A stretch of 64,000 nt of DNA, taken from a virus. Taxonomy: Duplodnaviria > Heunggongvirae > Uroviricota > Caudoviricetes. Below are positions 1-64,000 of this stretch, piece after piece. The stretch covers positions 39,060-103,059 of IMG/VR virus record IMGVR_UViG_3300028888_000058. One strand, given 5' to 3'. The translations under genes were made by a program, and so were the position numbers. Each line of letters opens with the position of its first letter. Positions within the stretch are counted from its first letter, which is position 1. The notes under the pieces are model-generated. The model searched no databases. It was given only the letters and a program-made list of their open reading frames with translations, and was not told where the DNA came from.

Positions 1-2638
1 AGATAAAGATGGAAACATTACAGGAACATATCCTATTTATGATAAATTATATTCAAATGAAGAACATATATATGGAAATTATGTATATAAGCCAAATATT
101 ACAAATAATTTAGGATATCTTAATCTTATACATTTATTTAGTATATATGACAGAAAGTATAAAGAAACTAATATGCTTAATTTTAATAAGAATATAGATG
201 TTCGTGTAAATGGAATTAACTTTAAGCATATTAATAGAATATCTGAAAGAACAAATGCAAACATTTTAAATGAAGTATATTATTGTGATGAATTTAAGGT
301 GTCAGGTCATTTATTCCATCAAATTATAGATTCAGATACTAGATTCCCTGATGCATACGGATTATATTGGGATCATTATTTTACTGATGAATCAAAAACA
401 GAATATAGAATGAATGGCTTAATGCCTGGAAATAGATCATTAACATTATTAGAAACAAATAATGGTTGGTATATTTATAAAGATAATGATGAAGTACCTA
501 TTGAGGATGTAGAAGTTTCAACAAATGACGATGATCATACAGAATATTTATTTACAAATATTGAAGGATATTCATTTATAATTGAAAAAATAGATGATAA
601 TACTTATGTCCAATGGGATACTACAAAACGTAATCATTATAATGTTAATATAACAACTTCTCCTTATAGATATCTTTATATAAAGGAAGATCCAATAGGA
701 TATCAAAATTATGGGCTATATGTAAAGAGAATATTTGATTTTAATAAAGAACTTAATCAATGGACTGAATCTAATTTTGATATTGAAACAAATCCTTATG
801 TAACTAATGAATATGATTACTATGAAGATATAGATAAACTTATACCATTAGGAACATGTGAATTTGCTAAATTAGAAGATTTTTATAATGCAAATTATAT
901 AGAAGTAACTAAATCGTTTGAAGGAGAACTTTTCTTAGATGGTGATGTATATAAGTGGACAGATCCTGAAATGTTTGAAGTCAATAATAATATGATTAAC
1001 CATACATATAATTTGTTGTATTATATATATATCATGCGAAATGGTGAAAAGGAATTATTAGATACTGCTGCATTATATACTGAAAATTATGATTCTATAT
1101 ATGTTGAATTCTTCTATAATAAATTACACTTAATTAAGAATAAATATTATGAATTACCTGAATTCTTAGAATCTGTTCATGTAAATGCTGTTAAAGAAAA
1201 AGATGGAAGATATTATACATATGATAATGATGTTAAGAAAGAAGTAATAATTAATAAGCAAGGTGATGAATATTATCTTTCATGGAATGAATATACATAT
1301 GCAAATCCTGTTAAGATATTAAAAACTACAAATATTCAAAGATATACAGATCACTGGGGTAATGAAATTAAGATACAAAATCCATCAGGATACTGGTATG
1401 ATGTTGATAATAATGAAATCGTTCCTTTAGATAAATCATTAAATGAATTGGAGAGATATTGGTTTGTTGAAAATGAAATGGAATCTTATGGCAACACTAT
1501 TGAAGAAATAGAAGAACAGTTATCTATATATAAAGAAAAACTTCAGAATGCTACTGAATATGGTCTTAATATGGATAATGCTATAGAATTAAGATATAGA
1601 TATAAGAATTATCTTGTTAAGAACTTTACAGGATCAAAAGGATTATTTAGAACAGAATGGGAAGTAATTGAAAGCGAAGGTTCAAGAAATCCATCTGATT
1701 TATTTAATTTATGTGTATGCATAACAAGAGAAGATAATACTATTGAAGTTATTAATACTAATCATACTAATTTTGAATTGATTGGTAATGAAAAGGAAGT
1801 ATTAATATATTTCAGATTAAAGACAAAAGATATTGATCTTGATGAAATAGATGAATTTATCGTGCATCCAAAAATTATGGCTATATCTGAATATAACGAA
1901 AGACTTAAGTATGATCCAAATGAAGCAACAGATTTAACAGTAGGAAATTTATTGAAAGTAAGAATCAATAATAAAGAATATACATATGGAGATAATAGTT
2001 CAGATTTTGTAATTAATTTATATAAAGAATTCTTTGAATGCAAATATAGATTATATGATTTATATAAGAATGATGAAAATACATTAAGTAAAAAACTTAT
2101 ATATTCAATTTGGGAATGCAACGATAATATTAAATTATCTAATGATGCTAAATATGATTTCTATTTAATGCATGATAATGAATATTGGTATGGTTTATAT
2201 ATATCAAGATTAACTTGTGATCAAATAAACAATAAAGATGTTCAAATTAAATATAATGATAAAACATTAAATTTGAATTATAATTATGTATTAAAATATG
2301 AAAGAAGCTCAAAAGAATTCTTAATAAATAGAATGGATTATAATTCAGCTAATGGAGTTAATCATTTTAATAACAATGAAATCATAGCAGCAAGAATGCT
2401 CAATAATGATAGACTCCCAATTAGAATGAATATATCAAGTAAATGGAAGATTACTTATGCATCATTAGGAATGAGTCTTTCAGAAGAATTTGAATCAGAC
2501 GCAGAAACAACAATTATAAGTATGCCTATGAATGATAATAAATATCAACGTGGATATTATAATGCAACTATTAAATATTCATTAGATAGAGACTTACAGC
2601 ATCAGTTTAAGAATACTGCTATATTCAGGGTTGAATAA
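1..2638 (+). CDS. Large hypothetical protein, 5'-partial: the reading frame is open from nt 2 and the ORF-track start at 173 is internal
   Basis: No stop codon in the 173 frame back to the window edge. More than 878 aa with Asn/Tyr-rich phage-like composition. No recognisable motifs. Confidence 0.55.
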   Translation, partial: DKDGNITGTYPIYDKLYSNEEHIYGNYVYKPNITNNLGYLNLIHLFSIYDRKYKETNMLNFNKNIDVRVNGINFKHINRISERTNANILNEVYYCDEFKVSGHLFHQIIDSDTRFPDAYGLYWDHYFTDESKTEYRMNGLMPGNRSLTLLETNNGWYIYKDNDEVPIEDVEVSTNDDDHTEYLFTNIEGYSFIIEKIDDNTYVQWDTTKRNHYNVNITTSPYRYLYIKEDPIGYQNYGLYVKRIFDFNKELNQWTESNFDIETNPYVTNEYDYYEDIDKLIPLGTCEFAKLEDFYNANYIEVTKSFEGELFLDGDVYKWTDPEMFEVNNNMINHTYNLLYYIYIMRNGEKELLDTAALYTENYDSIYVEFFYNKLHLIKNKYYELPEFLESVHVNAVKEKDGRYYTYDNDVKKEVIINKQGDEYYLSWNEYTYANPVKILKTTNIQRYTDHWGNEIKIQNPSGYWYDVDNNEIVPLDKSLNELERYWFVENEMESYGNTIEEIEEQLSIYKEKLQNATEYGLNMDNAIELRYRYKNYLVKNFTGSKGLFRTEWEVIESEGSRNPSDLFNLCVCITREDNTIEVINTNHTNFELIGNEKEVLIYFRLKTKDIDLDEIDEFIVHPKIMAISEYNERLKYDPNEATDLTVGNLLKVRINNKEYTYGDNSSDFVINLYKEFFECKYRLYDLYKNDENTLSKKLIYSIWECNDNIKLSNDAKYDFYLMHDNEYWYGLYISRLTCDQINNKDVQIKYNDKTLNLNYNYVLKYERSSKEFLINRMDYNSANGVNHFNNNEIIAARMLNNDRLPIRMNISSKWKITYASLGMSLSEEFESDAETTIISMPMNDNKYQRGYYNATIKYSLDRDLQHQFKNTAIFRVE

Positions 2639-2671
2639 TTAATTTTATTTTTATTTAAATTGAAGATAACT

Positions 2672-3091
2672 ATGAAAACAATTAAAGCATACATATTTGA
2701 GCATATAAAGACTCCTGATACTACAAAGGCATTCGTAATTATCAAACCAGGATTCTTAAGTCATGCTGATGAAATATATGATTATATAAAAGACAAAGGA
2801 TTTGAATGTTATGATCATACAGAAACTATGAATCTTGGAGAAGGTCAATGCAAAGAACTTTATAAGATGCATAAAGATAAAGATTTCTATGACGATTTAG
2901 TCAAATATATGCAAGGTGATATTCAAGCATCTATATGGGGTTATGAAGGAGAAGATGATCCTATAGAAATAATGGATAAGATTAAAGATCATTTTAGAAA
3001 TAAGTATGGTAAAGATGATATGAAAAATGTTATGCATAGTTCAGATTCATTAAGAAATGTCAAGAGAGAAGCAAATATAATATTCAATTAA
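2672..3091 (+). CDS. Nucleoside-diphosphate-kinase-like protein with an N-terminal CTS-like decapeptide (MKTIKAYIFE). The track start at 2660 is a TTG.
   Basis: NDK-like FVIIKPG motif, a C-terminal NVMHSSDS matching the NDK catalytic-His region (NIIHGSDS), and a length of about 140 aa. Confidence 0.55.
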   Translation: MKTIKAYIFEHIKTPDTTKAFVIIKPGFLSHADEIYDYIKDKGFECYDHTETMNLGEGQCKELYKMHKDKDFYDDLVKYMQGDIQASIWGYEGEDDPIEIMDKIKDHFRNKYGKDDMKNVMHSSDSLRNVKREANIIFN

Positions 3092-3092
3092 A

Positions 3093-3767
3093 ATGAGTGT
3101 ATTAAGATATATTTTAGAAGCACAAGTTGCTCAACGTACTATATGGGCGAGTAAAGCAGAAGCATTTAAAATACAAGATGCTTTAAAGACAACATTCAAT
3201 CAATTACAGAATGAGAAATATAGTACAATGAATAAACAAGAACTTAAGAAGCTTTATAAGAAGTTCATAGATAATATCAAAGGTGCATTTGGTGGAGAAG
3301 CTGAAGCTCGTAAAGTTCTTAAAGAATATTCAATGTCTACTGAATCCGGTTTTGGTGCTATAATAAGATCTAATCAAAAAGAATTTGAACAAAAAGGATT
3401 TAAGACTAACTGTATAAAAGATTTTGATATGAAAGCTAATGAAGCTGCATATAAGAAAGCTAAAGAAGCTGGAGAATTACCTAATAAAGTAGATGTCAAT
3501 AAAGATGATTATAAAGATTACGAAGGCCGTACAATAATAGTTTATGATAGATATGATCCATCTACTTATCAAGGATATGAATTTGATGGCAAACGCGGTT
3601 CAAAAGGTGCTGAACAGATGATTAACTTTGCACGTATGGATTTCAAATATGAATATAAAGTAAAGTATTATGACTGTTATACATGTTTACCAGATTATTT
3701 CTTTACACATGATAAAGCAAACTTATCAGGCAATATGCAAGATATAGATCCAAATGAATTTAAATAA
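3093..3767 (+). CDS. Hypothetical protein
   Basis: ORF tightly packed after the previous gene. The N-terminal MSVLRYILE loosely resembles the CTS motif. Confidence 0.45.
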   Translation: MSVLRYILEAQVAQRTIWASKAEAFKIQDALKTTFNQLQNEKYSTMNKQELKKLYKKFIDNIKGAFGGEAEARKVLKEYSMSTESGFGAIIRSNQKEFEQKGFKTNCIKDFDMKANEAAYKKAKEAGELPNKVDVNKDDYKDYEGRTIIVYDRYDPSTYQGYEFDGKRGSKGAEQMINFARMDFKYEYKVKYYDCYTCLPDYFFTHDKANLSGNMQDIDPNEFK

Positions 3768-3811
3768 TTTATGAAAAACTTATAATTTATAAATACAAAT
3801 AATTTAAAAGG

Positions 3812-4474
3812 ATGAAGAAATTATATGTATTATTAGACAACGGACATGGCAGTAATACTCCTGGAAAATGTAGTGGCATATTGCCCGATGGAACACGATT
3901 TAGAGAATATTCTTTCTGTCGTGAAGTTGTAGATGCATTATATAATAGATTATTAAGTTATGAGCAGTTTGTACCTATTAAGATAACTCCAGAAACAACT
4001 GACATAAGTCTTACGACTCGTGTTAATAGAATTAATCAGTACTGTAGAAAATATGGAGCATCTAATTGTATAATGATATCTGTTCATGTCAATGCTGCAG
4101 GAAATGGTGGTTGGATGAATGGTAGAGGCTGGTCTGCATGGACAACAAGAGGACAGAATATATCTGATAAACTTGCTGAATGCTTATATGAAGGTGCAGA
4201 TTTTGTCATTTTGAATAATAAAGAATATGTTGAATCATTTAAAGGACAGACTAAACAAAAACCAATAAGAGAAGACAAATCAGACAAAGATAGAGACTGG
4301 GAAGCAAATTATCAGATTATTCGTGGAGCTAATTGTGCTGCAGTCTTGACAGAGAATTTCTTTATGGATAACAAAAAAGATGTTGAATATCTTTTATCTG
4401 CTCGCGGATTGACAGATACTATCAATATTCATTTAAAGGGAATAGAAATTTATTATAATAGATATAAGAAATGA
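3812..4474 (+). CDS. N-acetylmuramoyl-L-alanine amidase (Amidase_3 family)
   Basis: Motifs LLDNGHGSNTPGK, MISVHVNAAG and AVLTENFFMDN match the Amidase_3 Zn-ligand regions. Confidence 0.65.
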   Translation: MKKLYVLLDNGHGSNTPGKCSGILPDGTRFREYSFCREVVDALYNRLLSYEQFVPIKITPETTDISLTTRVNRINQYCRKYGASNCIMISVHVNAAGNGGWMNGRGWSAWTTRGQNISDKLAECLYEGADFVILNNKEYVESFKGQTKQKPIREDKSDKDRDWEANYQIIRGANCAAVLTENFFMDNKKDVEYLLSARGLTDTINIHLKGIEIYYNRYKK

Positions 4475-4998
4475 AATCATTTAAGACAATAACAGAAGCA
4501 TATGCTGATAGGTATATTGATAAACAAGTATTAAGCAAGATTATAGATCTTTTAAAGAATGCTCTTAAAGAAGAATTTAATGCTTGGTATGGATATCTTA
4601 TTGTTAAAGAATTCTTATCAGGTACAGATAGATCTGATATTATGAAGATGTATGAAGATACTGCTAAAGATGAATTAGAAGATCATGGATATTGGCTTAT
4701 CAAACGTATTAATGAATTAGGTGGTACTTTAGACGATTTAAGTATGTCTCCTGCATCTTGGGTTAATTCTACTCACCCTTATGCAGCTCCAAAATGGAAA
4801 GGTGATATTGTTCCAATTAAAGAATCATTAGAATTGAATATACAGAATGAACTGGGAGCTATTGAATCTTATAAAGAAATAATAGAACTTACAAAGGATG
4901 TAGATTATACTACGCATTCAAAATGTAAACAGATTCTTGCTGATGAAGAAGAACATTTGCAATTACTTAAAGAATTTTTAGATGATATTAAAAACTAA
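4471..4998 (+). CDS. Ferritin/Dps-like four-helix-bundle protein with an N-terminal CTS-like motif (MKSFKTITE)
   Basis: Two ExxH motifs (DELEDHGYW, DEEEHLQLL) with ferritin-like spacing. ATGA overlap with the upstream gene. Confidence 0.5.
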   Translation: MKSFKTITEAYADRYIDKQVLSKIIDLLKNALKEEFNAWYGYLIVKEFLSGTDRSDIMKMYEDTAKDELEDHGYWLIKRINELGGTLDDLSMSPASWVNSTHPYAAPKWKGDIVPIKESLELNIQNELGAIESYKEIIELTKDVDYTTHSKCKQILADEEEHLQLLKEFLDDIKN

Positions 4999-5034
4999 TT
5001 ATGAAAATGATATAAAGAATTAAATTAAATAAAA

Positions 5035-5095
5035 TGTAGAAATTTGAATATTTTATATATAATATTTGAATTTCTACATTTTTTATCTATATTAT
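5035..5095 (+). terminator. Rho-independent terminator: long imperfect palindrome plus T-run
   Basis: aatgtagaaatttgaatatt ... aatatttgaatttctacatt followed by ttttttatc. Confidence 0.5.
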
Positions 5096-5118
5096 ATTAT
5101 CAAATAATAATATAGAAT

Positions 5119-5490
5119 ATGAATAATTTATTTGTAACTGTTTTCCGTCCTGCAGGATTTCCTGATTGCACAGGAAATGGATTATCTTCAAAGGTAAATA
5201 ATGCAATTCTGTTTTCTAACTGTTCAAATGAGGAAGCCATTAATTGGTGTAATGAACATGGCAAAGATCCTTCAAAACAGTTTATTCTTGTTAAGCGTGA
5301 GCTTTGGGGAGAAGATCATGCATATGCAGAGCCATTGATTAAACCAGAAAATAGAGCTCAGGTATTTGGAGGTAATTTCCTTTATACTTCAGATTCAAGA
5401 ATGTATAAGACTGGTGGAATTTATAAAGTTCCTGTTCCTATTCATGACAGATTTGAGACGTGGGAAGATTTTGATGCAATGACTAAATAA
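5119..5490 (+). CDS. Hypothetical protein
   Basis: ORF only. Confidence 0.4.
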   Translation: MNNLFVTVFRPAGFPDCTGNGLSSKVNNAILFSNCSNEEAINWCNEHGKDPSKQFILVKRELWGEDHAYAEPLIKPENRAQVFGGNFLYTSDSRMYKTGGIYKVPVPIHDRFETWEDFDAMTK

Positions 5491-5502
5491 TATAATAAAA
5501 AT

Positions 5503-5745
5503 ATGGATAAGAATATTGGAATTAAACTTATTAAGAATGAAGTTGAAATTATTCTTAAGGAATGCAAGATTAAGCATGTAACTGATTTTGATAATGGAGA
5601 TATTATTATTGCTTGCAGAAACAAATATGACGCTCAAAATGCTTATAATAATCTTAAGTCAAGATATCTCAATAAAAAGTATTGGGAGTATACTTCAAAT
5701 ATTGTTGTGAAGAATGATTATATAGTTAACATTAGATTATATTAA
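5503..5745 (+). CDS. Hypothetical protein
   Basis: ORF only. Confidence 0.35.
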   Translation: MDKNIGIKLIKNEVEIILKECKIKHVTDFDNGDIIIACRNKYDAQNAYNNLKSRYLNKKYWEYTSNIVVKNDYIVNIRLY

Positions 5746-5937
5746 ATTATGACACTTAATGAGTTAATTAAATTTGCAAAAGATCATAAAGTTAATTTTG
5801 ATACAAAATTGACTATTTGGGATCCATATTGGGATGAGGAAAGTGATGATATTAAAGTAACTATTAATTCTTCAAAAGATAGATATCCAAATTGTTTACA
5901 TATTGGTCGTTATCCAGGTCGTTAAAAAATAAGCAAA

Positions 5938-6605
5938 TGAATTCAAATAGATTTTTAGGAACATTATTCTGTTTAGCTATATTTTATCAATTAGTCTGTG
6001 CCAGTTTCATATCAGCTGAAAACAATACAGAAGTTATGAAAACCGATTCAGTGTTCAACGTTTCTCCTTTGCTCGTGAATCATGAACAGACACAAAATAT
6101 TGAGCAAAAAAAGTTAAATAGACCAAATAAGTATAAGCTTTCTAAAGTAGGTAAAGATTTTATTAAGTCACAGGAGACTTGTGTATTGCATGCATATAAT
6201 GATCCTGACCCAAAACGAAGATCTGTAGGATGGGGACATCAGATTCAGCCAGGTGAAAAACTTGAACATATTACACAAAGGAAAGCTGATGAACTTTTTG
6301 ATAAAGATGTTGAATGGGTTAATGATGCAATCAATCGTCTTATTAAACAACATGATAAACGTTTCATTTATTCACAGGGATTTATTGATGGTCTTGGAAG
6401 TTTAATTTATAATTGCGGTGAACGTGGTGTTACATTAACTGAATTTTGGAATCGTTGGTCAAGATGCCGATATGATAAGAATATGCCAGGAAACATTAAT
6501 CAGAATGATTTGAATTTTACAATTGCTGCTGTTAAAATCAGTAGAATATCTGCTCCTGGACATGTTACTCGTAGATATGATGAACATAAACTAATGCTAA
6601 ATTAA
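5938..6605 (+). CDS. GH24 (T4/lambda-type) lysozyme with an N-terminal signal or SAR segment. The track start at 5892 is a TTG; the likely start is MNSNRF.
   Basis: Hydrophobic N-terminus FLGTLFCLAIFYQLVCASFISA. Catalytic-Glu region SQETCVLHAYNDPD...GWGHQ...FIYSQGFIDGLGSLIYNCG matches phage lysozymes. Confidence 0.65.
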
Positions 6606-6612
6606 CATAGCA

Positions 6613-6795
6613 ATGAATAAAATTAAATTTTTTATTAAAGATTTTTGGGAAGATTTTCGTTATATGAATGAAGGTTCATCTCCAAAATATTGGGTTAATA
6701 TTGTAATATGGTATATATTAATGACATTGTTTTTAATATCAATGTTTATTGCTGCAACTCTTGGTGAAATTATTTATAACATTAAACATAAATAA
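6613..6795 (+). CDS. Small membrane protein; holin or spanin candidate
   Basis: One strong TM helix (IVIWYILMTLFLISMFIAATL) immediately downstream of the lysozyme. Confidence 0.35.
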   Translation: MNKIKFFIKDFWEDFRYMNEGSSPKYWVNIVIWYILMTLFLISMFIAATLGEIIYNIKHK

Positions 6796-6928
6796 ATATG
6801 GATATATTAAAAGAATTAGACAAGTGGCTTAATCATAAAGTTGATGATAAAGATATTCCACAGGAAGAAAGAATCGCATATTGTAAAGTTTTAGATAAGT
6901 TAGAACAATTATATTTAGAAGTCTAATT

Positions 6929-7189
6929 ATGAAATATGAAGTTATCTTAAGAGTTCATGACGATTATGATTTAAAGATGCCTTTTGATATTGAAACAAAA
7001 GGCAAAGGAAAGAAAGTACTTCGTGCAGCTATTAAGAAAGAAATCATTAGCTTCTTAAAGGAGAATGATAATCAATGCGGAGAAGTTACAAATATTGAAA
7101 TCTTAGATATCATTAAACTGAACATATACGACCTAAATAAGTATTTTCTCAAGAAAATGAATTTGAGAATTTTATTGATAAACTTTTAA
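6929..7189 (+). CDS. Hypothetical protein
   Basis: ORF only. Confidence 0.35.
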   Translation: MKYEVILRVHDDYDLKMPFDIETKGKGKKVLRAAIKKEIISFLKENDNQCGEVTNIEILDIIKLNIYDLNKYFLKKMNLRILLINF

Positions 7190-7215
7190 AGCAGCAGTAA
7201 TGCTGCTTTTTTATT
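7190..7215 (+). terminator. Rho-independent terminator
   Basis: Hairpin gcagcagtaatgctgc followed by ttttttatttat. Confidence 0.5.
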
Positions 7216-7282
7216 TATACTTTAATTTATTTAATTAAATTTATTTTTATATATTAAAGCAAATATATGTTATGATATTTTA

Positions 7283-9457
7283 ATGAAATCATTTCCAAGT
7301 ACATTAAATGAAAGCAAATCAATGTATGGATTTTCAAATTCTAGTTCAAATTCATATAAAACTTCATTTGATATTGAGAAATTAAAAGCTATAAACCTTA
7401 ATACATCTGTTCCTGTTCTTCAAGAATTGCTTAAAGAACAGAATATAAATATTGCTAACTATAATGGATATGCACCAAGCTATACAATGTATACACAAAC
7501 ATTTAGGGAAAACCCTATGATGCTTCCTTATGATGTTATTGCATTAGCTAAAGATTATGAATGGTGTTATAATGAACCTGCATTTGCATTACTTGGTATA
7601 GAGTCAGATGGTAAAAATAACGTAAATGAAAAATTATCAAAAATAAATATAGCTCCTTCAATGTTTAATCCAATGTATGGAGTAAACGTTAGAGGAATTA
7701 CTGCTAATGTGCCATTATTAAATAATATTAGGTATCTTGGTGAAATGGGTGCTGAAGCTGAAAATTTATCTTCATGTTCAATAAGAGAACTATGCGCGTT
7801 ATCAAAATCACCTAATTCAATATTAGGTATGGCTACATATAAGTATGCAGATTTTATGTACTGTAAAGATTTAGGAAAAGTATCTAATAATCATTTAATA
7901 ACATTAAGAAGATTTGCTCACCCAGTAAGTGATCATATATTTGAATTAACTGCACCAAAACATATTGATCCTGAACATACATCATTTGAACAAGAAGGTG
8001 ATGTTGGACGATTAGTTACTTGGTTTGGAACAGATGATAATAAATTAGAAGATATTATTAAATATTCATATCATGCTACTTGGAAAAAATTAGAAGCAGA
8101 TATACAACAAGAAGACTCAACTGCTGATGATAAATCATCGGGTATTTTAGGTATGTTATCAAATACAACTACTTCTTATAACCATGCTATAGCAGCAGGT
8201 ACTGGTGGTGATCATAGTTTATGGGCATATCTTGGTGGTAAAGTTTTTAAGAATGATGTTTTAGTACAGGGCGTCAGAAAAAATAATGGATTACTTAGAA
8301 ACTATGATAAAAACAGAGTATATACACCAAAGAATACAATTCAAGAAACTAATATGTATGAAGGTAAGATTGAATTCACTCATGAATTTACTCTTGTTTT
8401 TTCATATAAGTTACGTGCATATGATAACATTAATCCTAAATCTGCGTTTCTTGATTTAATTGGCAATATAATTGAAGTTACTGGTAGAAGAGGTAAATTC
8501 TGGGGTGGACAACGTAAATTAATAGGTCCTCAGCAAGATCAATCATTTTATAAACAAGCATATTCATTGATTGATAAGTCTTTCGATAGTATTGAAGGTG
8601 TATGGGGTACTTTAATGCAAGGTGGCGGTATACAATTTAACAATATTGTTGCTGCTCTTGGCAAAGGATGGGATGCTATTAAAGGCGGTGCTCAATCTGC
8701 AGCAAAGGCATTAGGAGGAATTATTAATAATGTTGCAGGTAAACAACCTCGTGAAATCATTAAAGGTTTATTAAAGAATGCTTTAGGACGTCCTACATTA
8801 ATTGCATGGAATTCATTATTAAGTGGAGCAGATACAGGATTATGGCATGTAACAATAGGTAATCCAAAAAATCCTATTATTGTTATGGGTAATCTTATTG
8901 TAACAGATTCACAAATAACTCAATCAGGACCATTAGGTTTAGATGATTTCCCAACAGAATTAAAAGTTTCAATATCATTAAAGCACGCAAGACCACGTGA
9001 TGCTGTTGATATATCTAGAATGTATACTAAAGGTGTAAGTTCAATATATAATCCATTAGCTACTCATGGATTAGATAAATATGTTTCAAGTGTTGGATCT
9101 GGAAATTATCAATTATTAGATAAAGCATCAATGGCAGAAGAAGCAACAAGTACAAAAAGTGTAGCAGGCACTAATGCAAAAGATAAATCTGGTGGTGATC
9201 CAACAAATGTAGGCAACGCGCATTCTGCAGGTGGTAGCACAGCACAAATGAAAAAACAAAATGCAATAGTTCATGGAGAATATCTTAAACAAGCTAATGC
9301 ATGGAAAAATAATGTTGGTGGTAGTAACACATATAATAAAGAAGCAAAATATTCTGTACCTAATCCATTCATAACAGATGGTGCTGCAATGCAAATGTCT
9401 CAATTAAATAACTATTCTGCATTAATGGCCGTTTTATCTGCAGATGAATTGATTTAA
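7283..9457 (+). CDS. Large putative internal or ejected virion protein (724 aa) with a CTS-like N-terminus (MKSFPSTLNE) and a Gly-rich segment
   Basis: [L]-x-E at residues 8-10 as in the T4 CTS. Gly/Ala-rich stretch GGGIQFNNIVAALGKGWDAIKGGAQSAAKALGG. Confidence 0.5.
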   Translation: MKSFPSTLNESKSMYGFSNSSSNSYKTSFDIEKLKAINLNTSVPVLQELLKEQNINIANYNGYAPSYTMYTQTFRENPMMLPYDVIALAKDYEWCYNEPAFALLGIESDGKNNVNEKLSKINIAPSMFNPMYGVNVRGITANVPLLNNIRYLGEMGAEAENLSSCSIRELCALSKSPNSILGMATYKYADFMYCKDLGKVSNNHLITLRRFAHPVSDHIFELTAPKHIDPEHTSFEQEGDVGRLVTWFGTDDNKLEDIIKYSYHATWKKLEADIQQEDSTADDKSSGILGMLSNTTTSYNHAIAAGTGGDHSLWAYLGGKVFKNDVLVQGVRKNNGLLRNYDKNRVYTPKNTIQETNMYEGKIEFTHEFTLVFSYKLRAYDNINPKSAFLDLIGNIIEVTGRRGKFWGGQRKLIGPQQDQSFYKQAYSLIDKSFDSIEGVWGTLMQGGGIQFNNIVAALGKGWDAIKGGAQSAAKALGGIINNVAGKQPREIIKGLLKNALGRPTLIAWNSLLSGADTGLWHVTIGNPKNPIIVMGNLIVTDSQITQSGPLGLDDFPTELKVSISLKHARPRDAVDISRMYTKGVSSIYNPLATHGLDKYVSSVGSGNYQLLDKASMAEEATSTKSVAGTNAKDKSGGDPTNVGNAHSAGGSTAQMKKQNAIVHGEYLKQANAWKNNVGGSNTYNKEAKYSVPNPFITDGAAMQMSQLNNYSALMAVLSADELI

Positions 9458-9519
9458 TAATTTTGAATTTTGTTTATATTTTTTACTATTTTATATAAAA
9501 TATATGTAAATAGCCATTA

Positions 9520-10581
9520 ATGAATAAACTTTTATATATTGGTCTTAATGGTTTAGCAGGTTCTGGTAAAGATACTGTTGCAAAAATGCTTAAGACTATA
9601 TTATCTAAAGAATGGGAATCTTTAGAAGTATGTAAAGAATATTATTTCTCAAGATATACTAATCCTACTCAATCTGCAACATTTCCGCCAAATGCTGATG
9701 ATAAGAATTCATTGGTTATGTGTATAGCATATGCAGATCAATTAAAAGAAATATGTTCAACAATATTTGGTATTCCTGTACAACGTTTTTATCAGAACAA
9801 ATCAAATGCATGGATTTGTATGAATGATAAATTTCAATATACAGAAATTAAGCCTGATGAAGAAACTATAGTAACTGCTGAAGAATATTATTATAATCTT
9901 ACGGGATATTCAACAGACAATACAAATAAATATTGGATGTCTTTACGAGAAGTACTTGTATATGTAGGTACTTATGTTTTACAGCAATCTGTAAATAAGC
10001 AAATTTTTGTAAATATAGTTCGTAATAAGATTCGTGAAGAACAATATAAAAATCACAATCTTAAATATGTTATAGTTACAGATCATAGATTCTTACATGA
10101 ACTTGAATATATAAAGGAGAATAATGGAATTACAATAACTATTAATAGAAATTCTGTAACACAGCTTGATAATATTGCTGAACATGATTTGGATGATAAT
10201 GAAGATTATGATTATATTATAGATAATTCAGGAACTTATGATGAATTATTTAAAACAGTTTGGGATATTGTACATACAGATATAGAATTCTCAAATAATA
10301 CAATTGATTTATATACAAGAGAAAACATTAATAACTATTTAAGATTAGTTGAAGATAAAGAAGATCAATCTTTTGTAATATATAAATTATGTTCACCATA
10401 TAAAATACAGAAGTTATATCGTAATGAAGGAAATATAACAATGATTGATCCAGTAGGAGGACCAATTATTTGTGTAGATCAAGAAATAGAAGGAACAGAT
10501 ATAACACCATTTAAAATATCTATTGATGAACATGATGGTCATAATGAATTTTTAATCTGGGTTAATAAAGAAGCAGTTTAA
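9520..10581 (+). CDS. dNMP-kinase-like P-loop protein (T4 gp1-like N-terminal domain) with a C-terminal extension
   Basis: N-terminal LYIGLNGLAGSGKDTVA resembles T4 dNMP kinase IFLSGVKRSGKDTTA. Confidence 0.45.
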   Translation: MNKLLYIGLNGLAGSGKDTVAKMLKTILSKEWESLEVCKEYYFSRYTNPTQSATFPPNADDKNSLVMCIAYADQLKEICSTIFGIPVQRFYQNKSNAWICMNDKFQYTEIKPDEETIVTAEEYYYNLTGYSTDNTNKYWMSLREVLVYVGTYVLQQSVNKQIFVNIVRNKIREEQYKNHNLKYVIVTDHRFLHELEYIKENNGITITINRNSVTQLDNIAEHDLDDNEDYDYIIDNSGTYDELFKTVWDIVHTDIEFSNNTIDLYTRENINNYLRLVEDKEDQSFVIYKLCSPYKIQKLYRNEGNITMIDPVGGPIICVDQEIEGTDITPFKISIDEHDGHNEFLIWVNKEAV

Positions 10582-10600
10582 TACTGCTTTTTTGTTTTAT
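10572..10600 (+). terminator. Putative terminator
   Basis: Hairpin aagcagtttaatactgctt followed by tttttg. Confidence 0.4.
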
Positions 10601-10661
10601 TTAATTCTTAAATATTTTATTATTAATTAAATAATAAAAATGATATAATATTTAATGTTAA

Positions 10662-11510
10662 ATGGACTTTTCAACAATATTTGAAGTTATTGCGAAATAT
10701 GGTTGGGGTAGCGTCGCAATAGTTGGTTGCCTTGCTCTAATATATATTGTCGTTAAACTTATCGGAAATAAGATTGCTAATAATGTAAAAGATGGAATGG
10801 AAAATATTGCAGATAAGTTATCTGTAAATATATCACAGCAAAATGAAGTACTTTCATCTAATATAGCAAAGCAGAATGGCGAATTAGTTAAAGCAATTAG
10901 TAATCAAAATGAAAGACTGCTTTCGTTTCTCATGCATAAAGATGCAGCTGATGAAGAAATACACGACAGAAAAGTTGAAAAAAGAATGGAATTTGCAGAA
11001 GATATTATCGATAAATTAAGAGATATTGTTAATATTGCAAATGCTCAACGAGCATTCATTATTGAATATCATAATTCATATAAGAATTTAGCAGGATCTC
11101 CTTTTGCGAAATATACATGTACATATGAATGGTTTGTTAAGGGATTAGACCAAATAAGTACCAGAATTTCAGGATTGCCATATAGTACAATGGCAAAAAT
11201 TGTTGGTGATGTTAAACGTACAGGTAAGCACCAGAAACTTTATTTAGATATCGAAAAAATGGAAGCTGAAAATCCTCAGTTATTCTCATTAGTTAAAGAT
11301 CCGCGTACAAAAGGAGTATTCTATCATACTTTATATGATGAAAATAATAAAATGATGGGTATGCTTGTTATTGAATGGCAAACACATATTACTAAAGAAT
11401 CATTTAACGAAAGAGATTTATCAAAAGTATTATCTGAAGAATGCGTTCAATTACAGACATGGCTTAATTTACAAGGTCCAACAATTGAAAGTGAAGTGTT
11501 AGATGAATGA
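10662..11510 (+). CDS. Membrane-anchored hypothetical protein
   Basis: N-terminal TM helix YGWGSVAIVGCLALIYIVVKLIG. Confidence 0.45.
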   Translation: MDFSTIFEVIAKYGWGSVAIVGCLALIYIVVKLIGNKIANNVKDGMENIADKLSVNISQQNEVLSSNIAKQNGELVKAISNQNERLLSFLMHKDAADEEIHDRKVEKRMEFAEDIIDKLRDIVNIANAQRAFIIEYHNSYKNLAGSPFAKYTCTYEWFVKGLDQISTRISGLPYSTMAKIVGDVKRTGKHQKLYLDIEKMEAENPQLFSLVKDPRTKGVFYHTLYDENNKMMGMLVIEWQTHITKESFNERDLSKVLSEECVQLQTWLNLQGPTIESEVLDE

Positions 11511-12318
11511 TTATATATATAGTACAAACGGGCGATATATTTTAGATAACAATGCAGATGATTTAGAAATACTTATGTATGAACTGAATAATGCAATTGT
11601 TAATGTTTATAAGTTAGCCTTAGAAGATATGGGTTATGATCTAGGCTACGAAAAAAATCAGATAGAATATATTAATTATTTAGAAAATGATCCATTAGAC
11701 TTCTCAGAAAATTATTTAGAAGGTGATGACGGTGAAATAGGTCCTATAGTAGATATAGATTTTTCTAATTATAAAGGTGGTATAATTGATATCAATAAAT
11801 TAATAAGTCTTTATCCAAAAGGAAATAAAAACTATATTGCAGGTGCTGTAATGGCATTAGATAAATATGGAGATAAAATTGGTTTGACACCAAAAGGTAA
11901 GTTAATGGTTCTTGGTCAGTTTGCTCATGAAAGTGGAGGATTTAGATATACTTATGAATTAGGTAAAGGAAAAGACAAACCATACGGTAGACCAGTACCT
12001 CCATATAATAAAATCTATTATGGAAGAGGACCAATACAAGTTACATGGGCAGAAAACTATAAAAAGATATCACAAAACATATTTCCATCATTAGGTATTA
12101 ATGTAGATATTTTTAAAGACCCAGATATATGTTGTACAAATATTGAAATAGGATGTGCAGCATCATTAGCTTGGTTTATGTTACCAGGAAACGGAAAGGC
12201 TATACAATTTGCTAATGCATGTGACATAAAAGGTTTAACAAAAAAGATCAATGCTGCATATAACGGACTACAGGATAGAATTAATCAGACACAAAAAATA
12301 TTCGAAGCTGCTAAATAA
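11503..12318 (+). CDS. GH19-family peptidoglycan hydrolase (chitinase/lysozyme-like)
   Basis: GQFAHESGGF and YGRGPIQVTWAENY match the GH19 signature. Confidence 0.6.
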   Translation: MNDYIYSTNGRYILDNNADDLEILMYELNNAIVNVYKLALEDMGYDLGYEKNQIEYINYLENDPLDFSENYLEGDDGEIGPIVDIDFSNYKGGIIDINKLISLYPKGNKNYIAGAVMALDKYGDKIGLTPKGKLMVLGQFAHESGGFRYTYELGKGKDKPYGRPVPPYNKIYYGRGPIQVTWAENYKKISQNIFPSLGINVDIFKDPDICCTNIEIGCAASLAWFMLPGNGKAIQFANACDIKGLTKKINAAYNGLQDRINQTQKIFEAAK

Positions 12319-12320
12319 CT

Positions 12321-12917
12321 ATGGAATCACTTAAAGACGTAAAAATACCAAAGAATCTTTTAGAAAGTTTAGCACAAGATGTATTAACTGATGAAAGGGG
12401 ACGTAAATATACTAAAGAAAGTATATTAAAAGGAATTATTAACTCATCAATATGGGGTAATAATGGTGATATTAATAGAAGCGGTGATACTGGTGGATTT
12501 GGTGCTAGTGTATCATTAGATCCAACGTTATTCAAAAGAAACCCAAAGGGGTGGGATATCAAAAAAGCTTGTGAATGGTTACAAGGTAATGCTCATGCAT
12601 ATTCAATACACAGATGCGCAAAATATGTTAGGATGGCTATTGAAGCTGGTGGTGTAAGCACTGATGGCCGTCCTTTATGGGCATGGCAATATATAAATTT
12701 CTTACCTAAGATTGGCTTTAAACATATAGGAACATATACGCAAAATGGATATACGCCAGAACCAGGCGATATTGCTGTATACTTAAAAGGAAATGATAAA
12801 AACGTACCAGGACATATATGCATGTGGACTGGCAAACAATGGTGTTCAGATTTTAGACAAAATAATATGATTGTTTATAAAAATACAAAAGAAGCATATA
12901 TATTTAGATTTCAATAA
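12321..12917 (+). CDS. CHAP-domain peptidoglycan peptidase/amidase
   Basis: Cys in HRCAKYV and His in GHICMW with CHAP-like spacing. PGDIAVY motif. Confidence 0.6.
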   Translation: MESLKDVKIPKNLLESLAQDVLTDERGRKYTKESILKGIINSSIWGNNGDINRSGDTGGFGASVSLDPTLFKRNPKGWDIKKACEWLQGNAHAYSIHRCAKYVRMAIEAGGVSTDGRPLWAWQYINFLPKIGFKHIGTYTQNGYTPEPGDIAVYLKGNDKNVPGHICMWTGKQWCSDFRQNNMIVYKNTKEAYIFRFQ

Positions 12918-14554
12918 TGACAGAATTTAATTCATCATGTCTCGGTGCATGTACACCTCCTCAGATATTAACATTAACATATGCAGTAAATGATATATCA
13001 AATATTACTGTATATGGAGGCTGTGATGCATATGATATGAAATCTTTAGAATGGAGTTATAGTGTAGATAATTTGTGCTGGTCATGTTTTATGTCATATG
13101 ACGAAATATTAGCAAATATTGTAGATCTTAATTCTGATTTTTATATAAGAGTAAAAATAAATGGTGTTATATGTAAAGTACAAATTGATGGAACTGATAC
13201 TTCAGATTATTCAACAGCTTTAGTACCAGGGTTTAATTTTAATAATGAGACATCATCAAATACATATAATCCTTATGCTAATATGGAAGGTGCTTTGGCT
13301 CTCCAGCAAAATTTAGCAGATACAGTTACAGAAATAGTTGGCATACCTATATATTATTTTAAGTTAAGCCCTAATGCAGGTTCTAAAGATATAACATTTA
13401 AAGAATATGCATTAATGGATGTTGAAGCAGTTAAGCAAATTAAAATGGTTATACAAGATGGCACGATGCCTTCATCAAAACCTGAATTTGCTGAATGGGG
13501 ATTAGAATTCCAAAATGATTGGGAACCTGAAATTTCAAAATCTTCATTTGCTACAGCATTTGGCAATACTGCTCAACCAATGGAAGGCGATCTCATTTAT
13601 GTTCCAATGATGAAACGTATGTGGATGGTCAATGGAGCATATGAAGAAAAGAATGGCAATTTAATGTGGCAAGCAACTACATTTAAAGTACAGCTTTCTA
13701 AATATCAAGAAAAAGGTTCAGTTGATTTGGGTGATACTGAAACATTGGTTAATTCATTCGTTAAGAATAAATATGAAGATCTGTTTGGCGAAGACAATAA
13801 CGGAACATTATCAGCTAATGAACCAACATTAGAATCACCAAGATATGCCGCAAATAATCTTTACAGTGTATTTGAATCAGATGCGGTTCGTAAATATATA
13901 ACATGTGATACTGTTGATATTATACCAAATAATATTTACTATAGAGGAACATTAATATCTGATTCAAAATATAATTTTACATTGAATACTGTAGAATCAA
14001 AAATTATATATCAAAAACAATTCTGTGGAGAAGAATATTCAATATCATTTATTGTTAATCCTGGAATTATTGATGATTTTAAAGGAAAACTTATATCATT
14101 AGGAAGTATATCTATAAATGTTGAACAGAATTTAGAACATACATTATTATACTTAAATGTAAATAAAGATGTACAAATTAAATTGGTTAATAATGAAATA
14201 TATTTATGTGTATTAAGAATAAGTAAATGTATGAATCTTGTAGATTTTATGGCATATCATTATACATATAATGATGCTATACCATTATATAAGTTACAGA
14301 ATAATCATTATTACTTCAATATGGATAATCCTGATGGAAAATATGTTGGTAAGTATGATATTGAATTTGCATTAACTGAAAAGTCAGATGTAATTTTATA
14401 TAACTATTATGGAACAATAACAAACTTTAAGTTGTTTGACGTATATAATGATCAATTAAGAGATATGCTTCAAATGTATCCAAATAATCAGCATTTATTG
14501 ATTAATGATACAGCAAGAAAATTGGTTGGACTTCCTGGTGGAGCATTTAAATAA
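12917..14554 (+). CDS. Hypothetical protein (545 aa); possibly structural
   Basis: ATGA-coupled to the CHAP gene. Confidence 0.45.
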   Translation: MTEFNSSCLGACTPPQILTLTYAVNDISNITVYGGCDAYDMKSLEWSYSVDNLCWSCFMSYDEILANIVDLNSDFYIRVKINGVICKVQIDGTDTSDYSTALVPGFNFNNETSSNTYNPYANMEGALALQQNLADTVTEIVGIPIYYFKLSPNAGSKDITFKEYALMDVEAVKQIKMVIQDGTMPSSKPEFAEWGLEFQNDWEPEISKSSFATAFGNTAQPMEGDLIYVPMMKRMWMVNGAYEEKNGNLMWQATTFKVQLSKYQEKGSVDLGDTETLVNSFVKNKYEDLFGEDNNGTLSANEPTLESPRYAANNLYSVFESDAVRKYITCDTVDIIPNNIYYRGTLISDSKYNFTLNTVESKIIYQKQFCGEEYSISFIVNPGIIDDFKGKLISLGSISINVEQNLEHTLLYLNVNKDVQIKLVNNEIYLCVLRISKCMNLVDFMAYHYTYNDAIPLYKLQNNHYYFNMDNPDGKYVGKYDIEFALTEKSDVILYNYYGTITNFKLFDVYNDQLRDMLQMYPNNQHLLINDTARKLVGLPGGAFK

Positions 14555-14624
14555 TTATTATTAAATAAGGGAAAACCGTTATGTGAATAACATTATTTTA
14601 TATCATTTTTATTTTATTTGTCAA

Positions 14625-14668
14625 TAGCATATACTCGAGCGAGAGATATGCTATTGTTTTTTGCTTAA
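14625..14668 (+). terminator. Rho-independent terminator
   Basis: 11-bp stem caatagcatat/atatgctattg followed by ttttttgc. Confidence 0.5.
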
Positions 14669-14729
14669 TTTTGAATATTCTTTAAATTTTTCTATATTAT
14701 TTATATATATTATATAAAAAATAAAAATA

Positions 14730-15083
14730 ATGAAAAAGTATTTTGTATTAGTTTTAATTTCTGTAATGTTATTAACTTCATGTAATCTTTTTGATCAAAA
14801 ACCAGATTACATATTAAAAGAAAATGCTGAATATTACTGGAAAGTACGGTTTAATCCATTTGATAAAGATTCAGTAATTTTAAAATTTCATAAACCAGTT
14901 GAATACATTACAACTGTTAAACAAAAGGGTGGAAAACGAAGAGTTTATTACAATGATTATAATGACCGTTATGTTGCTCAGAGACGCTGTCCTTGGTATC
15001 ATAATGTACATATTGGTGATAAAGTTAAGTTACGTCATAATTTTGAATGTGGTTATGATACATTTGTTGAAGTCGTAAAATAA
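14730..15083 (+). CDS. Lipoprotein
   Basis: Signal peptide plus lipobox LLTSC. Confidence 0.5.
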   Translation: MKKYFVLVLISVMLLTSCNLFDQKPDYILKENAEYYWKVRFNPFDKDSVILKFHKPVEYITTVKQKGGKRRVYYNDYNDRYVAQRRCPWYHNVHIGDKVKLRHNFECGYDTFVEVVK

Positions 15084-15089
15084 GTAGTT

Positions 15090-15584
15090 ATGAGTGGATA
15101 TAATACAATAGAAGAATATAATGAAGCTTTCAGAAAACAATTAAAAGAGACCTGGGAAGCTGAAGTTAAACATTGTCAAAATTGGCTTGATGGTCATTGT
15201 AATTATTCTAAAGTAGGATGGCTTGATACATGTGAAGATGAAAAATATGTAAAAGATAGATTAGTATATTCTCAAAAAATGTTGGATAATATTGATTATT
15301 ATGTTCAGAGGCATTCTTATAGTTACAAGAAGCCACAAACTCAAAAGGATAATGATATGAGTTTTGCTGGTGAAGGACAACATTGGGCATATAGTTCAAA
15401 AATTAGAGTTCCAAGTCTTAAACGTAAATCTGCATGGAAAAGATTTTATAAGATGTTTCCTGATTTGCAAGGAATGAAAACTATTACGGGTAAGTCTTCA
15501 TGTTATGTACAAAATGTAAATGGAGAATATCGCCAGACAATACAAAATTCAAGTACAATTAAATTAAAGAAAATTAAGAAATGA
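15090..15584 (+). CDS. Hypothetical protein
   Basis: ORF only. Confidence 0.4.
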   Translation: MSGYNTIEEYNEAFRKQLKETWEAEVKHCQNWLDGHCNYSKVGWLDTCEDEKYVKDRLVYSQKMLDNIDYYVQRHSYSYKKPQTQKDNDMSFAGEGQHWAYSSKIRVPSLKRKSAWKRFYKMFPDLQGMKTITGKSSCYVQNVNGEYRQTIQNSSTIKLKKIKK

Positions 15585-15817
15585 GGGATTTGAATTTTAG
15601 ACGTAAATCTGAGAAGCTTCATTTAAAACGTCGTAAGATATTAGTCAATACTGTTAAAGATTGGAAACTTAATGATGAACAAGTTAAAGTAACAATGGAA
15701 GATCCTATTAGTTGGTGGGCTAATGAATTTTGGGCAATAAATCAAAAGAAAAGAAATTCACGTAAGATTAGACATCATAATAAAATTAATTTGAAAAAAG
15801 ATTTATATGAGGAGTAG
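15581..15817 (+). CDS. Small highly basic protein; candidate nucleic-acid binder
   Basis: RRKSEKLHLKRRK. TAG stop. Paralogous N-terminus with the next ORF. Confidence 0.4.
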   Translation: MRDLNFRRKSEKLHLKRRKILVNTVKDWKLNDEQVKVTMEDPISWWANEFWAINQKKRNSRKIRHHNKINLKKDLYEE

Positions 15818-16181
15818 AGATTACCGTCGTAAACAAGAGGTAAAACATTTTAAGAAGCGTTTAGATACAGCAGTTTCTATTGGTAGATTTTCAAGTGAGG
15901 AAACAGGTCATAGACCAATGTATGCAGGTAAATATAGAATGTGGAGGATTAAATCTGCAACACCATTAACTTCTGTTGAAAAGGAAATCATGGAGAAACA
16001 ACAATATAAACGTTGGAAGTTTCAGTTAAAGAATGATTCACTTGGTGGAACAATTGATTCATGGGCAAAAAGATGCTGTCGAAGAAATAGACGTCATTAT
16101 CAAAAAATGGTTGATTATAGACTTCCTGATAAAAAATGGTTGGTTCGTGCTCAAGTAATTTATCCAAGAGATATAGTATAG
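15807..16181 (+). CDS. Small highly basic protein, paralog of the previous ORF
   Basis: MRSRDYRRKQEVKHFKKR. TAG stop. Confidence 0.4.
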   Translation: MRSRDYRRKQEVKHFKKRLDTAVSIGRFSSEETGHRPMYAGKYRMWRIKSATPLTSVEKEIMEKQQYKRWKFQLKNDSLGGTIDSWAKRCCRRNRRHYQKMVDYRLPDKKWLVRAQVIYPRDIV

Positions 16182-16184
16182 AAG

Positions 16185-16225
16185 TATAAGTGATTTATGC
16201 TTCTATTTTTTAGTTTATTTAAGTT
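16185..16225 (+). terminator. Putative terminator
   Basis: Stem gaagtat/atgcttc (one G-U pair) followed by attttttag. Confidence 0.4.
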
Positions 16226-16435
16226 ATATTCATATATATTAATTTTATTTTTATATATTAAAGATTGTAAAAATATCTCTTATTGCCTATGGATAATTAT
16301 AGAGGTGTTAAAGCATCAGAGTTAATAAAACAATTAAAAACATATATGAATAAATTTGGAGATTTATATATATGTAAAGAAAAAGGAGGAAATATATTTC
16401 CAATATATTTTATAAATCATTATCCAAACACAGAT

Positions 16436-16516
16436 TATTTTGAATTGACATAATTTATTCAAAACATATAATTTTGAATTGACATAATTTATTCAAAACA
16501 TATAATTTTGAATTAA
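16436..16516. repeat. Tandem direct repeat, about 2.3 copies of a 34-35-bp unit (ttttgaattgacataatttattcaaaacatataa)
   Basis: Read directly. Each unit carries TAATTTTG (TAnnTTTG-like). Sits immediately upstream of the first gene of the CTS array. Confidence 0.7.
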
Positions 16517-16530
16517 CATAAATTAAAAAT

Positions 16531-16983
16531 ATGAAGAATATTAATAAGTACATAACAGAAAAATACAATACAGATAGTATTGAAGAATATTTGGAATCAA
16601 TTGTAAATTCTGCTAAAGGCAAGCCAGATATTTATGATGACACTGAATCTTGGGAAGCACGAGATGAATTTGATTATTGGCAAGATACATCTGGGCAATG
16701 GGATGATATTTTAGAATTTATAGATAAATATGCCTCTAATAAATGTGTAGCTGGATGGAAGAGTAAAGATTCATTTGAAAGCGTTGAAAAACTAGTTCCT
16801 AATATAGTCCGTAATATTATAAAGAAAAAACCAACAGAAATCCCATATAAGAAAAATTCAAATAAAATGGAAATGTGGGAAACTAAACAAGATGATTTTG
16901 ATATTAAAGTGTTAAAGTTCGGAAACTATGTTAATGATAATGGTACCGATTATAAAGAATATTGGTATATGATTGCTATTTAA
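16531..16983 (+). CDS. CTS-tagged hypothetical protein (MKNINKYITE)
   Basis: The N-terminal decapeptide fits the shared motif. Confidence 0.5.
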   Translation: MKNINKYITEKYNTDSIEEYLESIVNSAKGKPDIYDDTESWEARDEFDYWQDTSGQWDDILEFIDKYASNKCVAGWKSKDSFESVEKLVPNIVRNIIKKKPTEIPYKKNSNKMEMWETKQDDFDIKVLKFGNYVNDNGTDYKEYWYMIAI

Positions 16984-17009
16984 AAATAATAAAGATAACT
17001 ATGAAATCT

Positions 17010-17510
17010 CTTAAAGAACATATTATTGAAGAAGGAATTAAAGATAAAATCAAATCTTTTATCAATAAATTCAAAAAGGAAAAAATTCCAGAGAAGGTTT
17101 ATTCTTCTGATGATTTAGAAAAATATAAAGGTCAAATAATAACACCAAAAGATGCTGATGATATTATTGATATATTAATACATACTGATGATTATTTTAA
17201 AGAGTTTTTAATAAGCAAATATGAACCTAAACGTGAGCATATAAAACAAGAAGCATGTAAAAATGCCATATTAGATTATGCTTATGAAAATAATCAAGAT
17301 AGAATTAAGTATGATAAATATGGAGAAAGACATGCAAATCAAGCTGAATATGAATGTTGTAAACAACATGGTATAGATTCTTCATCAATTGCTGCTGGTG
17401 ATTTAATTCTTGCAATGATAAGACCTTATATTATGGGTTGGAGCTTTGCTGATAAAATGAAATTTAAAGCAGAAGAAAAATATAAGCCAACATATAAGAA
17501 AAATCAATGA
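17010..17510 (+). CDS. CTS-tagged hypothetical protein (MKSLKEHIIE). The track start at 16962 is upstream; the motif ATG lies at 17010.
   Basis: Shared motif. The upstream aagataactATG leader is identical to that at 2663-2674. Confidence 0.5.
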   Translation, partial: LKEHIIEEGIKDKIKSFINKFKKEKIPEKVYSSDDLEKYKGQIITPKDADDIIDILIHTDDYFKEFLISKYEPKREHIKQEACKNAILDYAYENNQDRIKYDKYGERHANQAEYECCKQHGIDSSSIAAGDLILAMIRPYIMGWSFADKMKFKAEEKYKPTYKKNQ

Positions 17511-18166
17511 AATCAATAAAAAACTATATTAATGAATCATTATCAAATGAAATACTTGATTTAAGAAAAAAATTAAGTAAATTAGATAAGTCTAAAATTT
17601 TTAATGGATTATATAATTTAGATGATTCTTTAGATAAAGAATTTTATAATATATTAATTTCATTAAATAAGTCAAATGCATCTAATAGTACTTTAATTAG
17701 TACATGGAAAATGTTGTTTTCAAAATTAATTATAGAACCATTAGTTGGAGAATTAATTGGAGATAATAAATGTGAATATTCTTCAATAAATATTGATAGA
17801 ACAGAGAAATGGGATATTAAATATAATAAGAATATATTAATAGATGTAAAAGCAACTTACAATAATCATACAGGTAATTTTAGTTTTTCTAAAAAAGATG
17901 CAGACTATATAATAAATTACAATAAGCAAGATATCAATAAAAGATATGTATTATTTGTATATCCTGAAATTAAGACTTGGGAAGATACAATAAAAATATA
18001 TAAAAATAAATCTATGGTTGATATGAAATTAATCAGTTATATAGATTTTAAAGAAATATTAAATAATAATGATTTTGAAGAAAAGAAATCAAATATATTA
18101 ATACCTAATTCTTTTATTGAAAAAAATGATAAATTTAGAAAATTTAATAAAAACATAAAGAAATGA
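17507..18166 (+). CDS. CTS-tagged hypothetical protein (MKSIKNYINE)
   Basis: Shared motif. ATGA-coupled. Confidence 0.5.
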   Translation: MKSIKNYINESLSNEILDLRKKLSKLDKSKIFNGLYNLDDSLDKEFYNILISLNKSNASNSTLISTWKMLFSKLIIEPLVGELIGDNKCEYSSINIDRTEKWDIKYNKNILIDVKATYNNHTGNFSFSKKDADYIINYNKQDINKRYVLFVYPEIKTWEDTIKIYKNKSMVDMKLISYIDFKEILNNNDFEEKKSNILIPNSFIEKNDKFRKFNKNIKK

Positions 18167-18351
18167 AATCTTTAAGACAGTATTTGACTGAAGAACTACA
18201 TGATGTAATAGTTAAAGTTGGAGATTATTGGAGAATAAAAGGTCATGCAGGAAAAGGAACAAATACTCCTAAACGTGGATATTGGAAAGCTAAATATAAA
18301 ACAAAGAAAAAAGCAGAAAACGCATTAAAAGCGTATTTTGCAAACAATTAA
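18163..18351 (+). CDS. CTS-tagged small basic protein (MKSLRQYLTE)
   Basis: Shared motif. ATGA-coupled. Confidence 0.5.
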   Translation: MKSLRQYLTEELHDVIVKVGDYWRIKGHAGKGTNTPKRGYWKAKYKTKKKAENALKAYFANN

Positions 18352-18373
18352 ATATATAAATCATTTATAAATT

Positions 18374-19033
18374 ATGAAAGATATTAAATTATTTATTTTA
18401 GAATCATTAAATAATAAACTATTAACTGCTGTTAAAAATCTTAATTATGATTTTTCAGAAACTGCATCTTTATCAAATAATACTAAAGAGAATAGAGCTA
18501 AAAAAACAAAAGCTCAAGCAAAAATATTTATAGATTTATTTAATGAATTAACAGATAAAGATACTCATTTTGATTATAAAGCAATTAGCTGTGAAGATTA
18601 TTGTAAATTAATTAATAAAACATATTCATTTATTGAAGATAGTAAAATAGGAGATATTATTATAATGAATGATAAAACTCCTGAAATGTTTATTGATTTA
18701 AAAGTAGCAGAAACTAATAAATATATTGGAACACCTGATATGTTGTCATTAGTTAATTTTGCTTCTGAACGCGACGATAAAAAATATTATTTATGTTCAT
18801 CATTAGATGGTACACAGACAAAATTAATATTAGCTAATGAAATATACAATATAATAATTTCTAAAAAAGGAAATGTTGTTGTTTCAAAAGATAGAAATTA
18901 TATTTCTAAAGAAGTTGAAGCATTTAAAGATAAAGTAAAATTAGTTGCTCCTAAAAACATGGAAAACGCAGATTTATCAAAACTATATGATGAAGATTTT
19001 GTTGCAACATCTGTAATAACAAATATAAAATAA
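18374..19033 (+). CDS. CTS-tagged hypothetical protein (MKDIKLFILE), bracketed by direct repeats
   Basis: Shared motif. About 45-bp direct repeats at 18300-18345 and 19036-19085. Confidence 0.5.
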   Translation: MKDIKLFILESLNNKLLTAVKNLNYDFSETASLSNNTKENRAKKTKAQAKIFIDLFNELTDKDTHFDYKAISCEDYCKLINKTYSFIEDSKIGDIIIMNDKTPEMFIDLKVAETNKYIGTPDMLSLVNFASERDDKKYYLCSSLDGTQTKLILANEIYNIIISKKGNVVVSKDRNYISKEVEAFKDKVKLVAPKNMENADLSKLYDEDFVATSVITNIK

Positions 19034-19035
19034 TA

Positions 19036-19085
19036 TGAAACAAAAGAAAAGCAGAAAACGCATTAAAAGCGTATTTTGCAAATAA
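19036..19085. repeat. Direct repeat duplicating the 3' end of gene 18163..18351 (aaaagcagaaaacgcattaaaagcgtattttgcaaa)
   Basis: Near-identical to 18300-18345. Confidence 0.6.
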
Positions 19086-19101
19086 ATAATATAATTTAAA
19101 T

Positions 19102-19548
19102 ATGAAGGCATTTAAAGATTATATTTTAGAAAATAAAGTTACAGAATTTAATTATGCTTCTGAAGGAGATCATGATTTTATTGATTAGGTAATTGAATTA
19201 TTGGAATCTAATGGATTTAATAAAAGTGAAAAAAAGATATTAAAATCAAAAGAATATAAGATAACAAATAATGGTTATGAATTATTTGCACGTTCTGAAC
19301 AGAATAAAACTATTAAGAATACTAAATTAGTATGTATTCGTAAAGGAGATAATAATAAATATGACTATTATTATAGATCTTCAAATGATTCATTTTGGAG
19401 ATATAATTTTTCTAAAAATCAACAAATAGTTCGATTTAGAGATTATCAGCATGCTAATACTGGTATTTATGATGTAAAAGATTCTAAATGGCACGATAGA
19501 ATATTGCAATCAATAAGAGGAATATTTAATATTAAAAAGGATAAATAA
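19102..19548 (+). pseudogene. CTS-tagged gene (MKAFKDYILE) interrupted by an in-frame TAG at about 19186-19188. The downstream body (track ORF 19201..19548) is in the same frame.
   Basis: Translating from the ATG at 19102 gives 28 codons, then TAG, then a 120-codon open frame in phase. Confidence 0.45.
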
Positions 19549-20192
19549 TGAAATCAATAACTAATTATATATTTGAAAAGATAAAGGATCTTCCTGATTC
19601 TATTAAAGGATTAATTGTATTTGATATTGATGATACAATATTAAAAGTTGATCCTAATATGATGTCTATTTATAAAAAGGAACCAGGAAAATCTGAAATC
19701 AAATTAACTACTGATGAATTTGCAAAAGATCCTGATGCAGAAGACCAAAGCAAGAGAGATTGGTTTGATTATAGAGATTTTAAAGATCCTGTAAAAGTAT
19801 ATAATTCTATCATATCTGGTACTCCATTGATTAAGAATCTTAAAATAATGGATGATTATGTTAATGCTGGATATGATTTTTGTTTTTTAACTGCACGTTC
19901 ATGTGAAGATACAGTTAAGAAAGCATTATCAGACTTCTTATTAGTTCGTGATGAAAATGGACTTTTAAAAGAATTAGGAGATTCATTTAAAAAGATTATG
20001 TCACATGCAGTTAATGATGAATATAAGAAATACCCTGGTAAGACAGATGCTGAAAAGAAAGCAAACATATTAATTAAGCTTTGTAAAAAATATGATAAAG
20101 TGGTATTTGTAGATGATGATAGAAAAAACGTAAATGCTGCTCGTGAATTGAATATAAAAAATTTAAAAGTAATTAAGGCTTGGGATGAATAA
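19548..20192 (+). CDS. HAD-superfamily phosphatase (Pnk phosphatase-like) with a CTS tag (MKSITNYIFE)
   Basis: Motif I FDIDDTIL (DxDxT), motif II LTARS, motif IV FVDDD. Confidence 0.6.
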   Translation: MKSITNYIFEKIKDLPDSIKGLIVFDIDDTILKVDPNMMSIYKKEPGKSEIKLTTDEFAKDPDAEDQSKRDWFDYRDFKDPVKVYNSIISGTPLIKNLKIMDDYVNAGYDFCFLTARSCEDTVKKALSDFLLVRDENGLLKELGDSFKKIMSHAVNDEYKKYPGKTDAEKKANILIKLCKKYDKVVFVDDDRKNVNAARELNIKNLKVIKAWDE

Positions 20193-20266
20193 AATGAATA
20201 ATAATAAATAATATGAAATCATTAAAAGAATATATTAAAATAAACAATAAAAATATTTTATAAATT

Positions 20267-20758
20267 ATGTTTAATAAAATTAGAGAAAAAATTGGTAAGT
20301 TTATATTACCAAACACTGTAAGAGTAGTTGATGCTACAGATATGACTGTTGATGAATTGATGAATAATCATGTTCAAAAATTAGAACAATTACCTGAAGT
20401 ATTCACTAAAGATTTTCTTGAAGACTTGATTAAAGAATATCCTAAGTTTGATCACCCAAATATTGTAGAATCTGATGGTAAAATAAAATTTACTGATGCT
20501 AATGGAAAGACAGCACAGCTTAAAGTTCCTCTTTTGACTATTGTTCCAATACCTTATATCTCTAAAGATGAAGTAGATTTGGATCAATACATTAAAGATA
20601 ATTTTGGAGATGTTAAATACCCTAAGAGTATGGAAGACATAAAGGGAGTTAAAGTAGAAGTTCCTGCATTGAATATTGTGCCAATACCTGATATAAGTAA
20701 AGATATAGATATTTCTTTTGATAAAGAAGCTAAGAAATCTAAAGAAAATAAAAAATAA
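20267..20758 (+). CDS. Hypothetical protein preceded by an orphan CTS start module (20213-20263, MKSLKEYIKINNKNIL, then in-frame TAA)
   Basis: The motif-bearing 16-codon mini-ORF is in the same frame as the body, separated by TAA ATT. Confidence 0.45.
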   Translation: MFNKIREKIGKFILPNTVRVVDATDMTVDELMNNHVQKLEQLPEVFTKDFLEDLIKEYPKFDHPNIVESDGKIKFTDANGKTAQLKVPLLTIVPIPYISKDEVDLDQYIKDNFGDVKYPKSMEDIKGVKVEVPALNIVPIPDISKDIDISFDKEAKKSKENKK

Positions 20759-20795
20759 TCAAATAATATAATTTCAAATAATATAATTTAAGTTA

Positions 20796-20836
20796 ACCAA
20801 TTAATAAGTATTGGTTAACTTTTTTATTTTTATATA
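20796..20836 (+). terminator. Rho-independent terminator
   Basis: 10-bp stem gttaaccaat/attggttaac followed by ttttttatttt. Confidence 0.5.
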
Positions 20837-20867
20837 TAATAAAATGATAAAAAGATTTTTATAAATA

Positions 20868-22115
20868 ATGAAACATCTACGAGATTATATATTTGAAACA
20901 TCAATTAATGGATTAAAATATTTAATTATGGATTTTGAATCTTCTGAAGATGAAACATTAATGAGTGGCTCACAATTTTATGATGTGTCTAAAAAATTAC
21001 AAAAAACTATTTCAAAAGAAGATTTAAAAAAAATATTTCAATATGCAAAAGATCATAAAAATTTAAAAGAAATTAAAGCTAGACCAGAACCTTTAGTGGC
21101 TAATTATGGTAATAAACATTTAGATTTTGCATTTAGGCGTTGGGTAAAAGATGCTATATTAGATTTAAATATTATAATTCATGGATCAAAAAATATATAT
21201 CATAATACTAATTTAAAAGGTAATGGTGAATGGGTTCCTACAGCTCAAGATATGGAAGATGTTATATCAATAGGATATAATAATGTTAATAAAATTAATA
21301 AAATATCTGAATCAAAAGATGATAAAATTGAACAAATTATAAAATATTACCAAGATAATAAAGATATAATCGATATTATTGTTAAAAAAATAAAATCAGG
21401 AAATTCACCATTAGGAAAACTTCCAACTAAAGGTATTATTGCTTCAGAAAAATGGAAAACTTTAGGAAAGTTTGAAAATATTAAAAATATAAATAATACT
21501 CCTAAAACAGATATCATATCTGCAGATCATAAATTAAAAATTTCATTAAAAGAAGAAGGTGGATCACAACTTATGTCAGGAGGATATCACGAAGCTTTAG
21601 CAACAATATTATGTGCAATTGAAAAATCAAAGTGTTTAGAAGAAGCAAAAGAATTAATTGCATCATTAGATATTAAATGGTTAACAGGATTTAAAGATAT
21701 CGATGGAATTGCAAAAATAAAAAGAAATCCAAATCATAAAGATTATGAATTAATAAAAAATGCTGAAACAAATGGCAATAAAGTTCAAGAATTACTAAAT
21801 AATCTTATAAAGAATAATTCTAAATTTGAATATGAATTATTATATGAAGCAATGACAGGATTAATTAAATTTGGAGAAAGTAATCCTGCATCTGCTAATT
21901 ATATATTGGTTTGGAATGATAAAACACCAGAATCATCTAAATTTTATACTCCAGAAGAATATATTAAACATTTAAAAGAATCAAAAATTCAATATTTAAT
22001 AAATTTTAAATCTGCAAATAATAATTCTTGGCAAAATATGCGTATAATTTGTGGTAACGCAAAATCAACAGATTCAGAAAAAACAGAAATTAAACCAATA
22101 AATAAAAATGAATGA
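20868..22115 (+). CDS. CTS-tagged hypothetical protein (MKHLRDYIFE), 415 aa
   Basis: Shared motif. Overlaps the next gene by 8 nt. Confidence 0.5.
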   Translation: MKHLRDYIFETSINGLKYLIMDFESSEDETLMSGSQFYDVSKKLQKTISKEDLKKIFQYAKDHKNLKEIKARPEPLVANYGNKHLDFAFRRWVKDAILDLNIIIHGSKNIYHNTNLKGNGEWVPTAQDMEDVISIGYNNVNKINKISESKDDKIEQIIKYYQDNKDIIDIIVKKIKSGNSPLGKLPTKGIIASEKWKTLGKFENIKNINNTPKTDIISADHKLKISLKEEGGSQLMSGGYHEALATILCAIEKSKCLEEAKELIASLDIKWLTGFKDIDGIAKIKRNPNHKDYELIKNAETNGNKVQELLNNLIKNNSKFEYELLYEAMTGLIKFGESNPASANYILVWNDKTPESSKFYTPEEYIKHLKESKIQYLINFKSANNNSWQNMRIICGNAKSTDSEKTEIKPINKNE

Positions 22116-23133
22116 AAATTTAAAAGAGGTACGTATATGTCTTGGCAGGTTTCAGCCATTCACATTAGGTCATCTTAAAATGGCTACTTATAAAGATCTT
22201 AAAGGTCCAGATAAAGAACAACAAGATAAGTTAAGAGAACAACCTAATTTAGAAGATATATCTAAACAGAAGACAATCATATTAGCAATATCTACACCAG
22301 ATGATAAAGTAGATACAAGACACCCTTTTAATGATGACTTAATGAAAAAAGAATTTGAATTAGTTAAGAAAAATTATAAGGATGATATCGAAGATGTATT
22401 ATATGTTTCTTCAGCAGATATATGTGCATGGGGTGAATTAATTAAGAAATCTGGATATAAAGCTTCAGTATGGTTGACTGGTTCTGATGAATTTAGTTTC
22501 TATAAAGGAATGGCTATTAAAGTTCCAGAATATGAAGAACATAATAAAAATAATAAAGATTGCAAAGATGCATATACAAAATCGTTTTATGTTGAAGAAA
22601 TTGAAAGAACTGAAGATAAAGATTTTGTATCATCAATATCTGGTACAAAAGTTCGTCAGTCATTATTAGATGGTGATAAAGAACTATTTACAAAAATGAT
22701 GCCAAAAGGAGTCGATAGATATTTTGATGAATTTAAAGAAAAAGTTGAAAATGCTCCAGAACCTAAGAAGAAAGAATCTAAAAAATCATTAAAAAACAAA
22801 ATTAAAGAAGATATGAAATCAATTAAAGACTTTATTTTAGAATCAAAACAAAATGAAAATCAAAAAGAATTAAATAATGCTATAGACATTATAAAAACTT
22901 GTTTAGATAAAAAAGGATATAAAGAAGATGAATTTAAGATAACTAAAGTATTTGGAAACGAAATAAGAGTTTATTTTATAAAAGGTTCAAATACTCATCA
23001 TGAAGCAGTTTCTAAAATTGGTAAATATATTGATAATGAATTATATAAAGCTCATAGTAAAGTATCTCATAAGACTATGGGTAAAGGTAAAGAAGGAGAA
23101 TATTATCAAGCATTTACAATTAATATATTTTAA
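22108..23133 (+). CDS. NMN/NaMN-adenylyltransferase-like (cytidylyltransferase fold) protein fused in-frame to a CTS-tagged module that begins at the internal ATG at 22813 (MKSIKDFILESKQN...)
   Basis: GRFQPFTLGHL (HxGH-type motif) and ISGTKVRQSL (SGTxxR motif). The internal 30 nt atgaaatcaattaaagactttattttagaa are identical to the start of the next gene at 23140. Confidence 0.5.
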   Translation: MNENLKEVRICLGRFQPFTLGHLKMATYKDLKGPDKEQQDKLREQPNLEDISKQKTIILAISTPDDKVDTRHPFNDDLMKKEFELVKKNYKDDIEDVLYVSSADICAWGELIKKSGYKASVWLTGSDEFSFYKGMAIKVPEYEEHNKNNKDCKDAYTKSFYVEEIERTEDKDFVSSISGTKVRQSLLDGDKELFTKMMPKGVDRYFDEFKEKVENAPEPKKKESKKSLKNKIKEDMKSIKDFILESKQNENQKELNNAIDIIKTCLDKKGYKEDEFKITKVFGNEIRVYFIKGSNTHHEAVSKIGKYIDNELYKAHSKVSHKTMGKGKEGEYYQAFTINIF

Positions 23134-23139
23134 ATTATT

Positions 23140-23445
23140 ATGAAATCAATTAAAGACTTTATTTTAGAAAGCAAAGCACCAAATAAAATATCTGCATCAG
23201 GTAAGAAAAAATTAACAAAATATATTGATGATCTAATTAAAAATATAGATGATATATATGATTATGCAGGTATTCCTACTGATGATGCTGACCAAGTAGA
23301 TTCTGATTGTAGAGATACAATATGGAATTGGGTTAATGATGAAGGAATATGTAACTGGGATACTGAAGATAAAGAATCAGTTGGATTTATAAATGATGAA
23401 TATAATAGATTATCTAAAGCTATATGTGATAAATATAAATTATAA
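23140..23445 (+). CDS. CTS-tagged hypothetical protein (MKSIKDFILE)
   Basis: Shared motif. Confidence 0.5.
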   Translation: MKSIKDFILESKAPNKISASGKKKLTKYIDDLIKNIDDIYDYAGIPTDDADQVDSDCRDTIWNWVNDEGICNWDTEDKESVGFINDEYNRLSKAICDKYKL

Positions 23446-23447
23446 TT

Positions 23448-24332
23448 ATGAAATCATTTAAAAACTATATATTAGAATCATTAGTTATAGAAGGTGGTAA
23501 TGCAGTTAAAGCAGAACCAATTCCTGCAGTAATAGCGCCTAAGGTTTATGATGAGATTGAAAAGAAAGTTCATTCAATATCAAAGTTTAAAGATATTGAT
23601 ATGGCAGCTTTAGGTAGTATTGGCAAAAAGGCAGATGACCAGACTAATGGAGATATTGATGTTGCAGTTAAAGTCGATACTAAGGATGAACTTAATGAAA
23701 TAGTTGATACTTGCTTTGGCGACTGTGAAATCAATTATAATACAATGAAGACTATTACATCATTTGGATATCCTTATGATATAGATGGTTATAAAGGTAT
23801 TGCACAAGTTGATTTTATGATAGTTAAAAAGATGGACTGGGCTAAAGCATATTATCATTCTCCTAACTTAAAGACTGGTGAATCAAAATACAAAGGTGCT
23901 GTACGAACTGCTGCATTAAGTTGTGTCATATCTTGTTTGCCAGTTCCTGATGTAAAAGATGAATATTTTGAAGATGGTGTTACAGTTAAGAAACATTGGA
24001 AACATACATTCAATACAGAAGGTGTATTCATTCAATTGATTGATTACTGTGGAAAGAATGGTAAGCCTGTTAAGAATGGTAAGAAGATTAAAGAATTTGA
24101 AAAATTAGTCACTAATGATCCAACTAATTTAGTAAGATTCATATTTGGAGATAATGGTACTATAGAAGATATTAATTCAATTGAATCTTTATGGAAAGCT
24201 ATACATGATCCTAAGAAATTCAACTGGGGTGATGAAGTATTAGCCGCTATTGAAAAGAAAATAATTGAAGACCCTGGATTAGAAGGAAAACTTAATAAAG
24301 AAGATTTTCCATGTAAATTTTATAAAGGTTAA
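23448..24332 (+). CDS. Pol-beta-superfamily nucleotidyltransferase with a CTS tag (MKSFKNYILE)
   Basis: LGSIGKKADDQTNGDIDVAV fits the minimal NTase signature [GS]-x(9-13)-DxD. Confidence 0.55.
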   Translation: MKSFKNYILESLVIEGGNAVKAEPIPAVIAPKVYDEIEKKVHSISKFKDIDMAALGSIGKKADDQTNGDIDVAVKVDTKDELNEIVDTCFGDCEINYNTMKTITSFGYPYDIDGYKGIAQVDFMIVKKMDWAKAYYHSPNLKTGESKYKGAVRTAALSCVISCLPVPDVKDEYFEDGVTVKKHWKHTFNTEGVFIQLIDYCGKNGKPVKNGKKIKEFEKLVTNDPTNLVRFIFGDNGTIEDINSIESLWKAIHDPKKFNWGDEVLAAIEKKIIEDPGLEGKLNKEDFPCKFYKG

Positions 24333-24335
24333 ATT

Positions 24336-24947
24336 ATGAAACAAATAAATAATTTTATAAATGAGAAACTTATTATAAATAAGAATATTAAAGTTGATAA
24401 GTATCATTATCATCCTATAGATAATAAAGAATTAAAAGATCTTATTGAAAAATTAATTAAAGAACGTGGAAATGAAGCAAATTTGAATGATATTGATACA
24501 TCACAGATAACAGACATGTCAAATTTATTTGAAGATTCAGATTTTAATGGAGATATATCAAAATGGGATATAAGTAATGTCAAAGATATGTCAGGTATAT
24601 TTCTTAATTCTGATTTTAACGGTGATATATCTGAATGGGATGTAAGTAATGTTAAAAATATGTTATTTATGTTTAATAGTTCTAAATTTGATGGAGATTT
24701 AAGTAAATGGGATGTAAGTAATGTTACAAATATGGCATCAATGTTTGCTGAATCTAAATTTACTGGTAAAAATGGAGATATATCTAATTGGGATGTAAGT
24801 AATGTTGAATTTATGTCATATATGTTTAATGATTCTAAGTTCAGTGGAAACATTTCTAAATGGAATATAAGTCGCGATACAAATATATATAAAATGTTTA
24901 AAGGTTCTCCATTAGAAAAGAATCCACCTAAATGGTACAAGAAATAA
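24336..24947 (+). CDS. DUF285-type (Mycoplasma/Listeria-type) 26-residue-repeat protein with a CTS tag (MKQINNFINE)
   Basis: Five tandem repeats of the form GDISxWDVSNVxNMxxMFxxSxF. Confidence 0.55.
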   Translation: MKQINNFINEKLIINKNIKVDKYHYHPIDNKELKDLIEKLIKERGNEANLNDIDTSQITDMSNLFEDSDFNGDISKWDISNVKDMSGIFLNSDFNGDISEWDVSNVKNMLFMFNSSKFDGDLSKWDVSNVTNMASMFAESKFTGKNGDISNWDVSNVEFMSYMFNDSKFSGNISKWNISRDTNIYKMFKGSPLEKNPPKWYKK

Positions 24948-24980
24948 TAAAAAATATTATAAAGATAATTTGATAATTAA

Positions 24981-26447
24981 ATGGAACATTTAATAGATAG
25001 ATATTTAAAGAAGCCTGAAGTAGTTAAAGATTTATTTACAAAAGAAGTAAGTATATCTTTAAAAGTTGATGGCGCTGCATTTCAGATATCTTATGATAAA
25101 GAAAATGATAATATAACATATCATAAGCGTGGTGGTTCTTCAAAATCATTAGGTCCTATTATTGATGAATATACTCAATTAATGAGAAAGAACATTAATG
25201 ATGCTATTGATTATTTTGAATCTAAAAAGGAAGCTGTTAAGAAGTATAAATTTTATGCTATTGAAATGTTCAACGATTCTTATATTCTTTTGACTGTTAT
25301 AGATAATGATAATAATATAATAGATGATAGAAATAAGTTAGAAGAAATATCAAAATCATTAGGCATAGATTGTGTTCCTATATTATTTGAAGGTAAATTA
25401 AATAAAGAACAGATTGAATCATTAATGTCAATGATGACATTAGAATCAGAAACTTCTAATGATGTATATAAAGAATATCTTACTAATATATTTGGTAAAG
25501 GTGACTATCAGAAATTTTTAGTCGGAGATGAAGTTGAAGGTATTGTATTGACATGGAATATAGATAATGCAATATCGCAGTATAAGATAATTAATCCTGC
25601 ATTTAAGACTCGTCATGATAAAGAAATCAAACAAGGAAATGAAGATTATAAGAAAGAAATAGAAGAATACATTAACTTATATGAATTGATATATGAAACT
25701 ATTAATAAAATTGGCAAACATGAGAATGATAATTGGATTAAGAATTTAGATGCTAATTTTATTAATATGATTAATAATGAAGAATTCAAATCTAAATATG
25801 AAGATATAATAGATACATTACAACCTAAGTTTAAAGATTTCTTTACATTACAGATTAATAAAGCATCTAAAGAAATACAAGATATCATCAAAGAGTATGG
25901 TGACAATATGAAGTTCTTATATGAAAAATATTTACAAGTATTTTTCAAACAAAAGAAACGTAACTATTTTATATCTAAAGAATTCCAATTAAATGTCAAT
26001 AAAGTAATCGAAAGACTTCAAAAAATAAATGAATCTAAACTTTCTCAATATATGAGAAGAAACATTAAATCATTTGGTGAATATTTTATTGATGAAAAAT
26101 TAAAAATTAATAAAGATACAAAAATTAATACAGTAGTATATTCAACAAATACTGGTAAGAAAATAGAAGTCATTAAAAAAGTTGCTGAAGATACTGAATC
26201 ATGGAAAAAATTTGAAAGTTTTGTACTTCAATTACGTCGTTTTAATTTAATGAAATATAGTAGAATACTTGTTTGTAATATTGAAGATGACAAATGGGTA
26301 ACAAATACAAAACAAAGTTATTCAATAAATGATTATCAACCAAATTATAGATATCTTTATTCGAGTCAGAAAAATTATTATACATATAAACAAGTAATTG
26401 AAATGCTTGAAAGCGGCAAACACATAATTATATTAGCAGGTAAATAA
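24981..26447 (+). CDS. ATP-dependent polynucleotide (probably RNA) ligase-like nucleotidyltransferase
   Basis: Motif I SLKVDGAAF (KxDG) and motif IV-like VEGIVLTW. Context includes the Pnk kinase and phosphatase. Confidence 0.45.
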   Translation: MEHLIDRYLKKPEVVKDLFTKEVSISLKVDGAAFQISYDKENDNITYHKRGGSSKSLGPIIDEYTQLMRKNINDAIDYFESKKEAVKKYKFYAIEMFNDSYILLTVIDNDNNIIDDRNKLEEISKSLGIDCVPILFEGKLNKEQIESLMSMMTLESETSNDVYKEYLTNIFGKGDYQKFLVGDEVEGIVLTWNIDNAISQYKIINPAFKTRHDKEIKQGNEDYKKEIEEYINLYELIYETINKIGKHENDNWIKNLDANFINMINNEEFKSKYEDIIDTLQPKFKDFFTLQINKASKEIQDIIKEYGDNMKFLYEKYLQVFFKQKKRNYFISKEFQLNVNKVIERLQKINESKLSQYMRRNIKSFGEYFIDEKLKINKDTKINTVVYSTNTGKKIEVIKKVAEDTESWKKFESFVLQLRRFNLMKYSRILVCNIEDDKWVTNTKQSYSINDYQPNYRYLYSSQKNYYTYKQVIEMLESGKHIIILAGK

Positions 26448-26450
26448 ATT

Positions 26451-26786
26451 ATGAAATCAATTAATGAATATATTTATGAATCTCAAAATACATATTTTTC
26501 CGAACAAGAAATTGGAAAGATTATGAAAGATATGTGGAATAAGAATGGCATCTTTTATAAGTTCATTAAAGATAAAGTAGATTCATTAAAAGCGGCTGAC
26601 ATAAATGATTATTTAGATCAATGTTTAGATGATAATAGATGTACAGCAGAATTTGCAGCATATATAGAAATGGTTATTGGACGTCATAATTTTAGTTTAG
26701 AACAAGTTCAGAAATTTATAAATACAAATGATTTAAAGGATGAAGAACCTAAAAGACATTATATCAGAGAAACTTATAATCAATAA
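26451..26786 (+). CDS. CTS-tagged hypothetical protein (MKSINEYIYE)
   Basis: Shared motif. Confidence 0.5.
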   Translation: MKSINEYIYESQNTYFSEQEIGKIMKDMWNKNGIFYKFIKDKVDSLKAADINDYLDQCLDDNRCTAEFAAYIEMVIGRHNFSLEQVQKFINTNDLKDEEPKRHYIRETYNQ

Positions 26787-27162
26787 GAATACTAAAGTTG
26801 AATCTTATAAGGATATTGATTATGATAATCCTGAAGATATATGTAATATTTATAAAGCTGCAGTTATATCTATAATGAAAAATTCTTCTTATATAGAAGG
26901 CCCAACATTTAAAAAGACATTAGTTAGAATTCAATATAACGACATTATAGATATTCTTAATGATGTTTTTGAATATAAGAATATTGATTATGATGAAGGC
27001 AAAATTAAAAAAGGTAATGTTTGGAGAATAATAAGTAATGATAAAAAGGCAATTCAAAATATTATAAATGGATATACTATAACACTTAAATATGATAGAA
27101 ATATTAAATTATCATATAAAGAATTATTTGAAAAATACAAAGATATTATCAATAAGAAATGA
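26740..27162 (+). CDS. CTS-tagged hypothetical protein (MKNLKDIISE); overlaps the previous gene by 47 nt
   Basis: Shared motif. Confidence 0.45.
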   Translation: MKNLKDIISEKLIINKNTKVESYKDIDYDNPEDICNIYKAAVISIMKNSSYIEGPTFKKTLVRIQYNDIIDILNDVFEYKNIDYDEGKIKKGNVWRIISNDKKAIQNIINGYTITLKYDRNIKLSYKELFEKYKDIINKK

Positions 27163-27683
27163 AATCAATTTTAACATACATAAAAGAATCATTAAATATA
27201 TTTGAAAAACAAAATCCTTTTAATGTTTGGATAATGGTTGGTCTTCCAGGTTCAGGTAAGTCTACATATATTAAAGAAGAACTTCCAAAAAATATTGAAA
27301 TTATTAATCAAGATTCAATAAGAGTTGAACTTGGAATTATGAAAGATGATGATCATAAAGCTATAGGTGATAAAGAACAAGAAAAGGAAGTGACTAGAAT
27401 TAATGATGAACGTATTAATGAACTTATAAGACAACGCAAAGATTTTGTTATTGATAATACAAATGTTAAAGCAGGACGTGTTGAAAACTATTATAGTAAG
27501 TTAAATAAAGCTGGTGCTAATGTTAAGATAGTCATTATAGATACTCCTAAAGATGTTTGCAAGAAACGTAGAAATGATTGCATACCTGAGAAAGTAATTG
27601 ATGATATGGAATTAGGAATCAATAAAGTTAAGAAAATATTTAAAGACAATAAAGATACTATCATTATAACAGATAGATACTAA
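27159..27683 (+). CDS. Polynucleotide 5'-kinase (T4 Pnk kinase-domain-like) with a CTS tag (MKSILTYIKE)
   Basis: Walker A IMVGLPGSGKST. VIDNTNVKAGRVENYY aligns with T4 Pnk IISDTNLNPERR. C-terminal region resembles Pnk. Confidence 0.6.
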   Translation: MKSILTYIKESLNIFEKQNPFNVWIMVGLPGSGKSTYIKEELPKNIEIINQDSIRVELGIMKDDDHKAIGDKEQEKEVTRINDERINELIRQRKDFVIDNTNVKAGRVENYYSKLNKAGANVKIVIIDTPKDVCKKRRNDCIPEKVIDDMELGINKVKKIFKDNKDTIIITDRY

Positions 27684-27715
27684 ATATTTATTTTAAAAAA
27701 CATATATAAGTAATA

Positions 27716-28081
27716 ATGAAAGATTTAAATAACTATATAGTTGAACGCGGAGCTGCGCCAGGATTAGGTGATAGAAAACCTTTGCATAGAAATCCTGCAG
27801 TAAATATGATACAATCAATTTTAGATGAATTATCTAAACATAATGATTGTAAATATGATAAAGAAAAAGATGCATGGTCTGGTAAAGACGCAGATCTTTG
27901 GAAAGGTGCAGGACAGTTCTTATTTGATTATGTACAAGAATTAAATCAAAAGGATTTTGAAGAAATTGTTGATCATTTTGGTTGGAAGCAATTTATACCT
28001 GATGTAAATGACATACATCCTTCAGAAATATCAATGTGTGTAGCATTAATATTGAATTCAAATAAACAAAAAGAAAGTTAA
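27716..28081 (+). CDS. CTS-tagged hypothetical protein (MKDLNNYIVE)
   Basis: Shared motif. Confidence 0.5.
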   Translation: MKDLNNYIVERGAAPGLGDRKPLHRNPAVNMIQSILDELSKHNDCKYDKEKDAWSGKDADLWKGAGQFLFDYVQELNQKDFEEIVDHFGWKQFIPDVNDIHPSEISMCVALILNSNKQKES

Positions 28082-28101
28082 ATTTTAAATAATATTTAAA
28101 T

Positions 28102-28216
28102 TTTTAGCTCAGAATATTGAATTATAAATATTATTCAAAATTTTAGCTCAGAATATTGAATTATAAATATTATTCAAAATTTTAGCTCAGAATATTGAAT
28201 TATTCTGAGCTTTTAC
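28102..28216. repeat. Tandem 39-bp repeat (2.5 copies of ttttagctcagaatattgaattataaatattattcaaaa); the last copy is converted into an 11-bp-stem hairpin plus T-run
   Basis: Read directly. Each full copy contains TATAAATA (about 28123-28130 and 28162-28169). Hairpin agctcagaata-ttgaat-tattctgagct, then ttttac. Confidence 0.65.
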
Positions 28217-28259
28217 TATATTATATACAAATAATAATTAATTTAAATATTCAAATAAA

Positions 28260-28517
28260 ATGAAGCAGACAAACAATTTCAATTTCGAGAAGTTCAAGAA
28301 TGGTGGTAATGCAACAACCAAGTTGGGTAATCCTGTTAAGTTCATTACAATGTGTTCTGACGGTCGCATGCTGGTACAGGTAACTCCACGAAACCGTATT
28401 GGTGAGCAGGGAACTCTCAAGTATGTCGCACCTGCAATGCCTTACACAGATAAGTACCATGTAACTGGTAAGAAGTATAACAATACTGATTCTGAGTTTG
28501 ATATTGTAATGGGATAA
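28260..28517 (+). CDS. Hypothetical small protein with GC-richer codon usage, like the virion genes
   Basis: ORF with markedly more G/C in third codon positions than its neighbours. Confidence 0.5.
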   Translation: MKQTNNFNFEKFKNGGNATTKLGNPVKFITMCSDGRMLVQVTPRNRIGEQGTLKYVAPAMPYTDKYHVTGKKYNNTDSEFDIVMG

Positions 28518-28544
28518 TATAATCAAATATATATAAAGGAGTAC

Positions 28545-28572
28545 TAAAATATTTTAGTACTCTTTTTTGAAT
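28545..28572 (+). terminator. Rho-independent terminator
   Basis: gagtactaaaatattttagtactc followed by ttttttg. Confidence 0.55.
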
Positions 28573-28615
28573 ATTATTTATTTTATTCTATATTATAATA
28601 TCAAACAAATAAAAT

Positions 28616-29053
28616 ATGGAATATACAAAGGAAGATTTATCAAATCAGGAGTTAATCAATGAAGTTACTGAGGCTACTTTCGGTAAAGCTAAAGGATGTC
28701 CAAAGGGAATGAGTCGCGGAGAATGGCTTACTAAAGAATTAGGTCTTGATAAGGTTAAATCAATTCGTCGTAAGAGCTCCGGTTGTGTTTCATTTTTTGA
28801 CGAGGAAGATAACCGTCGTAAAGCTTTACAGGTTGCATATAAAGCAGCAAAAAACAAGAAGTGGAATTTGGTAGATGAAGAGTTTACTATTAATGAAGAT
28901 TTCAATTTCACTCATACTTCTTGGAAAGGTGTTTTTATAAAAGGTGGTACAACAGTTATTGCAACAATGGAAATTATCAATAAGTACATTGAGGAATGTA
29001 ATAAGCCTTATGGAGAACGTGATTTATCATTTATACATTTAGTAAAAGATTAA
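28616..29053 (+). CDS. Hypothetical protein, also GC-richer
   Basis: ORF. Composition. Confidence 0.45.
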   Translation: MEYTKEDLSNQELINEVTEATFGKAKGCPKGMSRGEWLTKELGLDKVKSIRRKSSGCVSFFDEEDNRRKALQVAYKAAKNKKWNLVDEEFTINEDFNFTHTSWKGVFIKGGTTVIATMEIINKYIEECNKPYGERDLSFIHLVKD

Positions 29054-29234
29054 TGTTAATTTTGTAAATATAACATACTTACAATAGAATATGAAACAGC
29101 CATACGAAAAATTAGAACAGTTGAGAGAAATCCTTGGCGATGAAACTGTATTTACTGAGTTTTTGAATTATTTCACAAATGATCAAATTGATAAGTTTTG
29201 TGATTCTGTAGCAAACGAATATGATATTTAAGAT

Positions 29235-29468
29235 ATGAATATAGTAGAGATTAAGACTGGTAAATATTATGATTCTGATTATTCAGAATATCATTTTAAG
29301 ACAAATCATCTACGAAGAGATATTTATGATGACAATTATAAATTAACTCATAATTTTTTAGATTGGCTTCGTAGAAATCATTCAACAATATATAATGAAT
29401 ATATTTGTGACCCAGATAATTTTGAAATCATTTATCTTCATTTTGATGATATTGAACTAATCCCATAA
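29235..29468 (+). CDS. Hypothetical protein
   Basis: ORF only. Confidence 0.35.
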   Translation: MNIVEIKTGKYYDSDYSEYHFKTNHLRRDIYDDNYKLTHNFLDWLRRNHSTIYNEYICDPDNFEIIYLHFDDIELIP

Positions 29469-29473
29469 ATAAG

Positions 29474-29977
29474 ATGGCAGAAAATTTTAGAAATAAACAA
29501 TGGTTTAAGAACTTAACACAAGATCGTAAAGATGAAATTTGTGCTAAGTTTGATATTGATGAAAAGACATTAAAGAAAGCTGGACGTGAAACTGAAGATG
29601 GGCGTATTGTAGTTGACCTGCTTCGTATTGATCGTATATTACACACTCCAGAACTTTGGGATGTATGTTATAATGCATTAATAAAAAATGATGTATTTAA
29701 TAATTCTTTAAATTGGGATATTAACGAAGTAGATGATATGATACTTCGAATGTCTTCTATATATAATTTTATTAATCCTGATGTAAAATTTCTTAAGTAT
29801 AAATCTTCTTTAAAAAATGATCTTTTTACTAAGGATACGTATAAACGATTACTTAAATGGGTTAATTATGCCAAAGAAGATTTAACAGATGTTGAAAATG
29901 TTAAATTTAGTTCATATCAAATTTATTCACAAGTTAAATGCTTATTGGATTCAGATTTGAAACTAATTAAGCAATAA
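29474..29977 (+). CDS. Hypothetical protein
   Basis: ORF only. Confidence 0.4.
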   Translation: MAENFRNKQWFKNLTQDRKDEICAKFDIDEKTLKKAGRETEDGRIVVDLLRIDRILHTPELWDVCYNALIKNDVFNNSLNWDINEVDDMILRMSSIYNFINPDVKFLKYKSSLKNDLFTKDTYKRLLKWVNYAKEDLTDVENVKFSSYQIYSQVKCLLDSDLKLIKQ

Positions 29978-30036
29978 TTGAATAATTAACCTTAATAATC
30001 TATTTATATATTAAATCTAATATAAAAATAATTATA

Positions 30037-30585
30037 ATGAATTGGTATTTAATTTTATTTGTGGCAACTTTTGCCATATTTATTGTTAAGCTTTTGATTT
30101 CAGTATTTGCTGGAGATTTTGATTTGGATGTAGATTTTGACGGAGATTCAGATTGTGATACATCAAGTGCGTTTTCATTTAAGGGAGTATTGCATTTCTT
30201 AATGGGATTTAGTGCTTATCTTTGCGGAAGAGTTTATTTATATCCTATTAATTTAACTACAGATAATGGTTATGTAACATTTAGTTTTTGGGATTATTTT
30301 ATTGCTGGTTTATGCGGAGCAGTTTTAATGATTCTTTTATTCTTATGTTATAAAACTGCAATGAAAGCTAATTGTACTCCAACATTACCTCAAGATAATA
30401 TTAATGGATGTGTAGGTAATATTTATTTAAATCTTGGTAATGGACAATATTCTGTTGAAGCTCATACTGTAGCAGGAACTACGAATGTGGATGCATTTTA
30501 CACTTCAGATGATTTGGAAATTGGAACTGAAGTAAAGTTAAATAAAGAAGGCGATAAGATTTTAATTTCTTGTATAGATAAATGA
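30037..30585 (+). CDS. NfeD-like membrane protein (YuaF/YqiJ-type), putative flotillin partner
   Basis: N-terminal TM helices plus a C-terminal beta-rich segment GNIYLNLGNGQYSVEAHTVAGTTNVDAFYTSDDLEIGTEVKLNKEGDKILISCI resembling the NfeD OB-fold domain. Sits immediately upstream of the flotillin gene. Confidence 0.45.
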   Translation: MNWYLILFVATFAIFIVKLLISVFAGDFDLDVDFDGDSDCDTSSAFSFKGVLHFLMGFSAYLCGRVYLYPINLTTDNGYVTFSFWDYFIAGLCGAVLMILLFLCYKTAMKANCTPTLPQDNINGCVGNIYLNLGNGQYSVEAHTVAGTTNVDAFYTSDDLEIGTEVKLNKEGDKILISCIDK

Positions 30586-30737
30586 AAGTAAAAGATATTT
30601 TTGGTATTAAAGGATTAGGAACAGTTGTAACTGTACCATTAATTTTATGGGTAGGATCATTAACTTGTAAAATGGTATATGATTATAAAGTATTAAAATA
30701 TTTAAAAAATATTAATAAAAAAATATAAATAAATTAT

Positions 30738-30929
30738 ATGAAGCTAAGGGAATTATTTGATTATATTTGGAATGAATTAGAAATTCCTGTAACTAAATTG
30801 GAAATTCAAAATGGAGTTAATAATTTGTGTGATAATATAAGATATGAAATTAATAAATTAGAACAGGAAGAGGAACAGAAAAAACAAATTAATTATAAAA
30901 GATATCCGAATTCATATTCTATATATTAA
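30738..30929 (+). CDS. Hypothetical small protein
   Basis: ORF only. Confidence 0.3.
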   Translation: MKLRELFDYIWNELEIPVTKLEIQNGVNNLCDNIRYEINKLEQEEEQKKQINYKRYPNSYSIY

Positions 30930-30991
30930 TAATTGAATTAAGAGAGTATTAATATATAATTTTAAACGTTTAATTTTAATTTTTTTAAAAA

Positions 30992-33016
30992 ATGAGTGAA
31001 CAATTATTTACATTGATTTTGATTGGTGGAGCTGTATTGCTCGGTATTATTACCATTTGGGCGATTCTTTCTAGATATCGTCGTTCTGCACCAGATGAAC
31101 TTTTGGTTGTGTTCGGTAAATCTGGAAAGATGAAGGTTGAAGGTGAAGATGGTAAGGAGAAGACTATTGTAGTTCCATCTAAGATTATTCAGGGTGGTGG
31201 TGCATTTGTATGGCCTATCATTCAAGATTACAAAAAGATGTCAATGGCACCTATTCAGATTAAGGTAACTGTTGACGGTATTGATTCTCAGGCTATTCCT
31301 ATGCACTTGCCTGTTGTATTGACTACAGCTATTAGTAGGGATAAGGAAATTCAACAGAACGCTGCAACAAGATTCTTAAGTGCTAAATCTGAGGAAATTC
31401 ACAAGCAGGTATCTGAAATCCTTGTTGGTGAGACACGTGCTATTATGGCAACAATGCTTATTGAGGAAATTAACGCAGAACGTGATAAGTTCTTGAATAA
31501 GGTTCGTGGATCACTTGAGCAGGAGTTGGCTAAGGTTGGTTATGATGTTACTAACATTAACATTTCAGAAATTACTGATGATGCTAATTACATTAAGAAC
31601 TTAGGTCAGAAGGCTGCTACTAAGGCACAGGCTAACGCTGAGGCAGATATTGCTGAACAGAGGAAGCAAGGTAATGTTAAGATCGCAAACACTAAGAAGG
31701 AAGAGGAAATTCAGGTTGCTGCAGCTACTAAGGAGCAGGAGGTAACTGTTAATGAAACAAAACAGGAGCAGGAAGTTCGAGTTGCAGAGATTCAAAGAGA
31801 TAAGGAAATTAAACTTGCTGAGGCTGCTAAGGAACGTGAGTCTGGTATTGCAACTCAAGAAGCTGAAAAGGCTGCTAATATTGCTGAGGCACAGGCTGAT
31901 GCAGAATCAAAGAAAGCAACTGCTAAGGCTCGTCAGATTTCAGCTGTAGCTAAGGCACAGGCTGAAGCAGAATCAAATAAGGCAGGTTCTGAGGCAGAAC
32001 AGATGAAGAATATCGCTAAGTATGAGGCAGATGCTGAAGCTACCAAGAATGAACAGGAAGCACAGAAGTTGATTCGTGTTGCTAAGGCTAATCAGGAGAA
32101 GGAAGCAGAAACTATTAAGGCAATACAGGAAAAGGAATCTAAGGCTGCAGAATATGAATCTGAGAAACGTAAGCGTAAGGCAGAAGCTGATAAGAAAGCT
32201 GGTGTCGCAGAACAGATTGCAAAGATTGAAGTTGCTGAGGCTACTGCTAAGGCAGGTAAGGCGGAAGCTGATGCTAAGAAGGTGAAGGAAACTGCTATGG
32301 TTGATGCAGAGATGTCGGTTGCTAAAACCAAGCAAGAGAGACAGTTGGAAGTTAACAAGGCACAGGCTGCTGCTGCAGAGGAGCAATTAAATGCTACTGA
32401 AATCGTACCTGCTCAGAAAGCTAAGGAGAAGGCAGTTATTGAGGCTGAGGCAATTAAACGTAAGGCAGAACTTGAGGCTGAAGCTGTTAAAGCTCAATTA
32501 TTGAGAAAGGCTGAGGCTGAGGCTGAAGCAACTCGTATTAAGTTAAATGCTGAGGCAGAAGGTATTAAGAATAAGTTAATGGCTGAGGCTGAAGGTAAGA
32601 GAGCAAGTTTGATGGCTGAGGCGGAAGCATTACAGCAGAAGGAATTGGCACCTGCTATGGCATTTGAGAAAATGGTAGAGGTTGCAGGTGGTCGCCCAGA
32701 TTTGGCTGTACAATGGAAGACTGTTGATCATCTTGAAGGTATCGCTGGTGCTCAGGCCGAAGCTTTATCAAAAATATCTTTGGGCCACGTTATGGTATAT
32801 GGTGATTCTTCTACTGGTGGTAAGTTTATTAAGGATCTTATGGCTAACGTAACTCCTGCTATTGATATGATCTCAACTGGTATGAAGACTCCTATCAAGA
32901 ATCTTTTGGGAATGACCGATGATAAGAAGGAGCTTAATGCACCAGAAGAGCAACAGATTAATGAAGATAAGAAAAAGAGAAATAAGAAAACTGATAACTT
33001 CGAGGAAGTTAAGTAA
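30992..33016 (+). CDS. Flotillin-like SPFH (band-7) protein
   Basis: N-terminal TM, an SPFH-like domain and about 350 aa of Ala/Glu-rich coiled coil (EAEAE, AKAQAEAE repeats), as in FloT/YuaG. GC-richer codon usage. Confidence 0.65.
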   Translation: MSEQLFTLILIGGAVLLGIITIWAILSRYRRSAPDELLVVFGKSGKMKVEGEDGKEKTIVVPSKIIQGGGAFVWPIIQDYKKMSMAPIQIKVTVDGIDSQAIPMHLPVVLTTAISRDKEIQQNAATRFLSAKSEEIHKQVSEILVGETRAIMATMLIEEINAERDKFLNKVRGSLEQELAKVGYDVTNINISEITDDANYIKNLGQKAATKAQANAEADIAEQRKQGNVKIANTKKEEEIQVAAATKEQEVTVNETKQEQEVRVAEIQRDKEIKLAEAAKERESGIATQEAEKAANIAEAQADAESKKATAKARQISAVAKAQAEAESNKAGSEAEQMKNIAKYEADAEATKNEQEAQKLIRVAKANQEKEAETIKAIQEKESKAAEYESEKRKRKAEADKKAGVAEQIAKIEVAEATAKAGKAEADAKKVKETAMVDAEMSVAKTKQERQLEVNKAQAAAAEEQLNATEIVPAQKAKEKAVIEAEAIKRKAELEAEAVKAQLLRKAEAEAEATRIKLNAEAEGIKNKLMAEAEGKRASLMAEAEALQQKELAPAMAFEKMVEVAGGRPDLAVQWKTVDHLEGIAGAQAEALSKISLGHVMVYGDSSTGGKFIKDLMANVTPAIDMISTGMKTPIKNLLGMTDDKKELNAPEEQQINEDKKKRNKKTDNFEEVK

Positions 33017-33036
33017 ATAGTTAAAGCGTTAACTAT

Positions 33037-33072
33037 ATAAAGAAAGGATACTATTTAATAGTATCCTTTTTT
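33037..33072 (+). terminator. Rho-independent terminator
   Basis: aggatactatttaatagtatcct followed by ttttttatt. Confidence 0.55.
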
Positions 33073-33121
33073 TATTATTTTTATATATAATGATATTAAA
33101 AATATTAAATAATATATAAAG

Positions 33122-33982
33122 ATGAAAAATATTATAGATTTTATATTTGAATCAAAATTCCCACACGAACGTAATAGTTATGCTGATGGTAAATTAGGTG
33201 ATCTTGCTTTTAAAAGAGATAAAGAACACTGGGCATGGGAAAATAAATATTATAAAAAATTATTAACATTACTTAATAATAAATATATTAAACCATTATC
33301 AAAAGAAGTTAAAAATATAAAAATTAATGGTGATATAAATAATGAACATGATTTCTTTGGTTGTAGTGCAGGTTATGTAAATTATTATGATTCTAAAAAA
33401 CAAAAACATGAAGAATATAATTTTAATATACATATAAATAATACTGATGATGAAACAATTAATAAAATTACAGATTATTTAGAAAAAAATAACATAGATT
33501 ATGTTATTGATAATAGTTATGTTAAATATGGGGAATATCGTATATGTATAAAAGATGATGAAATGGAAAAGATTCAACAAGGATATGATGAAGACAGTGA
33601 TAAAATATATGATAAGTATTCTAAGTTGATGAAACCATTTGAAAAAACTCCAGTAGATTTTAAAGATATTAAAGATGATGTTCAAAATGCATTAAATGAT
33701 AAAAATGCAAATACATATTTTGGTATATATCATGATGATTTATTAGATTATGAATTATATCCTGTAATTCCTAAATTAATAAACAGTGTAAATGATGTGT
33801 TTATGAGTGGAAAATATTGGTTCTTATGTTCTGCTCATATAGAAGATGAGACATATGATGATGTTATTCCACATAATTGGTCATGGAGTGATGATATGAC
33901 TTATGATGATTGTCTTTCTGCATGGAATGAATTATCTAAAAAACAACAGGATAAATTAATTGGTATGCTTAAAAATTGTTAA
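33122..33982 (+). CDS. CTS-tagged hypothetical protein (MKNIIDFIFE)
   Basis: Shared motif. Confidence 0.5.
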   Translation: MKNIIDFIFESKFPHERNSYADGKLGDLAFKRDKEHWAWENKYYKKLLTLLNNKYIKPLSKEVKNIKINGDINNEHDFFGCSAGYVNYYDSKKQKHEEYNFNIHINNTDDETINKITDYLEKNNIDYVIDNSYVKYGEYRICIKDDEMEKIQQGYDEDSDKIYDKYSKLMKPFEKTPVDFKDIKDDVQNALNDKNANTYFGIYHDDLLDYELYPVIPKLINSVNDVFMSGKYWFLCSAHIEDETYDDVIPHNWSWSDDMTYDDCLSAWNELSKKQQDKLIGMLKNC

Positions 33983-34013
33983 CTTAAAATTATTAATAAA
34001 ATATTCATATATA

Positions 34014-34046
34014 AGGTTGCCAATATTGGCAACCTTTTGTTGTTAT
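34014..34046 (+). terminator. Rho-independent terminator
   Basis: ggttgccaatattggcaacc followed by ttttgttg. Confidence 0.5.
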
Positions 34047-34102
34047 ATAAATTTATATTTTTATTTTTATTTATAATAAATAAAGTATAAATGATATAAA
34101 AT

Positions 34103-34747
34103 ATGAATTACGAAGGCAAATTTGGAACAGAAGATCCTCAAGATAAAGGGGATGCTTTAGAAAATTTATTTATAAAAAGTAATGCTCCAGATTTAGCAGA
34201 TACAGATGAAGCATTACAGACTCCTATGTTAATTATTGATATGGACGAATTAGATAAAAAGACTTTAGAACGTGCCACATTAATAATTAACAAATTGGCA
34301 GCTTATTATTTTGATCAAAGATATATTGATAATCACCCTTATGTTACTTCAAAGATAACACAAGAAATTGATAACATCAGACGTCTTTTGAAAATGTTAT
34401 CAGTTAATGAAAAGGCACAAGATACTTTGATTATGTCTATAGCAGGCAATATGGCTAAAGGTACTTTATATTCTTCATTAACTTCCTTACAAAATTCAAT
34501 GTTACAGATGCAATCACAATTAAATTCATTAACGGCAAATCTTGAAAACATCTTTAAAGAAATGCAAGATAATTGCGATAAGACATTCCAGGAAAAAGAA
34601 AAAGAAACATCAGAAGATGGCTCTATGGTTGTTCGCGGTTCACGTGACTTTATTAAGGAAATTACAAATTCTTTAACTGGAATGAAGATACAATCTAAGG
34701 AAGAATCCGAAAATCAAAGTACAGAAATCATAAATCAAACCAATTAA
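34103..34747 (+). CDS. Hypothetical protein; possibly structural or assembly-related
   Basis: ORF only. Confidence 0.4.
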   Translation: MNYEGKFGTEDPQDKGDALENLFIKSNAPDLADTDEALQTPMLIIDMDELDKKTLERATLIINKLAAYYFDQRYIDNHPYVTSKITQEIDNIRRLLKMLSVNEKAQDTLIMSIAGNMAKGTLYSSLTSLQNSMLQMQSQLNSLTANLENIFKEMQDNCDKTFQEKEKETSEDGSMVVRGSRDFIKEITNSLTGMKIQSKEESENQSTEIINQTN

Positions 34748-34794
34748 TTTAATATTATTTTTAAATATAAGAAAATATATTTGATATGTAGATA

Positions 34795-37170
34795 ATGCCT
34801 AATTATGAATCTAATGGTGTCTTATTTAAAAATGTTACCGCTGGTTTGAACACTGGTGGCCAAAAAATAAATAAAGCACCATATAAGTATGAAAATGGAA
34901 ATATCAAAAATCCCCAATTAATTATAAATGCAATTGATATTGATTGGAATAACGCTGAAGTTCCTGGATTGGATGATGACATTATTTCAACAGCAATGTT
35001 CTTAAGTACTATTGGTAATATTAATGAAACATCAAAACAATTAGTAAGAAAAACACAAGAATTAGAAACTGGTTTAAATAATTTATCGGATCATACAAGT
35101 GAAGTTGAAGAATCTTTAGGTACATTAGCAGAAAATGTTGATAATGCAGATCGTAGATTACAGCAATCAATTAATGAAAAAATATCAACAACAGAATTTA
35201 ATGAACGTGTTGAAGAAATTGTTAATCAAATAGGTCCTAAAGAGACTTATAAGCATATTATATTAACACAAGAAGAATATGAAGCATTAGAAGAATATGA
35301 AGAAGATGCTTTATATATGGTTATTGATGATGGAGTTCCAACACCACCGCCAACTCCTGTACCTACAGATCCATTTGAAGATATTAGTACAAACTTAAAT
35401 GTTTCTTATGTTGATGAAAATGGAGATATACAAGAAACTATATACACAACAGATGGTAAGATATCATTAGCGCCACAAAAGTCTTATACATTAGAAGGAA
35501 CATTAATTGGATCAATTGAAATTGACACATCATCATTATCTAAAGTTAATAATGATACTGAACTTATATTAAATAATGTACGTATATTATCAGATACAGA
35601 TAATGCAATTTTATATAAGATACCTGAAAATGCAAAAGCTCAGAAATCACTTAAGATAACATTATCACCTAATGTTGAAAACTATATATATTGCACATTA
35701 ACTGCAGAAAATACAGATGATCAACCTGGTGCAATATATTCAATGAATAATCTTAACATTCAAGGCGCAGGTTATTTATCAATTAAGACCAAATCAGGTC
35801 ATGGTATTCGTGCTGATGTTCTTAATTTAGGTGGTCCTCATATTTGGATCAATTCACCACATGATGGTATACATGGTAGAGATATACATATAATTGGCGG
35901 TGTATATAGCATGAATGGGTGTAATGATGCAATTGGTACTAGCAATTCTGGTAGAGTATTATTCTATGATGGCATATTATATACAAGTAATTTAAAACAA
36001 AATATTATAGATAGTAAAAACAAAGGATTATATTTCTCAGAAGATTTATTAACATCAGCACAATTACAAAGCTGTAATAATATGTATTTATTATCTGAAC
36101 AAAATTATAAATCAATATTTGGAAATATAACTGGATCTATTCAATTATTACCAGGTCAACCAGATTTTGATTATGATGAAAATACAACAGGAACTCCAAT
36201 AGAATTAGATGAAGCTACAGATACTTATATAATTTCTAATACTAAAGGAAATAAAGGAAAATATATTTTAGCAACAGGATATATTAATAAACCAATACAA
36301 TTTGATGGCTATGGTAATCAAAATGGAGATAATGTAACATTATATTTAAATAATGCATTTATAGATACATATAATAATCCAGATTTAAGTAATGGTGGTA
36401 ATGTACCATCTGTTTATTATTCTTCAGAAGGATCAAATATAAAAATAATGGCAGTTCAAGATTCTATAAATGTTATTAGAAATAATTATACATCTACAGG
36501 AATTGATGCCATTAATTTTGAAAGTGATTGTGTAAAATCTGAAAATAACTTAGAAATTGAACTTAAGAATAACTCATATTTGTATATATCATCGTTAAAA
36601 GCTGATGGATTAGATGGTGGTGAAACTAAAATTACTGATTCTAAAGGAAACATAATTATAACAAAATGTGGTCAACGTGGTATAAAAGGTAATGCAGTTG
36701 TTATTGGACCTGATGCAAATATATCATTAAAGAGCAATATTGAACAATATTACACAAAAGAATTTGTTGAAGAACATAATAGATTAAATCCAACAGATCA
36801 AATAAAATATACTACATTTGATGGTATATGTTATGTTAAGAATAATTGTAAAGTATTTATGCCAGAAATAGCAAATGGTTTATCTGATACTGATAAGAAA
36901 AATAGTGGTTTTGCTGATATATATGGAAGAAATGGTAAAGCTACAAGAGGTATTATTGGATTTACAACTTTAGAATTAGTTGGTGTATGTATAACTGGAT
37001 CAATGTGTTCTGTTTCTACAATTAATATGGGTAGTGCAAAAAGATTATATTATAATGAAATTATTAAATCAAATGATACTATTCAAAATCCTATTCCATT
37101 AACTGGTTCTCCAAGAATACTTAATGAAGTTGATCCAACAGATGAATCTAAAAATGTAGTTGATTTTTAA
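34795..37170 (+). CDS. Putative tail fibre or tailspike with a beta-helix (pectin-lyase-fold-like) region
   Basis: PTPPPTPVPTDP linker. Repetitive segments such as NLGGPHIWINSPHDGIHGRDIHIIGGVYSMNGCNDAIGTSNSG are typical of parallel beta-helix depolymerases. Confidence 0.4.
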   Translation: MPNYESNGVLFKNVTAGLNTGGQKINKAPYKYENGNIKNPQLIINAIDIDWNNAEVPGLDDDIISTAMFLSTIGNINETSKQLVRKTQELETGLNNLSDHTSEVEESLGTLAENVDNADRRLQQSINEKISTTEFNERVEEIVNQIGPKETYKHIILTQEEYEALEEYEEDALYMVIDDGVPTPPPTPVPTDPFEDISTNLNVSYVDENGDIQETIYTTDGKISLAPQKSYTLEGTLIGSIEIDTSSLSKVNNDTELILNNVRILSDTDNAILYKIPENAKAQKSLKITLSPNVENYIYCTLTAENTDDQPGAIYSMNNLNIQGAGYLSIKTKSGHGIRADVLNLGGPHIWINSPHDGIHGRDIHIIGGVYSMNGCNDAIGTSNSGRVLFYDGILYTSNLKQNIIDSKNKGLYFSEDLLTSAQLQSCNNMYLLSEQNYKSIFGNITGSIQLLPGQPDFDYDENTTGTPIELDEATDTYIISNTKGNKGKYILATGYINKPIQFDGYGNQNGDNVTLYLNNAFIDTYNNPDLSNGGNVPSVYYSSEGSNIKIMAVQDSINVIRNNYTSTGIDAINFESDCVKSENNLEIELKNNSYLYISSLKADGLDGGETKITDSKGNIIITKCGQRGIKGNAVVIGPDANISLKSNIEQYYTKEFVEEHNRLNPTDQIKYTTFDGICYVKNNCKVFMPEIANGLSDTDKKNSGFADIYGRNGKATRGIIGFTTLELVGVCITGSMCSVSTINMGSAKRLYYNEIIKSNDTIQNPIPLTGSPRILNEVDPTDESKNVVDF

Positions 37171-37173
37171 ACA

Positions 37174-37362
37174 ATGATAGTAATTAATGGAGATAATATT
37201 GGTCTTATAAAAATTTATAAGAATGAAATTTTAGAAAATATTAGTGCAGTTTATCATAAAGGTGAAATGATCTGGGGTGGTAGTGGTGCACTAGCATGTT
37301 TTAGCGGTGGTACATGGATAGATACATTACCATGGCTTGATGATGCTATATGGAAAGATTAA
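37174..37362 (+). CDS. Hypothetical small protein
   Basis: ORF only. Confidence 0.3.
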   Translation: MIVINGDNIGLIKIYKNEILENISAVYHKGEMIWGGSGALACFSGGTWIDTLPWLDDAIWKD

Positions 37363-37394
37363 AATATAAGAAATAAATTAAATAAATAAGATAT

Positions 37395-40300
37395 ATGGGT
37401 CTTTATACAGGAAGTTTAAATGAATTTATTGATTGGATATCTAATAGAGATATAATAACTAATAGAAAAACAATAGTTGACACAATTAGTGGTGGATCAA
37501 TTCGTGAATTATTACAGAGTCATTTACGTAAGCCATTTTATGTTCACGAAGATATTGATAATAATAGAAAACTATTGTTCTCAAGTGAAGAATCTAAGAT
37601 TAGATATTTTAAAGCAGTAGAAGAAGCGGGTGGTAATGAAAATGCCATAGCTCAAAAATATAAAGATTTAGTATTACTTGAATTTGATATCCCTGCACCT
37701 CATAAGATTATTTGTGTAGGGGAAAATGATGAAGTACTTAAAACAATGAATATTTTAAGTGGTAGTGCTCGTCAAATGATTAAGTTTAAAGTATATATTG
37801 ATGATAAAACTAGTGGACTTAACTCAAGTTATGAAGTTAAATTTAAACTTGTAGGACCTAATAATCAAGTTACATACGAAGATGTTCGTACTTATGATAG
37901 TACTAGTACAACAGACGTACAGTTATTTGACTGTTTTGATTATTTGCAAACAGGTTCAAATACATTAACATTATCTATAAGATTAACTGGTGATATATCT
38001 GCAGAAAAAATTAACCCACAAATTCCTATTAATATTATTAGTTATAATATATCAGCAGAATATGCTACATCTAATTGGTTTGATCCAATTTCTATTGGTT
38101 CTAACCTTCCTATTAATATGATAGTTAATAGAAGTATTTCAACTCCTGTTTCACAGACAATTTCATATTACATAGATGATTATTCTAATCCTAAAGGAAC
38201 AATAACAAAAAATATTGAAGGATTACGTGTTGCTACTTCATTAACAATTCCTAACGATATTATTAGAGAATGTGTTTGGCCACAATCTGGTACAGAAGAA
38301 AGTATGCATCCTAAGCATTATCTATTAATCAAAGGTAATATGTCAACAACAGATAATAGTATTAACTTTGATTCTAATTCATTACTTTATGAATTTATAA
38401 CTCAATCTGATGAACAAGAAGAATTAAATAACCACTTTATAATCATTAAACTATCTATACCTGCTGGTTCTTTACAGACATCAAATGGTATGGAAGGAAT
38501 TTATTTGACTGGTATTCAATATGAAGAGTTTATATTAGACTGGGCATATTTCACAAATGGTGGTACTGATGCATCTATTAGTGTTGAATGGGAGTTATGT
38601 CAATATGATACTGAAACTGGCGAAGTTATTGAAGATTCTAGAACATATTTGGCTACGTTATCAGGTATTAGAAACCAGGTTGCAGAGCCATTAAGATTTG
38701 TTCCAGATCAACCTTATCTAGAATCAGAAAACTGGCATTTGGTTGGTACTGTATTAAGTAATATTAAAGATTCTGAATCTGGAGAACCACGTAGATATAA
38801 AGCATTCGATAGACAAATTATTATTGAAAGATCATCATTTGAATTTGAATTTAATGAATGGGCTGGATATGTATTTAAATTAAATGCTTATGGCCGTACA
38901 AACAGTGAATCTGAAACATCAAGAACTAGATGGATGCCAACAGGTACAATATTGAATACTGCAAATATTCCACAAATGAATTTTTCTCCGTCAATTCCTT
39001 GGGATTCTGCAAATGGATGGTCAAATAATAGTTTGACATTCAATTCAGAAACATGTTTTGGAACAATTAACTTTAATGCATTTCCAAGTGGAAATCAATA
39101 TTTATTAAGTGAATATGGACGTACAATAGAAATTGACTTTATGTCAGGTTCAGTTAATAACGATGAAGATCCATTGATTATAATAGGTGCTAACGGAGAA
39201 ACAAGTAGAACTTATGAAGGGTCTACTCGTACAAATCCTGCGATATATATTTATCCTACAAAGGCGGTTATGTATTCAGGTGCAACTGAAGTCATTAAGA
39301 CAAACTATAAATCTAATGAACGTATTCAGTTAACATTCATATTTATGCCTAATACTGCCATTAAAGATGCTAAAAACGTTTATATTGTTAATAATGGTGT
39401 ACTTGAACGTGGTGCTAACTTAAGTGACCAAACAATAAGTAATGCAAATGGATGGATTAGAATTGGTGGAACAAACTCTCAAATATCTTTATATAATATA
39501 AGAGTTTGGTGGAGAAATATGCCAGTTTATGATGCATTTACAAACTTCTTATTTGATGCTCCTAATAAATCATCAATCATTATTAGAAACTCAATTACAA
39601 AAGGTTCTGGATCATCTGAAATTGATTATGATAGATGCGTATCAAAAATAGATACATTCTTAATATCAGGTAACATTAATAATATATTGACTCCTGGTGT
39701 TAATAAAGAAGATTCTGAAACTCCAGTTAACATTTTATATACAACGCCTTCAGATGGTCAGTATTTAGGATTCAATGCTACCGCAGTTAAAATGAGAAAA
39801 CATGGTCAGTCAACATTGAACTATCCTATTGCTTCATTTAAATTCTGGCTTAACAAATCAAAGGGTGAAAATAATCCACAAGTTGAATTTAAAGATGGTG
39901 TTAAAAACTTAAGGTTAGTTAAGAATAGATATCCTATTAACATAGGTTCAATTCCTTCTAATAAATATGTTTTACAAGCAAACTATGCTGACTCATCTGG
40001 TGTTCATAATGGAGGATTACTTAGATTAATTAATGAAACATGGTATAATGCCCCATTTAAGAAATCAAATGGTGTAATAGAATATAAATTAAGAACTTCT
40101 CCACAGTTATTTACATCTAACCAAACAGTTATTCATAATGATACACTATTAAATGAAGTTGGATCATCTGTATGGACTGATGGATATGGAAATACTGATG
40201 TAGAAATAAATGGAGTAAGCGCAAAAAATCATACATGGGGTGACTTACGTATAGCTGAAACTGGAAATGCACAACTAACAGCATTCCCATATAAGTTACG

Positions 40301-43300
40301 TAATGCTCCTGATTCACGTCCTGCTGTTGTATTCTATACTGATACATCTTCAGCAATACCTACTAAAAAGTTCTTAGGACAATTCGTATTAATGGATGAT
40401 AAGAAATCAGATCATATATTTGGCGAACGTTCTATTTATCTTTGGGGTGATGGTAATGATCCATTCTGTATGACAACAGAAGGTGCAGATACTCCAGTAA
40501 TTATAAATGGTAAGACTAAAAAAGGATATGACCAAGATGAATTCTGTGTTTGGGATAATAAACGTGTATTAAGAATTGAATGCGTACTTATTAACACTCC
40601 ATTAACATCATTCATGGATTTTAATGTACCTAATGACATTGTTATTGATAAAGACGGTAATACTGAAGATGATCAAACATTTACAAATGATCATGCCGCT
40701 TCAGATATTAAATATGAAACAGATCCTTCAACTGGAGAATTCATACTTGATGAAAATGGTAATAAGAAACCATTGAACTATTACTGGGAAGACTATTTTG
40801 AAATGATATTCCCTGATGAAGATGATATTTCTGAAGATGATGCTGCTGAGAATTTAAATAAATTTAGTGGTGTTCATAAGACTCCAGAACAAGCAGCAGA
40901 TCCAAATTATAAATGGCCAGAAGGAACATCTAAGTTCATTAAGAAAGCACAACCATGGATAGATTTCTTGAGATGGATCTGTTCAATAGGACAGCTTAAT
41001 AAAGATTCACAAGGAAACCCAATTATAAATGGCAATGTTTCTACAGCAGCATTAAATAAATTTAAATCTGAAGCACATGACCACTTAGATCTTTATAAGT
41101 TAGCTGCTTATTATATATTCTACATAAGATTTGGTCTTGTTGACTCTGTAGAACGTAATGCTCAATATAAAACATATGATGGATTACACTGGTTCTTAGA
41201 GCCATGGGATATGGATATCGCATTAGGTAATAAGAATACTGGTGGTCTTGCATTTGATCCTCCTATGGACCGTACAACAATGCTTGATGCTACATCACAG
41301 ACATATGCATATTCAGGAAGATCAAAAACTACTTCTAATGTTCTATGGGATTGCTTAGAAAAATGGGATTATTGGAGAGATGTAATTGTTCCTGAAACTG
41401 CACAAGCATTATATGAAGGTGGATTGACATACGATAAGATAACAGAAATGTTTGATAACAATTTTGCTAATAAATGGGCAGAATTAGTATATAATGAATC
41501 TGGTATGTATAAGTACGTAGAAAAAGCTCAGGATGCTACATGGCTTAACTGGTTACAAGGATCTCGTACTTCACACCGTCACTGGTGGATATCTACATCA
41601 ATGAACTATTATGATTCTAAATGGACTTGTGGACAGTTTAATTCATCAAGAATATATATGGCTGTTGATAAACCTCAAGGAACTGAAGCTATCATAACAG
41701 TTGTGCCTACATCTGAATCATATTTTAAATTGACACAGATGGATACTACATTAAATAGAGGATTATATAGAGCTACCAAATCTTCTCCTGCAAGATGGGA
41801 TGCTACAAACTGGTCATTCTCTACAAAAGACCCATCACACTTATTTGGTGCATTATTCATGGAGAAGATTGACTTGGATGTATTTGGACAAGGATTACAA
41901 GTATTATCATTCCAAAATGCAGTTGACCCAGTATTAGGAGCAACTATTAAAGAATTAAGTATAGGTAGTAGATTGCCTGAAGACTTAGAAAGTCCAAGTA
42001 GAACGCAATTCACTGGATGGATTCATAAGGTAGCTCCAAGTATAACAAACTCTTCATCTACAACTTCTGAAGATGATTCTGAAGGAGCACCAGATGCATT
42101 AGAAAACATTATAACATATAATATAACAGGACAACTTGGCCTTAAGGATGGTGATATAATAAAATCTAATAGAGCAAAACTAAAGAACATATATGCTATA
42201 GGTACTGGATTTACAACATTGACTTCTTCTGCATTAGGAAACGTATATGAAAACGTCCATTTGCCAGGAAGAACTTTAGAAAATACTGGATCTACTGTAA
42301 AAACAACACCTGGCGTTATTAGTATTAATGTTACTAATACATCATGGAAAAACATAACATTCTGGGAAACATCATATAACTCATCAGGTACTGAAAGAGT
42401 TCCTTATGAAATTAATGGGGAAGTACAGAGAGATGAGAATGGAGATATCATATATATAGAAAATCCTACTGTAGCTACATTTAAAAAGATGAATAGAATT
42501 CCTAAAGAATTTAAATCATTGACATTCAAAGGATCTACTGCTAATAATGTATGTACATTAGAATTTGTATTAGATTGGTTTAATTCTATTGAATATTATG
42601 TTAGTCAAGACAATCCTGAATTATCTGGAGATGCATTAGAACGTAAAGTACTTGAATATATTGGTAATAATTGCACCGCATCATTAGATAATATTAGATG
42701 GAACTATAATAAGTCATTTAATGATCCTGACTATAGACCAATAACATATAAAGATGTAGTAAGATTAGGATACCTAAACGGAATGCCTGATGAAAATGGA
42801 ATTGGCGTAAACTGGGGTACAAATTCATCATTAAAAGGATATGTTAAAATTGAAGGTGAGAATATGAAACCTGCGCAATTAACTGAATTATCTAACTTAT
42901 TTGGTGAAAATGTATTTACTTTAAGTAATATTAACTCTAACTTAGTTATTGACCAAGAAAGTAACTATGCTCAGATTTCAGTATCAGGAAACATACATAT
43001 AGAAACAGATACAACAACCGGTGAATCTATAATCGTTGCTAATGAAGGATCATTGATTAAATTTAAATGTACATCATTCTTACTTTCTTCTGAAAGTGTT
43101 GAAAATTATGTATGGACAATCAATGGAGCTGAAGGAAACACATTCGAAAATGCTCCTGATGGATTTACAAGAAATCTTATATTAGATCAAACAACAAAAC
43201 CTGAAAGATATACTATTACTATTACTGCAACAAAAATAGGTGATCAATCAATTAATTCATCAGTAATTGTATATATAGATCCTACAATAACTGCTCGTGA

Positions 43301-44501
43301 CTTTAAGTTTGAACCTGTAAACGGTCGTGATGTTAGACGATTCATATGTGACGAAGTAACTGCTCGTAATATGTTCGGAAATAATGCTATGGTAAATGGT
43401 CAGCTTAGAGACATATTCATCATTCCTAAAGGTGGAATGCAACAAGAATTTAAGTTAGATACTACTACAGAATTTGATGCTACAATACATAGTGTAAGTT
43501 TCAGAATTGGGGCAATCAATAACTCATTACCTATCAGAGAAACTGCATCAACAGGATGGACAGGAAATGAATTATCAGTTAATGATTCAACTGAATATTA
43601 TGTAACTACTAATGAAGTAGCAGATGGAGAATTAATTAAAGTATTGACAACAGCCGATAGTTATATCAATCGTACTAAGAAGGTAGTTAATGGCATATTG
43701 ACTGGTGTTCGTAATAGTATTAAGTTTAAGACATGTGATGACATAACATTATTCAATACCACTTGTGAAGATATGAAATACTTTACATTATATGGAAGTG
43801 TCAAATATAATTCTCCAAGTATCGGCACTCATACATATGCATGCAATATCATATTATATGATGATTCTAACTTCATATTGTCGCAAAGCTCTAAAGCATT
43901 CGCACCTATATTAAGAAAGCTTAAGGAATATAATACAGAATACTATAGTCCTATAACATCATTATATAAGTCAGACCTATCAGTATTAAACGGAACATTA
44001 GATTTTAAAGATGACCAAGGAAACACAATAGATATGGCAAATGATGCACAGTCATTTATCGCATCTGGTAAAAATGAAAGCATATTCAATTATATGCCTA
44101 ACATACAGATACTTGACTTTACAGGATTAACATATAACTTTGAAGATTTTGCTACACAAGGAAAACAATACTTTAATATGAAAAAGTTAAGATCATTAAA
44201 TAAACTGATATTAAAGGACTGTCCTGCAACAAGTATGGATCTACTTATTGAGAATAGCTCAACAATACAAGAATTAGACTTAAGTGGAAACTGTAATGCT
44301 GGTCTTATTTGTAAAAATAATCCTGCATTAACTACAATAAGTCTAGGTAAACCAAGTTTAATAAACATATCTGACTGTGCAAGTTTAACAAATAATGGTG
44401 TAACAATAACAGATAACTCATTGGTTAATAGTATTGATTTGAAATCAACATCTACAGACAGTTTGATAATGTTTAAGCTATTAAATAAATTCTTGGCATA
44501 A
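37395..44501 (+). CDS. Giant virion-associated protein (2368 aa); putative fibre or adhesin
   Basis: Uninterrupted 7.1-kb ORF next to the tail-fibre paralogs. No recognisable catalytic motif. Confidence 0.55.
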   Translation: MGLYTGSLNEFIDWISNRDIITNRKTIVDTISGGSIRELLQSHLRKPFYVHEDIDNNRKLLFSSEESKIRYFKAVEEAGGNENAIAQKYKDLVLLEFDIPAPHKIICVGENDEVLKTMNILSGSARQMIKFKVYIDDKTSGLNSSYEVKFKLVGPNNQVTYEDVRTYDSTSTTDVQLFDCFDYLQTGSNTLTLSIRLTGDISAEKINPQIPINIISYNISAEYATSNWFDPISIGSNLPINMIVNRSISTPVSQTISYYIDDYSNPKGTITKNIEGLRVATSLTIPNDIIRECVWPQSGTEESMHPKHYLLIKGNMSTTDNSINFDSNSLLYEFITQSDEQEELNNHFIIIKLSIPAGSLQTSNGMEGIYLTGIQYEEFILDWAYFTNGGTDASISVEWELCQYDTETGEVIEDSRTYLATLSGIRNQVAEPLRFVPDQPYLESENWHLVGTVLSNIKDSESGEPRRYKAFDRQIIIERSSFEFEFNEWAGYVFKLNAYGRTNSESETSRTRWMPTGTILNTANIPQMNFSPSIPWDSANGWSNNSLTFNSETCFGTINFNAFPSGNQYLLSEYGRTIEIDFMSGSVNNDEDPLIIIGANGETSRTYEGSTRTNPAIYIYPTKAVMYSGATEVIKTNYKSNERIQLTFIFMPNTAIKDAKNVYIVNNGVLERGANLSDQTISNANGWIRIGGTNSQISLYNIRVWWRNMPVYDAFTNFLFDAPNKSSIIIRNSITKGSGSSEIDYDRCVSKIDTFLISGNINNILTPGVNKEDSETPVNILYTTPSDGQYLGFNATAVKMRKHGQSTLNYPIASFKFWLNKSKGENNPQVEFKDGVKNLRLVKNRYPINIGSIPSNKYVLQANYADSSGVHNGGLLRLINETWYNAPFKKSNGVIEYKLRTSPQLFTSNQTVIHNDTLLNEVGSSVWTDGYGNTDVEINGVSAKNHTWGDLRIAETGNAQLTAFPYKLRNAPDSRPAVVFYTDTSSAIPTKKFLGQFVLMDDKKSDHIFGERSIYLWGDGNDPFCMTTEGADTPVIINGKTKKGYDQDEFCVWDNKRVLRIECVLINTPLTSFMDFNVPNDIVIDKDGNTEDDQTFTNDHAASDIKYETDPSTGEFILDENGNKKPLNYYWEDYFEMIFPDEDDISEDDAAENLNKFSGVHKTPEQAADPNYKWPEGTSKFIKKAQPWIDFLRWICSIGQLNKDSQGNPIINGNVSTAALNKFKSEAHDHLDLYKLAAYYIFYIRFGLVDSVERNAQYKTYDGLHWFLEPWDMDIALGNKNTGGLAFDPPMDRTTMLDATSQTYAYSGRSKTTSNVLWDCLEKWDYWRDVIVPETAQALYEGGLTYDKITEMFDNNFANKWAELVYNESGMYKYVEKAQDATWLNWLQGSRTSHRHWWISTSMNYYDSKWTCGQFNSSRIYMAVDKPQGTEAIITVVPTSESYFKLTQMDTTLNRGLYRATKSSPARWDATNWSFSTKDPSHLFGALFMEKIDLDVFGQGLQVLSFQNAVDPVLGATIKELSIGSRLPEDLESPSRTQFTGWIHKVAPSITNSSSTTSEDDSEGAPDALENIITYNITGQLGLKDGDIIKSNRAKLKNIYAIGTGFTTLTSSALGNVYENVHLPGRTLENTGSTVKTTPGVISINVTNTSWKNITFWETSYNSSGTERVPYEINGEVQRDENGDIIYIENPTVATFKKMNRIPKEFKSLTFKGSTANNVCTLEFVLDWFNSIEYYVSQDNPELSGDALERKVLEYIGNNCTASLDNIRWNYNKSFNDPDYRPITYKDVVRLGYLNGMPDENGIGVNWGTNSSLKGYVKIEGENMKPAQLTELSNLFGENVFTLSNINSNLVIDQESNYAQISVSGNIHIETDTTTGESIIVANEGSLIKFKCTSFLLSSESVENYVWTINGAEGNTFENAPDGFTRNLILDQTTKPERYTITITATKIGDQSINSSVIVYIDPTITARDFKFEPVNGRDVRRFICDEVTARNMFGNNAMVNGQLRDIFIIPKGGMQQEFKLDTTTEFDATIHSVSFRIGAINNSLPIRETASTGWTGNELSVNDSTEYYVTTNEVADGELIKVLTTADSYINRTKKVVNGILTGVRNSIKFKTCDDITLFNTTCEDMKYFTLYGSVKYNSPSIGTHTYACNIILYDDSNFILSQSSKAFAPILRKLKEYNTEYYSPITSLYKSDLSVLNGTLDFKDDQGNTIDMANDAQSFIASGKNESIFNYMPNIQILDFTGLTYNFEDFATQGKQYFNMKKLRSLNKLILKDCPATSMDLLIENSSTIQELDLSGNCNAGLICKNNPALTTISLGKPSLINISDCASLTNNGVTITDNSLVNSIDLKSTSTDSLIMFKLLNKFLA

Positions 44502-44505
44502 TATA

Positions 44506-46659
44506 ATGGGAAAACATATTAAATTAACTCAAACAGTTGGGCAGGAAAATAACGTACCTGCTCAACTTATAACAAAACTATATACATTATATAGTAATCA
44601 ATTAAAAGGATTGGATTCATGGGACTGTAATGAAGACTCTATACAAGGAACATTTAAGACAGGATATACATATGATAAATATGTAGAAGCATTACATTCA
44701 TTCTTCAATAATCTTAATATTATATCTGAAGGATATTATGTATATTTTGAAGATCCTGTTGTAGAATCAATAATATTAAACCAATTAGTTAATGTAATAT
44801 ATCCAGAAAAACATTATGAAGGAGTTATTACAGGTTTAGAAGTAAATAATTCAGGTAATTCTGATTATTATGGATTTAGACGAATATTTAAAGGCAATAA
44901 TGAAATACAAACATTTGATGAGCTATCAAAACTAACAAATGTGAAAGCATTAGCAACAAGTGAATTTGCTAGTTCACAATCATTAACAAGCATAGATTTA
45001 ACAAATATTGAAACATTTGGAATTAATGCATTTGCATATTGTTCTAATTTAGAATTCTTTAATGGACAGAATTCAGAAAAAGGATCTTTACGTTTGCCTA
45101 ACCTTAAATCAAACGGTTTCTCTGGAGGAATCTTTCAATGGGAAAAGACAAATAATGTATGGAGAGGTCCTAAAGTAAAAAAGATATATGACTTAGGAAA
45201 CTGTACAGTCATACAAGATAGAATATTTTTACACTGTATTTCACTTGAATATATTGAAGACGGCATATTAGAACAAATTACACGTATTGGACATTATTCA
45301 TTTCAATACTGTGAAAACTTGATAATAAATGACTTAAAATTGCCTAATATAACAACTATAGGAAATGAAGCATTTCGCAATACACAAATAAAGAAAATAT
45401 CTGAATTGGGAAACTGTACGATATGTGAATACACATTTGAATACTGTGATAAATTAACATCAATATCTCCAGAAGCATTAGAAAATATAACAAAAATATA
45501 TAAAGGGGCATTTGCATATTGTACAAATTTGGTAATAGATGACTTAAGTCTACCACAATTAACAGAAATTAGTGAAGATGCATTTAGAGGATGTAAAATA
45601 AAAACAGTATCGAACTTAGGTAATGTAACAACAGTAACTGGATTTACAAATTGCACAACACTAACATCAGTATCAATTCCATTAAGTGCAAATAAATTAG
45701 GTCAAAGTGCGTTTATGGGATGTGTCAATCTAACAGGTGTCAATGATATCATAAATAGAATAACATATTTTGATACTGATTGTATGACAGGTATATTAAC
45801 ATTACCATCAATTATATACATAAAAGCTAATGTTTGTAGTTATAGACCATTTAAAGATTCAAATGTTAGATCAATGTATCTTCCTAACATAACACATACA
45901 AACAGTATTAGTGGATATGATACTCCAGGTGTTGGTAGATTAAATAGAACAGTAATGTGTGGATCAACAATGGATATCTATTATCTAAAAAATATTCGTA
46001 AAATAAATGGATGGCTATTTGGTGGTAAGTCATACGCCGACATATATGCAACGGAATGGGATGGAACCTTATATTATAATACAAACTATGAAGGTCTAGG
46101 AAGACGTAGAGAAAACAATAATTGGGTACAGGAATATAAAGGCGCGGTACCATTTGGAGAACGTGGGCAACGTATCGACAAGTGGGCAGCTAATGTACTT
46201 TGGGCAAATATAAAATATTTGGTCATAAATAATACAACACCACCAGAATATTGGCAATCAACATATCAATATGGAGGCAGTATATTTAGTAGTATATCAT
46301 TATATATGAAAGCTGAGAGCGGATCTAATGAAACTTTCCATTATTTGGTTGTACCTAGATCTGCAATTAATACATATTTAAACTGGGATGCAATCAATCC
46401 TGATTTAAGTTCACCAAATTTAGACAGTGAGTATAGACAAAAATTTACTGATATTACCAAGTTTACAAATGATGCTACTGAAAATAGAATAATAGCTTTA
46501 GAAAGCATGGGGCATTTTGCAACAAAAGCAGAATATGATGCTGCTCCAGATATGCCAGATGGAGTACATAGTAAAAATGAATATCTAATAGAAGAATACA
46601 TGGGATTATTACCAGGAGAGTCAATTAACTGGGATTCAACTCCAACTTGGGGAGTATAA
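44506..46659 (+). CDS. BspA-type leucine-rich-repeat protein, paralog 1; putative receptor-binding protein
   Basis: Shares an approximately 100-aa N-terminal domain with the next two genes. Repeats of the form AFxxCxNL...LPNIT. C-terminus IEEYMGLLPGESINWDSTPTWGV. Confidence 0.55.
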   Translation: MGKHIKLTQTVGQENNVPAQLITKLYTLYSNQLKGLDSWDCNEDSIQGTFKTGYTYDKYVEALHSFFNNLNIISEGYYVYFEDPVVESIILNQLVNVIYPEKHYEGVITGLEVNNSGNSDYYGFRRIFKGNNEIQTFDELSKLTNVKALATSEFASSQSLTSIDLTNIETFGINAFAYCSNLEFFNGQNSEKGSLRLPNLKSNGFSGGIFQWEKTNNVWRGPKVKKIYDLGNCTVIQDRIFLHCISLEYIEDGILEQITRIGHYSFQYCENLIINDLKLPNITTIGNEAFRNTQIKKISELGNCTICEYTFEYCDKLTSISPEALENITKIYKGAFAYCTNLVIDDLSLPQLTEISEDAFRGCKIKTVSNLGNVTTVTGFTNCTTLTSVSIPLSANKLGQSAFMGCVNLTGVNDIINRITYFDTDCMTGILTLPSIIYIKANVCSYRPFKDSNVRSMYLPNITHTNSISGYDTPGVGRLNRTVMCGSTMDIYYLKNIRKINGWLFGGKSYADIYATEWDGTLYYNTNYEGLGRRRENNNWVQEYKGAVPFGERGQRIDKWAANVLWANIKYLVINNTTPPEYWQSTYQYGGSIFSSISLYMKAESGSNETFHYLVVPRSAINTYLNWDAINPDLSSPNLDSEYRQKFTDITKFTNDATENRIIALESMGHFATKAEYDAAPDMPDGVHSKNEYLIEEYMGLLPGESINWDSTPTWGV

Positions 46660-46687
46660 TATAATAAAATTATAAAGTAAATAACGA

Positions 46688-48487
46688 ATGTCTAAAAAAC
46701 ATATTAAAGTTAATCAAATAAATGTTCAAGAAACTAATGTTCCTTCTGAATTAATTACCAAACTTTATAGATTAATTAAAAGTACTGAAGCTGGAAACGA
46801 AGTATGGGATGCTATGGATGAAGGCAAAATAGATACGGCATTAGTAGGATCATTTAAAACAAAAGGATATACATATGAAGAATATGTAGATAAAATAAAT
46901 CAATATTTTGATGGTACTTTAACTATAGAAGCTGAAGGATATTATATTTTATTTCAAGATGATTTTGTTTTAAATACTTTATTAGACAAAGGATTCGGTG
47001 ATGGTACAGGTATATCTACAGATGTAGCTAGAAATATTATGTTTAATCCATGGGATATGTTTAAATCAACTGAAATAGAATATTTTAATGAATTTAAATA
47101 TTTTTCTGATTTAAATAGTAGAAATACACAATCTAATAATCCTGGTAATAATAGAAGTTTTTGTTTTAGAGATTCAAATTTAAAATCAATAGACTTAAGT
47201 AATTTAACAGCTCCAGTACCTTATAATGCATTTAAAGGTTGTACATCATTAACTTCAATAGGTAGTTTATCAAAATGCAGTTATATTGGAGAATCTGCAT
47301 TTTCTGGTTGTACTTCATTAACTTCAATAGATTTATCAAATATTACATGTTTATATAAAGACTCTTTAAGACAAACAGGATTAGTTCTAACAAATGAAGA
47401 TTTACAAAATATATCTACATTTATTGGAAATCGTGATTCAGGCGTTTTTGGCGCGGGTAATTATGTAACATTATTAGACATTGAACTATTAGATTTACCA
47501 AATTGTACATATGTAGCAGATACTACTTTTACTAAACAAACAAATATAAAATATGTTAATTTAGAAAATTTAAACACACTATGTGGAAATAAAACATTTT
47601 ATGGATGTACACAATTAATTACAGCAAAATTAATTGGAACATTTATTGAAATAGATGGTGATTTTTCATATAATGGTAATGGTATGTTTGAAAGTTGCGT
47701 TAATTTAAGAGAAGTAGAATTACCAGTAAATTTATCAAATTTATCATATCATATATTTTATAATTGTACAAATTTAACTACAGTTAATTTTAGTGATTTT
47801 CAAGAAAATCTTACTATAATTGATGGAAATGCTTTTTATAAAACTAATTTTACACATAAAGTATTTTATTTACCACGTTGTATAAAATTTGGTGGTGTAT
47901 ATAATCATGGAAGAGGATCTAATTATGATGGATCTACTGCTCCATTTATAGGTATGATAGGTAATTATAGTTTTTATTTACCAAAAATTACTGAAATTCA
48001 TGATTCATATGCATCTAATAATTCAAGAGGAAATAGAGTATCATATTTTGGTGAAAGGATATATATGCCATATATAACATTATTTTCAAATAATGTTCAT
48101 AATCAACATCATGACCATTCAACTATTAAAACATTATATTTTAAAAAATTAAATAAAGTACAGGCTAGTACATTTGCAGGATTTACTGTAGATATACTTA
48201 TATTTAATAATGCAACACCTCCTCAACTTGAAATAATGAGTGATTGGGTAGATACTGGAGATGGTGATAATGGAATATGCTTATTTAATGAAGATATGTT
48301 TAGAACTACTATCATTAATGATGGTATTTATGTACCAGATTCTGCAGTAGAAACATATAAAGCTACTTCATATTTCTCAAGTGTTATAGATAAAATTAAA
48401 CCTTTAAGTATATGTCCACGAATTACTATTGAACAAGGCATGGGTGGTATGGCTGGACTAATAGAAGAATATATGAATGAAAAATAA
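46688..48487 (+). CDS. BspA-type LRR protein, paralog 2
   Basis: Conserved N-terminal domain NVPSELITKLY...GYTYEEYV...AEGYYILF. LRR-type repeats. Confidence 0.55.
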   Translation: MSKKHIKVNQINVQETNVPSELITKLYRLIKSTEAGNEVWDAMDEGKIDTALVGSFKTKGYTYEEYVDKINQYFDGTLTIEAEGYYILFQDDFVLNTLLDKGFGDGTGISTDVARNIMFNPWDMFKSTEIEYFNEFKYFSDLNSRNTQSNNPGNNRSFCFRDSNLKSIDLSNLTAPVPYNAFKGCTSLTSIGSLSKCSYIGESAFSGCTSLTSIDLSNITCLYKDSLRQTGLVLTNEDLQNISTFIGNRDSGVFGAGNYVTLLDIELLDLPNCTYVADTTFTKQTNIKYVNLENLNTLCGNKTFYGCTQLITAKLIGTFIEIDGDFSYNGNGMFESCVNLREVELPVNLSNLSYHIFYNCTNLTTVNFSDFQENLTIIDGNAFYKTNFTHKVFYLPRCIKFGGVYNHGRGSNYDGSTAPFIGMIGNYSFYLPKITEIHDSYASNNSRGNRVSYFGERIYMPYITLFSNNVHNQHHDHSTIKTLYFKKLNKVQASTFAGFTVDILIFNNATPPQLEIMSDWVDTGDGDNGICLFNEDMFRTTIINDGIYVPDSAVETYKATSYFSSVIDKIKPLSICPRITIEQGMGGMAGLIEEYMNEK

Positions 48488-48525
48488 ACATAAAACTAAA
48501 AAATAAAATTAAATAATATTTAATA

Positions 48526-48595
48526 GAAGAATATATGGGATTAGGTCCAAATGAAACAATTAACTGGGATTCAACTCCAACATGGTCAATATAAA
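48526..48595 (+). pseudogene. Orphan remnant of the paralog-1 C-terminus (IEEYMGLGPNETINWDSTPTWSI, then stop)
   Basis: About 85% nucleotide identity to 46590-46659. Confidence 0.5.
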
Positions 48596-48611
48596 TATAT
48601 GAACATATAAT

Positions 48612-49655
48612 ATGTCAACTTTACATATAAACGTAAATCAACAAGAAAGTATAATTGAATATAATGTTCCACCTTCATTGATAAACAAGTTATATAAATT
48701 AGTTAACAGGGAAAATAATGGTGAAACAATATTTGATAATAATACTAATATAATTGGAACAATCAATACTGAATATACTTATGAAGAATATATAAATATT
48801 ATCAAAAACAGATTCAACCAGTTACATATAAATGCAGATGGATATTATATATTATTTGAAGATGAAAATTCTAAACAAATATTATTTAATGCAATTAATT
48901 GGACTGAAGAAGGAATTACTGCAGAACAAGCAGCTAATATTAATTTAATTGCATCAAATACAAAAATTAGTGGAACTTCAATAATATATTTTAATGAATT
49001 TAAATATTTTACAAGTAATAGTGGTCTTACTGATTTATTTAAAAATTGCACATCATTAAAAGAAGTAACTATGCCACCAATTGTTGCATCTTGGGCTAGA
49101 GGATATTATGATCATAGCCCATTTTATAACTGCTCATCATTAACAAAAGTTAATTGGAATAATTGTACAATAACTGGAGGAGATAAATATAGAAAATATT
49201 TTGGATTATATAATAAATGCTCATCAATAAAATGGTATGATGGAATATTGCCTCCAGGATGTGATGAAATTAGTGAACACATGTTTAATAATAGTGGTGT
49301 TGAAAAAATAATAGCTCCAGAAGGTATTACATGTATGGGTGCTATTGTTGGTGCGACAAAATGTGTATATATTGAATTACCTACAACAGTTACAGAAATA
49401 GATGCACAACATTGGGGACGAAATATGAATGAAAGATCTGGTGGTACTGGACAAATAGTTTTGGCATGTAAAGCTATAACTCCGCCAACATTATTAAGGA
49501 CTGATGGATTTCATGATGCTGATACTACAATATATGTACCAGATGAATTAATATCCGAATATCAAACTGCTTGGAGTAACTTTCCTAGACTTTCTGGAAT
49601 ATATGGATTATCAGAATTACCACAAACATATAAAGATATGGGTACAATTAAATAA
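48612..49655 (+). CDS. BspA-type LRR protein, paralog 3 (shorter)
   Basis: Conserved N-terminal domain NVPPSLINKLY...EYTYEEYI...ADGYYILFED. Confidence 0.5.
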   Translation: MSTLHINVNQQESIIEYNVPPSLINKLYKLVNRENNGETIFDNNTNIIGTINTEYTYEEYINIIKNRFNQLHINADGYYILFEDENSKQILFNAINWTEEGITAEQAANINLIASNTKISGTSIIYFNEFKYFTSNSGLTDLFKNCTSLKEVTMPPIVASWARGYYDHSPFYNCSSLTKVNWNNCTITGGDKYRKYFGLYNKCSSIKWYDGILPPGCDEISEHMFNNSGVEKIIAPEGITCMGAIVGATKCVYIELPTTVTEIDAQHWGRNMNERSGGTGQIVLACKAITPPTLLRTDGFHDADTTIYVPDELISEYQTAWSNFPRLSGIYGLSELPQTYKDMGTIK

Positions 49656-49667
49656 AAGAATATATGT

Positions 49668-49706
49668 AAAAGGAATTATGAAAGTAATTCCTTTTTATTT
49701 TGATCT
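49668..49706 (+). terminator. Rho-independent terminator
   Basis: aaaggaatta-tgaaag-taattccttt followed by ttattttg. Confidence 0.5.
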
Positions 49707-49820
49707 TAAAAAATATTTATTTTTATTAAAATATGTATTTTTTAATATTAATTTAAAAAAAAGTATATTATTTTTAATTGTATTTGAAATATTATAACAA
49801 AAATATTGTAAACCAATAAT

Positions 49821-51548
49821 ATGACAGATAAACGTTGCTTGATTTATGAGACTCTTGGTAAAGTTTCAGATCTTGAAATCGTTGAAAGTAAAGGTAGCAA
49901 CGGTATGCGTCTTCATGGTGTATTTGGTGTTTGTGGTATAAAGAATCAAAATAATCGTGTTTATGATAAAGAAAATTATAAGCAGATGGTTGAGTCTTTA
50001 CAAAAAGTTATCAAAGAATCAGGTTGTCCTGGTGAATTGGAACACCCAAACTCAATGAATATTAATTTACAAAATGTATCTCACAAGATTGAATCTATTC
50101 AAATGAATGAAGATGGAACCATCACTGGTGATATCTTGCTTTTGAATACTCCAAGTGGAAAAATTGCTCAAGCAATTGTAGAAGGCGGTCTTCCATTGTA
50201 TATATCTTCAAGAGGTGCAGGTACTATCACTAATGAAGGTCGTGTAACGTTATCTACTATTAAGACTTACGATTTGGTCGGTACTCCAGGTTTTAGTCAA
50301 GCCAAACTTACTCTTAAAGAGAATCAAAAACTTGAATGTCTTAATGAAGGTTTAGAAGAAGGTAACAATGAAACTTGGGTAATCGTTGAAGGTTCTGATG
50401 ATCTTTTATCTGATGATGATGATAAGGATAAAGATAAAGAACCTAAAGAAGAACCTAAGGAAGATGATAAACCAAAGGATAAACCTAAGGAAGATGACAA
50501 GGATAAAGATGACTCTAAAGATAAGGATAATGATAAAGAAGATAACAAAAATAATGGCAATGATAATACCGATATGGAAAAACTTAGAGAAGCTGTTGAA
50601 GAGCTTGCTAAAAAAGTAGAATCTCTCCAAGCTGAATTGCATGTTGCAAAAGAAAGTTTAGAAGAGACTAGAGAATCAGTTAAGCCAGTTAATTACGAAG
50701 CTATTGAACAATGGGTAAAGGAAGAATTTGCTCCAGAATTCAAGCAAGAAGTATCTAATGAAATTAACGAAGATATTGATGAAAAGATTGATACTAAAGT
50801 TAATGAATCAATGGAAACTATTGCTACAGGCGTAGAAAATTGGATTAATGAAGAATATAATCCTGAAGTTCAAAAGTGGGTTAATGAAGAATTCGCTCCA
50901 ATGGTACAACAATGGATAGTTGAAGAATTTGCTCCAGAAGTTCAGAACTGGGTAGTTGAAGAATTTGCTCCAGAAGTTCAGAACTGGGTAGTTGAAGAAT
51001 TCTCACCTGAAGTACAAAATTGGATCGTAGAGGAATTCTCACCTGAAATTCAAGGATGGATTACTGAAGAATTTGCTCCAGTAGTAGAAGGATGGATTAC
51101 TGAAGAATTTGCTCCTGAACAATCACAAACTATTGAAAATAAAGTAAATGAGAATGTTTCTGCATTTATGGAATCTCAAAAGGCTGGTCGTTTAGAAGAA
51201 ATTGATAGTTTACTTGAATCAATTGCAAATGACGATAATGCATCAGTTAACAAAATTGTTGAAGAAGAAGGAAAGAACAATAAATATAAAGGAGTTTATG
51301 TTGTAGAAAACATGCCTGCTGAATATCGTCCTTCTTGGGAACTTCTTACAGAAGCTCGTCAACAAGAAATTATTAGAAGTTCTCGTATGTATGACTTCAT
51401 GAAGGAAGGTCAAATTGAGAAGTTCTGGGCTAACGTTGATTTCAATCAACAAAATCCTGTTTATGTAAATGAAGCTAAGGAAAATCCTATGGAAGCTTAT
51501 CAGAATTCAATTGTTGCAAAGATGAAAGCTCTTCGTAGAAATTGCTAA
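49821..51548 (+). CDS. Prohead protease (T4 gp21-like) fused to an acidic, repeat-containing scaffold-like domain
   Basis: PGELEHP matches gp21 GELNHP (catalytic His). YISSRGAGT matches gp21 GVSSRGLGS (catalytic Ser). DLVGTPGFS. C-terminal half contains a K/D/E low-complexity region and 9 tandem 12-aa repeats. Confidence 0.65.
   Translation: MTDKRCLIYETLGKVSDLEIVESKGSNGMRLHGVFGVCGIKNQNNRVYDKENYKQMVESLQKVIKESGCPGELEHPNSMNINLQNVSHKIESIQMNEDGTITGDILLLNTPSGKIAQAIVEGGLPLYISSRGAGTITNEGRVTLSTIKTYDLVGTPGFSQAKLTLKENQKLECLNEGLEEGNNETWVIVEGSDDLLSDDDDKDKDKEPKEEPKEDDKPKDKPKEDDKDKDDSKDKDNDKEDNKNNGNDNTDMEKLREAVEELAKKVESLQAELHVAKESLEETRESVKPVNYEAIEQWVKEEFAPEFKQEVSNEINEDIDEKIDTKVNESMETIATGVENWINEEYNPEVQKWVNEEFAPMVQQWIVEEFAPEVQNWVVEEFAPEVQNWVVEEFSPEVQNWIVEEFSPEIQGWITEEFAPVVEGWITEEFAPEQSQTIENKVNENVSAFMESQKAGRLEEIDSLLESIANDDNASVNKIVEEEGKNNKYKGVYVVENMPAEYRPSWELLTEARQQEIIRSSRMYDFMKEGQIEKFWANVDFNQQNPVYVNEAKENPMEAYQNSIVAKMKALRRNC
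50700..51135 (+). repeat. Nine tandem 36-bp (12-aa) coding repeats (xEEFAPEVQNWV) inside the scaffold domain
   Basis: Read directly from the translation. Confidence 0.6.
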
Positions 51549-51665
51549 ATTTAATAACTAATAAGGAAATTGCATATATTTTCTATTAGGAAAGAAAATA
51601 TTTATTTTTATATAAAATTAATTTATCTCAAAAGAGAATAACAAATAAATTTCAACTTAAATAAT

Positions 51666-53450
51666 ATGTTTAATGAACAAAATGGTGTACAGACATGGGA
51701 GAAGATGTTGAAAGAAAACTTCAATGTTACAGACCAGGAAAAACTTAACTGGGTGTCTCAGTACGCAGCTATTCATGAAATTCACGAATCTCAACTTGGA
51801 ATTAATGGTGGTCAAGTAGTTACTAACGCTACAACTTATCCAGGTGTTGGTCCTATCTATACTACTCCAATGAACACTACAGGTATGGGTAATATTGCTG
51901 CTCCAAGTCAATTAGATCCAATGAGCACAGCTCCATATAACCAAGCTAATCCAACAGGTTCATTCTGGGGTCAAACTCCAGGTTCAGGTGATATTCCTGT
52001 ATCAACATTACCAATGGCTCTTAACGTTGCATTGTTAACTATTGGTCTTGAATTAGTTCCAGTTATCCCTGCTAAGGGTCCTTGGGCTATGTTAACTTAC
52101 ATGGACTTCCCATATGCTGGTGGTAAGTTAGGTCGTGTAAACGAAACTTCATTCGATGGTAAGGGTGATCTTAATGAAAACAAACCAATCTATGTTAAGA
52201 TCAAGGGTCTTACACTTGCTCAGATCCAAACAATCCGTCAAGGTATGGAAGCTGCAACTCCAACAGTTAAAGCTGATGATACTGTAACTGTAGGTGGATT
52301 TGAAGGTAAGTTCATTTCATTAGGTCGTATGGATGCTTGCCCACTTGTAAAAGTTGTTAAGTGTTCAGATGCTAATCACTCAATCCGTGAAGAATTCGAC
52401 GCTGCTACTTCTGTAGTAATCGGTAGTGTTACTATCACTCTTACTGCTGCTAATGCTTCTACAGGTGTTCCTGCTCAAAAGGTTGAAGCTGACTTCGTAC
52501 AGACTTCTGTTGATTTAGTAGATGGTTTCGCAAACTTCTTCGATGGTTCTAAGAATTCAATGACACGTGCTCAGAATGAAACTGGTACAGGTAATGTAAT
52601 CGGTCTTCGTTTATTCAGCAAGTGGATCCAAATGGGTGCTTATGAAGTAACTGGTACTGTTACTCGTCAACAGTTACAAGATCTTCCATTATATGGCGTA
52701 GATGCTGTAGGTAAAGTTATGGAAGCTCTTCAAAACGAAATCACTCAACATATCAACCAACGTATCCTTGAAAGAGTATTCGCACTTGGTGTTACTAATG
52801 CTGCTCAACAAAAGGCTCGTCAGGGTGTTGATTTGAACTTGTGGATGGGTAAGACTGGTTCTACAATTTCTATGGCTCAAGCTTATGCTGGTGTACCTCA
52901 CTTCACAGATATCTACGGATATGATCACAAACCAACTTGGACAGGTATTAAGAACTCAGAAGTTAATACTTCTGCTGAAAATCTTTCTACACGTCAACGT
53001 CGTATCATGAGCCGTATCTTAGCTGCTGCTAACTTAATCCAATTGGTAGGTCGTCGTGGCCGTCCAACATGGATCGTTACTAACGGTAAGATTGCTTCTG
53101 CATTACAAGATGTATCTGGTTACGTTGTAGCTCCATTCTTGAACACAATGTCTCAAGCTAATACTCAGAACTTATACCACGCAGGTACTGTTGCTGGTCT
53201 CCAAGTTTATGTAGATCCTTACATGGATTGGAATGATACTCGTATCTGTATCGGTCGTAAGGGTACTGGTAACGAACCTGGTGTAATCTTTATGCCTTAT
53301 ATTCTTGCAGATACTATTAGTATTACTGCTGAAGGAACTATGGCTCCTAAGATGTTGGTTAACAGCCGTTATGCAATCGCTGAAGCTGGCTTCTTCCCAG
53401 AACTCGCATATTTCACAATGGTTGTTGATTCAGAGTTCGATATCATCTAA
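51666..53450 (+). CDS. Major capsid protein (T4 gp23-like)
   Basis: C-terminal VYVDPYMDWNDTRICIGRKGTGNEPGVIFMPYILA parallels gp23 VYIDQYAKQDYFTVGYKGPNEMDAGIYYAPYVAL. N-terminal IHEIHE|SQLGINGG resembles the gp23 propeptide junction LTE|AEIGG. GC-richer codons. Confidence 0.7.
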   Translation: MFNEQNGVQTWEKMLKENFNVTDQEKLNWVSQYAAIHEIHESQLGINGGQVVTNATTYPGVGPIYTTPMNTTGMGNIAAPSQLDPMSTAPYNQANPTGSFWGQTPGSGDIPVSTLPMALNVALLTIGLELVPVIPAKGPWAMLTYMDFPYAGGKLGRVNETSFDGKGDLNENKPIYVKIKGLTLAQIQTIRQGMEAATPTVKADDTVTVGGFEGKFISLGRMDACPLVKVVKCSDANHSIREEFDAATSVVIGSVTITLTAANASTGVPAQKVEADFVQTSVDLVDGFANFFDGSKNSMTRAQNETGTGNVIGLRLFSKWIQMGAYEVTGTVTRQQLQDLPLYGVDAVGKVMEALQNEITQHINQRILERVFALGVTNAAQQKARQGVDLNLWMGKTGSTISMAQAYAGVPHFTDIYGYDHKPTWTGIKNSEVNTSAENLSTRQRRIMSRILAAANLIQLVGRRGRPTWIVTNGKIASALQDVSGYVVAPFLNTMSQANTQNLYHAGTVAGLQVYVDPYMDWNDTRICIGRKGTGNEPGVIFMPYILADTISITAEGTMAPKMLVNSRYAIAEAGFFPELAYFTMVVDSEFDII

Positions 53451-53483
53451 AATATATACGAGCAATAACTCGCCTCTATATAT

Positions 53484-53542
53484 TAAATCGATACTTGTGA
53501 AAGTATCAAGGGTAACCTTAGAGGTTACCCTTTTTTATTTTG
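53484..53542 (+). terminator. Rho-independent terminator (two hairpins plus T-run)
   Basis: gatacttgtgaaagtatc and agggtaaccttagaggttaccct followed by tttttattttg. Confidence 0.55.
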
Positions 53543-53702
53543 ATTAAGATATTAATAATAATTACAAGCTTTACTTTTAAACAATTAGTTTGTAAAATTT
53601 TTATTTTTATTTAAATTGTATTTTTATCTATTATGACTTTAAGTCATTAGATTATAAAGATTTACAATTAAAAAAATAATAAATATACAAAGATATATAA
53701 AT

Positions 53703-56700
53703 ATGGCAATTCCAGTACATTTGCAACAATTTAAAGCTGCAGGTATTTACCGTGTTGTATTTGACCATTCTACAATAATGAATGAAGATACACAGCTTCT
53801 TAGATTAGTTGTTGGTTACTCAGAAAAAGGACCTTTCAATGTTCCAGTATTCGTTCGTAACCCACAAGAATTTAAGTTGTTATTTGGTGACATATCTAAA
53901 AAGCTTGAAAAGCGTGGCATATACTTCCATCGTTTGGCTTTACAAATGCTTAAGGTAAGTCCTATTTTATGTCTTAACCTTAAAAAGTTTGATAATGAAA
54001 CAGTAGGTGCTGCTACAATCAGTACAGACTTTAACCCTAAATTCAATCCTATTGATGAGGTTAAGCTTAATATAGAGGATATATATGACACAACTCGTTT
54101 TTGGACATTAGATGCAGAACATTTAAATAATTTACGTTCAGTAGAAGGTGCATTGTTAGATCAATATATTAATATTTCTGCAACTAATATAAAAGCAAAT
54201 TCAGCAACATATTTTATACGTAAAGCATCAGGTTCAAAAGTTGCAGGATATAACATTACTGTAAACGATTGGTATTCTGATGAAGATATGCCTGAATTTA
54301 TGGAACCTTACAAAAATAACTTAATTTCTGACTTCTTTGCAGAAATTTACGTGTTCAAAGGAAAGTTCGAAGCAAAACAGATATTAGCTTCTGATACACT
54401 TAAAGATTATTTCATTATCACTAATGAACTTGATGATAATGGTAACCAAGTTCTTAAATTACGTGATAAAGTAATTAATCCATTTGGTGATTCAGTTGAT
54501 ACTCTTGACGCATTGTATAGAGATGAAACATCTAATGCATTAGGTCACTATATTGGATCATTAATACCTTACTTCAAGAATAAACAAGGTGCATATGCAT
54601 GTCTTAACGTTGTATTCAATAGTGATATTGATACTCATAACTTAATGATGTCATTCAATACTGATTTATTAGAAGAAGAATTGGCTGCTAACATTGATCT
54701 TTCAGGTCGTATGTTTATCCCAACAATTGAAAATCCTAATAAATTAAATTCATCATTAAATATTGATAAGATATATGCAGGTACTGCTACAACATCAGTA
54801 TTAGGTAATATTAATTCACCAGTTATTGCTGATTTGATTAAATTCCATACTGATGTATATGATCCTGAAACAAAGACTCCAGCACAAGATATCTTTGTTG
54901 GCAATACTCGTGTTGCAGGTACATTATATGTTAAGACAATTACTTCTAATCAAATTAAACTTTCTCAAGTTGGTACTGAACAAGAAGTTACAATGACATT
55001 CTTTAATGATGGTGAATCTAATAAGACAGTTGAAGCTGCTAAGAAATTAGGTGTTATTTATGATGAAGAAGGAAATCCTGTTGATGGCTTAGGAACATAT
55101 TGGAAAAATGGTAATGCATTTATTGAAGAAAGCAATCCATTAGCTGGTCCTGAAAAGGTTATTACTGCATTATCTCGTCTTGAAAATAAAGGTGCTGATG
55201 GTCAAATCTATACTGATATAGATGAAAACATGAAGCCATCATTTAAGACAGTTCAAATCAAGACTAATCTTACATACTTAAATACTAATACAGTTGGTGC
55301 TGATTCTGTTTATGGTTCTTCTGTTTCATTCATTGATTTCTGTGATGATAACTGGGAATGGAGAACTGACGTTGAAATAACTCCAGGTCTTCCACAAGCT
55401 GCATTAATTGGTACTGCTAAATATGATTCTTCATTGATTAACGTACTTCAAAAGGGTGATTGTATCTTAGCTAAAGATAATACTGTTGATTATAACGATA
55501 ATGGTGAAAATGACGATAATGATGGATTTGAAGATAATGTATATGTACAAGAAACAGGTACTAAGTTAGATGAAAATGGTAATTTCTTATATTATTATGT
55601 TCTTCTTTCTGCAGAGCCATTCTTATACGAAATATTAGATTCTGAAACTGGTTCAATTACTAACCAATCATTAGTTCGTATTGATGCTGCTCTTAACCAA
55701 GAAATCGGTACAATGAAACCTCAATATCTTGAAGGTTATACATACAAGAATGATCGTCCACTTGGAACTGATATGTATGCTAAAGTAAAATGGCAAGAAT
55801 TCATACTTTCTGCTATTACTGATTACAAGGGTCTTCGTACAGGTCTTTTGAATAAGGCTGAAATTGATTACCGTTATGTAATTGATACATTTGAATCATT
55901 CCCAGTTTCTAATCTTAAGAATACACTTTCTTACTTATGTAAAGAAAAACAATCTGCATTTGCAATTGGTAACTTCCCATCAGTACAATCATTTGTTAAG
56001 TGTCCATATACTTCATTTACTGATTCAAAGGGAGTATTCAATGTAGAATACGTTGTTAAAGGATATAACAAGAAGAAAGCTGCTGCTATAATGTTTAGTT
56101 TACCAACAGAATTAGACGGAGCATCATTCATCGCATTCTATACACCTCTTAAGTTTACTGATGGATATATTGATACTATAGTTCCTTCTGCAGGTCTTGT
56201 ATCTAACTTATTTATTGAAAAGTATATGTCACGTCAACCATACTACATTGTAGCTGGTCCTAATTATGGTAATATTTCTGCTGCAGGTCTTGTTGGTCCT
56301 GACTACAAATATTCTCAAGATGAACTTCAGATAATTGAACCATTTGGTGTAAACGTTATGGTTTATCGTCCAAACTTCGGTACATTCATTAACGCTAACC
56401 AAACTGCTAAGCAGACTCCAGTTTCTGCATTATCTAAGGTAAATGTTCGTGAATTATGCATATACTTACAGGATGAAATTGAAAAGGTTCTTCAACGTTA
56501 TCAATGGGAATTCAATAACCAACGTACACGTGATGCAATCCTTGATAAGGTTAATCAAATCTGTGCTGTAACTGCTGCTAATGGTGGTATACAAGCTTAC
56601 AGAAATATTATGGACGAATCTAATAATACTCCTGAAATTATTGATAATGAAATGGCTGTTATCTCTACTCACATTGAACCTGGTATGGGTTGTGGTAAGA

Positions 56701-56759
56701 TGGTACAAGAACTTCATTTATATAGAACAGGCCAGATGACTGCTAATATTATAGATTAA
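53703..56759 (+). CDS. Tail sheath protein (1018 aa)
   Basis: N-terminus AIPVHLQQFKAAGIYRVV...VVGYSEKGPFNVPVFVRNPQEFKLLFG matches the conserved sheath N-terminal pattern (PGVY..., GxxxKGPxNxPxLVxSxxEFxxxFG). Confidence 0.65.
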   Translation: MAIPVHLQQFKAAGIYRVVFDHSTIMNEDTQLLRLVVGYSEKGPFNVPVFVRNPQEFKLLFGDISKKLEKRGIYFHRLALQMLKVSPILCLNLKKFDNETVGAATISTDFNPKFNPIDEVKLNIEDIYDTTRFWTLDAEHLNNLRSVEGALLDQYINISATNIKANSATYFIRKASGSKVAGYNITVNDWYSDEDMPEFMEPYKNNLISDFFAEIYVFKGKFEAKQILASDTLKDYFIITNELDDNGNQVLKLRDKVINPFGDSVDTLDALYRDETSNALGHYIGSLIPYFKNKQGAYACLNVVFNSDIDTHNLMMSFNTDLLEEELAANIDLSGRMFIPTIENPNKLNSSLNIDKIYAGTATTSVLGNINSPVIADLIKFHTDVYDPETKTPAQDIFVGNTRVAGTLYVKTITSNQIKLSQVGTEQEVTMTFFNDGESNKTVEAAKKLGVIYDEEGNPVDGLGTYWKNGNAFIEESNPLAGPEKVITALSRLENKGADGQIYTDIDENMKPSFKTVQIKTNLTYLNTNTVGADSVYGSSVSFIDFCDDNWEWRTDVEITPGLPQAALIGTAKYDSSLINVLQKGDCILAKDNTVDYNDNGENDDNDGFEDNVYVQETGTKLDENGNFLYYYVLLSAEPFLYEILDSETGSITNQSLVRIDAALNQEIGTMKPQYLEGYTYKNDRPLGTDMYAKVKWQEFILSAITDYKGLRTGLLNKAEIDYRYVIDTFESFPVSNLKNTLSYLCKEKQSAFAIGNFPSVQSFVKCPYTSFTDSKGVFNVEYVVKGYNKKKAAAIMFSLPTELDGASFIAFYTPLKFTDGYIDTIVPSAGLVSNLFIEKYMSRQPYYIVAGPNYGNISAAGLVGPDYKYSQDELQIIEPFGVNVMVYRPNFGTFINANQTAKQTPVSALSKVNVRELCIYLQDEIEKVLQRYQWEFNNQRTRDAILDKVNQICAVTAANGGIQAYRNIMDESNNTPEIIDNEMAVISTHIEPGMGCGKMVQELHLYRTGQMTANIID

Positions 56760-56776
56760 TATTATAATTATATAAG

Positions 56777-56798
56777 GGATGGTACTTCGGTGCCATCC
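56777..56798 (+). other. Stable stem-loop with a UUCG tetraloop between the sheath and tube genes
   Basis: ggatggtac-ttcg-gtgccatcc (9-bp stem, one G-U). No T-run follows. Confidence 0.4.
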
Positions 56799-56841
56799 TT
56801 CTAAAAAGAAGAATACAAAATATATGATATATTAAAATATA

Positions 56842-57426
56842 ATGGCTACTACATTAACACATTTACCTCATATCAAGAATGTTAAATCTGGTATCAATAA
56901 ATATGACCCAGTTCATAATTCTATATATGAAGTATATTTCACATTGCCAGCAGCTATCCAAGAACAATTTAAGGAAGACGAAATACTTTTAACTGAACAA
57001 GTTACAAACGTTGCAGGTTTGGACGTATTACAAAAGACAACAGAAACTGGAGAACAAAAATTCTATGGTGTTACTGTTTCTTATTTGAATCCTGTTCTTG
57101 ATACAACTGCAGCTGACATTACTATAGATCTTAATCTTAACTTACGTAATGTTACTGATAACTTTGTATTGAAAGTATTCCGTGCTTGGGAAAATCTCTC
57201 TTATAATTTAGCTGATGGTACACGTTCAATTAAGGTTGGATATATTTCAGATAACTTAAGAATTGCTGTTGCAACTCGTAATGGTGATATCTGGAGAAGT
57301 ACTATATTCCACCACGTTATGCTTAAGAGCGTTACAGGATTGGAAAATCTTGATTATGCTAATAACGAAGCTATGAAATTATCTATTATATTACGTTCTG
57401 ACTATTGGGAAGACGAATTATCATAA
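56842..57426 (+). CDS. Tail tube protein (T4 gp19-like)
   Basis: The C-terminus ...ILRSDYWEDELS matches gp19 ...LALDYWE. Sits directly after the sheath gene. Confidence 0.6.
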   Translation: MATTLTHLPHIKNVKSGINKYDPVHNSIYEVYFTLPAAIQEQFKEDEILLTEQVTNVAGLDVLQKTTETGEQKFYGVTVSYLNPVLDTTAADITIDLNLNLRNVTDNFVLKVFRAWENLSYNLADGTRSIKVGYISDNLRIAVATRNGDIWRSTIFHHVMLKSVTGLENLDYANNEAMKLSIILRSDYWEDELS

Positions 57427-57455
57427 GATAATTTATAAACATAACAAGGAACTCA

Positions 57456-57492
57456 GAAATGGGTTCCTTTTTTGTATATTGAATTGTTTCCT
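57456..57492 (+). terminator. Putative terminator
   Basis: aggaactcagaaatgggttcct followed by tttttg. Confidence 0.45.
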
Positions 57493-57537
57493 ATATTTAA
57501 CTATTTATATTTTAATAAACTTTAAATTTAATTAAAT

Positions 57538-58368
57538 ATGGCAAAGAAACAATTAACTGAAGAACAAAAGAAAGAAAAGAAACTTGCAAAACTTGCATCT
57601 GCTTATGAATTAGCGGATAATGAATTACATATTGCAGGTAAACCTATTAATGAACAGATTCATACTCTTGTAATGGCATGTTCAGATATTCAAAGTGAAA
57701 TCTGTTCAGTAGCTGATTCTATTAAGATTGATGACTTACTTAAGGTACAGGATATTACTGATATTGATAAAAAGACATATTTGGATTTTGTAAATATTAC
57801 TGCTTTAAAAAATAATGACAAACTTAAGGAAAAGGCTATAGCTAAATTTGAGAATGATTTTTCAAACAAATTAATGATTGCTAATCTTCGTCACTCATTC
57901 TTAGAATCTTATATGTCAGGAAATGATCTTAAGATTACTGACCAAGACAATTATGAATATAAGCCATTTGAAGATTATAAGTCTGAAGAATTTGAAAGGA
58001 TCATGGAAGATTCTGCAAAGAAACGTGAATATATCAATAAAATACTTTATGGTCATTACAAGACTTTAGCAAAAGCTGCTGAATATATTACAAAATTAGA
58101 TCTTTCATATTCAAAGTTTAAGAATCTTGTAGACTGGGAACATTATAAAGAAGGTGGATACCCATCACCAACATCTCCTGCAAAACTTTGGTCGATATTC
58201 AATAGATATAATGAAGCATTTAATCTAATGACTAAATATGAGTTTACACAACAAAATGAACTTAATAAAGAATTTGGATTAAGTGTAGAATTAGTTGAAC
58301 CACATCCTGTTAGACACCCATGGATGGATGCTAAAGAAGCAGAATCAGATAATGAGGAGGAAGAATAA
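57538..58368 (+). CDS. Hypothetical protein with an acidic C-terminus
   Basis: ORF only. Confidence 0.4.
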   Translation: MAKKQLTEEQKKEKKLAKLASAYELADNELHIAGKPINEQIHTLVMACSDIQSEICSVADSIKIDDLLKVQDITDIDKKTYLDFVNITALKNNDKLKEKAIAKFENDFSNKLMIANLRHSFLESYMSGNDLKITDQDNYEYKPFEDYKSEEFERIMEDSAKKREYINKILYGHYKTLAKAAEYITKLDLSYSKFKNLVDWEHYKEGGYPSPTSPAKLWSIFNRYNEAFNLMTKYEFTQQNELNKEFGLSVELVEPHPVRHPWMDAKEAESDNEEEE

Positions 58369-58370
58369 TT

Positions 58371-58808
58371 ATGACAATCTTTATAACTGGTACTGTTGCT
58401 GATACTGCTAATGATCTTGATGTAAAAAGATTTAATAAGCAGATTGTAGAATGTCAATGGATTATAAATATGGCAGAAGGAAAAACAAAACCTTCTAATC
58501 ACCCTGCATATTTAATGTATAAAGACCATATTGACTGGGTAAAAAAATATAAGGAATGCTTTATTGCATATAGAAATAAAGATTATGAATTATGTAAACA
58601 ATTATCTAAAGAAGCAGAATTGATTCAACCTAATTTTCTATGTGATGAATTATATACAAATTTCAAAAGACGATTATATGCAAAAGATCCTGAATTTTAT
58701 AAAAGATGGGAATACTTAGGTAAAACAGAAGCAAATTATTATTTTGTAAATGGAAACTGGGTAAAATATGAAAATGGTAAAAAAGAAATTGTAGATAAGA
58801 TAATTTAA
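58371..58808 (+). CDS. Hypothetical protein
   Basis: ORF only. Confidence 0.4.
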   Translation: MTIFITGTVADTANDLDVKRFNKQIVECQWIINMAEGKTKPSNHPAYLMYKDHIDWVKKYKECFIAYRNKDYELCKQLSKEAELIQPNFLCDELYTNFKRRLYAKDPEFYKRWEYLGKTEANYYFVNGNWVKYENGKKEIVDKII

Positions 58809-58818
58809 AATTATGCAT

Positions 58819-58913
58819 TCTAAAGCTTGCTAAGACCTTAGAATATAATTTATATATAGTTTATAAATTTTAATATTCTAAGGTCTTAGCAAGCTTTCTA
58901 GATATATCTAGCA
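58819..58913. terminator. Long inverted repeat at the convergence of the plus and minus gene blocks; putative bidirectional terminator
   Basis: ctaaagcttgctaagaccttagaata ... tattctaaggtcttagcaagctttctag (about 26-bp arms, about 30-bp spacer), then the palindrome ctagatatatctag. Confidence 0.5.
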
Positions 58914-58939
58914 CTTAATTTATGATAATAATTATGTAA

Positions 58940-59242
58940 TTATTTTTTACCTTCCTTTTCTTTATCATGTTTCATTAAATTAATAGATATTACATCTGAC
59001 ATATTATATTTTAAATCAGACGTCATTTGTGTAATATCAAATAATATATCACCTAATGTTATAATTGCATTTAATGATTTTCTTTGGTCAAAATTTCCTT
59101 GATCATTAATTAATACATCATTAAGTTTTTCAGATAATCTTCCTATGTTTTTAGTTAATGATAATATTGTTGAATATGGTCCTATTTCTTCAGGATAATT
59201 TTTATATTCTTGTATTTTTGCTTGATATTCATTAATGTCCAT
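58940..59242 (-). CDS. Degenerate MazG-like all-alpha NTP pyrophosphohydrolase-fold protein
   Basis: Helix pattern YQ...YP...LGD(I)LFD resembles MazG but lacks the EExGE metal motif. Confidence 0.4.
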   Translation of the reverse strand: MDINEYQAKIQEYKNYPEEIGPYSTILSLTKNIGRLSEKLNDVLINDQGNFDQRKSLNAIITLGDILFDITQMTSDLKYNMSDVISINLMKHDKEKEGKK

Positions 59243-59251
59243 AATGCGTTT

Positions 59252-59626
59252 TTAAATATTTTTCAAAAATTCTAATTGTTTTTCTTCTCTATTATCTCCA
59301 GAACCATGCACAGTATTTGTTTCTTTACGATTCTTAACTTTTTCAATACCAACTCTTAATACATCATGTAATGCATATCCCATATCATCAGCACATGCCC
59401 ATATATACCATAATGTATCTGCAAGTTCTTTAAGTATTGCTTTCTTAATGTCTTCAGTAAAAACACCATTGTTATCTCTCAAGCATTTCTTTACTTTTTC
59501 TGCTACTTCACCAGCTTCTCCATTCAATCCTAATGCAGGATATGTTATTGGCAACTTATCTTGTGGATAGAACTTTGACGTCTGCATAAACTCTTCATAT
59601 TCTTTTAATATATTAATATTATTCAT
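59252..59626 (-). CDS. mazG: MazG-family nucleoside triphosphate pyrophosphohydrolase
   Basis: LGLNGEAGEVAEKV and KELADTLWYIWACADDMG match the MazG core motifs. Confidence 0.6.
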   Translation of the reverse strand: MNNINILKEYEEFMQTSKFYPQDKLPITYPALGLNGEAGEVAEKVKKCLRDNNGVFTEDIKKAILKELADTLWYIWACADDMGYALHDVLRVGIEKVKNRKETNTVHGSGDNREEKQLEFLKNI

Positions 59627-59816
59627 GATTTAATTTCTTATATTGATTTATTTTACATTTAACTAATGCATCTGTTTCATGTCCATCAAATTTACATTTG
59701 CCATTATACTTACTAAATCTGCCAGCAACTGGTCCATAATCATTATAGTGTTCACATGAATAACACATATTAGGATAATCGTTTGGATCTAATAAACAAC
59801 CGAATCTTTCTTTCAT
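59619..59816 (-). CDS. Small Cys-rich (Zn-ribbon-like) protein
   Basis: CxxC...CxC...C pattern. Confidence 0.4.
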   Translation of the reverse strand: MKERFGCLLDPNDYPNMCYSCEHYNDYGPVAGRFSKYNGKCKFDGHETDALVKCKINQYKKLNHE

Positions 59817-59818
59817 AA

Positions 59819-61594
59819 TTATATATTTACATTTATAATTTTATATGGATATTTTTCTTCATCATATTTTCTACATTTTGCTAAACCTTGTAGATATATT
59901 TTATTTGATAATATCTTTCTATCAAAACAATCAATTACATCAAATAATATAAATTCTTCCTTAAGTTCAGATAATCCCAACCCACGACCTATTGATTGCA
60001 TATTAATTACTTCTGACTTAAATGATTCAAATAAAACACCATAACAAAGATTTGATAACGTAATACCCGTTGATAACGTACCATAAGATGCTATCAATAT
60101 ACAATCATTATTTTCTTTAAGCATTTGTTTAATCTCATCACGTTTCTTTGGTGATACTGCTCCAGTAATTGTATCTATATGCTTATTTGGAAAACGTTTC
60201 TTAATGATATCTGTTATATAATGAATATATTCTGTATGATGCGCAAGTACCAATGTATTCTTATCACATTGCGCTAATATATTATTGCAAAGATAATCAA
60301 TACGTTCTGTCATAAAATGCGATACCATTCTTTCAACAACTAATGAATTAGTTGATTCTGACATATTGATATAAGTCTTTAATGTTTGAATCCAATTCTT
60401 TTTTCCTTCATCAGTATCTTCATAAAATTGCAATTTCATTTCATTAATACCCATTGGTAGTTTCTTTTTGAACTGTATCTGAAACTGTGGATTATCTAAT
60501 TTTATTCGTTCTTGTACTTTCTTTCCATTACGATTGATTCTTTCTTCTGTTACAAATTCAGATAATGCATATTCCGCGCATAATATATAATTATTAATAG
60601 ATTTCTCTAAATCTTTATAATGAAGTCTTACTTGTGTAATATTTACTTTTGATATATATCCTTCATCCATCAAATATTTTGGCTTAATCTCTTGTATTGT
60701 AGCACCAAGTAATGATTTAAGACAGTAATATTCAATAGTCTTTTTCTTAGGAATCGTTCCAGTCATACCAAAAGCAATTTTAACATCCTTCATAAATGGC
60801 TGACTAATAATTGTCTTAATTTGATTAGCAGTTGCTCTATGTGTCTCGTCAACAAACACTATATCATATCCATTAAAGAAATCTGGATTATACTTTTTAT
60901 TTGGTTTTGATTTTGTTCCTTTATCTAAGAATTTAATTAATGATTGGAATGTTCCTATTGTAAGATTAGCAAATTCAACTAACTTACCACCGCCCCATAC
61001 ACATTCAGTATTAAAGAATTCTGCATATTCTGAAAAATCATTATATCCTTGTGTTACTAACTGAATAGAAGGCACAATCATTAATATCCTTTTAGCCCCA
61101 AGATATTCAATACAATATCTAAATATCATATAAGCTATCAATGTCTTACCTGCACGAGTAGCTAATTCAGATACAGATTGTTTCCAGTTTAATATCTTAT
61201 ATGCAGCTTCATATTGATATGGTCTTGGTGAAAACTTCAATCCCCAGTTATCTACAATTTCTTTAAATTGTTCAAATGTATGCGGTATGTTTCTTTTGAA
61301 TACTTCGCTATGATCTAATAAACCATCAAAAGGAATATCATTTTCTTTAAAGAATAAATATATTTCTTGCCATAAACCTATTGCACAATAATATATGATA
61401 TTACCTGAAGGCTGGACATATGTATATAAGAAATCCTGAGTAAATGGTGGTCCATGATATGTTGAAAGATAACATATAGGATCTGTAAGATTGATATGAT
61501 CCTTAAGTTTCTTTAAATTAATTTCATCATATTCAGAATCATATTTTAAAAACAAATATCTTGGATCACTATCAGAAAAAACAAAATGTATCAT
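59819..61594 (-). CDS. uvsW: SF2 DExH-box DNA helicase, UvsW-like
   Basis: RPYQYEAAY...ATRAGKT (Q motif and Walker A) and FVDETH (Walker B). Length 591 aa and the N-terminal pattern IHFVFSD resemble T4 UvsW (IKVHFHD..., HWYQ...PTSAGKS). Confidence 0.6.
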   Translation of the reverse strand: MIHFVFSDSDPRYLFLKYDSEYDEINLKKLKDHINLTDPICYLSTYHGPPFTQDFLYTYVQPSGNIIYYCAIGLWQEIYLFFKENDIPFDGLLDHSEVFKRNIPHTFEQFKEIVDNWGLKFSPRPYQYEAAYKILNWKQSVSELATRAGKTLIAYMIFRYCIEYLGAKRILMIVPSIQLVTQGYNDFSEYAEFFNTECVWGGGKLVEFANLTIGTFQSLIKFLDKGTKSKPNKKYNPDFFNGYDIVFVDETHRATANQIKTIISQPFMKDVKIAFGMTGTIPKKKTIEYYCLKSLLGATIQEIKPKYLMDEGYISKVNITQVRLHYKDLEKSINNYILCAEYALSEFVTEERINRNGKKVQERIKLDNPQFQIQFKKKLPMGINEMKLQFYEDTDEGKKNWIQTLKTYINMSESTNSLVVERMVSHFMTERIDYLCNNILAQCDKNTLVLAHHTEYIHYITDIIKKRFPNKHIDTITGAVSPKKRDEIKQMLKENNDCILIASYGTLSTGITLSNLCYGVLFESFKSEVINMQSIGRGLGLSELKEEFILFDVIDCFDRKILSNKIYLQGLAKCRKYDEEKYPYKIINVNI

Positions 61595-61613
61595 CTATTT
61601 AATATTTCAAAAA

Positions 61614-61907
61614 TTAATAATTATAATTTAAAGTTTCTATATGTGTATATGTTAATATATCATTTAAGTCTTCAACAGTCTTTACATTAGATCTTAATGT
61701 TCGTTCGATTATTTCTCCTTCATTATTACATTTCCAGCAATCAACATCAAAACAATATTCATTTGATAAAGATTTATATTTTGATTGTACATCTATATAA
61801 TATTCTGGATTTGATCCTGTCTTTTTATATGATCCTAATACTTTTTCTGGATGATTTGTATAGAATCCATTTGCTAATAAAATGTCTGTTGTTAAAATCA
61901 TAATCAA
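61614..61907 (-). CDS. Hypothetical protein
   Basis: ORF only. Confidence 0.4.
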   Translation of the reverse strand: MIMILTTDILLANGFYTNHPEKVLGSYKKTGSNPEYYIDVQSKYKSLSNEYCFDVDCWKCNNEGEIIERTLRSNVKTVEDLNDILTYTHIETLNYNY

Positions 61908-61915
61908 TAAATAAT

Positions 61916-62155
61916 TTATTTTTTTGTTGGGTCTAATAATTTATATGGTAGATCTAATCTATATCTAAAAGATGTATGCGGCCAATGCTTTAAATGGATT
62001 GCACATTTATCATTATAGTTTTTATATTCATTTTCCCATGGGCAAAATCCATCTTTTTGGTAAAACATGCAATTAAAGCATATTTTAATTTGATCATTTA
62101 ATCCAAGTTTAGATTTTGGCTGTAATTGAACTTTCTTTTTTCTAGGCATATTCAA
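61916..62155 (-). CDS. Small Cys/His-rich protein
   Basis: CFNCMFY...C...C..H. Confidence 0.4.
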   Translation of the reverse strand: MNMPRKKKVQLQPKSKLGLNDQIKICFNCMFYQKDGFCPWENEYKNYNDKCAIHLKHWPHTSFRYRLDLPYKLLDPTKK

Positions 62156-62188
62156 TAAAAGGTAGGTATGTAACCTACCTTATATAAA

Positions 62189-62713
62189 TTAATTTGGAAG
62201 CTTCTTCTTTTCTTTATCTTCATCATCCTTTTTATTGAATGTTTCCATCTTACGAATAACGATATCGTGTTTGGAAGCAATATCATATGTAGCTTCAGTA
62301 GCATCTACATAAGCATTATGCAATGGCTCAAAATATTTATTGATTGCTACAACTGCAGACCATTCTGTATAACCAGTAAATGACATTGAACCTAATGTAC
62401 GAAGAATACTGTCAAGCTGTGCATAAGGAATCTTCTTTGCTTTCTTTTCAGGGTTCCAGAAATCGTACATACCAACAAGACCTAATGTATATTGCCATTG
62501 CACGGTCTGCTTATTTAATAGCATACGAATTCCTTCAGCAACTACTTTATAATTATCCTTTGGCAAATCAAATTCAAGTTTAGATACTCTTTCATCATTT
62601 GCTTCAGCATCAGCAATCAATTCTGCTTCAATGTTTTGAAGTTCTTCTAAAGTCTTACCTTCAATAGAAGCTTCATACTCTTTCAAAAACTTTTGTTTTT
62701 CCTCTATATTCAT
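62189..62713 (-). CDS. Hypothetical protein
   Basis: ORF only. Confidence 0.4.
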   Translation of the reverse strand: MNIEEKQKFLKEYEASIEGKTLEELQNIEAELIADAEANDERVSKLEFDLPKDNYKVVAEGIRMLLNKQTVQWQYTLGLVGMYDFWNPEKKAKKIPYAQLDSILRTLGSMSFTGYTEWSAVVAINKYFEPLHNAYVDATEATYDIASKHDIVIRKMETFNKKDDEDKEKKKLPN

Positions 62714-62738
62714 GTATAAACGTTTATATATTTTTGTA

Positions 62739-63260
62739 TTATAGAATTATAAAAAATACTATCAAACCAATTATTGCATATATTGATGTATGTAATAACA
62801 TCTCTTTAAAATTTTTAGCAAATTCCTTTCTTGAAACAATATCAAATATTAATAAATAATTATCTGCTTCCTTTGGGCCAACATGTTTGAATTCCAAATT
62901 AATATAATGATAAAGTTTTTCAATCTTAAACACTTCTCCTATTATATTCAATTGCTTATGAACCCAATGTTTTACGTATTCTTCATTATTTGTATTGTCT
63001 CCATCAAATTCAATTATTGTTCTAGTTATATCAAACTGACCTTCTTTACTTATATTTGGATTTGCAATTCCATATAATCTACCCAACCAATCTTTATGAA
63101 TATTAACATTCAAATATTCTTTTATTACTGTTTTAAATGCATCACTATAAAAAGAATCTGATATATATTCGTAATCTTTAAGATAATCTCGTAAAGAACT
63201 TATTGTTTTACATATTCTACCTATTAAAAGATTACCTAGTAAATCTCTTAAAAACTTCAT
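62739..63260 (-). CDS. Hypothetical protein with a C-terminal TM helix
   Basis: ORF. C-terminal IYAIIGLIVFFIIL. Confidence 0.4.
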   Translation of the reverse strand: MKFLRDLLGNLLIGRICKTISSLRDYLKDYEYISDSFYSDAFKTVIKEYLNVNIHKDWLGRLYGIANPNISKEGQFDITRTIIEFDGDNTNNEEYVKHWVHKQLNIIGEVFKIEKLYHYINLEFKHVGPKEADNYLLIFDIVSRKEFAKNFKEMLLHTSIYAIIGLIVFFIIL

Positions 63261-63478
63261 ATATAGTTAAATGTAATTTTAATTAAAAATAGTAAATAAA
63301 TTTTACTAATTTCAAATAAATAGAAAATAAATTTATATACTATTGAATTTTATATAATATATACTATATTTATATATCATTAAATATATGAATATTATAT
63401 GATTTAAAAATTTATTTTTAATAAAGTTAAATATCTATTTAGCTGAAGTATGATGTAAAAACTAAAATTTAAATATAA

Positions 63479-64000
63479 TATGAAAAGTTTAACTCAAATT
63501 AAAGAAGCAAAATCAAAAATTCAGTTTGATGTACAAAGTAATTCTATAAACTATATTGGGGAAGCTGACCTCAAGAAGTATTTAGAAATTGCTGATAATT
63601 TCATTTCTCCAGAAGCCAAAGACATCATTAATTGGCTTATTGTAAATAATGATACATATATTGCAGAATTATCTAATGATTTAGATGAGAATGCTTTAGC
63701 AGGATTTTATAAAGCTGGTGTTCCATCAAAGGATAATCTTAAAGAACTTTATAAATTACTTGGAACTCTTATTAAGACTGGACGTTATATGGAAATTCCA
63801 GTGTTCCAAACAAAGGCAGAATTTGAATCAATTATCAATAAGAAACAGGCTCCTGACGCAATTATACTTGATTTGAATTCTGAAGCAGGACGTACTGCTG
63901 TTGCTAAGAAATATGAACCACTTATTCATAAGATTGCTAAGCAATGGCTTGGCAAGATTAACCTTGGCTATAATGATCTTTTGGGTTGCTGCTCAGAAGG
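63479..64000 (+). CDS. Hypothetical protein, 3'-partial (open to the window end; not in the ORF track)
   Basis: ATG at 63479 with no stop through 64000 (MKSLTQIKEAKSKIQFDVQ...). Follows an AT-rich divergent intergenic region. Confidence 0.45.

Follow-up and report, generated by a model that had tools for sequence, protein, structure and literature searches.

A short N-terminal peptide shared by otherwise unrelated proteins of a T4-like megaphage is, judging from sequence, likely to be a capsid-targeting and cleavage tag of the T4 type (CTS) that has been greatly expanded in this lineage, and every sequence-level prediction of this reading that was tested is supported. In the window, by which we mean the whole stretch of 64,000 nucleotides analysed, the motif M-K-x-[ILF]-x-x-[YFHI]-[IL]-x-E starts 17 intact plus-strand genes translated from their listed starts (2672, 16531, 17001, 17507, 18163, 18374, 19548, 20868, 23140, 23448, 24336, 26451, 26740, 27159, 27716 and 33122, with 22813 an in-frame internal Met). 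Amino-acid composition predicts 0.003 such starts among the 68 gene N-termini (Poisson P ~6e-59); the motif was found at 4 of 17,951 internal positions, 22813 among them, and, on the minus strand, at 0 of 1101 Met positions. The sequence-only reading had counted about 21 tagged genes, a figure that holds for the 17 intact ones and otherwise takes in two decayed copies (19102, 20213) and several of the four deviant tags.

The conserved positions of the tag are 1, 2, 4, 7, 8 and 10. Ile8 is encoded ten times by ATA and eight times by ATT, Glu10 by GAA or GAG, Lys2 by AAA or AAG and position 4 by six different codons, and the DNA upstream of the tagged genes showed no conservation. The tag is thus conserved at the amino-acid and not at the DNA level, which bears out the earlier proposal of a peptide signal rather than an RNA element. 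In the T4 CTS, MKTYQEFIAE, residues 4 and 7 have been shown experimentally to serve targeting and residues 8 and 10 processing (PMC9026906; PMC8442874), and positions 4, 7, 8 and 10 of the present tag coincide with them, in agreement with the likeness to the internal-protein CTS that had been noticed at first. Some members carry an extended form that continues as ...EKLHLNK, with KLHLNK(D/N) conserved past the proposed cut; this counts against the CTS reading, and a simple T4 model leaves it unexplained.

A gp21 homologue with His and Ser motifs had been proposed at 49821..51548 (plus strand, as are all features described here), and we identify it as a 575-aa prohead protease of the gp21 type fused to a scaffold (phrog_207, 6e-40), in which ELEHP (72-76) and SSRG (129-132) align with the catalytic His and Ser positions of T4 gp21. 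Counting against the CTS reading, the match to T4 gp21 itself (PDB 5jbl) is weak, with an E value of 0.0095, and Pfam Peptidase_S77 gave no match to this protein. The protease N-terminus, MTDKRCLIYE|T, is tag-like, with C[LM][IV][YF]E|T conserved, and parallels the LIE-9 site of T4 gp21. The scaffold part contains 21 [IL]xE sites in 575 aa (36.5 per 1000, three times background, P=1e-5), and the protein carries a 12-aa repeat, WI(V/T)EEF(A/S)PEVQ(N/G). The major capsid protein is of the gp23 type (51666..53450; Pfam Gp23 5.5e-29), and its predicted propeptide (51666-51788) ends in ...YAAIHEIHE|S; the IHE|S junction reported earlier lies at E41|S42, and IHEIHE|S/A is conserved in 14 relatives, with the residues right after it variable and rich in Gly and Pro.

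Most tagged genes lie in an array at 16531-28081, whose 5' edge is formed by a 34-bp tandem repeat of 3.1 copies (16420..16525) and whose 3' edge is formed by a 39-bp tandem repeat of 3.2 copies (28081..28211) that ends in a terminator-like hairpin. The 5' repeat holds two perfect TTGACA-16-TATAAT promoter-like sites (16445-16472 and 16479-16506), the only 12/12 matches within the window, and relative L039 retains one copy, likewise where its array begins. With a perfect promoter of the sigma-70 type present in duplicate at its head, the array may be expressed early, if the promoter is used. Such an early start was counted against the CTS reading, although synthesis might still continue after it.

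The array opens with ORFans of 150 aa (16531..16983, MKNINKYITE|K), 169 aa (17001..17510, MKSLKEHIIE|E, orthologue in L040) and 219 aa (17507..18166, MKSIKNYINE|S); the second had been assigned a start at 17010, which is a CTT codon, the true ATG being at 17001, and orthologues of the third in L039 and L040 are still tagged, with positions 4, 5, 7 and 9 changed. They are followed by a small basic protein of 62 aa (18163..18351, MKSLRQYLTE|E, orthologues in L036 and L040) and a 219-aa ORFan (18374..19033, MKDIKLFILE|S). The next tag, MKAFKDYILE|N, had been listed as heading a gene but opens an ORF that an in-frame TAG at 19186 limits to 28 codons; the reading frame resumes in frame as 19201-19548, and 19102..19548 is probably a pseudogene. 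An HAD phosphatase of the polynucleotide-kinase phosphatase type (19548..20192, MKSITNYIFE|K; Pfam Hydrolase 4e-6, phrog_415 polynucleotide kinase 3e-9) has tagged orthologues in L013, L027, L036, L039, L040 and L062. At 20213..20263, also listed before as a tagged gene, only a 16-codon remnant persists (MKSLKEYIKI), with Ile in place of Glu10 and a TAA at 20261, and relatives' versions of the gene downstream of it (20267-20758) are untagged.

Beyond a 415-aa ORFan (20868..22115, MKHLRDYIFE|T), the tag MKSIKDFILE|S at 22813..23133 is indeed present, but it is embedded in ORF 22108-23133, whose frame it shares and which no stop interrupts ahead of 22813. The N-terminal part of this ORF is cytidylyltransferase-like, its counterparts in L039 and L040 are two separate genes, P0034 is a comparable in-frame fusion, and the tag here marks either two fused genes or a start within the ORF. 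The remaining members are a small acidic ORFan of 101 aa (23140..23445, MKSIKDFILE|S), a Pol-beta-fold nucleotidyltransferase with a double site, MKSFKNYILE|SLVIE|GG (23448..24332), a DUF285-repeat protein with an extended tag, MKQINNFINEKLIINKN (24336..24947; Pfam DUF285 2e-46), ORFans of 111 aa (26451..26786, MKSINEYIYE|S) and 140 aa (26740..27162, extended tag MKNLKDIISEKLIINKN), a P-loop kinase of the polynucleotide-kinase type (27159..27683, MKSILTYIKE|S; Pfam AAA_33 2e-20, domain from aa 23; phrog_505 polynucleotide kinase 8e-23) and, as the last gene of the array, a 121-aa ORFan (27716..28081, MKDLNNYIVE|R).

Outside the array, the tag MKTIKAYIFE|H starts an NDK-like protein of 139 aa (2672..3091; Pfam NDK 1e-17, domain from aa 19) that has the catalytic-His motif NVMHSSDS and tagged orthologues in L029 and L036, and MKNIIDFIFE|S starts an acidic ORFan of 286 aa (33122..33982) between the array and the head genes, with an orthologue in L039 and only one homologue among 5.8e9 proteins. 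Two proteins listed earlier as tagged are tag-like with deviations: a Dps-like ferritin (4471..4998; Pfam Ferritin 8e-17, domain from aa 25; PDB 2vzb at 3e-15, also Dps-like chains) has a 9-residue version, MKSFKTITE|A, with [IL]xE one residue early, and a 724-aa protein (7283..9457) starts MKSFPSTLNE|S, with LNE at 8-10 and no aromatic residue at position 7. Two further 9-residue tags had been missed, MSVLRYILE|A on a 224-aa protein without a known domain (3093..3767) and MKSLTQIKE|A on a possible further member (63480..64000), an ORF that runs off the window and for which Pfam gave no match.

The bodies behind the tags gave no mutual BLASTP matches at E<=0.01, and their Pfam domains differ (NDK, Dps-like ferritin, HAD, AAA_33 kinase, DUF285), each beginning at residue 18-25, in accordance with the first assignment of the tag to such proteins. 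The Pol-beta call for the 23448 protein was confirmed by its fold: the motif GS.GKK...GDIDIA is present, and the AF2 model (pLDDT 89.6) retrieved pol lambda and pol beta as best Foldseek matches at 2e-6. In this model the tag forms a separate helix (4-16), and residues 12-17, which join the tag to the body, have pLDDT<50. Nearly all of the 205 homologues of this nucleotidyltransferase are tagged, and the untagged P0037 and P0039 begin exactly after E15, the second predicted cut. The tag is gained or lost as a module, as is also evident from the cytidylyltransferase, which has it in L010 but not in the present phage. Against the CTS reading, an RNA ligase that would complete the RNA-repair set is untagged here.

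The host of the present phage is probably a Bacteroidota member of the ruminant gut. Related metagenomic megaphages carry the tag on >100 proteins, and ~540 kb of clade DNA contained 120 distinct tagged proteins, 16 of the 120 being DUF285 proteins. Among these tags M1 and E10 never vary, I8 exceeds 90%, and orthologues retain the tag while positions 3, 5, 6 and 9 drift. Several relatives have tagged genes immediately ahead of those for the protease and the capsid protein. Clade members whose capsid proteins range from 96% down to ~56% identity all retain the tag, and the isolated phage PAU, whose capsid protein is 35% identical, has it in altered form. There, 19 genes start MK[TSG][LI]xx[LM][YF]E, a 9-residue version (MKTLxxLYE|A), and cluster in the head module, with tags on 4 of 5 'internal capsid protein' genes and on the 'scaffolding' gene (Fisher P=6e-5). 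The literature found stated no basis for the 'internal capsid protein' labels, and it counts against the CTS reading that gp70 carries this label without a tag and that 15 tagged PAU genes are unlabelled. N-terminal sequencing showed that the PAU capsid protein is shortened from 585 to 520 aa (PMC5646251); the mature N-terminus adjoins ALME64, and cleavage at LME64 fits within one residue. PTm1, Lak-A1 and LR756500 have a homologous protease, yet a tag of this kind was not seen in the vicinity of their head genes. This too counts against the CTS reading, since having the protease does not by itself entail having the tag family.

Under the CTS reading, ~20 unrelated proteins in the window, and >100 in the clade, would carry a short amphipathic helix, M-K-x-[IL]-x-x-[YF]-I-x-E, at their N-termini. 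As the prohead assembles, this helix would dock on the scaffolding core, for which the 575-aa protein would supply its C-terminal, repeat-rich half, and the docked proteins would therefore be enclosed as the gp23-type shell forms. The gp21-type serine protease, cutting after the Glu of [IL]-x-E, would then remove the 41-residue propeptide of the capsid protein (IHE|S), fragment the scaffold at ~20 sites and take off the tags by a cut after Glu10, members of the nucleotidyltransferase family having another site at Glu15. Mature cargo would remain in the head with the DNA and enter the cell alongside it.

The tag could also load the prohead with proteins that serve mainly in assembly or DNA packing and are not injected effectors; they might fill the core, condense the DNA or, as with T4 gp22, gp67 and gp68, be broken down and expelled. 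We regard this as unlikely, though it is the most probable of the alternatives: the PAU 'scaffolding' gene is tagged, T4 core proteins likewise have CTS-like ends (PMC5694885), the Dps-like ferritin and the small basic 18163 protein could be DNA-associated, and most cargo consists of ORFans without a recognisable effector domain. However, the tagged bodies do not look built for degradation, because their [IL]xE density of ~13 per 1000 equals background, compared with 36.5 per 1000 in the scaffold. Several also appear to be intact enzymes (the NDK with its catalytic His, the P-loop kinase, the HAD phosphatase, the nucleotidyltransferase with GS...DIDIA), and even phages that are nearly identical show high mosaicism in the array, as is typical of accessory and not of structural genes.

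It is considerably less probable that the peptide is a protein-level signal unrelated to the capsid, such as a helix docking to a cytoplasmic complex or chaperone, a mark for timed degradation or a signal for a membrane or compartment. Such a signal would accommodate the amino-acid-level conservation, the residues conserved past the supposed cut in the extended form, the possible early transcription and the presence of metabolic enzymes, which are not normally virion proteins. It would leave unexplained that [IL]8 and Glu10 match the cleavage motif of the capsid protein, scaffold and protease N-terminus, that PAU tags annotated internal capsid and scaffolding proteins in its head module and that untagged natural variants start at the predicted cut; moreover, the peptide is too weakly hydrophobic for a membrane signal. 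Least credible is a functionless peptide arising from a translation-initiation or expression feature or from recombination through which cassettes come to share the 5' end of a gene. In its favour, most genes lack an upstream Shine-Dalgarno, AAA is the usual second codon, a remnant tag survives at 20213 and the cassettes of different relatives are joined at the starts of genes, so that the 30 nt coding for the tag may serve as a recombination joint. Against it, the highly expressed capsid, sheath and tube genes and most others are untagged, different codons encode positions 7, 8 and 10, no Met on the minus strand carries the motif and DNA homogenisation would fall far short of the observed persistence of the tag across the clade and into PAU.

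Returning to the CTS reading, the close resemblance of the tag to the T4 signal for head loading and injection suggests that the phage probably delivers a large and varied protein cargo with its DNA. We infer packaging, cleavage and injection, and with them docking, retention, ejection and action of the cargo in the host, as well as any anti-defence role; the term 'anti-defence effector' would apply by analogy. Cargo enzymes could act ahead of any phage gene expression, among them both halves of a polynucleotide kinase (kinase and phosphatase), the Pol-beta-fold nucleotidyltransferase, NDK, the Dps-like ferritin, the DUF285 repeat proteins and many ORFans.

In comparison with T4, two differences count against the CTS reading. 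The T4 late-promoter motif TATAAATA was not enriched, and T4 IPII and IPIII are basic, whereas the mature cargo here has a median pI of 6.0, the 18163 protein reaching 10.1. What is new relative to the known CTS is the scale of its use, the enzymes among the cargo and the extension to EKLHLNK.

The decapeptide M-K-x-[ILF]-x-x-[YFHI]-[IL]-x-E stands at 17 of the 68 N-termini of the window, where 0.003 would be expected by chance; inside proteins it matches 4 times in 17,951 positions, and on the minus strand it was found after no Met. The sequence-only reading had listed about 21 genes as carrying this tag, and its list holds for 17 intact + strand genes, the remainder being defective or deviant copies. 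Its view that the conservation lies at the protein level is borne out by the DNA: Ile8 is encoded by ATA in ten cases and by ATT in eight, six codons occur at position 4, and the sequence upstream varies between the genes. The tag is modular, in that the bodies it precedes show no mutual similarity by BLASTP, their domains (NDK, Dps-like ferritin, HAD phosphatase, P-loop kinase and DUF285) start at residues 18–25, an AF2 model places a linker between tag and body, and orthologues gain and lose it. The T4 capsid-targeting sequence (CTS), MKTYQEFIAE, is cut once, after Glu10 (PMC8442874), and amber-suppressor experiments assigned targeting chiefly to residues 4 and 7 and processing to residues 8 and 10 (PMC9026906). 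Met-Lys aside, the positions conserved in the window tags are the same four, with hydrophobic residues at 4 and 7, Ile or Leu at 8 and Glu at 10. We consider it likely that the shared tag is a T4-type targeting-and-cleavage tag, greatly expanded.

Some reading frames depart from the intact form. Two are broken by in-frame stops, TAG at 19186 and TAA at 20261, after which both frames continue; these look like recent decay in a fast-turnover array, not reassignment. Stop-codon reassignment was rejected on the stop usage of the window (TAA 57, TGA 8, TAG 3), on the different codons at the two interruptions, and on the finding that every structural gene is intact under code 11. The 60-aa ORF at 6613-6795 starts MNKIKFFIKD, tag-like at positions 4, 7 and 8 but with Asp at position 10; a T4 tag with Asp10 retains targeting and is blocked in processing (PMC9026906). 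L-N-E occupies residues 8–10 both in the 2368-aa ORF at 37395-44501, which has no Pfam match (MGLYTGSLNE↓F, ↓ marking a predicted cut), and in the 724-aa protein starting at 7283 (MKSFPSTLNE↓S), and these starts may represent one more divergent tag, borne by very large proteins. Among 5.8e9 proteins, the ORFan at 33122 has a single homologue. A guess that the ORF at 63480 encodes a sigma factor found no support from Pfam.

The window encodes a gp23-type major capsid protein (51666-53450, + strand; Pfam Gp23, 5.5e-29) preceded by a head maturation protease (49821-51548, + strand) and followed by tail sheath (53703-56759) and tail tube (56842-57426) genes. The sequence-only reading had called the protease a gp21 homologue with conserved His and Ser motifs, which agrees with the phrog_207 match (6e-40) and with the alignment of its ELEHP and SSRG motifs to the T4 gp21 chain 5jbl. 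That chain is matched weakly by phmmer (E 0.0095), and the two motifs fall opposite the two Ala positions of the crystallised protein, which we take to be the catalytic His85 and Ser140 of gp21. The assignment draws on PHROG and this weak PDB match only; Pfam Peptidase_S77 gave no match at E<=0.01. The 575-aa protease-scaffold holds 21 [IL]xE sites, three times the background of 12 per 1000 (P=1e-5), 13 of them in its C-terminal repeat region. Clade-wide, the protease begins M(A/T)NK(K/R)C[LM][IV][YF]E↓T, a sequence that echoes the LIE-9 site noted in T4 gp21 (PMC9026906). The [IL]xE junction proposed for the capsid protein was also recovered: ...YAAIHEIHE↓S, at 41/42, is kept in 14 relatives and is followed by a variable Gly/Pro-rich stretch, and cleavage of the propeptide at IHE↓S is predicted from this sequence.

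A 36-bp repeat in the scaffold-coding part of the protease gene (50841-51085, 6.2 copies) encodes W(I/V)xEEF(A/S)PE(V/I)Q(N/G), and most copies contain an [IL]xE site. The capsid propeptide (51666-51788 in the window; 19959-20160 in L043, the locus of phage PAU) shares a short element with the cargo tags, seen as QEKLNW in the capsid protein and EKLHLNK in the tags of the window clade, and as GAKLNES and EAKLNEAS, respectively, in PAU. This (E/A)KLN element common to propeptide and tags may be a scaffold-docking element.

The window is AT-rich (23–37% G+C), and as far as about 58.8 kb nearly every gene is on the + strand. By capsid protein, the closest isolated phages are PAU (35% identity), Tenacibaculum phages pT24 and PTm1 (33%) and the Prevotella Lak megaphages (31%). 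The host of PAU has been reassigned to Sphingobacterium (PMC3738902), and therefore all these isolated relatives infect Bacteroidota. Most window genes have no Shine-Dalgarno sequence upstream, a scarcity that fits a Bacteroidota host. Close relatives occur in IMG/VR on contigs of up to 435 kb, and IMGVR_UViG_3300021256_000054 carries a capsid protein 96% identical to that of the window. Seven loci (L049-L052, L055, L056 and L061) come from GenBank JAFRDD01, a goat ileum MAG named 'Clostridia bacterium RGIG2387' that serves as a species representative; several of its contigs together give at least 22 exact matches to the extended tag pattern described below, and the MAG is probably a mis-binned megaphage of the same clade. 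Elsewhere in the window, cell-wall hydrolase domains of four kinds (Amidase_3, phage lysozyme, GH19 chitinase-like and CHAP) are crowded into 9 kb (3812-4474, 5892-6605, 11503-12318 and 12321-12917), and an SPFH/band-7 protein (30992-33016) lies just upstream of the head genes.

Across about 540 kb of related loci, we collected 120 distinct tagged proteins of 62–1331 aa. M1 and E10 are invariant and I8 exceeds 90% in this set, positions that the collecting regular expression itself fixes, so that the remaining positions alone are free of bias. An extended form, M.NL..YI.EKLHLNK(D/N), occurs on 75 of the 120 proteins, and the window's DUF285 protein (24336) and ORFan 26740 are of the same type; about 11 IMG/VR contigs together hold 50 copies of the exact extended pattern, with as many as 15 on one 75-kb contig. 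Pfam recognises DUF285 in 16 of the 120 proteins, NDK in three, HAD in three, zeta/AAA_33 kinases in two, and a ResIII helicase, a cytidylyltransferase and an RNA ligase once each, the remainder having no domain. Among orthologues, the variable tag positions drift with the tag retained, and the tag is also gained or lost as a unit, as in a cytidylyltransferase that is tagged in the related locus L010 and untagged in the window. In several relatives tagged genes lie directly upstream of the protease and capsid genes; the window keeps this order, but with about 15 kb of large genes (34795-49655) inserted. Megablast of the array (16531-28081) against 50,697 phage records gave no match.

The inserted block consists of a 791-aa carbohydrate-binding protein, the 2368-aa ORF and three paralogous BspA-type LRR proteins (LRR_5; 44506-46659, 46688-48487 and 48612-49655). 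These paralogues have in common an N-terminal module of another kind, about 30 aa long, M.K(K)HIK..Q....NVP..LI(T/N)KLY. The block parts gene 34103 from the protease, and the two adjoin in loci L005, L006, L008 and L009.

The Pol-beta-fold NTase (23448-24332) has 205 homologues in the databases, nearly all starting MK..L..[FYL]IKE↓SLI.E↓GG. Two of them, P0037 and P0039, have starts, M(S/G)G.A(I/V)K, that coincide exactly with the residue following the second predicted cut. In the AF2 model built from the database homologues, the tag forms a separate helix (residues 4–16), and residues 12–17, with pLDDT <50, join it to a confidently modelled body. The body has a pol lambda/beta-like fold, obtained from AF2 and Foldseek because the family profile found no match among PDB sequences. 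Upstream, a cytidylyltransferase-like gene (GRFQPFTLGHL motif) in 22108-23133 is continuous, in frame and with no intervening stop, with a tagged gene. In P0034, an independent homologue, the internal sequence IKSLYTYLFE↓GG joins the same enzyme to a tagged NTase. Tags placed internally in such fusions might be cleavable linkers.

The array is bounded by tandem repeats. A 34-bp repeat (3.1 copies, 16420-16525) forms the upstream edge and holds the only two perfect TTGACA-16-TATAAT (sigma-70 consensus) matches in the window, one promoter copy being kept at the array head in the 435-kb relative. The downstream edge is a 39-bp repeat (3.2 copies, 95% matches, 28081-28211) that ends in a terminator-like hairpin, and a bidirectional hairpin lies inside the array at 20790-20821. 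The 39-bp repeat contains TATAAATA twice, and its unit has the 10-mer TTATTCAAAA in common with the 34-bp unit; this 10-mer might be the site of a regulator. With 28 matches to the T4 late-promoter motif TATAAATA where 30.7 were expected, a late promoter of that type on the array gained no support. In T4 the internal proteins are synthesised both early and late. The genes of the array that have no tag comprise an RNA ligase (24981-26447), the cytidylyltransferase-like gene from 22108 and an ORF at 20267-20758. Against close relatives the array is a mosaic, in which cassettes are reordered, missing or replaced with junctions at gene starts, resembling the hypervariable internal-protein locus of T4 (PMC9026906).

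Several findings were counted against the CTS reading: the promoter in front of the array may be an early one, KLHLNK is conserved in the extended form past the proposed cut, the RNA ligase is untagged and the cargo is not basic, and three relatives with a homologous protease showed no tag in the regions searched. In PTm1 the tag was found neither in the first 50 kb nor in the last 45 kb, and in LR756500 and Lak-A1 it was not found within 20 kb of the capsid gene, Lak having been read in the standard code only. None of these points contradicts the model. Basic cargo of the kind seen in T4 IPII and IPIII was rejected, the median mature pI being 6.0 versus 5.6 for untagged proteins. The mature tagged bodies gave no PHROG or Pfam match to T4 internal proteins or Alt, so the likeness to T4 is in the tag only. 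IPI and IPIII are the T4 precedent for ejected cargo acting in the host (PMC3012670, PMC9391042), and it is only by analogy with these two that an anti-defence role would be assigned to the cargo.

The array also contains an RNA-repair-like set as separate genes: a HAD phosphatase (19548-20192), the NTase, the RNA ligase and a P-loop kinase (27159-27683). All but the ligase are tagged, and a ligase homologue is tagged in one relative. Speculatively, tagged polynucleotide kinase halves and an NTase would suit the pre-emptive repair of RNA cut by host nucleases. Extending the CTS reading, we tentatively propose a fuller scheme, which as a whole we hold to be rather unlikely, wherein the heads of the clade deliver a large, rapidly reshuffled set of pre-made proteins, dozens per genome. 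The delivered set would include NDK, a Dps-like protein and a near-complete RNA-repair kit, made up of the kinase and phosphatase halves of polynucleotide kinase, the Pol-beta-fold NTase and, in some relatives, an RNA ligase, all active before phage genes are transcribed. The 30-nt sequence encoding the tag would double as a recombination joint for swapping cargo cassettes between phages, and tags and capsid propeptide would dock at the same scaffold site through the shared (E/A)KLN element.

That a short N-terminal tag, later cleaved off, targets proteins to the capsid is already established for T4, and varied cargo on such tags in T4-related phages was suggested earlier (PMC9026906). Our literature search found no description of a tag family this large, of such enzyme cargo or of the extended tag. 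Should the tag act as it does in T4, the injected proteomes of an uncultured clade of ruminant-gut megaphages and of the culturable PAU could be predicted by a simple sequence rule, one that selects over 100 candidate first-strike proteins, mostly without known function, for anti-defence and host-takeover screening. Capsid delivery would then reach from a few small inhibitors to ordinary enzymes (RNA-repair enzymes, NDK, nucleotidyltransferases), and would offer one explanation for the non-DNA contents of very large heads and a ready packaging tag for engineering Bacteroidota phages. Enzymes that have naturally gained or lost the tag between relatives amount to a built-in comparative experiment on when pre-loading pays.

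In P1, whose Dar cargo protects incoming DNA, and in encapsulins, short targeting regions likewise bring accessory proteins into an HK97-fold shell. Ferritin-like proteins are among the cargo of encapsulins, whose loading peptides are usually C-terminal and uncleaved. Loading in P1 differs in being hierarchical and without a common cleaved decapeptide, and the window system has no homology to P1 or to encapsulins. The phiKZ-like giant phages (phiKZ, 201phi2-1, SPN3US) also carry many head-internal proteins, 19 of them processed in 201phi2-1; a distant homologue of gp21 cleaves these proteins after Glu, their propeptides have redundant sites, and they are injected (PMC9026906, PMC5694885). They belong, however, to another capsid and phage lineage, their motif is S/A/G-x-E, and their propeptides are long, often of more than 100 residues, without a short common tag.

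PAU belongs to the same broad lineage as the window. There, 19 of about 295 genes start MK[TSG][LI]xx[LM][YF]E, mostly within the head gene module and commonly with a second site (LYE↓AKLNE↓A). The tag is found on four of the five genes labelled 'internal capsid protein' and on the 'scaffolding' gene (Fisher P=6e-5, or 4e-6 counting the scaffolding gene). We infer an experimental basis for these labels, because labelling by the tag would have marked all 19. The PAU capsid protein is shortened from 585 to 520 residues, as Hua et al. found by N-terminal sequencing (PMC5646251), and its sequence has an L-x-E site, ALME64-N65, within one residue of the reported mature length. PAU and the window share a tag on unrelated small proteins, and in PAU the capsid protein is processed beside LME. 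They differ in that the PAU tag is one residue shorter, with Glu at position 9, and the tagged PAU genes are mainly small ORFans inside the head module, with no tagged enzymes recognised. The literature search found no published analysis of the PAU tag family or of the PAU internal capsid proteins.

The closest comparison is with the CTS of T4 (IPI, IPII, IPIII and Alt, processed by gp21). In both systems a tag about 10 residues long begins with MK, is hydrophobic or aromatic at positions 4 and 7, has Ile8 and Glu10, and stands on otherwise unrelated proteins encoded in a hypervariable locus; the gp21-type proteases of the two are homologous, the propeptide of each gp23-type capsid protein ends in [IL]xE, and such sites abound in both scaffolds. 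The function of the T4 tag was shown by experiment; in the window, targeting and cleavage are predicted from sequence. T4 tags a handful of proteins, in contrast to about 20 in the window and more than 100 in the clade, and the window cargo is not predominantly basic and contains recognisable enzymes and repeat proteins. Unlike T4, the window has its protease fused to the scaffold, and a subtype of its tag carries the conserved extension EKLHLNK(D/N).

What the first reader, a model, noticed from the sequence alone, without database searches (positions are those of the whole stretch)
19102..19548. A CTS-tagged gene interrupted by a single in-frame TAG
MKAFKDYILENKVTEFNYASEGDHDFID is followed by TAG and then 120 further codons in the same frame (the track's 19201 ORF starts at an internal TTG). 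This is either a recent nonsense pseudogene or a stop that is read through. TAG is rare here, and the two apparent TAG stops at 15815 and 16179 are each followed within 6 codons by another stop. That pattern is worth checking for leaky TAG decoding.
Basis: seen in the sequence. Interest (0 to 1): 0.55.

Follow-up and report, generated by a model that had tools for sequence, protein, structure and literature searches.

The report
Single nonsense mutation in phage gene
One small accessory gene of a very large, AT-rich phage carries a premature TAG stop caused by a single G-to-T change; all ten related sequences encode glutamate there, so this is an ordinary recent knock-out (or a base-calling error) and not evidence that the phage reads through TAG.

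Summary
ATG 19102 opens a frame that meets TAG at 19186-19188 and then stays open for 119 more codons to TAA 19546-19548.

All ten related sequences found (60-91% identical) are intact, 147-150 aa, and have Glu at that codon. The six read as DNA carry GAG (five) or GAA (one). The TAG is therefore one G-to-T change at 19186.

Nothing supports leaky or reassigned TAG:
- This is the only in-frame TAG in about 70 genes, and the capsid, sheath and protease genes have none.
- Coding density barely changes with TAG read as sense (0.879 to 0.891).
- TAG aligns with Glu, not Gln.
- TAG ends genes normally in the window (2/69) and in relatives (50/735).
- No tRNA was found in the window or in about 0.85 Mb of related loci.
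- A second stop within 6 codons also follows 47% of TAA stops and 7 of 8 TGA stops.

The gene carries a T4-like capsid-targeting decapeptide, sits in a cassette-shuffling hotspot, and is absent from the closest large relative (a 435-kb contig). Best reading: a recent nonsense mutation in a dispensable gene. Neither a read-level error nor a suppressor tRNA elsewhere in the genome could be excluded.

The parts
19102..19548 (+). Interrupted gene. It would encode 148 aa if codon 29 were sense. It is the ortholog of intact 147-150 aa proteins P0001-P0008.
   Evidence: tblastn of relatives' ORFs runs through the stop.
19102..19131 (+). N-terminal decapeptide MKAFKDYILE. It resembles the T4 capsid targeting sequence (CTS), with Glu at position 10.
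   Evidence: The motif M-K-x-[ILF]-x-x-[YF]-I-x-E starts 17 of 70 genes, against 0.02 expected. Residues 1-8 are disordered in the model. Distant homologs lack the decapeptide. CTS properties are from PMC9026906.
19186..19188 (+). Premature TAG at codon 29. The six relatives read as DNA have GAG (L001, L002, L003, L010, L011) or GAA (L006), so this is a G-to-T change at 19186.
   Evidence: Glu is invariant in the 8 close homologs. It lies in helix 25-36 of the predicted core, where block-mean pLDDT is 91-94.
19201..19548 (+). Residual ORF from an internal TTG (115 aa). The public assembly calls this as the gene. It would lack the tag and residues 1-33 of the conserved domain.
19042..19089 (+). 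Non-coding 48-nt duplicate (92% identical) of the 3' end of the 62-aa gene. It looks like a footprint of cassette insertion directly upstream of the interrupted gene.
   Evidence: In L002 the 62-aa gene directly precedes the intact ortholog.
18304..18351 (+). Reference copy of the 48-nt repeat, at the 3' end of the intact 62-aa gene 18163-18351.
18374..19033 (+). Extra 219-aa tagged gene lying between the two repeat copies. It is absent from L002 and from the 435-kb relative.
15815..15817 (+). Ordinary TAG stop of gene 15581-15817. The next gene starts at 15807 and overlaps it.
16179..16181 (+). Ordinary TAG stop of gene 15807-16181.
49821..51548 (+). Head maturation protease (context only). 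It is the presumed enzyme that removes the N-terminal tags.
   Evidence: phrog_207 E = 6e-40. Marginal match to the T4 gp21 structure 5JBL, E = 0.0095. The adjacent major capsid protein is Gp23-type, PF07068 E = 5.5e-29.

Best explanation
A single G-to-T transversion at window position 19186 changed codon 29 (Glu, GAG) of a 148-codon accessory gene into TAG.

Inferred consequence: translation stops after 28 residues. The protein is lost, leaving only a short tagged peptide.

Inferred role: by analogy with T4 internal proteins, the intact protein would be packed into the capsid through its N-terminal decapeptide tag, trimmed by the head protease, and injected into the host with the DNA.

Shown: the gene is dispensable and sits in a region where tagged gene cassettes are gained, lost and shuffled. 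The lesion is recent, because the other 119 codons are still open and almost unchanged.
For: - Intact orthologs. Eight protein-cluster representatives (P0001-P0008), 60-90% identical and 147-150 aa, cover 100% of the read-through product. All have Glu at the TAG column, inside the conserved block GDHxFID-E-[VI]IE.
- Single-base difference. DNA of six relatives reads GAG (five) or GAA (one) where the window reads TAG.
- Few other changes. Against four relatives, the window-specific changes are the nonsense codon, three synonymous changes, one shared S/P polymorphism and K92R. There is no frameshift and no further stop.
- Isolated TAG. It is the only in-frame TAG in about 70 genes, and the only internal stop in a conserved gene among 161 relatives' ORFs mapped to the window.
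- Dispensable gene. It is absent from all 35 related IMG/VR loci, including the syntenic region of the 435-kb contig whose helicase is 96% identical. The neighbourhood is rearranged there, and a 48-nt duplication marks a cassette insertion next to the gene.
- Other decay nearby. Small gene 6929-7189 has a 1-nt deletion plus a TAA in the ancestral frame. A relative shows a TAT/TAG polymorphism that truncates a Macro-domain gene.
- The stop falls inside the core. The TAG lies in the first helix of a confidently predicted core domain (mean pLDDT 79) that is also conserved in distant, untagged homologs. Any product restarted downstream would lack part of that domain.
Against: - No reads were available. 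The only other sequence with TAG (L009) is 100% identical over 18.7 kb and probably comes from the same population or data. The base itself is therefore not independently verified.
- The rest of the ORF is perfectly intact. That is also what one would see if the stop were suppressed, or were an error.
- The complete genome was not available, and relatives reach 435 kb. A suppressor tRNA elsewhere cannot be excluded.
- Capsid targeting, protease cleavage and injection are inferred from a motif, not shown.
Confidence: 0.74

Rival explanations
1. The T at 19186 is a sequencing or assembly error, or a minority variant promoted into the consensus. In that case the real phage population carries GAG and the gene is intact.
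For: - The difference is a single substitution, and the rest of the ORF is flawless.
- The only supporting sequence (L009) is 100% identical to the window and is not independent.
- From general knowledge, G-to-T is a typical oxidative-damage artefact of short-read libraries.
Against: - The same base appears in the 64-kb window and in a separately deposited 24.8-kb MEGAHIT contig with different ends.
- From general knowledge, consensus substitution errors are rare in short-read assemblies.
- The window holds another small gene with two nearby lesions, and a relative has a comparable TAG polymorphism. Real nonsense alleles are therefore plausible in this lineage.
Confidence: 0.15
2. TAG is leaky or partly suppressed in this phage-host system. 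This would be an early stage on the proposed path to TAG reassignment: low GC, then rare TAG stops, then a suppressor tRNA, then tolerated in-frame TAGs. The full-length protein would still be made.
For: - Low GC (about 28%) and rare TAG stops: 2/69 in the window and 6.8% in the family.
- Two TAG/sense single-base polymorphisms were seen in the family.
- The downstream ORF is intact.
- The evolutionary model comes from 10.1101/2021.08.26.457843. Relatives are jumbo or megaphage-sized, a size class in which TAG recoding is known (PMC6784885, PMC8346664).
Against: - No tRNA in the window or in about 0.85 Mb of related loci.
- Only one in-frame TAG in about 70 genes, and none in late structural genes, where recoding concentrates.
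- The coding-density gain of 0.012 is far below the published 5-10% threshold.
- TAG aligns with Glu here and with Tyr in L003/L004, not with Gln.
- The stop is not conserved in any of the ten relatives.
- TAG terminates 50 of 735 genes in the family.
- I looked only for TAG lesions at first. The other lesion found later involves an indel and a TAA, so there is no TAG-specific excess.
Confidence: 0.05
3. The truncated gene still makes a useful product. Translation restarts at TTG 19201, 13 nt after the stop, and gives an untagged 115-aa protein that acts in the infected cell instead of being packaged.
For: - An in-frame TTG lies close downstream, with an AGG 11 nt upstream of it.
- The public assembly calls this 115-aa ORF as a gene.
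- Distant homologs function without the tag.
Against: - The restart product would lack residues 12-33, including the conserved EFxYAxEGDHxFIDE block and half of helix 25-36. These are present even in the untagged distant homologs.
- No relative uses such a start.
- There are no in-frame ATG or GTG codons downstream of the TAG, and only one further TTG, near the 3' end.
Confidence: 0.05

Closest known systems
Ordinary nonsense (amber) mutation making a young pseudogene in an accessory phage gene
   Same: - One base away from the sense codon found in all relatives.
- The gene is dispensable and patchily distributed.
- The rest of the ORF has not yet decayed.
- Other small genes in the lineage show similar lesions.
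   Different: Nothing substantive. Only read-level confirmation is missing.
TAG-to-Gln recoded phages (genetic code 15): Lak megaphages and crAss-like phages (PMC6784885, PMC8346664, PMC9523058, 10.1101/2021.08.26.457843)
   Same: - Low-GC, very large phage from what appear to be animal-gut or rumen metagenomes.
- TAG is the rarest stop.
- There is an in-frame TAG in a gene.
   Different: - Only one in-frame TAG, and none in structural genes.
- Standard-code coding density is already about 0.88 and does not rise.
- TAG aligns with Glu or Tyr, not Gln.
- TAG is used as a real stop.
- No suppressor tRNA was seen.
T4 internal proteins (IPI, IPII, IPIII, Alt) with the 10-residue capsid targeting sequence cleaved by prohead protease gp21 (PMC3012670, PMC9026906)
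   Same: - N-terminal decapeptide with conserved residues at positions 4, 7 and 8, and Glu at 10.
- Otherwise unrelated, fast-evolving small proteins.
- Gp23-type capsid protein and a head maturation protease in the same genome.
   Different: - The scale is much larger: at least 17 tagged genes in 64 kb, and up to 16 of 29 genes in a related locus, against a handful in T4.
- The protease is 575 aa and only marginally similar to gp21.
- Packaging and cleavage are untested.
- The protein family has no known function.

Membership tests
Stop-codon-recoded phage (code 15, TAG to Gln) | Coding density rises by more than 5-10% when TAG is read as sense (criterion from 10.1101/2021.08.26.457843) | tested here: not met
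   The window goes from 0.879 to 0.891. Related loci change by -0.18 to +0.07, and TGA-as-sense gives gains of similar size in the same loci. In the nine loci examined ORF by ORF, the gained ORFs are wrong-frame junk or short tails after real TAG stops.
Stop-codon-recoded phage (code 15, TAG to Gln) | Many in-frame TAGs, concentrated in late structural and lysis genes | tested here: not met
   One in-frame TAG in about 70 genes. None in the capsid, sheath, tube, protease or 2368-aa genes.
Stop-codon-recoded phage (code 15, TAG to Gln) | In-frame TAG aligns with glutamine in homologs | tested here: not met
   It aligns with invariant Glu in ten relatives. The second TAG polymorphism in the family aligns with Tyr.
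Stop-codon-recoded phage (code 15, TAG to Gln) | TAG no longer used as a terminator | tested here: not met
   TAG ends 2 of 69 window genes and 50 of 735 genes in related loci, including genes with recognised domains such as a lysozyme and a Macro domain.
Stop-codon-recoded phage (code 15, TAG to Gln) | Phage-encoded TAG suppressor tRNA | tested here: inconclusive
   No tRNA of any kind in the window or in about 0.85 Mb of related loci. However, the full genome was not available, and relatives reach 435 kb.
Programmed translational read-through | The stop codon and its context are conserved among orthologs | tested here: not met
   None of the ten relatives has a stop at this codon.
Young pseudogene by nonsense mutation | Orthologs are intact, with a sense codon one base away from the stop | tested here: met
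   GAG or GAA in relatives against TAG in the window.
Young pseudogene by nonsense mutation | The variant is real in the population (read support) | not testable with these tools
   Only an identical public contig was found.
T4-type CTS-tagged internal head protein | N-terminal propeptide of about 10 residues, with targeting residues at positions 4 and 7, processing residues at 8 and 10, and Glu at 10 (PMC9026906) | tested here: met
   MKAFKDYILE has F4, Y7, I8 and E10. The same pattern starts 17 of 70 genes, against 0.02 expected. The tag is disordered in the model and absent from distant homologs.
T4-type CTS-tagged internal head protein | gp21-type prohead protease and Gp23-type capsid in the same phage | tested here: inconclusive
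   The capsid is clearly Gp23-type (PF07068, 5.5e-29). The protease matches phrog_207 'head maturation protease' at 6e-40. Against T4 gp21 (5JBL) the E-value is only 0.0095, and there is no Pfam protease hit.
T4-type CTS-tagged internal head protein | The protein is packaged in the head, cleaved after Glu10 and injected | not testable with these tools
   This needs virion proteomics.

The most novel reading that the evidence does not exclude
This low-GC jumbo or megaphage lineage may be at an early stage of TAG reassignment. A suppressor tRNA somewhere in the unsampled part of the genome, or in the host, would make TAG leaky. Nonsense TAG alleles in accessory genes would then persist without cost. 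Candidates are the window's GAG-to-TAG change and the TAT/TAG polymorphism in the L003/L004 Macro-domain gene.
Probability: 0.04. Interest if true: 0.6.

Novelty: already known. Interest (0 to 1): 0.12.

Why it matters
As it stands it matters little. It is a routine annotation point: the gene should be marked as a nonsense pseudogene or checked against reads, and not called as a 115-aa TTG-start protein.

It would matter only if TAG proved to be suppressed. Standard-code relatives caught at the moment of acquiring suppression are the missing step in the published model of how phages evolve alternative genetic codes.

The surrounding context is more interesting than the TAG itself. A family of very large phages has the T4-style capsid-targeting tag on a large share of its small genes, and these cassettes are shuffled by recombination. 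That points to a very large arsenal of injected proteins.

Tried and rejected
- **Close phage genomes.** blastn of 17500-21000 against GenBank phages gave no match.
- **A second lesion just upstream of the gene.** The apparent 1-nt gap and TAA at 19031-19050 are not damage to a live gene. They lie in a non-coding duplicate of the 3' end of the intact 62-aa gene at 18163-18351.
- **Two separate genes instead of one interrupted gene.** Rejected, because homologs are continuous across the stop.
- **Walking beyond the window ends to scan the rest of the genome for tRNAs.** The end proteins are not on record. A look-up by DNA reference also failed for a protein that L009 demonstrably encodes.
- **Promoter and terminator scan of 18000-19800.** Nothing above shuffled expectation.
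- **Allele scan of metagenome and viral collections.** It found only two further relatives, both GAG.

Full report
**The observation**

ATG at 19102 is followed by 28 sense codons (MKAFKDYILENKVTEFNYASEGDHDFID). TAG follows at 19186-19188, then 119 further sense codons in the same frame, ending at TAA 19546-19548. The mechanical ORF list shows only the 115-aa piece, which starts at an internal TTG at 19201.

The window is 23-34% GC. Its genes are tightly packed and almost all lie on the + strand up to about 58.8 kb. It encodes a Gp23-type major capsid protein, a head maturation protease, a tail sheath and tube, a helicase and several BspA-type repeat proteins. It is therefore part of a tailed phage genome.

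**What relatives show**

A search with the read-through product returned eight protein-cluster representatives. They are 60-90% identical, 147-150 aa long, and all cover 100% of the query. In the alignment, the TAG column is an invariant Glu inside the conserved block GDHxFID-E-[VI]IE.

I fetched the DNA of four of them. The codon is GAG in three and GAA in one. Two more relatives came from degenerate pattern scans. One is a 128.7-kb IMG/VR contig and the other a GenBank WGS metagenome contig. Both also read GAG.

The window's TAG therefore differs from the family's codon by one G-to-T change at 19186.

The only other sequence carrying TAG is a 24.8-kb MEGAHIT contig (ENA ERZ27257205). It is 100% identical to window 9201-27910. 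It shows that the allele is present in a public assembly, where the gene is called as the 115-aa TTG-start fragment. It is not an independent lineage.

**Age of the lesion**

Against four relatives, the window-specific changes in this gene are few:
- the nonsense codon;
- three synonymous substitutions;
- one Ser/Pro polymorphism shared with other relatives;
- K92R, at an otherwise invariant Lys.

There are no frameshifts and no further stops. If the lesion is real, it is recent.

**Tests of leaky or reassigned TAG**

1. Reading TAG as sense merges or extends no real gene in the window except this one. The only other effects are tails of 4 codons after the two genuine TAG stops, plus wrong-frame junk.
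2. Coding density is 0.879 under the standard code and 0.891 with TAG as sense. In about 50 related loci the standard code already gives roughly 0.75-0.95, and TAG-as-sense gives no gain that TGA-as-sense does not also give. The published screen for recoding requires a gain above 5-10%, followed by manual confirmation (10.1101/2021.08.26.457843).
3. In recoded phages TAG aligns with Gln (same paper; PMC9523058). Here it aligns with Glu.
4. TAG ends genes normally: 2 of 69 in the window and 50 of 735 (6.8%) in 35 related loci. The window's rate is not significantly lower (P = 0.14). The trinucleotide is depleted on both strands (TAG 787, CTA 761, TGA 1645). Rarity as a stop therefore reflects composition, not decoding.
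5. The 'second stop within six codons' pattern also holds for 47% of TAA stops and for 7 of 8 TGA stops. It is what an AT-rich sequence gives by chance.
6. ARAGORN finds no tRNA in the window or in about 0.85 Mb of related loci.
7. None of the ten relatives has a stop at this codon, which rules out conserved programmed read-through.

The one gap is that the complete genome was not available. Relatives include contigs of 435, 410 and 376 kb, so a suppressor tRNA elsewhere cannot be excluded. My generic pattern scan for one was uninformative.

**What the gene is**

The product begins MKAFKDYILE. The pattern M-K-x-[ILF]-x-x-[YF]-I-x-E starts 17 of 70 genes in the window. All 17 lie on the + strand between 2.7 and 34 kb. 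The rate of the same pattern at internal positions predicts 0.02. The pattern is also common in related loci, up to 16 of 29 genes.

It matches the properties of the T4 capsid targeting sequence. That sequence is a 10-residue propeptide with targeting determinants at positions 4 and 7, processing determinants at 8 and 10, and Glu at position 10. It is removed by the prohead protease and sits on otherwise unrelated, fast-evolving internal proteins (PMC3012670, PMC9026906).

A profile search found more distant members of this protein family. Several of them start directly at the conserved EFxY core, without the decapeptide. The tag is therefore a modular add-on.

With the deeper alignment AlphaFold gives a usable model (mean pLDDT 79, pTM 0.77). 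It has:
- a disordered tag (residues 1-8);
- a helix at 25-36 that contains Glu29;
- a six-stranded sheet;
- a C-terminal helix.

**Dispensability and local dynamics**

The gene family is absent from all 35 related IMG/VR loci, including the syntenic stretch of the 435-kb contig whose helicase is 96% identical to the window's.

In that contig the segment corresponding to window 16.5-19.5 kb is rearranged. The HAD-phosphatase gene follows directly, and the 17507-18166 gene sits on the other side of it. The 62-aa gene, the 219-aa gene and the interrupted gene are all missing.

In L002 the 62-aa gene directly precedes the intact ortholog. In the window, an extra 219-aa tagged gene lies between them. 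It is bracketed by a 48-nt direct repeat of the 62-aa gene's 3' end, at 18304-18351 and 19042-19089. This is the footprint of cassette insertion by recombination.

**Is the lesion isolated?**

I mapped 253 ORFs from close relatives onto the window, and 161 of them matched. The only conserved gene with an internal stop is this one.

One other small gene, 6929-7189, is damaged. Compared with the three relatives aligned as DNA (a fourth shows the same frame split in tblastn), it has a 1-nt deletion and, 21 nt further on, a CAA-to-TAA change in the ancestral frame.

Separately, two near-identical relatives (2 differences in 10,671 nt) differ by TAT against TAG in a Macro-domain gene, which removes its last 12 residues.

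Sporadic inactivation of small accessory genes therefore seems to be a normal feature of this lineage. It is not specific to TAG.

**Verdict**

- **Nonsense mutation (about 0.74).** The best-supported explanation is a recent GAG-to-TAG nonsense mutation that knocks out a dispensable, tag-bearing accessory gene.
- **Assembly error or minority variant (about 0.15).** This cannot be excluded without reads.
- **Suppression or incipient recoding (about 0.05).** Nothing I could test supports it.
- **A functional restart product (about 0.05).** Nothing I could test supports this either.

The finding is ordinary. The context is the more noteworthy thing seen here, although it is not the finding under review: a family of very large phages in which a T4-like capsid-targeting tag marks a large share of small, shuffled genes.

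Noticed in passing
window 2672-33982 (+ strand); also L018-L050: At least 17 of 70 window genes start with M-K-x-[ILF]-x-x-[YF]-I-x-E, a T4 CTS-like decapeptide, against 0.02 expected from internal positions. In related loci the share reaches 16 of 29 and 14 of 22 genes. That is a far larger set of putatively capsid-packaged proteins than the handful in T4.
   Followed up: partly
window 18304-18351 and 19042-19089, flanking 18374-19033: A 48-nt direct repeat (92% identical) of the 3' end of the 62-aa gene brackets an extra 219-aa tagged gene that is absent from L002 and from the 435-kb relative. This looks like cassette insertion by recombination. Gene order in this stretch differs between close relatives.
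   Followed up: partly
window 6929-7189: This small gene matches a 90-aa ORF of four relatives in two reading frames. DNA alignment with three of them shows a 1-nt deletion near 7116 and, 21 nt downstream, a CAA-to-TAA change in the ancestral frame. It is a second decayed gene, followed by a clear hairpin plus T-run at about 7190-7212.
   Followed up: partly
L003 18698-18700 vs L004 8916-8918: Two near-identical contigs (2 mismatches in 10,671 nt) differ by TAG against TAT (Tyr) in a Macro-domain gene, cutting off its last 12 residues. This is a second TAG/sense polymorphism in the family.
   Followed up: yes
L012, L014, L018 (IMGVR_UViG_3300021256_000054, 435,272 bp); L023, L031: The window's relatives include contigs of 435, 410 and 376 kb. 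The 435-kb contig has a helicase 96% identical to the window's, and its matches to the 821-aa protein and the helicase lie about 59 kb apart, as in the window. The window is probably part of a jumbo or megaphage with a T4 Gp23-type capsid protein that uses the standard genetic code. Sample names (STEW...) suggest rumen origin, but I did not verify this.
   Followed up: partly
P0011, P0013, P0014, P0016, P0017 (alignment A5): Distant homologs of the interrupted gene lack the N-terminal decapeptide and start directly at the conserved core. The tag therefore appears to have been added to pre-existing protein families.
   Followed up: partly
window 24535-24872 (inside tagged gene 24336-24947): There are 4.6 tandem copies of a 72-nt (24-aa) unit, about 70% matching, that encodes a WDVSNV-type repeat. 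The same repeat occurs several times in the 435-kb relative, and BspA-type LRR_5 repeats also occur in the large proteins at 44.5-49.7 kb.
   Followed up: no
window 37395-44501: A 2368-aa ORF has no Pfam match at E <= 0.01. I did not examine it further.
   Followed up: no

Follow-up and report, generated by a model that had tools for sequence, protein, structure and literature searches.

The 64,000-nucleotide stretch of tailed-phage DNA analyzed here (the window; positions 39,060 to 103,059 of IMG/VR record IMGVR_UViG_3300028888_000058) encodes a predicted 5'-kinase, 3'-phosphatase, and RNA ligase as separate genes, accompanied by two further nucleotidyltransferase-type genes, and the set shares a short peptide close to the capsid-targeting sequence (CTS) of phage T4. 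Computation established the folds and catalytic residues of the enzymes, the statistics of the peptide, and a conserved gene neighborhood. Our tentative reading is a packaged RNA-repair kit with a CTS-type loading signal, delivered with the DNA, which we regard as quite possible, if short of probable.

Predicted repair enzymes and their gene neighborhood

The kinase, phosphatase, and ligase genes of the original prediction are all present as open reading frames at the expected positions, and profile searches placed each of them above the cut-off of a relevant Pfam family (Table 1).

Table 1. Positions of the features in the window
Feature	Position (nt)	Strand	Details
Tag array, 17 copies of M-K-x-[IL]-x-x-[YF]-I-x-E-[SK]	16531..33982	+	Position matrix
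Small basic tagged protein	18163..18351	+	62 aa; net +9 after tag removal
HAD (DxDxT) phosphatase, predicted	19548..20192	+	214 aa; FDIDDT motif, PF00702, phrog_415
NMNAT-like HIGH-motif nucleotidyltransferase	22108..23133	+	GRFQPFTLGH ... SGTKVR, residues 1-235
Pol-beta-superfamily nucleotidyltransferase	23448..24332	+	294 aa; GS ... DxD ... D signature
Rnl2-like RNA ligase, predicted	24981..26447	+	488 aa; PF09414, motifs, predicted structure
Appended ligase module	26124..26444	+	3' of tag-like junction; no function assigned
Pnk-type P-loop 5'-kinase, predicted	27159..27683	+	174 aa; AAA_33, phrog_505, PDB sequence matches
Prohead maturation protease, predicted, gp21-like	49821..51548	+	575 aa; phrog_207, T4 gp21 match

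The kinase contains the P-loop GLPGSGKST (residues G28-T36), which fits the pattern GxxGxGK[ST]. A Pfam profile search matched it to AAA_33 (1.8e-20; 74.1 bits against a cut-off of 27), and it also matched phrog_505, "polynucleotide kinase" (8e-23). Every one of the five PDB sequence matches is a polynucleotide kinase (CthPnkp, T4 Pnk, or Pnkp1), and nearly all homologs in deposited phages are annotated as such; NCBIfam gave sub-threshold matches only, to PSTK and Pnkp. In T4 Pnk, D35 and R38 are the catalytic Asp and Arg contacting the 5'-OH end, and there is also a lid arginine. D52 and R55 of the kinase align with the first two (INQDSIR, compared with INRDDYR in T4 and ISSDFCR in CthPnkp), and its KKRR sequence (R137/R138) falls opposite the lid region of T4. 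Among deposited sequences, the closest homolog forms the kinase part of an HD-kinase protein that adjoins an RNA ligase in LR756500.1. Related metagenomic contigs gave 103 matches; like the phosphatase and the ligase, the kinase is conserved there as a protein. Its closest relatives are therefore Pnk enzymes and not members of an unrelated P-loop family, and we conclude from the sequence that the protein is a Pnk-type polynucleotide 5'-kinase by predicted activity.

The phosphatase retains the HAD catalytic residues D26, D28, T115, K171, and D189/D190, and R117 is invariant too; among 48 homologs, D26, D28, and K171 are invariant, and T30, T115, D189, and D190 are conserved in at least 90%. 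The catalytic positions correspond to D165, D167, S211, K258, and D278 of the T4 enzyme (PMC3592404). It scored 27.8 bits against PF00702 (cut-off, 26.4), did not pass the Pfam HAD_PNKP profile (13.6 bits; cut-off, 27.6), and aligned to T4-like PseT by hhalign with an E value of only 0.057. A match to phrog_415, "polynucleotide kinase," at 3e-9 provides an indirect link to PseT, which matched the same family at 2e-21. The nearest structural neighbors are Pnkp phosphatase domains, and no grouping with an unrelated HAD family was seen. We conclude that the gene product is a predicted HAD phosphatase of RNA-repair type. Related metagenomic contigs contain 945 matches, the best 120 of the 945 at 75% identity or more. 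Sequence comparison also detected weak similarity to nucleotidases (AphA, SDT1-like), and a cap-like insertion is present.

The kinase and phosphatase are split between separate genes, as had been proposed, and lie ∼7 kb apart; no HAD-kinase fusion was found among the HAD representatives examined (N termini of those of at least 170 aa; Pfam on 10 long forms). Such an arrangement has already been described for jumbo phages (PMC7824862).

The catalytic core of the ligase spans about 350 aa (residues 1-350, nt 24981-26030). The predicted KxDG motif is KVDG, at K28; K28, D30, and G31 of motif I and R50 of motif Ia are invariant in the family, and K28 and R50 align with Rnl2 K35 and R55. Also invariant are E186-G187 of motif IV, where EGIVL aligns with EGYVL of Rnl2, and E95, which is assigned to motif III by strand position only, because it stands four residues off the register of Rnl2 E99, beside a gap. 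The motif V lysine K202 is invariant and aligns with Rnl2 K225. Motifs III to V are thus present, though one of the two motif V lysines is absent: Rnl2 K227 is replaced by I204, with Ile or Val at this position throughout the family. Both lysines are essential in Rnl2. The match to the PF09414 RNA_ligase profile lies just above threshold (28.6 bits; cut-off, 27). The best matches of the structure model are all RNA ligases, and the model shows an RNA-ligase fold with a helical C-terminal domain. The protein resembles T4 Rnl2 and not Rnl1, the T4 ligase of the earlier comparison; motifs I, Ia, IV, and V (K202) are in line with Rnl2. On the basis of sequence and model, we conclude that the protein is an Rnl2-like RNA ligase of predicted activity; related metagenomic contigs contain 62 matches, down to 33% identity.

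The set is larger than the three enzymes originally listed and includes a Pol-beta nucleotidyltransferase (NTase) and an NMNAT-like gene. In the NTase, G56-S57, D69-x-D71, and D122 are invariant across an alignment of 10 sequences. Pfam returned weak Polbeta and NTP_transf_2 matches only (best E value, 0.015) and no RlaP match, and no PDB profile match was obtained. In related contigs these two genes are the most constant neighbors of the ligase, and the order HAD ... NMNAT-like - NTase - ligase is repeated in loci L004 to L009 (L009 stops within the ligase gene). The NMNAT-like gene is near the ligase in every locus covering that side (L001 and L004 to L008, and also the truncated L009), and the NTase lies directly upstream of the ligase in L001, L004, L006, and L007 and closely upstream in L005 and L008. 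The kinase follows the ligase immediately in L007 and one gene later in L005; it was not found within 10 kb of the ligase in L001, L006, and L008 or in the ∼7 kb downstream of the L004 ligase, and the HAD gene was not found near the ligase in L001. One contig of 376,291 bp carries homologs of the HAD phosphatase, kinase, and ligase. In the window, the repair genes are interspersed with unrelated tagged genes.

A shared peptide and the head genes

Capsid-targeting-like tags had been claimed for the kinase (MKSILTYIKE, nt 27159-27188) and the phosphatase (MKSITNYIFE, residues 1-10, nt 19548-19577), and both are borne out. A position matrix built from the tags detected 17 copies across the window, each of them on the plus strand between 16531 and 33122, compared with a mean of 0.02 in the shuffled translations that served as a control. 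Of the 17, fifteen coincide with ORF starts, another opens a TAG-interrupted ORF (19102), and the remaining one is internal (22813); this array encloses the repair genes. The tag is an amphipathic peptide of ∼10 residues, M-K-x4-[FY]-I-x-E, with I or L at position 8 and E at position 10 in all copies, and it is found on at least 15 unrelated proteins within 17 kb. Its codons vary while the protein sequence is kept. Among orthologs the tag is gained or lost and the enzyme body kept: all clade homologs of the kinase carry it, distant kinase homologs begin at the P-loop strand, and both L001 copies of the NTase are without it. Tag residues are modeled with low confidence in the predicted structures.

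The tag is N-terminal on the phosphatase, the kinase, and the NTase (MKSFKNYILE, nt 23448-23477) and follows the catalytic domain, toward the C terminus, in the ligase and the NMNAT-like enzyme. In the latter, an in-frame tag (MKSIKDFILESK, nt 22813-22848) follows the NMNAT-like domain and is itself followed by a 94-aa extra module; the orthologs of L004, L005, L007, L008, and L009 have a C-terminal tag, ending "...KVKEG[LM]xSLKNYILES[LI]K*". The ligase had been taken as untagged, which proved incorrect: residues 358-381 form a degenerate tag-like junction (MRRNIKSFGEYFIDEKLKINKDTK, nt 26052-26123), and clear tags occupy this position in homologs. The L007 ligase has its tag at the C terminus. 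In both families, interchangeable extra modules sometimes come after the tag, and internal tags are found at module junctions. A second possible cleavage motif, SLNIFE, follows the kinase tag (to nt 27206).

The T4 CTS, MKTYQEFIAE, has the same length and spacing as the tag (PMC8442874), and the likeness extends to the 10-residue MK-x4-[FY]-I-x-E form and to carriage by several unrelated proteins. In T4 the CTS is found on internal proteins and Alt and is removed by gp21, whereas here there are many more cargo genes, and nucleic-acid repair enzymes are among the candidate cargo. The CTS of T4 is not known to act from anywhere but the N terminus; the tag described here also occurs C-terminally and at internal junctions of fused modules, a placement outside the T4 model. 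The tag ends in [IL]-x-E, the cleavage motif of T4 gp21.

Tag array and head genes share one co-directional block of genes. The predicted gp21-like protease matched phrog_207, "head maturation protease," at 6e-40; its best PDB sequence match is T4 gp21 (5jbl), a weak one (E value, 0.0095) in which the SRG serine block is aligned, and it has no Pfam match. Its N terminus, MTDKRCLIYE, has the tag spacing, and its C-terminal half contains about nine tag-like 12-aa repeats, VQNW[IV]xEEF[AS]PE (nt 50861-51085). We presume that this protease cuts after the tag Glu. The small basic tagged protein is 78 to 97% identical in L001, L004, L007, L008, and L009, and it supports a capsid-cargo reading of the tag because it resembles the T4 internal proteins.

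Known systems and alternative readings

The set combines the three chemistries of T4 RNA repair (Pnkp with Rnl1 or Rnl2), namely, a P-loop 5'-kinase, a DxDxT 3'-phosphatase, and a lysine-adenylate RNA ligase, and in structural comparisons with the repair enzymes, T4 Pnkp and T4 Rnl2 rank at or near the top. It differs from T4 in the distance between the kinase and phosphatase genes, in a ligase with appended modules and a single motif V lysine, and in the CTS-like tags of all members; neither Pnk nor the RNA ligases of T4 are known to be packaged as virion proteins. Jumbo phages combine Rnl2, PNK, HAD, and RlaP, a Pol-beta NTase associated with the ligase (Burroughs and Aravind 2016; Iyer et al. 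2021, PMC7824862), and the component list is the same here, down to a HAD phosphatase that stands alone and a Pol-beta NTase beside the ligase. In contrast to those systems, the NMNAT-like gene is a constant neighbor here, PMC7824862 makes no mention of the shared terminal peptide, and the NTase shares with RlaP the catalytic signature and the conserved ligase adjacency but not the family profile match. The bacterial Pnkp/Hen1 and Pnkp1-Rnl-Hen1 systems are built as one polypeptide or a fixed complex; here each enzyme is a protein of its own, and a Hen1 methyltransferase was not found in the window. Encapsulin cargo peptides and injected phage polyvalent proteins offer further parallels: there, too, enzymes reach an HK97-fold shell, or travel with DNA, by means of short terminal peptides or fusions. 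The former are position-independent loading signals, a property that the tag seems to share, and neither has a sequence relationship to it. The polyvalent proteins surveyed in PMC5512222 are not reported together with RNA ligases.

The enzymes could instead make up an ordinary cytoplasmic RNA-repair module produced after infection, as in T4, with the peptide, for instance, docking the enzymes to a common hub, signaling degradation or timing, or forming the joint at which gene modules recombine. They do match known phage heal-and-seal sets (PMC7824862); the varied placement of the tag, unlike that of the known T4 CTS, marks points of module swap or fusion, and the protease repeats could be another kind of docking surface. 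We nevertheless consider this rather unlikely, given the closeness of the tag to the T4 CTS (in length, in spacing, and in the Glu at its end), its retention at the protein level, its presence on so many unrelated proteins, one of them small and basic like the T4 internal proteins, and the place of the array in the gene block of the head genes. That unrelated tagged genes separate the three, and that kinase and HAD genes are sometimes away from the ligase, would also fit enzymes that serve independently, as cargo or accessories, and merely share an island of tagged genes, the HAD protein being a nucleotidase, the kinase acting on another substrate, and the ligase having a separate role. The nucleotidase similarity and cap-like insertion of the HAD protein agree with such an arrangement, and its far higher conservation than that of the ligase suggests different constraints. 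However, for each of the three, taken independently, the top matches in structure or sequence are RNA-repair enzymes, the pairing of NTase and ligase follows the established theme of ligase-associated NTases, and the kinase is directly 3' of the ligase in L007; we therefore view independent roles as improbable. Healing and sealing of DNA rather than RNA, such as nicks or damaged ends of the injected genome, seems highly doubtful to us, even though T4 Pnkp acts on DNA ends as well and enzymes arriving with DNA would have ready access to it. We infer that RNA is the substrate.

The packaged kit would work as follows. By homology, the phosphatase would remove 2',3'-cyclic or 3'-phosphates and the kinase would phosphorylate 5'-OH ends; the NTase may restore lost nucleotides, and the ligase would then seal the break. 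Because the kit carries a peptide close to the T4 capsid-loading signal, it may be injected ready-made with the DNA, a suggestion drawn entirely from the likeness of the tag to the T4 CTS and from the gp21-like protease gene. By the same analogy, we infer packaging, cleavage, and ejection: the tag would dock proteins in the assembling prohead, the protease would remove it, and the mature enzymes, left inside the head, would then pass into the cell together with the DNA. Once inside, they could repair tRNAs or other RNAs that host nucleases have cut, before translation of any phage gene begins. Heal-and-seal sets for RNA are familiar from phages; what may be new is a capsid-loading-type tag on every member. 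If this reading is true, a very large phage would bring a full RNA-mending kit into the cell ready-made.

Repair enzymes of a very large phage

The source of the window is a very large tailed phage. The sequence is AT-rich (23-37% G+C), and between 173 and 58808 almost every gene lies on the + strand. Close kin of the genes studied lie on metagenomic contigs of 320-474 kb; in deposited phage genomes the region had no DNA match, and the ligase core, the HAD phosphatase and one long HAD-family protein had no protein match. A search for tRNA genes across the window found none, and the T4 late promoter TATAAATA was not enriched in it (28 observed, 30.7 expected). By eye, start codons in 16500-33200 are preceded by AT-rich sequence only, with no Shine-Dalgarno-like purine runs, and ATGA overlaps join many adjacent genes there.

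Features of the window, with positions in nucleotides
Feature	Position	Size	Observation
Tagged protein	17507-18166	219 aa	'IDVK'/'IDLK' strand, by eye PD-(D/E)xK-nuclease-like; no Pfam or PHROG match
Tagged basic protein	18163-18351	62 aa	Very basic, net charge +9 once the tag is removed; 78-97% identical, distant loci included
Tagged protein	18374-19033	219 aa	As for 17507-18166, including the absence of Pfam and PHROG matches
Tagged ORF	19102-19548		MKAFKDYILENK...; one in-frame TAG, at 19186
HAD phosphatase	19548-20192
NMNAT-like enzyme	from 22108
Pol-beta-type nucleotidyltransferase (NTase)	from 23448
Tagged DUF285 (BspA-like repeat) protein	24336-24947		Between NTase and ligase; 2.4e-46
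RNA ligase	24981-26447
Polynucleotide kinase	27159-27683
Single long ORF	37395-44501	2368 aa	Inside the structural gene block
Head maturation (prohead) protease	49821-51548	575 aa	Best PDB sequence match T4 gp21, E 0.0095 (weak)
Protease repeats	50861-51085		About nine 12-aa repeats
Major head protein	51666-53450		31-37% identity to an uncultured 462-kb phage, Sphingomonas phage PAU, Tenacibaculum phages pT24/PTm1 and Lak phages
Tail sheath			Encoded in the window

The original prediction described a phosphatase and a kinase split into separate genes, with a ligase between them; all three ORFs were found with the coordinates and motifs it gave, and each is conserved at the protein level in many related contigs. 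Its assignment of the kinase to the Pnk type was upheld. The protein matches Pfam AAA_33 (1.8e-20) and the PHROGs family phrog_505, 'polynucleotide kinase' (8e-23), and a sequence search of solved structures returned only RNA-repair polynucleotide kinases, namely Clostridium thermocellum Pnkp, T4 Pnk and Pnkp1, with the P-loop, the Asp-x-x-Arg block and the lid arginines in register. Nearly all homologs in deposited phages are annotated as polynucleotide kinases, one being a T4-like PseT. The best deposited homolog, in LR756500.1, which is also the nearest deposited relative judged by the head protein, is the kinase portion of a protein that joins an HD-phosphohydrolase to a kinase. A PF09414 RNA ligase (6e-28) is encoded directly upstream of it, and the two form a classical heal-and-seal pair. 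They belong to a compact cluster of conflict genes (9062-15432 of locus L018, from that record) that also encodes a PARP-like protein, an R2K ATP-grasp protein and an AAA ATPase; the RNA ligase is N-terminally extended, and none of the cluster proteins carries the tag.

The ligase matches Pfam PF09414 (RNA_ligase) with 28.6 bits against a cut-off of 27. Searches of solved-structure sequences, with the single sequence and with the family profile, gave nothing relevant. Its homologs share a conserved core of ~350 residues in which K28, D30, G31, R50, E95, E186, G187 and K202 are invariant. The structure model is confident over residues 1-350 and collapses past 350; a Foldseek search with it placed full-length T4 RNA ligase 2 first, followed by fungal tRNA ligase, REL1, Rnl3 and Rnl5. 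Alignment to T4 Rnl2, whose reference sequence was checked against PDB 2HVQ, pairs K28 with K35, R50 with R55, EGIVL with EGYVL and K202 with K225. On account of the conserved core and this alignment, we conclude that motifs III to V have not been lost, although the second motif V lysine (Rnl2 K227) is Ile204 here and is absent throughout the family.

For the phosphatase, sequence methods do not tie the protein firmly to Pnkp. It matches Pfam PF00702 with 27.8 bits (cut-off 26.4) and phrog_415, 'polynucleotide kinase' (3e-9), a family that also takes in the phosphatase domain of a T4-like PseT. Pfam HAD_PNKP scored 13.6 bits, below its cut-off of 27.6; PDB profile matches were weak and mixed, and hhalign against a PseT gave an E value of 0.057. 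The family is small: a search of 1.84 billion proteins yielded 179 representatives with E values of 0.001 or better. Across an alignment of 48 diverse members, D26, D28 and K171 never vary, and conservation is at least 90% at T115, D189 and D190; the conserved residues correspond to Asp165, Asp167, Ser211, Lys258 and Asp278, the catalytic residues of the T4 Pnkp phosphatase (PMC3592404). Several family members from other metagenomes (P0194, P0197, P0198, P0211, P0212, P0220 and others) are proteins of 693-1020 aa in which a tag-like N-terminal peptide and the HAD domain precede ~700 residues without a Pfam domain; Pfam found no additional domains in them, and no kinase or ligase fusion.

Gene neighbourhood in related loci

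Eight loci from relatives were compared with the window for their gene neighbourhoods. The three predicted genes were borne out, but the set is larger, since the NMNAT-like gene and the Pol-beta-type NTase also belong to it: these two are the steadiest neighbours of the ligase among the compared loci. The HAD gene precedes the ligase by 3-7 kb in five loci (L004-L008) and in the partial locus L009, and the kinase gene follows the ligase directly in L007 and one gene later in L005. In the NTase the GS, DxD and D motifs are invariant; it matched no curated family, and its profile matched no solved structure. Its position fits a theme of jumbo phages, which encode a ligase-associated 'RlaP' NTase, Rnl2 ligases, polynucleotide kinases and standalone HAD phosphatases (PMC7824862). 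Because jumbo phages combine these components, the repair set as such is already known. The DUF285 gene has two or three paralogs in relatives and is fused to the C-terminus of some ligase homologs.

Distant ligase homologs (26-29% identity, loci L010-L017) are untagged and have neither HAD nor kinase gene nearby. An extension of the association beyond the clade was therefore not backed by these loci.

Distribution of the capsid-targeting-like peptide

When a matrix was built from shared N-termini, it located 17 copies of the tag, M-K-x-[IL]-x-x-[YF]-I-x-E-[SK], in 16531-33122, where shuffled sequence gave 0.02. These sit on otherwise unrelated ORFs (array 16531-33982), and their codons vary. 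The tag is modular. All clade members of the kinase carry it, and distant kinases begin at the P-loop strand, untagged. Many divergent HAD-family members have their own variants of a tag-like peptide, and the NTase orthologs of L001 lack the tag. The 62-aa basic protein resembles T4 internal proteins. The ORF with the in-frame TAG, a rare stop, has an intact 148-aa ortholog in L007 (4080-4526). General recoding of stop codons was rejected, as in-frame TAG and TGA are absent from the large genes.

The ligase had been taken to be untagged; this does not hold for its family, in which homologs bear the tag just past the core. Some end there (the L007 ligase closes with '...IKALNNYILESKYK'), and others run on into modules homologous to window genes 26451, 27716 or the DUF285 gene, modules that elsewhere are separate tagged genes. 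NMNAT-like orthologs from five loci end in '...SLKNYILESLK', and the window copy extends further, into an additional module. In relatives the tag thus also occurs at C-termini and at joints of swapped or fused modules. Since the ligase and NMNAT-like families are tagged C-terminal of the enzyme, all five enzymes are tagged in the clade.

The N-terminus of the prohead protease, MTDKRCLIYE, has the spacing of the tag. Its C-terminal half contains a Lys/Asp/Glu/Pro low-complexity linker followed by repeats of the form VQNW[IV]xEEF[AS]PE, whose W-[IV]-x-E core is tag-like; the repeats may be places where the protease cuts itself, or may form a docking surface for cargo.

A candidate packaged repair kit

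The best reading is that these genes encode an RNA heal-and-seal kit whose members would be marked for prohead loading, trimmed there by the protease and carried into the cell along with the DNA. The predicted enzymology is computationally well supported; packaging, which we infer, is the sole part that may be new. In a survey covering injected polyvalent proteins, RNA ligases are not reported alongside them (PMC5512222).

The peptide may, alternatively, serve another role. In favour of this, C-terminal and junction use in this clade exceeds what the T4 signal is known to do. Against it, the spacing of the tag is identical to that of the T4 capsid-targeting sequence, a peptide of 10 residues (MKTYQEFIAE; PMC8442874) cut off by the prohead protease (PMC10229621, PMC5694885). 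The repair genes may also not form one functional set, a reading to be set beside the shared neighbourhoods and a single 376-kb contig that holds homologs of HAD, kinase and ligase. Finally, the substrate may be DNA and not RNA. In view of an insertion after motif I, the HAD protein may act on a mononucleotide. The kinase and ligase have RNA-repair enzymes as their closest matches by sequence or structure.

Returning to the packaged RNA repair kit, we entertain, tentatively and as somewhat short of probable, that the tag is a position-independent cargo-loading peptide with which the clade packs and injects a full kit, and that it doubles as a joint for module swapping. Phosphatase, kinase, nucleotidyltransferase, ligase and NMNAT-like enzyme would be packed along with a dozen other proteins, and once injected would reverse host RNA cutting ahead of any phage protein synthesis. 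Cargo modules would be swapped and fused into polyproteins at the tag, where the prohead protease would later separate them.

The T4 signal is currently used for loading proteins into capsids. The tag is a short peptide of natural origin that seems functional at either protein end, and it could serve to fill large capsids with enzymes of choice. Phage RNA repair is usually viewed as needing phage expression first, which is a weak point should host cutting of tRNAs come early in infection. If the proposed reading is true, ready-made repair enzymes delivered by the capsid would remove that dependence, and would represent a new kind of counter-defence.

Follow-up and report, generated by a model that had tools for sequence, protein, structure and literature searches.

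In-frame fusion of a phage nucleotidyltransferase gene to a downstream cassette at a coding repeat resembling the T4 capsid targeting sequence

When a gene runs without a stop into a copy of the next gene's start, it must be asked whether one gene or two are present, how the arrangement arose and what the shared stretch encodes. These questions are raised by a locus in the DNA of an uncultivated phage, of which a 64-kb stretch (64,000 nt, referred to here as the window) was analysed (Table 1). The ORF at 22108..23133 (+) translates into 341 aa in a single open frame with zero internal stops, and at codon 236 passes through an in-frame ATG (22813) that begins MKSIKDFILESKQNEN, encoding MKSIKDFILES. 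The 30 nt from this ATG, ATGAAATCAATTAAAGACTTTATTTTAGAA, recur exactly as the start of the next gene (22813-22842 and 23140-23169), and the exact match grows to 31 nt with one flanking T. Nine codons are identical in the two copies, for which p is ~0.002 given the same peptide and the codon usage of the window, and the shared codons include the rare GAC, which accounts for 11% of the window's Asp codons. The remaining copies of this short coding tag in the window have only 18-27 of their first 33 nt in common with the copies at 22813 and 23140. The 30-nt repeat is more than a chance match. A preliminary description of the locus had drawn attention to the read-through into 22813, the exact recurrence at 23140 and a purine-rich aaagaag upstream of the ATG (22803-22809), all of which are seen in the sequence. 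It had given the whole feature a range of 22108-23445, whose end, 23445, closes the following gene and not the fused ORF.

Table 1. Position of the features discussed in the text, numbered along the window
Feature	Position	Strand	Remarks
HIGH-superfamily nucleotidyltransferase core, aa 1-214	22108..22749	+	GRFQPFTLGH 22144-22173, ISGTKVR 22636-22656
Lys-rich disordered linker, aa 215-235	22750..22812	+	ends I-K-E (22801-22809), a candidate for the first of two [ILV]-x-E protease sites
Tag copy 1, MKSIKDFILE, aa 236-245	22813..22842	+	fusion junction; carries internal ATG
Cassette X, aa 246-341 and stop	22843..23133	+	small alpha/beta domain without assigned function
Cassette Y, 101 aa	23140..23445	+	opens with tag copy 2 (30 nt, 23140-23169), same as 22813-22842
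Cassette Z, 294 aa, tag-led (MKSFKNYILE)	23448..24332	+	GS..GKK..GDIDVA signature; in relatives, fused to the enzyme more often than any other partner
Array of tag-led genes	16531..28081	+	starts 16531, 17507, 18163, 18374, 19102, 19548, 20868, 23140, 23448, 24336, 26451, 27159, 27716
Further tag-led starts outside the array	2672 and 33122		M-K-x-[ILF]-x-x-[YF]-I-x-E at residue 1
Prohead protease fused to scaffold-like half	49821..51548	+	phrog_207 'head maturation protease', 6e-40
Major capsid protein, T4 gp23 family	51666..53450	+	PF07068 Gp23, 5.5e-29; I-H-E-I-H-E-S near aa 36-42

The linker ahead of 22813 is A-rich and homopolymeric, and thus prone to indel errors, so the real stop might be hidden by an error of assembly or sequencing, the latter allowed for in the preliminary description, or the gene might be a pseudogene in decay. 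However, the same open junction is found in several independent assemblies from different samples and pipelines (homologues P0001, P0002 on 4 contigs, and P0003), cassette X stays in frame with 98.5-100% conservation, and the homologues place their stop, where one is present, always after the tag and never before it. We regard an artefact as very improbable. Recoded stops, of the kind used by Lak-type relatives, were likewise rejected, as code 11 gives long, uninterrupted ORFs and the stop at issue is missing rather than extra. ORF 22108..23133 is a genuine single reading frame joining a nucleotidyltransferase to cassette X.

The HxGH-type and SGTxxR motifs that had first suggested the nature of the N-terminal domain are both there (GRFQPFTLGH at aa 13-22, ISGTKVR at aa 177-183). 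The former ends in TLGH at aa 19-22, where P0001, P0002 and P0012 have HLGH instead, and 40 homologues all have G21, H22, S178, T180 and R183. In the structure model the core has a Rossmann-like fold of the class I aaRS/NTase type, and the nearest solved folds appear to be NMN/NaMN adenylyltransferases. Searches of the enzyme against Pfam, NCBIfam and PDB sequences all remained below curated or significance thresholds. For PF01467 the window protein reached 15.1 bits against a cut-off of 21 (31.8 bits for the LR756500.1 homologue; P0088-P0115 carry precomputed matches), and for the NCBIfam models of NMN adenylyltransferase (NMNAT) it reached 19.8 bits against 127 (PRK01153), 17.4 against 181 (TIGR01527) and 16.6 against 409 (PRK05379); the distant homologues P0092 and P0118 also fell far below the NMNAT cut-offs. 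Since all profile and sequence searches were sub-threshold, the placement of the enzyme rests on its fold, and as modelled it is an adenylyl/cytidylyl-transferase with an NMNAT-like fold.

The preliminary description had gone further, calling the gene an NMNAT and linking it to NAD+ salvage. The HIGH motif and the apparent nearest folds are compatible with the first of these claims, but every NMNAT profile was far below its cut-off, and the comparison with NadM/NadR-type enzymes failed for all curated models. An NMN adenylyltransferase would fit a NARP2-like reconstitution of NAD+ against NAD+-depleting defences, and the GRFQPF(T/H)xGH motif is the same in style as that of archaeal and NadM NMNATs; the surroundings of the gene nevertheless point elsewhere. 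Its conserved neighbours are RNA-repair enzymes (RNA ligase, Pnk kinase and phosphatase) and a Pol-beta-like protein, and in LR756500.1, the sole tblastn match to the enzyme (unannotated, 26.5% identity), the domain lies at the C-terminus of a weakly RNA-ligase-like protein. No NAPRTase/NAMPT or Nudix protein was among the matches listed (25 of 26 families) for the 58 ORFs of the 64-kb window at Pfam E <= 1e-4, in a genome of ~400-460 kb. In the NARP2 study, 94% of phages with a KVP40-type Nampt also encode Nmnat (10.1101/2024.02.11.579819), and as the frequency of Nmnat without Nampt was not reported, the missing Nampt is weak evidence. Taken as a whole, we consider the NAD+ reading rather improbable.

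The relatives of the enzyme carry the tag too: about 100 homologues have a nucleotidyltransferase ORF that itself ends in it. The 58 unfused representatives among 120 homologue clusters end 3-12 aa past the tag (for example in ...KVKEGMISLKNYILESIQ, followed by the stop), and the C-terminal tag extends to homologues at only 34-40% identity. The distant forms of 192-209 aa have H, K, Y or F in place of Met at the start of the tag. Conservation across the 40 homologues is 90% or more at K233, E234, L239, I243 and E245, [VI]KE[GSC] stands directly before the tag in nearly all homologues, and the tag consensus of the enzyme family is [x][x]S-L-x-x-[YF]-I-x-E. Judged by these sequences, the tag copy is the native C-terminus of the enzyme family and is not foreign to the enzyme. 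The enzyme part and the X part were modelled separately, and a full-length alignment mixing enzyme-only and X-only proteins was set aside, as MAFFT misplaced the X-only rows (24-29% apparent identity). In the models the linker has a pLDDT below 50 over aa 224-235, and the tag of the fused ORF is predicted to be a helix on this disordered linker.

Two sister contigs bear on the origin of the fusion. On L004 the enzyme runs straight into Y (P0003); the contig matches the window except that precisely the 327 bp lying between the 30-nt repeats are gone, and the two alignments overlap by the 31-nt tag. L001 keeps the enzyme-X fusion and lacks Y, with a breakpoint inside the Y and Z tags, and its identity to the window is 82-92% over the enzyme and 80.6% over linker and tag, then 98.5-100% over X, the jump falling exactly at 22843, right behind the 3' end of the tag. 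We infer that the fusion arose by homologous recombination within tag-coding DNA. A crossover between the C-terminal tag of the enzyme and the N-terminal tag of a cassette downstream would have cost the enzyme its stop codon, which lies 3-12 codons past the tag in unfused relatives. The identical copies at 22813 and 23140 would then be the substrates for the next event, in which X is deleted and the enzyme fused to Y, as in L004, and the three sister arrangements would catch tag-mediated shuffling in action. The earlier suggestion of a recombinational fusion between start modules survives in part: recombination with its junction in a shared module is the best explanation, but the module at 22813 is not simply the second gene's start, the tag being native to the enzyme in its 58 unfused representatives.

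P0121-P0125 are free-standing, tag-led forms of X (98-102 aa, 61-79% identity), and contig L008 has X as a separate gene; on these relatives, X is an independent cassette that elsewhere forms a gene of its own starting with the same tag. Its AF2 model has a pLDDT of 84, with nothing significant among PDB folds (the best were a designed protein and S6 permutants, E > 0.004) and no match in Pfam, PHROG or NCBIfam. Z, which also lies downstream of the enzyme in L001, L004 and L005, had no match in Pfam, PHROG or PDB sequences, and blastn of 20800-24400 against cultured phages gave no match. A scan of a genome collection gave only two contigs, both binned in 'uncultured Romboutsia' MAGs; the bin into which an AT-rich phage contig falls is no evidence of its host, and we make no claim about the host.

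Fusion at the tag is recurrent. It is seen in 46 of the 120 homologue clusters (counted by database representatives) as well as in the window ORF, with partners from about 17 clusters, of which at least four are also known free-standing, and 25 of these 47 fused proteins contain a Z-like domain. The enzyme-X fusion itself recurs in P0001 (8 member sequences) and P0002 (4 contigs, the three shown representing three samples). Older fusions have lost the junction Met but kept [IL]-x-E, as in KISLKNYIQE, IKSLYTYLFE and NLLFE followed by GGHVF.

These older fusions are relevant to the idea of a nested gene, in which translation from the internal ATG (22813) supplies most or some of X and the read-through tail is incidental. 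The junction ATG is kept in the window, P0001, P0002 and P0003, but this Met is simply carried over from the start of the donor cassette, and it is replaced by K, I, Y, N or E in P0045, P0049, P0075, P0080 and P0087. Since these lack a junction Met, the family tolerates true single-chain fusions. The 20 nt upstream of 22813 are A-rich and presumably unstructured, and as most genes here have no Shine-Dalgarno sequence such a leader may suffice for initiation. At position -3, however, 22813 has G, whereas 12 of the remaining 15 tag-led starts have A and the 3 exceptions overlap an upstream stop, and there is no stop codon close by for termination-reinitiation coupling. A nested gene is in our judgement unlikely, and we continue with the single-chain fusion produced by recombination at the tag.

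What the tag does is suggested by its distribution and its residues. M-K-x-[ILF]-x-x-[YF]-I-x-E stands at residue 1 of 15 ORFs, with 7 loose internal matches over all window ORFs, and the recognisable proteins that it heads, many of them ordinary cytoplasmic enzymes, include NDK, the kinase half and the phosphatase half of polynucleotide kinase, a HAD hydrolase and a DUF285 protein. An RNA-level role of the repeat, as a translation enhancer or downstream box, was rejected because third codon positions vary among the window tags while the amino acids are fixed, because C-terminal tags occur without a start codon and because the conserved positions are the hydrophobic ones and Glu. At the protein level, T4 IPII and IPIII begin MKTYQEFIAE, compared with MKSIKDFILE at 22813. 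Functional mapping in T4 assigns targeting to residues 4 and 7 of the capsid targeting sequence and processing to residues 8 and 10 (PMC9026906), and a logo of 16 window tags has exactly 4, 7, 8 and 10 as its conserved positions, within the leader pattern M-K-x-[YIL]-x-x-F/Y-I-x-E. Free-standing X, Y and Z carry the tag as an N-terminal leader, whereas the tag of the enzyme is C-terminal and that of the window ORF internal (aa 236-245). Capsid targeting in T4 has been demonstrated for N-terminal leaders (PMC9026906), and T4 Alt is also processed C-terminally, at LTE-619 (PMC5694885).

By profile matches, the phage encodes both a gp21/S77-type protease and a gp23-family capsid protein. The protease weakly matches T4 gp21 (5jbl, E 0.0095); the window protein itself reached no Pfam threshold, and its homologue on contig L014 matches PF03420 Peptidase_S77. 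Its scaffold half holds about ten 12-aa repeats, xQxW[IV]xEEF[AS]PE (roughly 50823-51201). An [ILV]-x-E motif occurs near aa 38-47 in four related capsid proteins, and the I-L-E of tag copy 1 (22834-22842) is a possible second protease site in the fused ORF, although [ILV]-x-E is a short motif and common by chance. We think it probable that the fusion arose by recombination at the tag and, by analogy with T4, that the tag would act as a T4-like targeting and cleavage signal. The tag would bind the prohead scaffold core, like the T4 capsid targeting sequence, and the gp21/S77-type prohead protease would cut after the tag Glu, between I-L-E and S, with a second cut probably after the conserved I-K-E just upstream of the tag. 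The fusion would then be packaged and cleaved into enzyme and X. We propose that packaging and splitting would make tag fusions nearly neutral and hence recurrent.

The same observations could be accommodated if the tag were a short amphipathic helix by which proteins dock, for example onto a hub protein, into a multi-enzyme complex or at a compartment, and the fusion stayed uncut and bifunctional. The tag is predicted helical, it heads enzymes that T4 does not package (NDK, Pnk kinase, HAD phosphatase, DUF285) and could therefore have another purpose, and the enzyme-Z fusions, being both numerous and old, hint at a functional link between the two. Against docking stand the position-by-position match to the mapped residues of the T4 capsid targeting sequence, the strict conservation of Glu10 and the survival of [IL]-x-E in degenerate old junctions. 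Further, the aromatic-[IV]-x-E core is also repeated in the protease-scaffold protein, and in L014 the tag array adjoins the S77 protease and gp23-type capsid genes. We see a docking helix as a possible but doubtful alternative to the targeting and cleavage signal. More speculatively, the tag may be a universal, position-independent address label, working at the N-terminus, at the C-terminus or as a cleavable linker. The capsid would then be loaded with a large and rapidly reshuffled set of injected enzymes (the nucleotidyltransferase, the RNA-repair set, NDK and many without assigned function), the fusions would be self-resolving polyproteins and the tag DNA would be the recombination site for cassette shuffling.

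If the tag is a targeting and cleavage signal, then the injected protein set of an uncultivated 400-460 kb gut phage would be readable from sequence, including enzymes whose packaging was never known before. One short coding repeat would be both a protein address and a hotspot of recombination by which genes arise, move and become fused. Long 'multidomain' proteins predicted in these phages may be cassette fusions that are later cut apart, and care is needed in their annotation. The T4 capsid targeting sequence is already in use for loading foreign proteins into capsids, and a tag that works as a C-terminal label or linker would extend such loading. A literature search for capsid-targeting tags gave no paper on megaphages and, for jumbo phages, only the SPN3US work and a paper on DNA modification.

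The closest known counterpart is the set of T4 internal proteins (IPI, IPII, IPIII and Alt), which share a near-identical 10-residue leader pattern with conserved positions 4, 7, 8 and 10. There too one leader stands on many small genes that are otherwise unrelated and lie together in variable loci, the capsid protein is of gp23 type and the protease of gp21 type, and Alt has a C-terminal propeptide where the enzyme here carries a C-terminal tag. In contrast to T4, the tag is also found at the enzyme C-terminus and inside fusion proteins, it has at least 16 copies in 64 kb, and it heads recognisable enzymes and not only small basic proteins. The lineage described here is, moreover, a 400-460 kb uncultivated phage only distantly related to T4, and its capsid protein shares 31-37% identity with the counterparts in PAU, Tenacibaculum and Lak phages.

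Archaeal/NadM NMN adenylyltransferases (EC 2.7.7.1) share the Rossmann-like HIGH fold and the GRFQPFxxGH and ISxTxxR motifs with the enzyme, but identity is 14-19%, the curated HMM cut-offs were failed and the phage protein adds the Lys-rich linker, the tag and a ~30-aa insert (about aa 29-59) that is absent from short homologues. NARP2 (KVP40 Nampt and Nmnat) likewise has a phage-encoded NMNAT-like fold; here no Nampt is among the matches listed in the window and the neighbourhood is one of RNA repair. In giant phages of the phiKZ/SPN3US type, whose ejection proteins lose propeptides, a protease related to gp21 cleaves many head proteins after Glu, with multiple sites per protein, but unlike the tag these propeptides are long, have A/S/G-x-E motifs and lack a shared 10-aa leader, and we know of no description of recombinational fusion at a leader for them. 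In T4-type genomes, short repeats at gene boundaries (PeSLs; variable IP loci) mediate the insertion, deletion and replacement of small genes (PMC2839356). Those PeSLs are non-coding promoter and stem-loop repeats, whereas the repeat described here is coding, so that crossovers within it give in-frame fusions.

The enzyme (a nucleotidyltransferase with a HIGH motif), the 10-residue tag resembling the capsid targeting sequence (CTS) of phage T4 and the C-terminal cassette X form a single ORF, in which the tag is native to the enzyme, X is an independent cassette and the breakpoints of rearrangement lie within tags. The preliminary description had reported both a stop-free ORF running through position 22813 and an exact 30-nt recurrence at the next gene, and the sequence confirms the two. 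The ATG at 22813 is codon 236 and opens MKSIKDFILESKQNEN; 22813-22842 is identical to 23140-23169, the start of gene Y. The chance of the same nine codons being reused, the rare GAC included, is ~0.002 under the codon usage of the window, and the remaining tag copies match either 30-nt copy at just 18-27 of the first 33 nt, so this identity exceeds what a shared peptide would lead one to expect. It had also been considered that a stop might be hidden before 22813, but a stop codon ahead of the tag occurs in none of the 120 cluster representatives related to the 341-aa protein. Nor is the fusion an assembly artefact, since the homologue representatives P0001 (8 member sequences) and P0002 (four contigs, the three shown coming from three samples) carry the same one.

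Features of the window discussed in the text
Feature	Position	Strand	Length	Match or remark
Tag-led upstream neighbour	20868-22115		415 aa	Overlaps enzyme start by 8 nt (ATGAATGA)
Fused ORF (enzyme-tag-X)	22108..23133	+	341 aa	Stop-free reading frame
Gene Y	23140..23445			Tag-led
Gene Z	23448-24332			Tag-led; GS..GKK..(9 aa)..GDIDVA, by eye a Pol-beta-type nucleotidyltransferase signature
RNA ligase	24981-26447		488 aa	PF09414; within the tag array
Protease-scaffold protein	49821..51548		575 aa	phrog_207, 6e-40; weak match to T4 gp21 (5jbl)
Major capsid protein				gp23 family (PF07068, 5.5e-29)

That the tag belongs to the enzyme is seen in 58 of the 120 representatives, which measure 192-252 aa and terminate 3-12 residues past a tag copy, typically as ...KVKEGMISLKNYILESIQ*. 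More distant forms (34-40% identity) also end just past the tag (...VKESHISLIDFIQERLVDID* and ...FKNLKDFILETLKTSKN*), the first residue of which is H, K, Y or F in place of Met. Across a 40-sequence alignment, tag residues L239, I243 and E245 are at least 90% conserved, as are K233 and E234 directly before it.

The last 106 aa of the fused ORF have free-standing, tag-led counterparts (P0121-P0125; 98-102 aa, 61-79% identity), and in the related locus L008 cassette X is a gene of its own, two genes downstream of another enzyme copy. The window is ordered enzyme-tag-X, tag-Y, tag-Z, and L004 is ordered enzyme-tag-Y, tag-Z; the blastn segments of L004 correspond to window 22097-22842 and 23139-24325 and overlap by the 31-nt tag, so that precisely the 327 bp separating the repeats is absent from it. 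L001 and L002 run enzyme-tag-X, tag-Z; they have no Y, and the breakpoint falls within tags. In L005 the enzyme is unfused (...ESIQ*), and the ATG of a Z-like gene overlaps it. Identity between the window and L001 is 92.5%, 82.0%, 88.6% and 80.6% across enzyme, linker and tag, and rises abruptly to 100% and 98.5% within X, from exactly 22843 on; X has therefore been exchanged recently, by a crossover at the 3' end of the tag. The place of the upstream neighbour is taken by another gene (353-355 aa, DUF7487) in L001, L002 and L005, so this cassette is also exchangeable.

Such fusions recur. At least 70 aa extend beyond the enzyme core in 46 database representatives as well as in the window, and the tails form ~17 real partner clusters. 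P0023 was left out of this count: its poly-Lys linker leads into a GC-rich tail that abounds in Pro, Gly and His and has no counterpart in these phages; a chimeric assembly or a frameshift at the A-run is the probable cause. At least four partner families also occur as free-standing genes, namely X, Y, the Z-like family and the L005 gene at 9129 (partner in P0028). Two tandem tags at the junction of P0022, P0036 and P0058 indicate stop-codon loss, and the single hybrid tag of the window, P0003 and P0030 indicates crossover within tags. In old fusions the junction Met is gone and [IL]-x-E is kept directly ahead of the partner.

Fifteen window ORFs start with M-K-x-[ILF]-x-x-[YF]-I-x-E, the internal copy at 22813 being the sixteenth; across all window ORFs, a relaxed motif lies at residue 1 of 15 and at 7 internal positions. 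Codons of the conserved residues are fixed at positions 1 and 2 and variable at position 3, so selection acts on the peptide and not the RNA. The tag resembles the MKTYQEFIAE N-termini of T4 IPII and IPIII, and its conserved positions 4, 7, 8 and 10 are those mapped in the T4 CTS, where residues 4 and 7 serve targeting and 8 and 10 processing (PMC9026906). L014 has 12 tag-led genes within 20 kb, adjoining an S77 protease and a capsid gene; L005 has 6 and L008 has 8. The more distant LR756500.1 (region L020, 259957-272472; ORFs 3267, 4564, 6536 and 7233) carries variant leaders MKFLKSYEEFLNE, MEFVKTYLEFINE and MEYVKLFEEFVND on genes near its HIGH-domain gene, a type of leader that is nearer to T4 KTYQEFIAE than the window tag is. 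A second conserved stretch, EKL-x-INKNTK, follows some tags (the DUF285 gene at 24336, the gene at 26740 and fusion partners P0043, P0046, P0050 and P0066) and points to a longer leader subtype. ORF 2672-3091 is tag-led (MKTIKAYIFE), and a Pfam NDK match (1.1e-17) from a batch scan of window ORFs without ORF names was assigned to it by eye.

The RNA ligase ORF is probably a second read-through fusion, its L014 homologue having just 341 aa, compared with 488, and being followed by a separate tag-led gene. A tag-like stretch, MRRNIKSFGEYFIDEKLKINKDTK, lies within the window ORF at ~aa 349 (~nt 26025-26090). A deletion in L001 breaks the ligase ORF in two, and gene calling starts the second part at the Met of that stretch.

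The enzyme had been proposed to be an NMNAT linked to NAD+ salvage. Its Pfam, NCBIfam and PDB-sequence matches, centred on GRFQPFxxGH and ISGTKVR...MMPKG, are all sub-threshold, and an AlphaFold model from 40 homologues is confident (pLDDT 88.8), with a core to aa 214, a disordered linker (aa 224-235 below pLDDT 50) and the tag as a low-confidence helix; NMNAT-like fold is therefore a fair label, whilst membership of the NMNAT family is not warranted. No NAMPT or Nudix family is among the Pfam matches listed for 58 window ORFs. The genes conserved around the enzyme encode the RNA ligase, both halves of polynucleotide kinase (kinase and HAD phosphatase) and the Pol-beta-like Z, so gene context favours RNA repair or modification no less than NAD+ salvage. 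The split polynucleotide kinase (HAD phosphatase, phrog_415; P-loop kinase, phrog_505, AAA_33; 19548-20192 and 27159-27683, both tag-led) sits with the ligase within the tag array as an RNA-repair set. Gene Z, for which Pfam, PHROG, NCBIfam and PDB sequence searches gave no match, lies downstream of the enzyme in every relative examined, and a Z-like domain (~300 aa) is fused to it in 25 representatives, one of which (P0068) has 266 member sequences. In LR756500.1 the HIGH domain (PF01467, 31.8 bits) carries no tag and makes up the C-terminal third of a 653-aa protein, whose N-terminal part is weakly like the window RNA ligase.

The window (~27% GC, nearly all genes on one strand) encodes a tail sheath besides its capsid and protease-scaffold proteins. 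The capsid protein shares 31-37% identity with its counterparts in LR756500.1 (a 462-kb uncultured phage), Sphingomonas phage PAU, Tenacibaculum phages and Lak phages. Given these head and tail genes, and homologues of the fused gene on metagenomic contigs that reach 404-460 kb, we assign the window to an uncultivated megaphage whose head machinery is of the T4 type. In its C-terminal half, the protease-scaffold protein holds ~ten tandem 12-aa repeats, vQnW[IV]vEEF[AS]PE (50823-51201), and its L014 homologue, which matches PF03420 (Peptidase_S77), has the same type (QDWITEEYSxKV). Their aromatic-[IV]-x-E core resembles that of the tag, and they may serve for cleavage at several sites or as a scaffold unit that the tag mimics. 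Three BspA-type leucine-rich-repeat proteins encoded one after another at 44506-49655 (717, 599 and 347 aa) have a common, conserved N-terminus (..HIK(L/V)(T/N)Q....NVP..LITKLY..); they appear to be paralogues and are candidates for tail fibres or receptor-binding proteins.

We propose that homologous recombination between tag-coding repeats would make and remove fusions. By analogy with T4, the tag would dock the protein to the scaffold core and the prohead protease would cut after Glu, with I-K-E234|D and I-L-E245|S as candidate sites; cleavage at the two would remove the tag and set enzyme and X free. The W-[IV]-x-E core of the scaffold-half repeats, an [ILV]-x-E site kept near residue 40 of related capsid proteins and the C-terminal propeptide of T4 Alt, cut at LTE-619 (PMC5694885), provide circumstantial support. 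The tag also sits on ordinary cytoplasmic enzymes, which calls for caution about this reading.

Within the literature on capsid-targeting tags in megaphages and jumbo phages, we found no published description of the features named as new below. The T4 CTS is already known, as are variable loci of injected internal proteins with only the leader in common. New in the present case are an enzyme that bears the tag at its C-terminus or internally, the large size of the tag family within one lineage of megaphages, direct evidence for the coding tag as the crossover site, and the recurrent in-frame fusions to which this leads.
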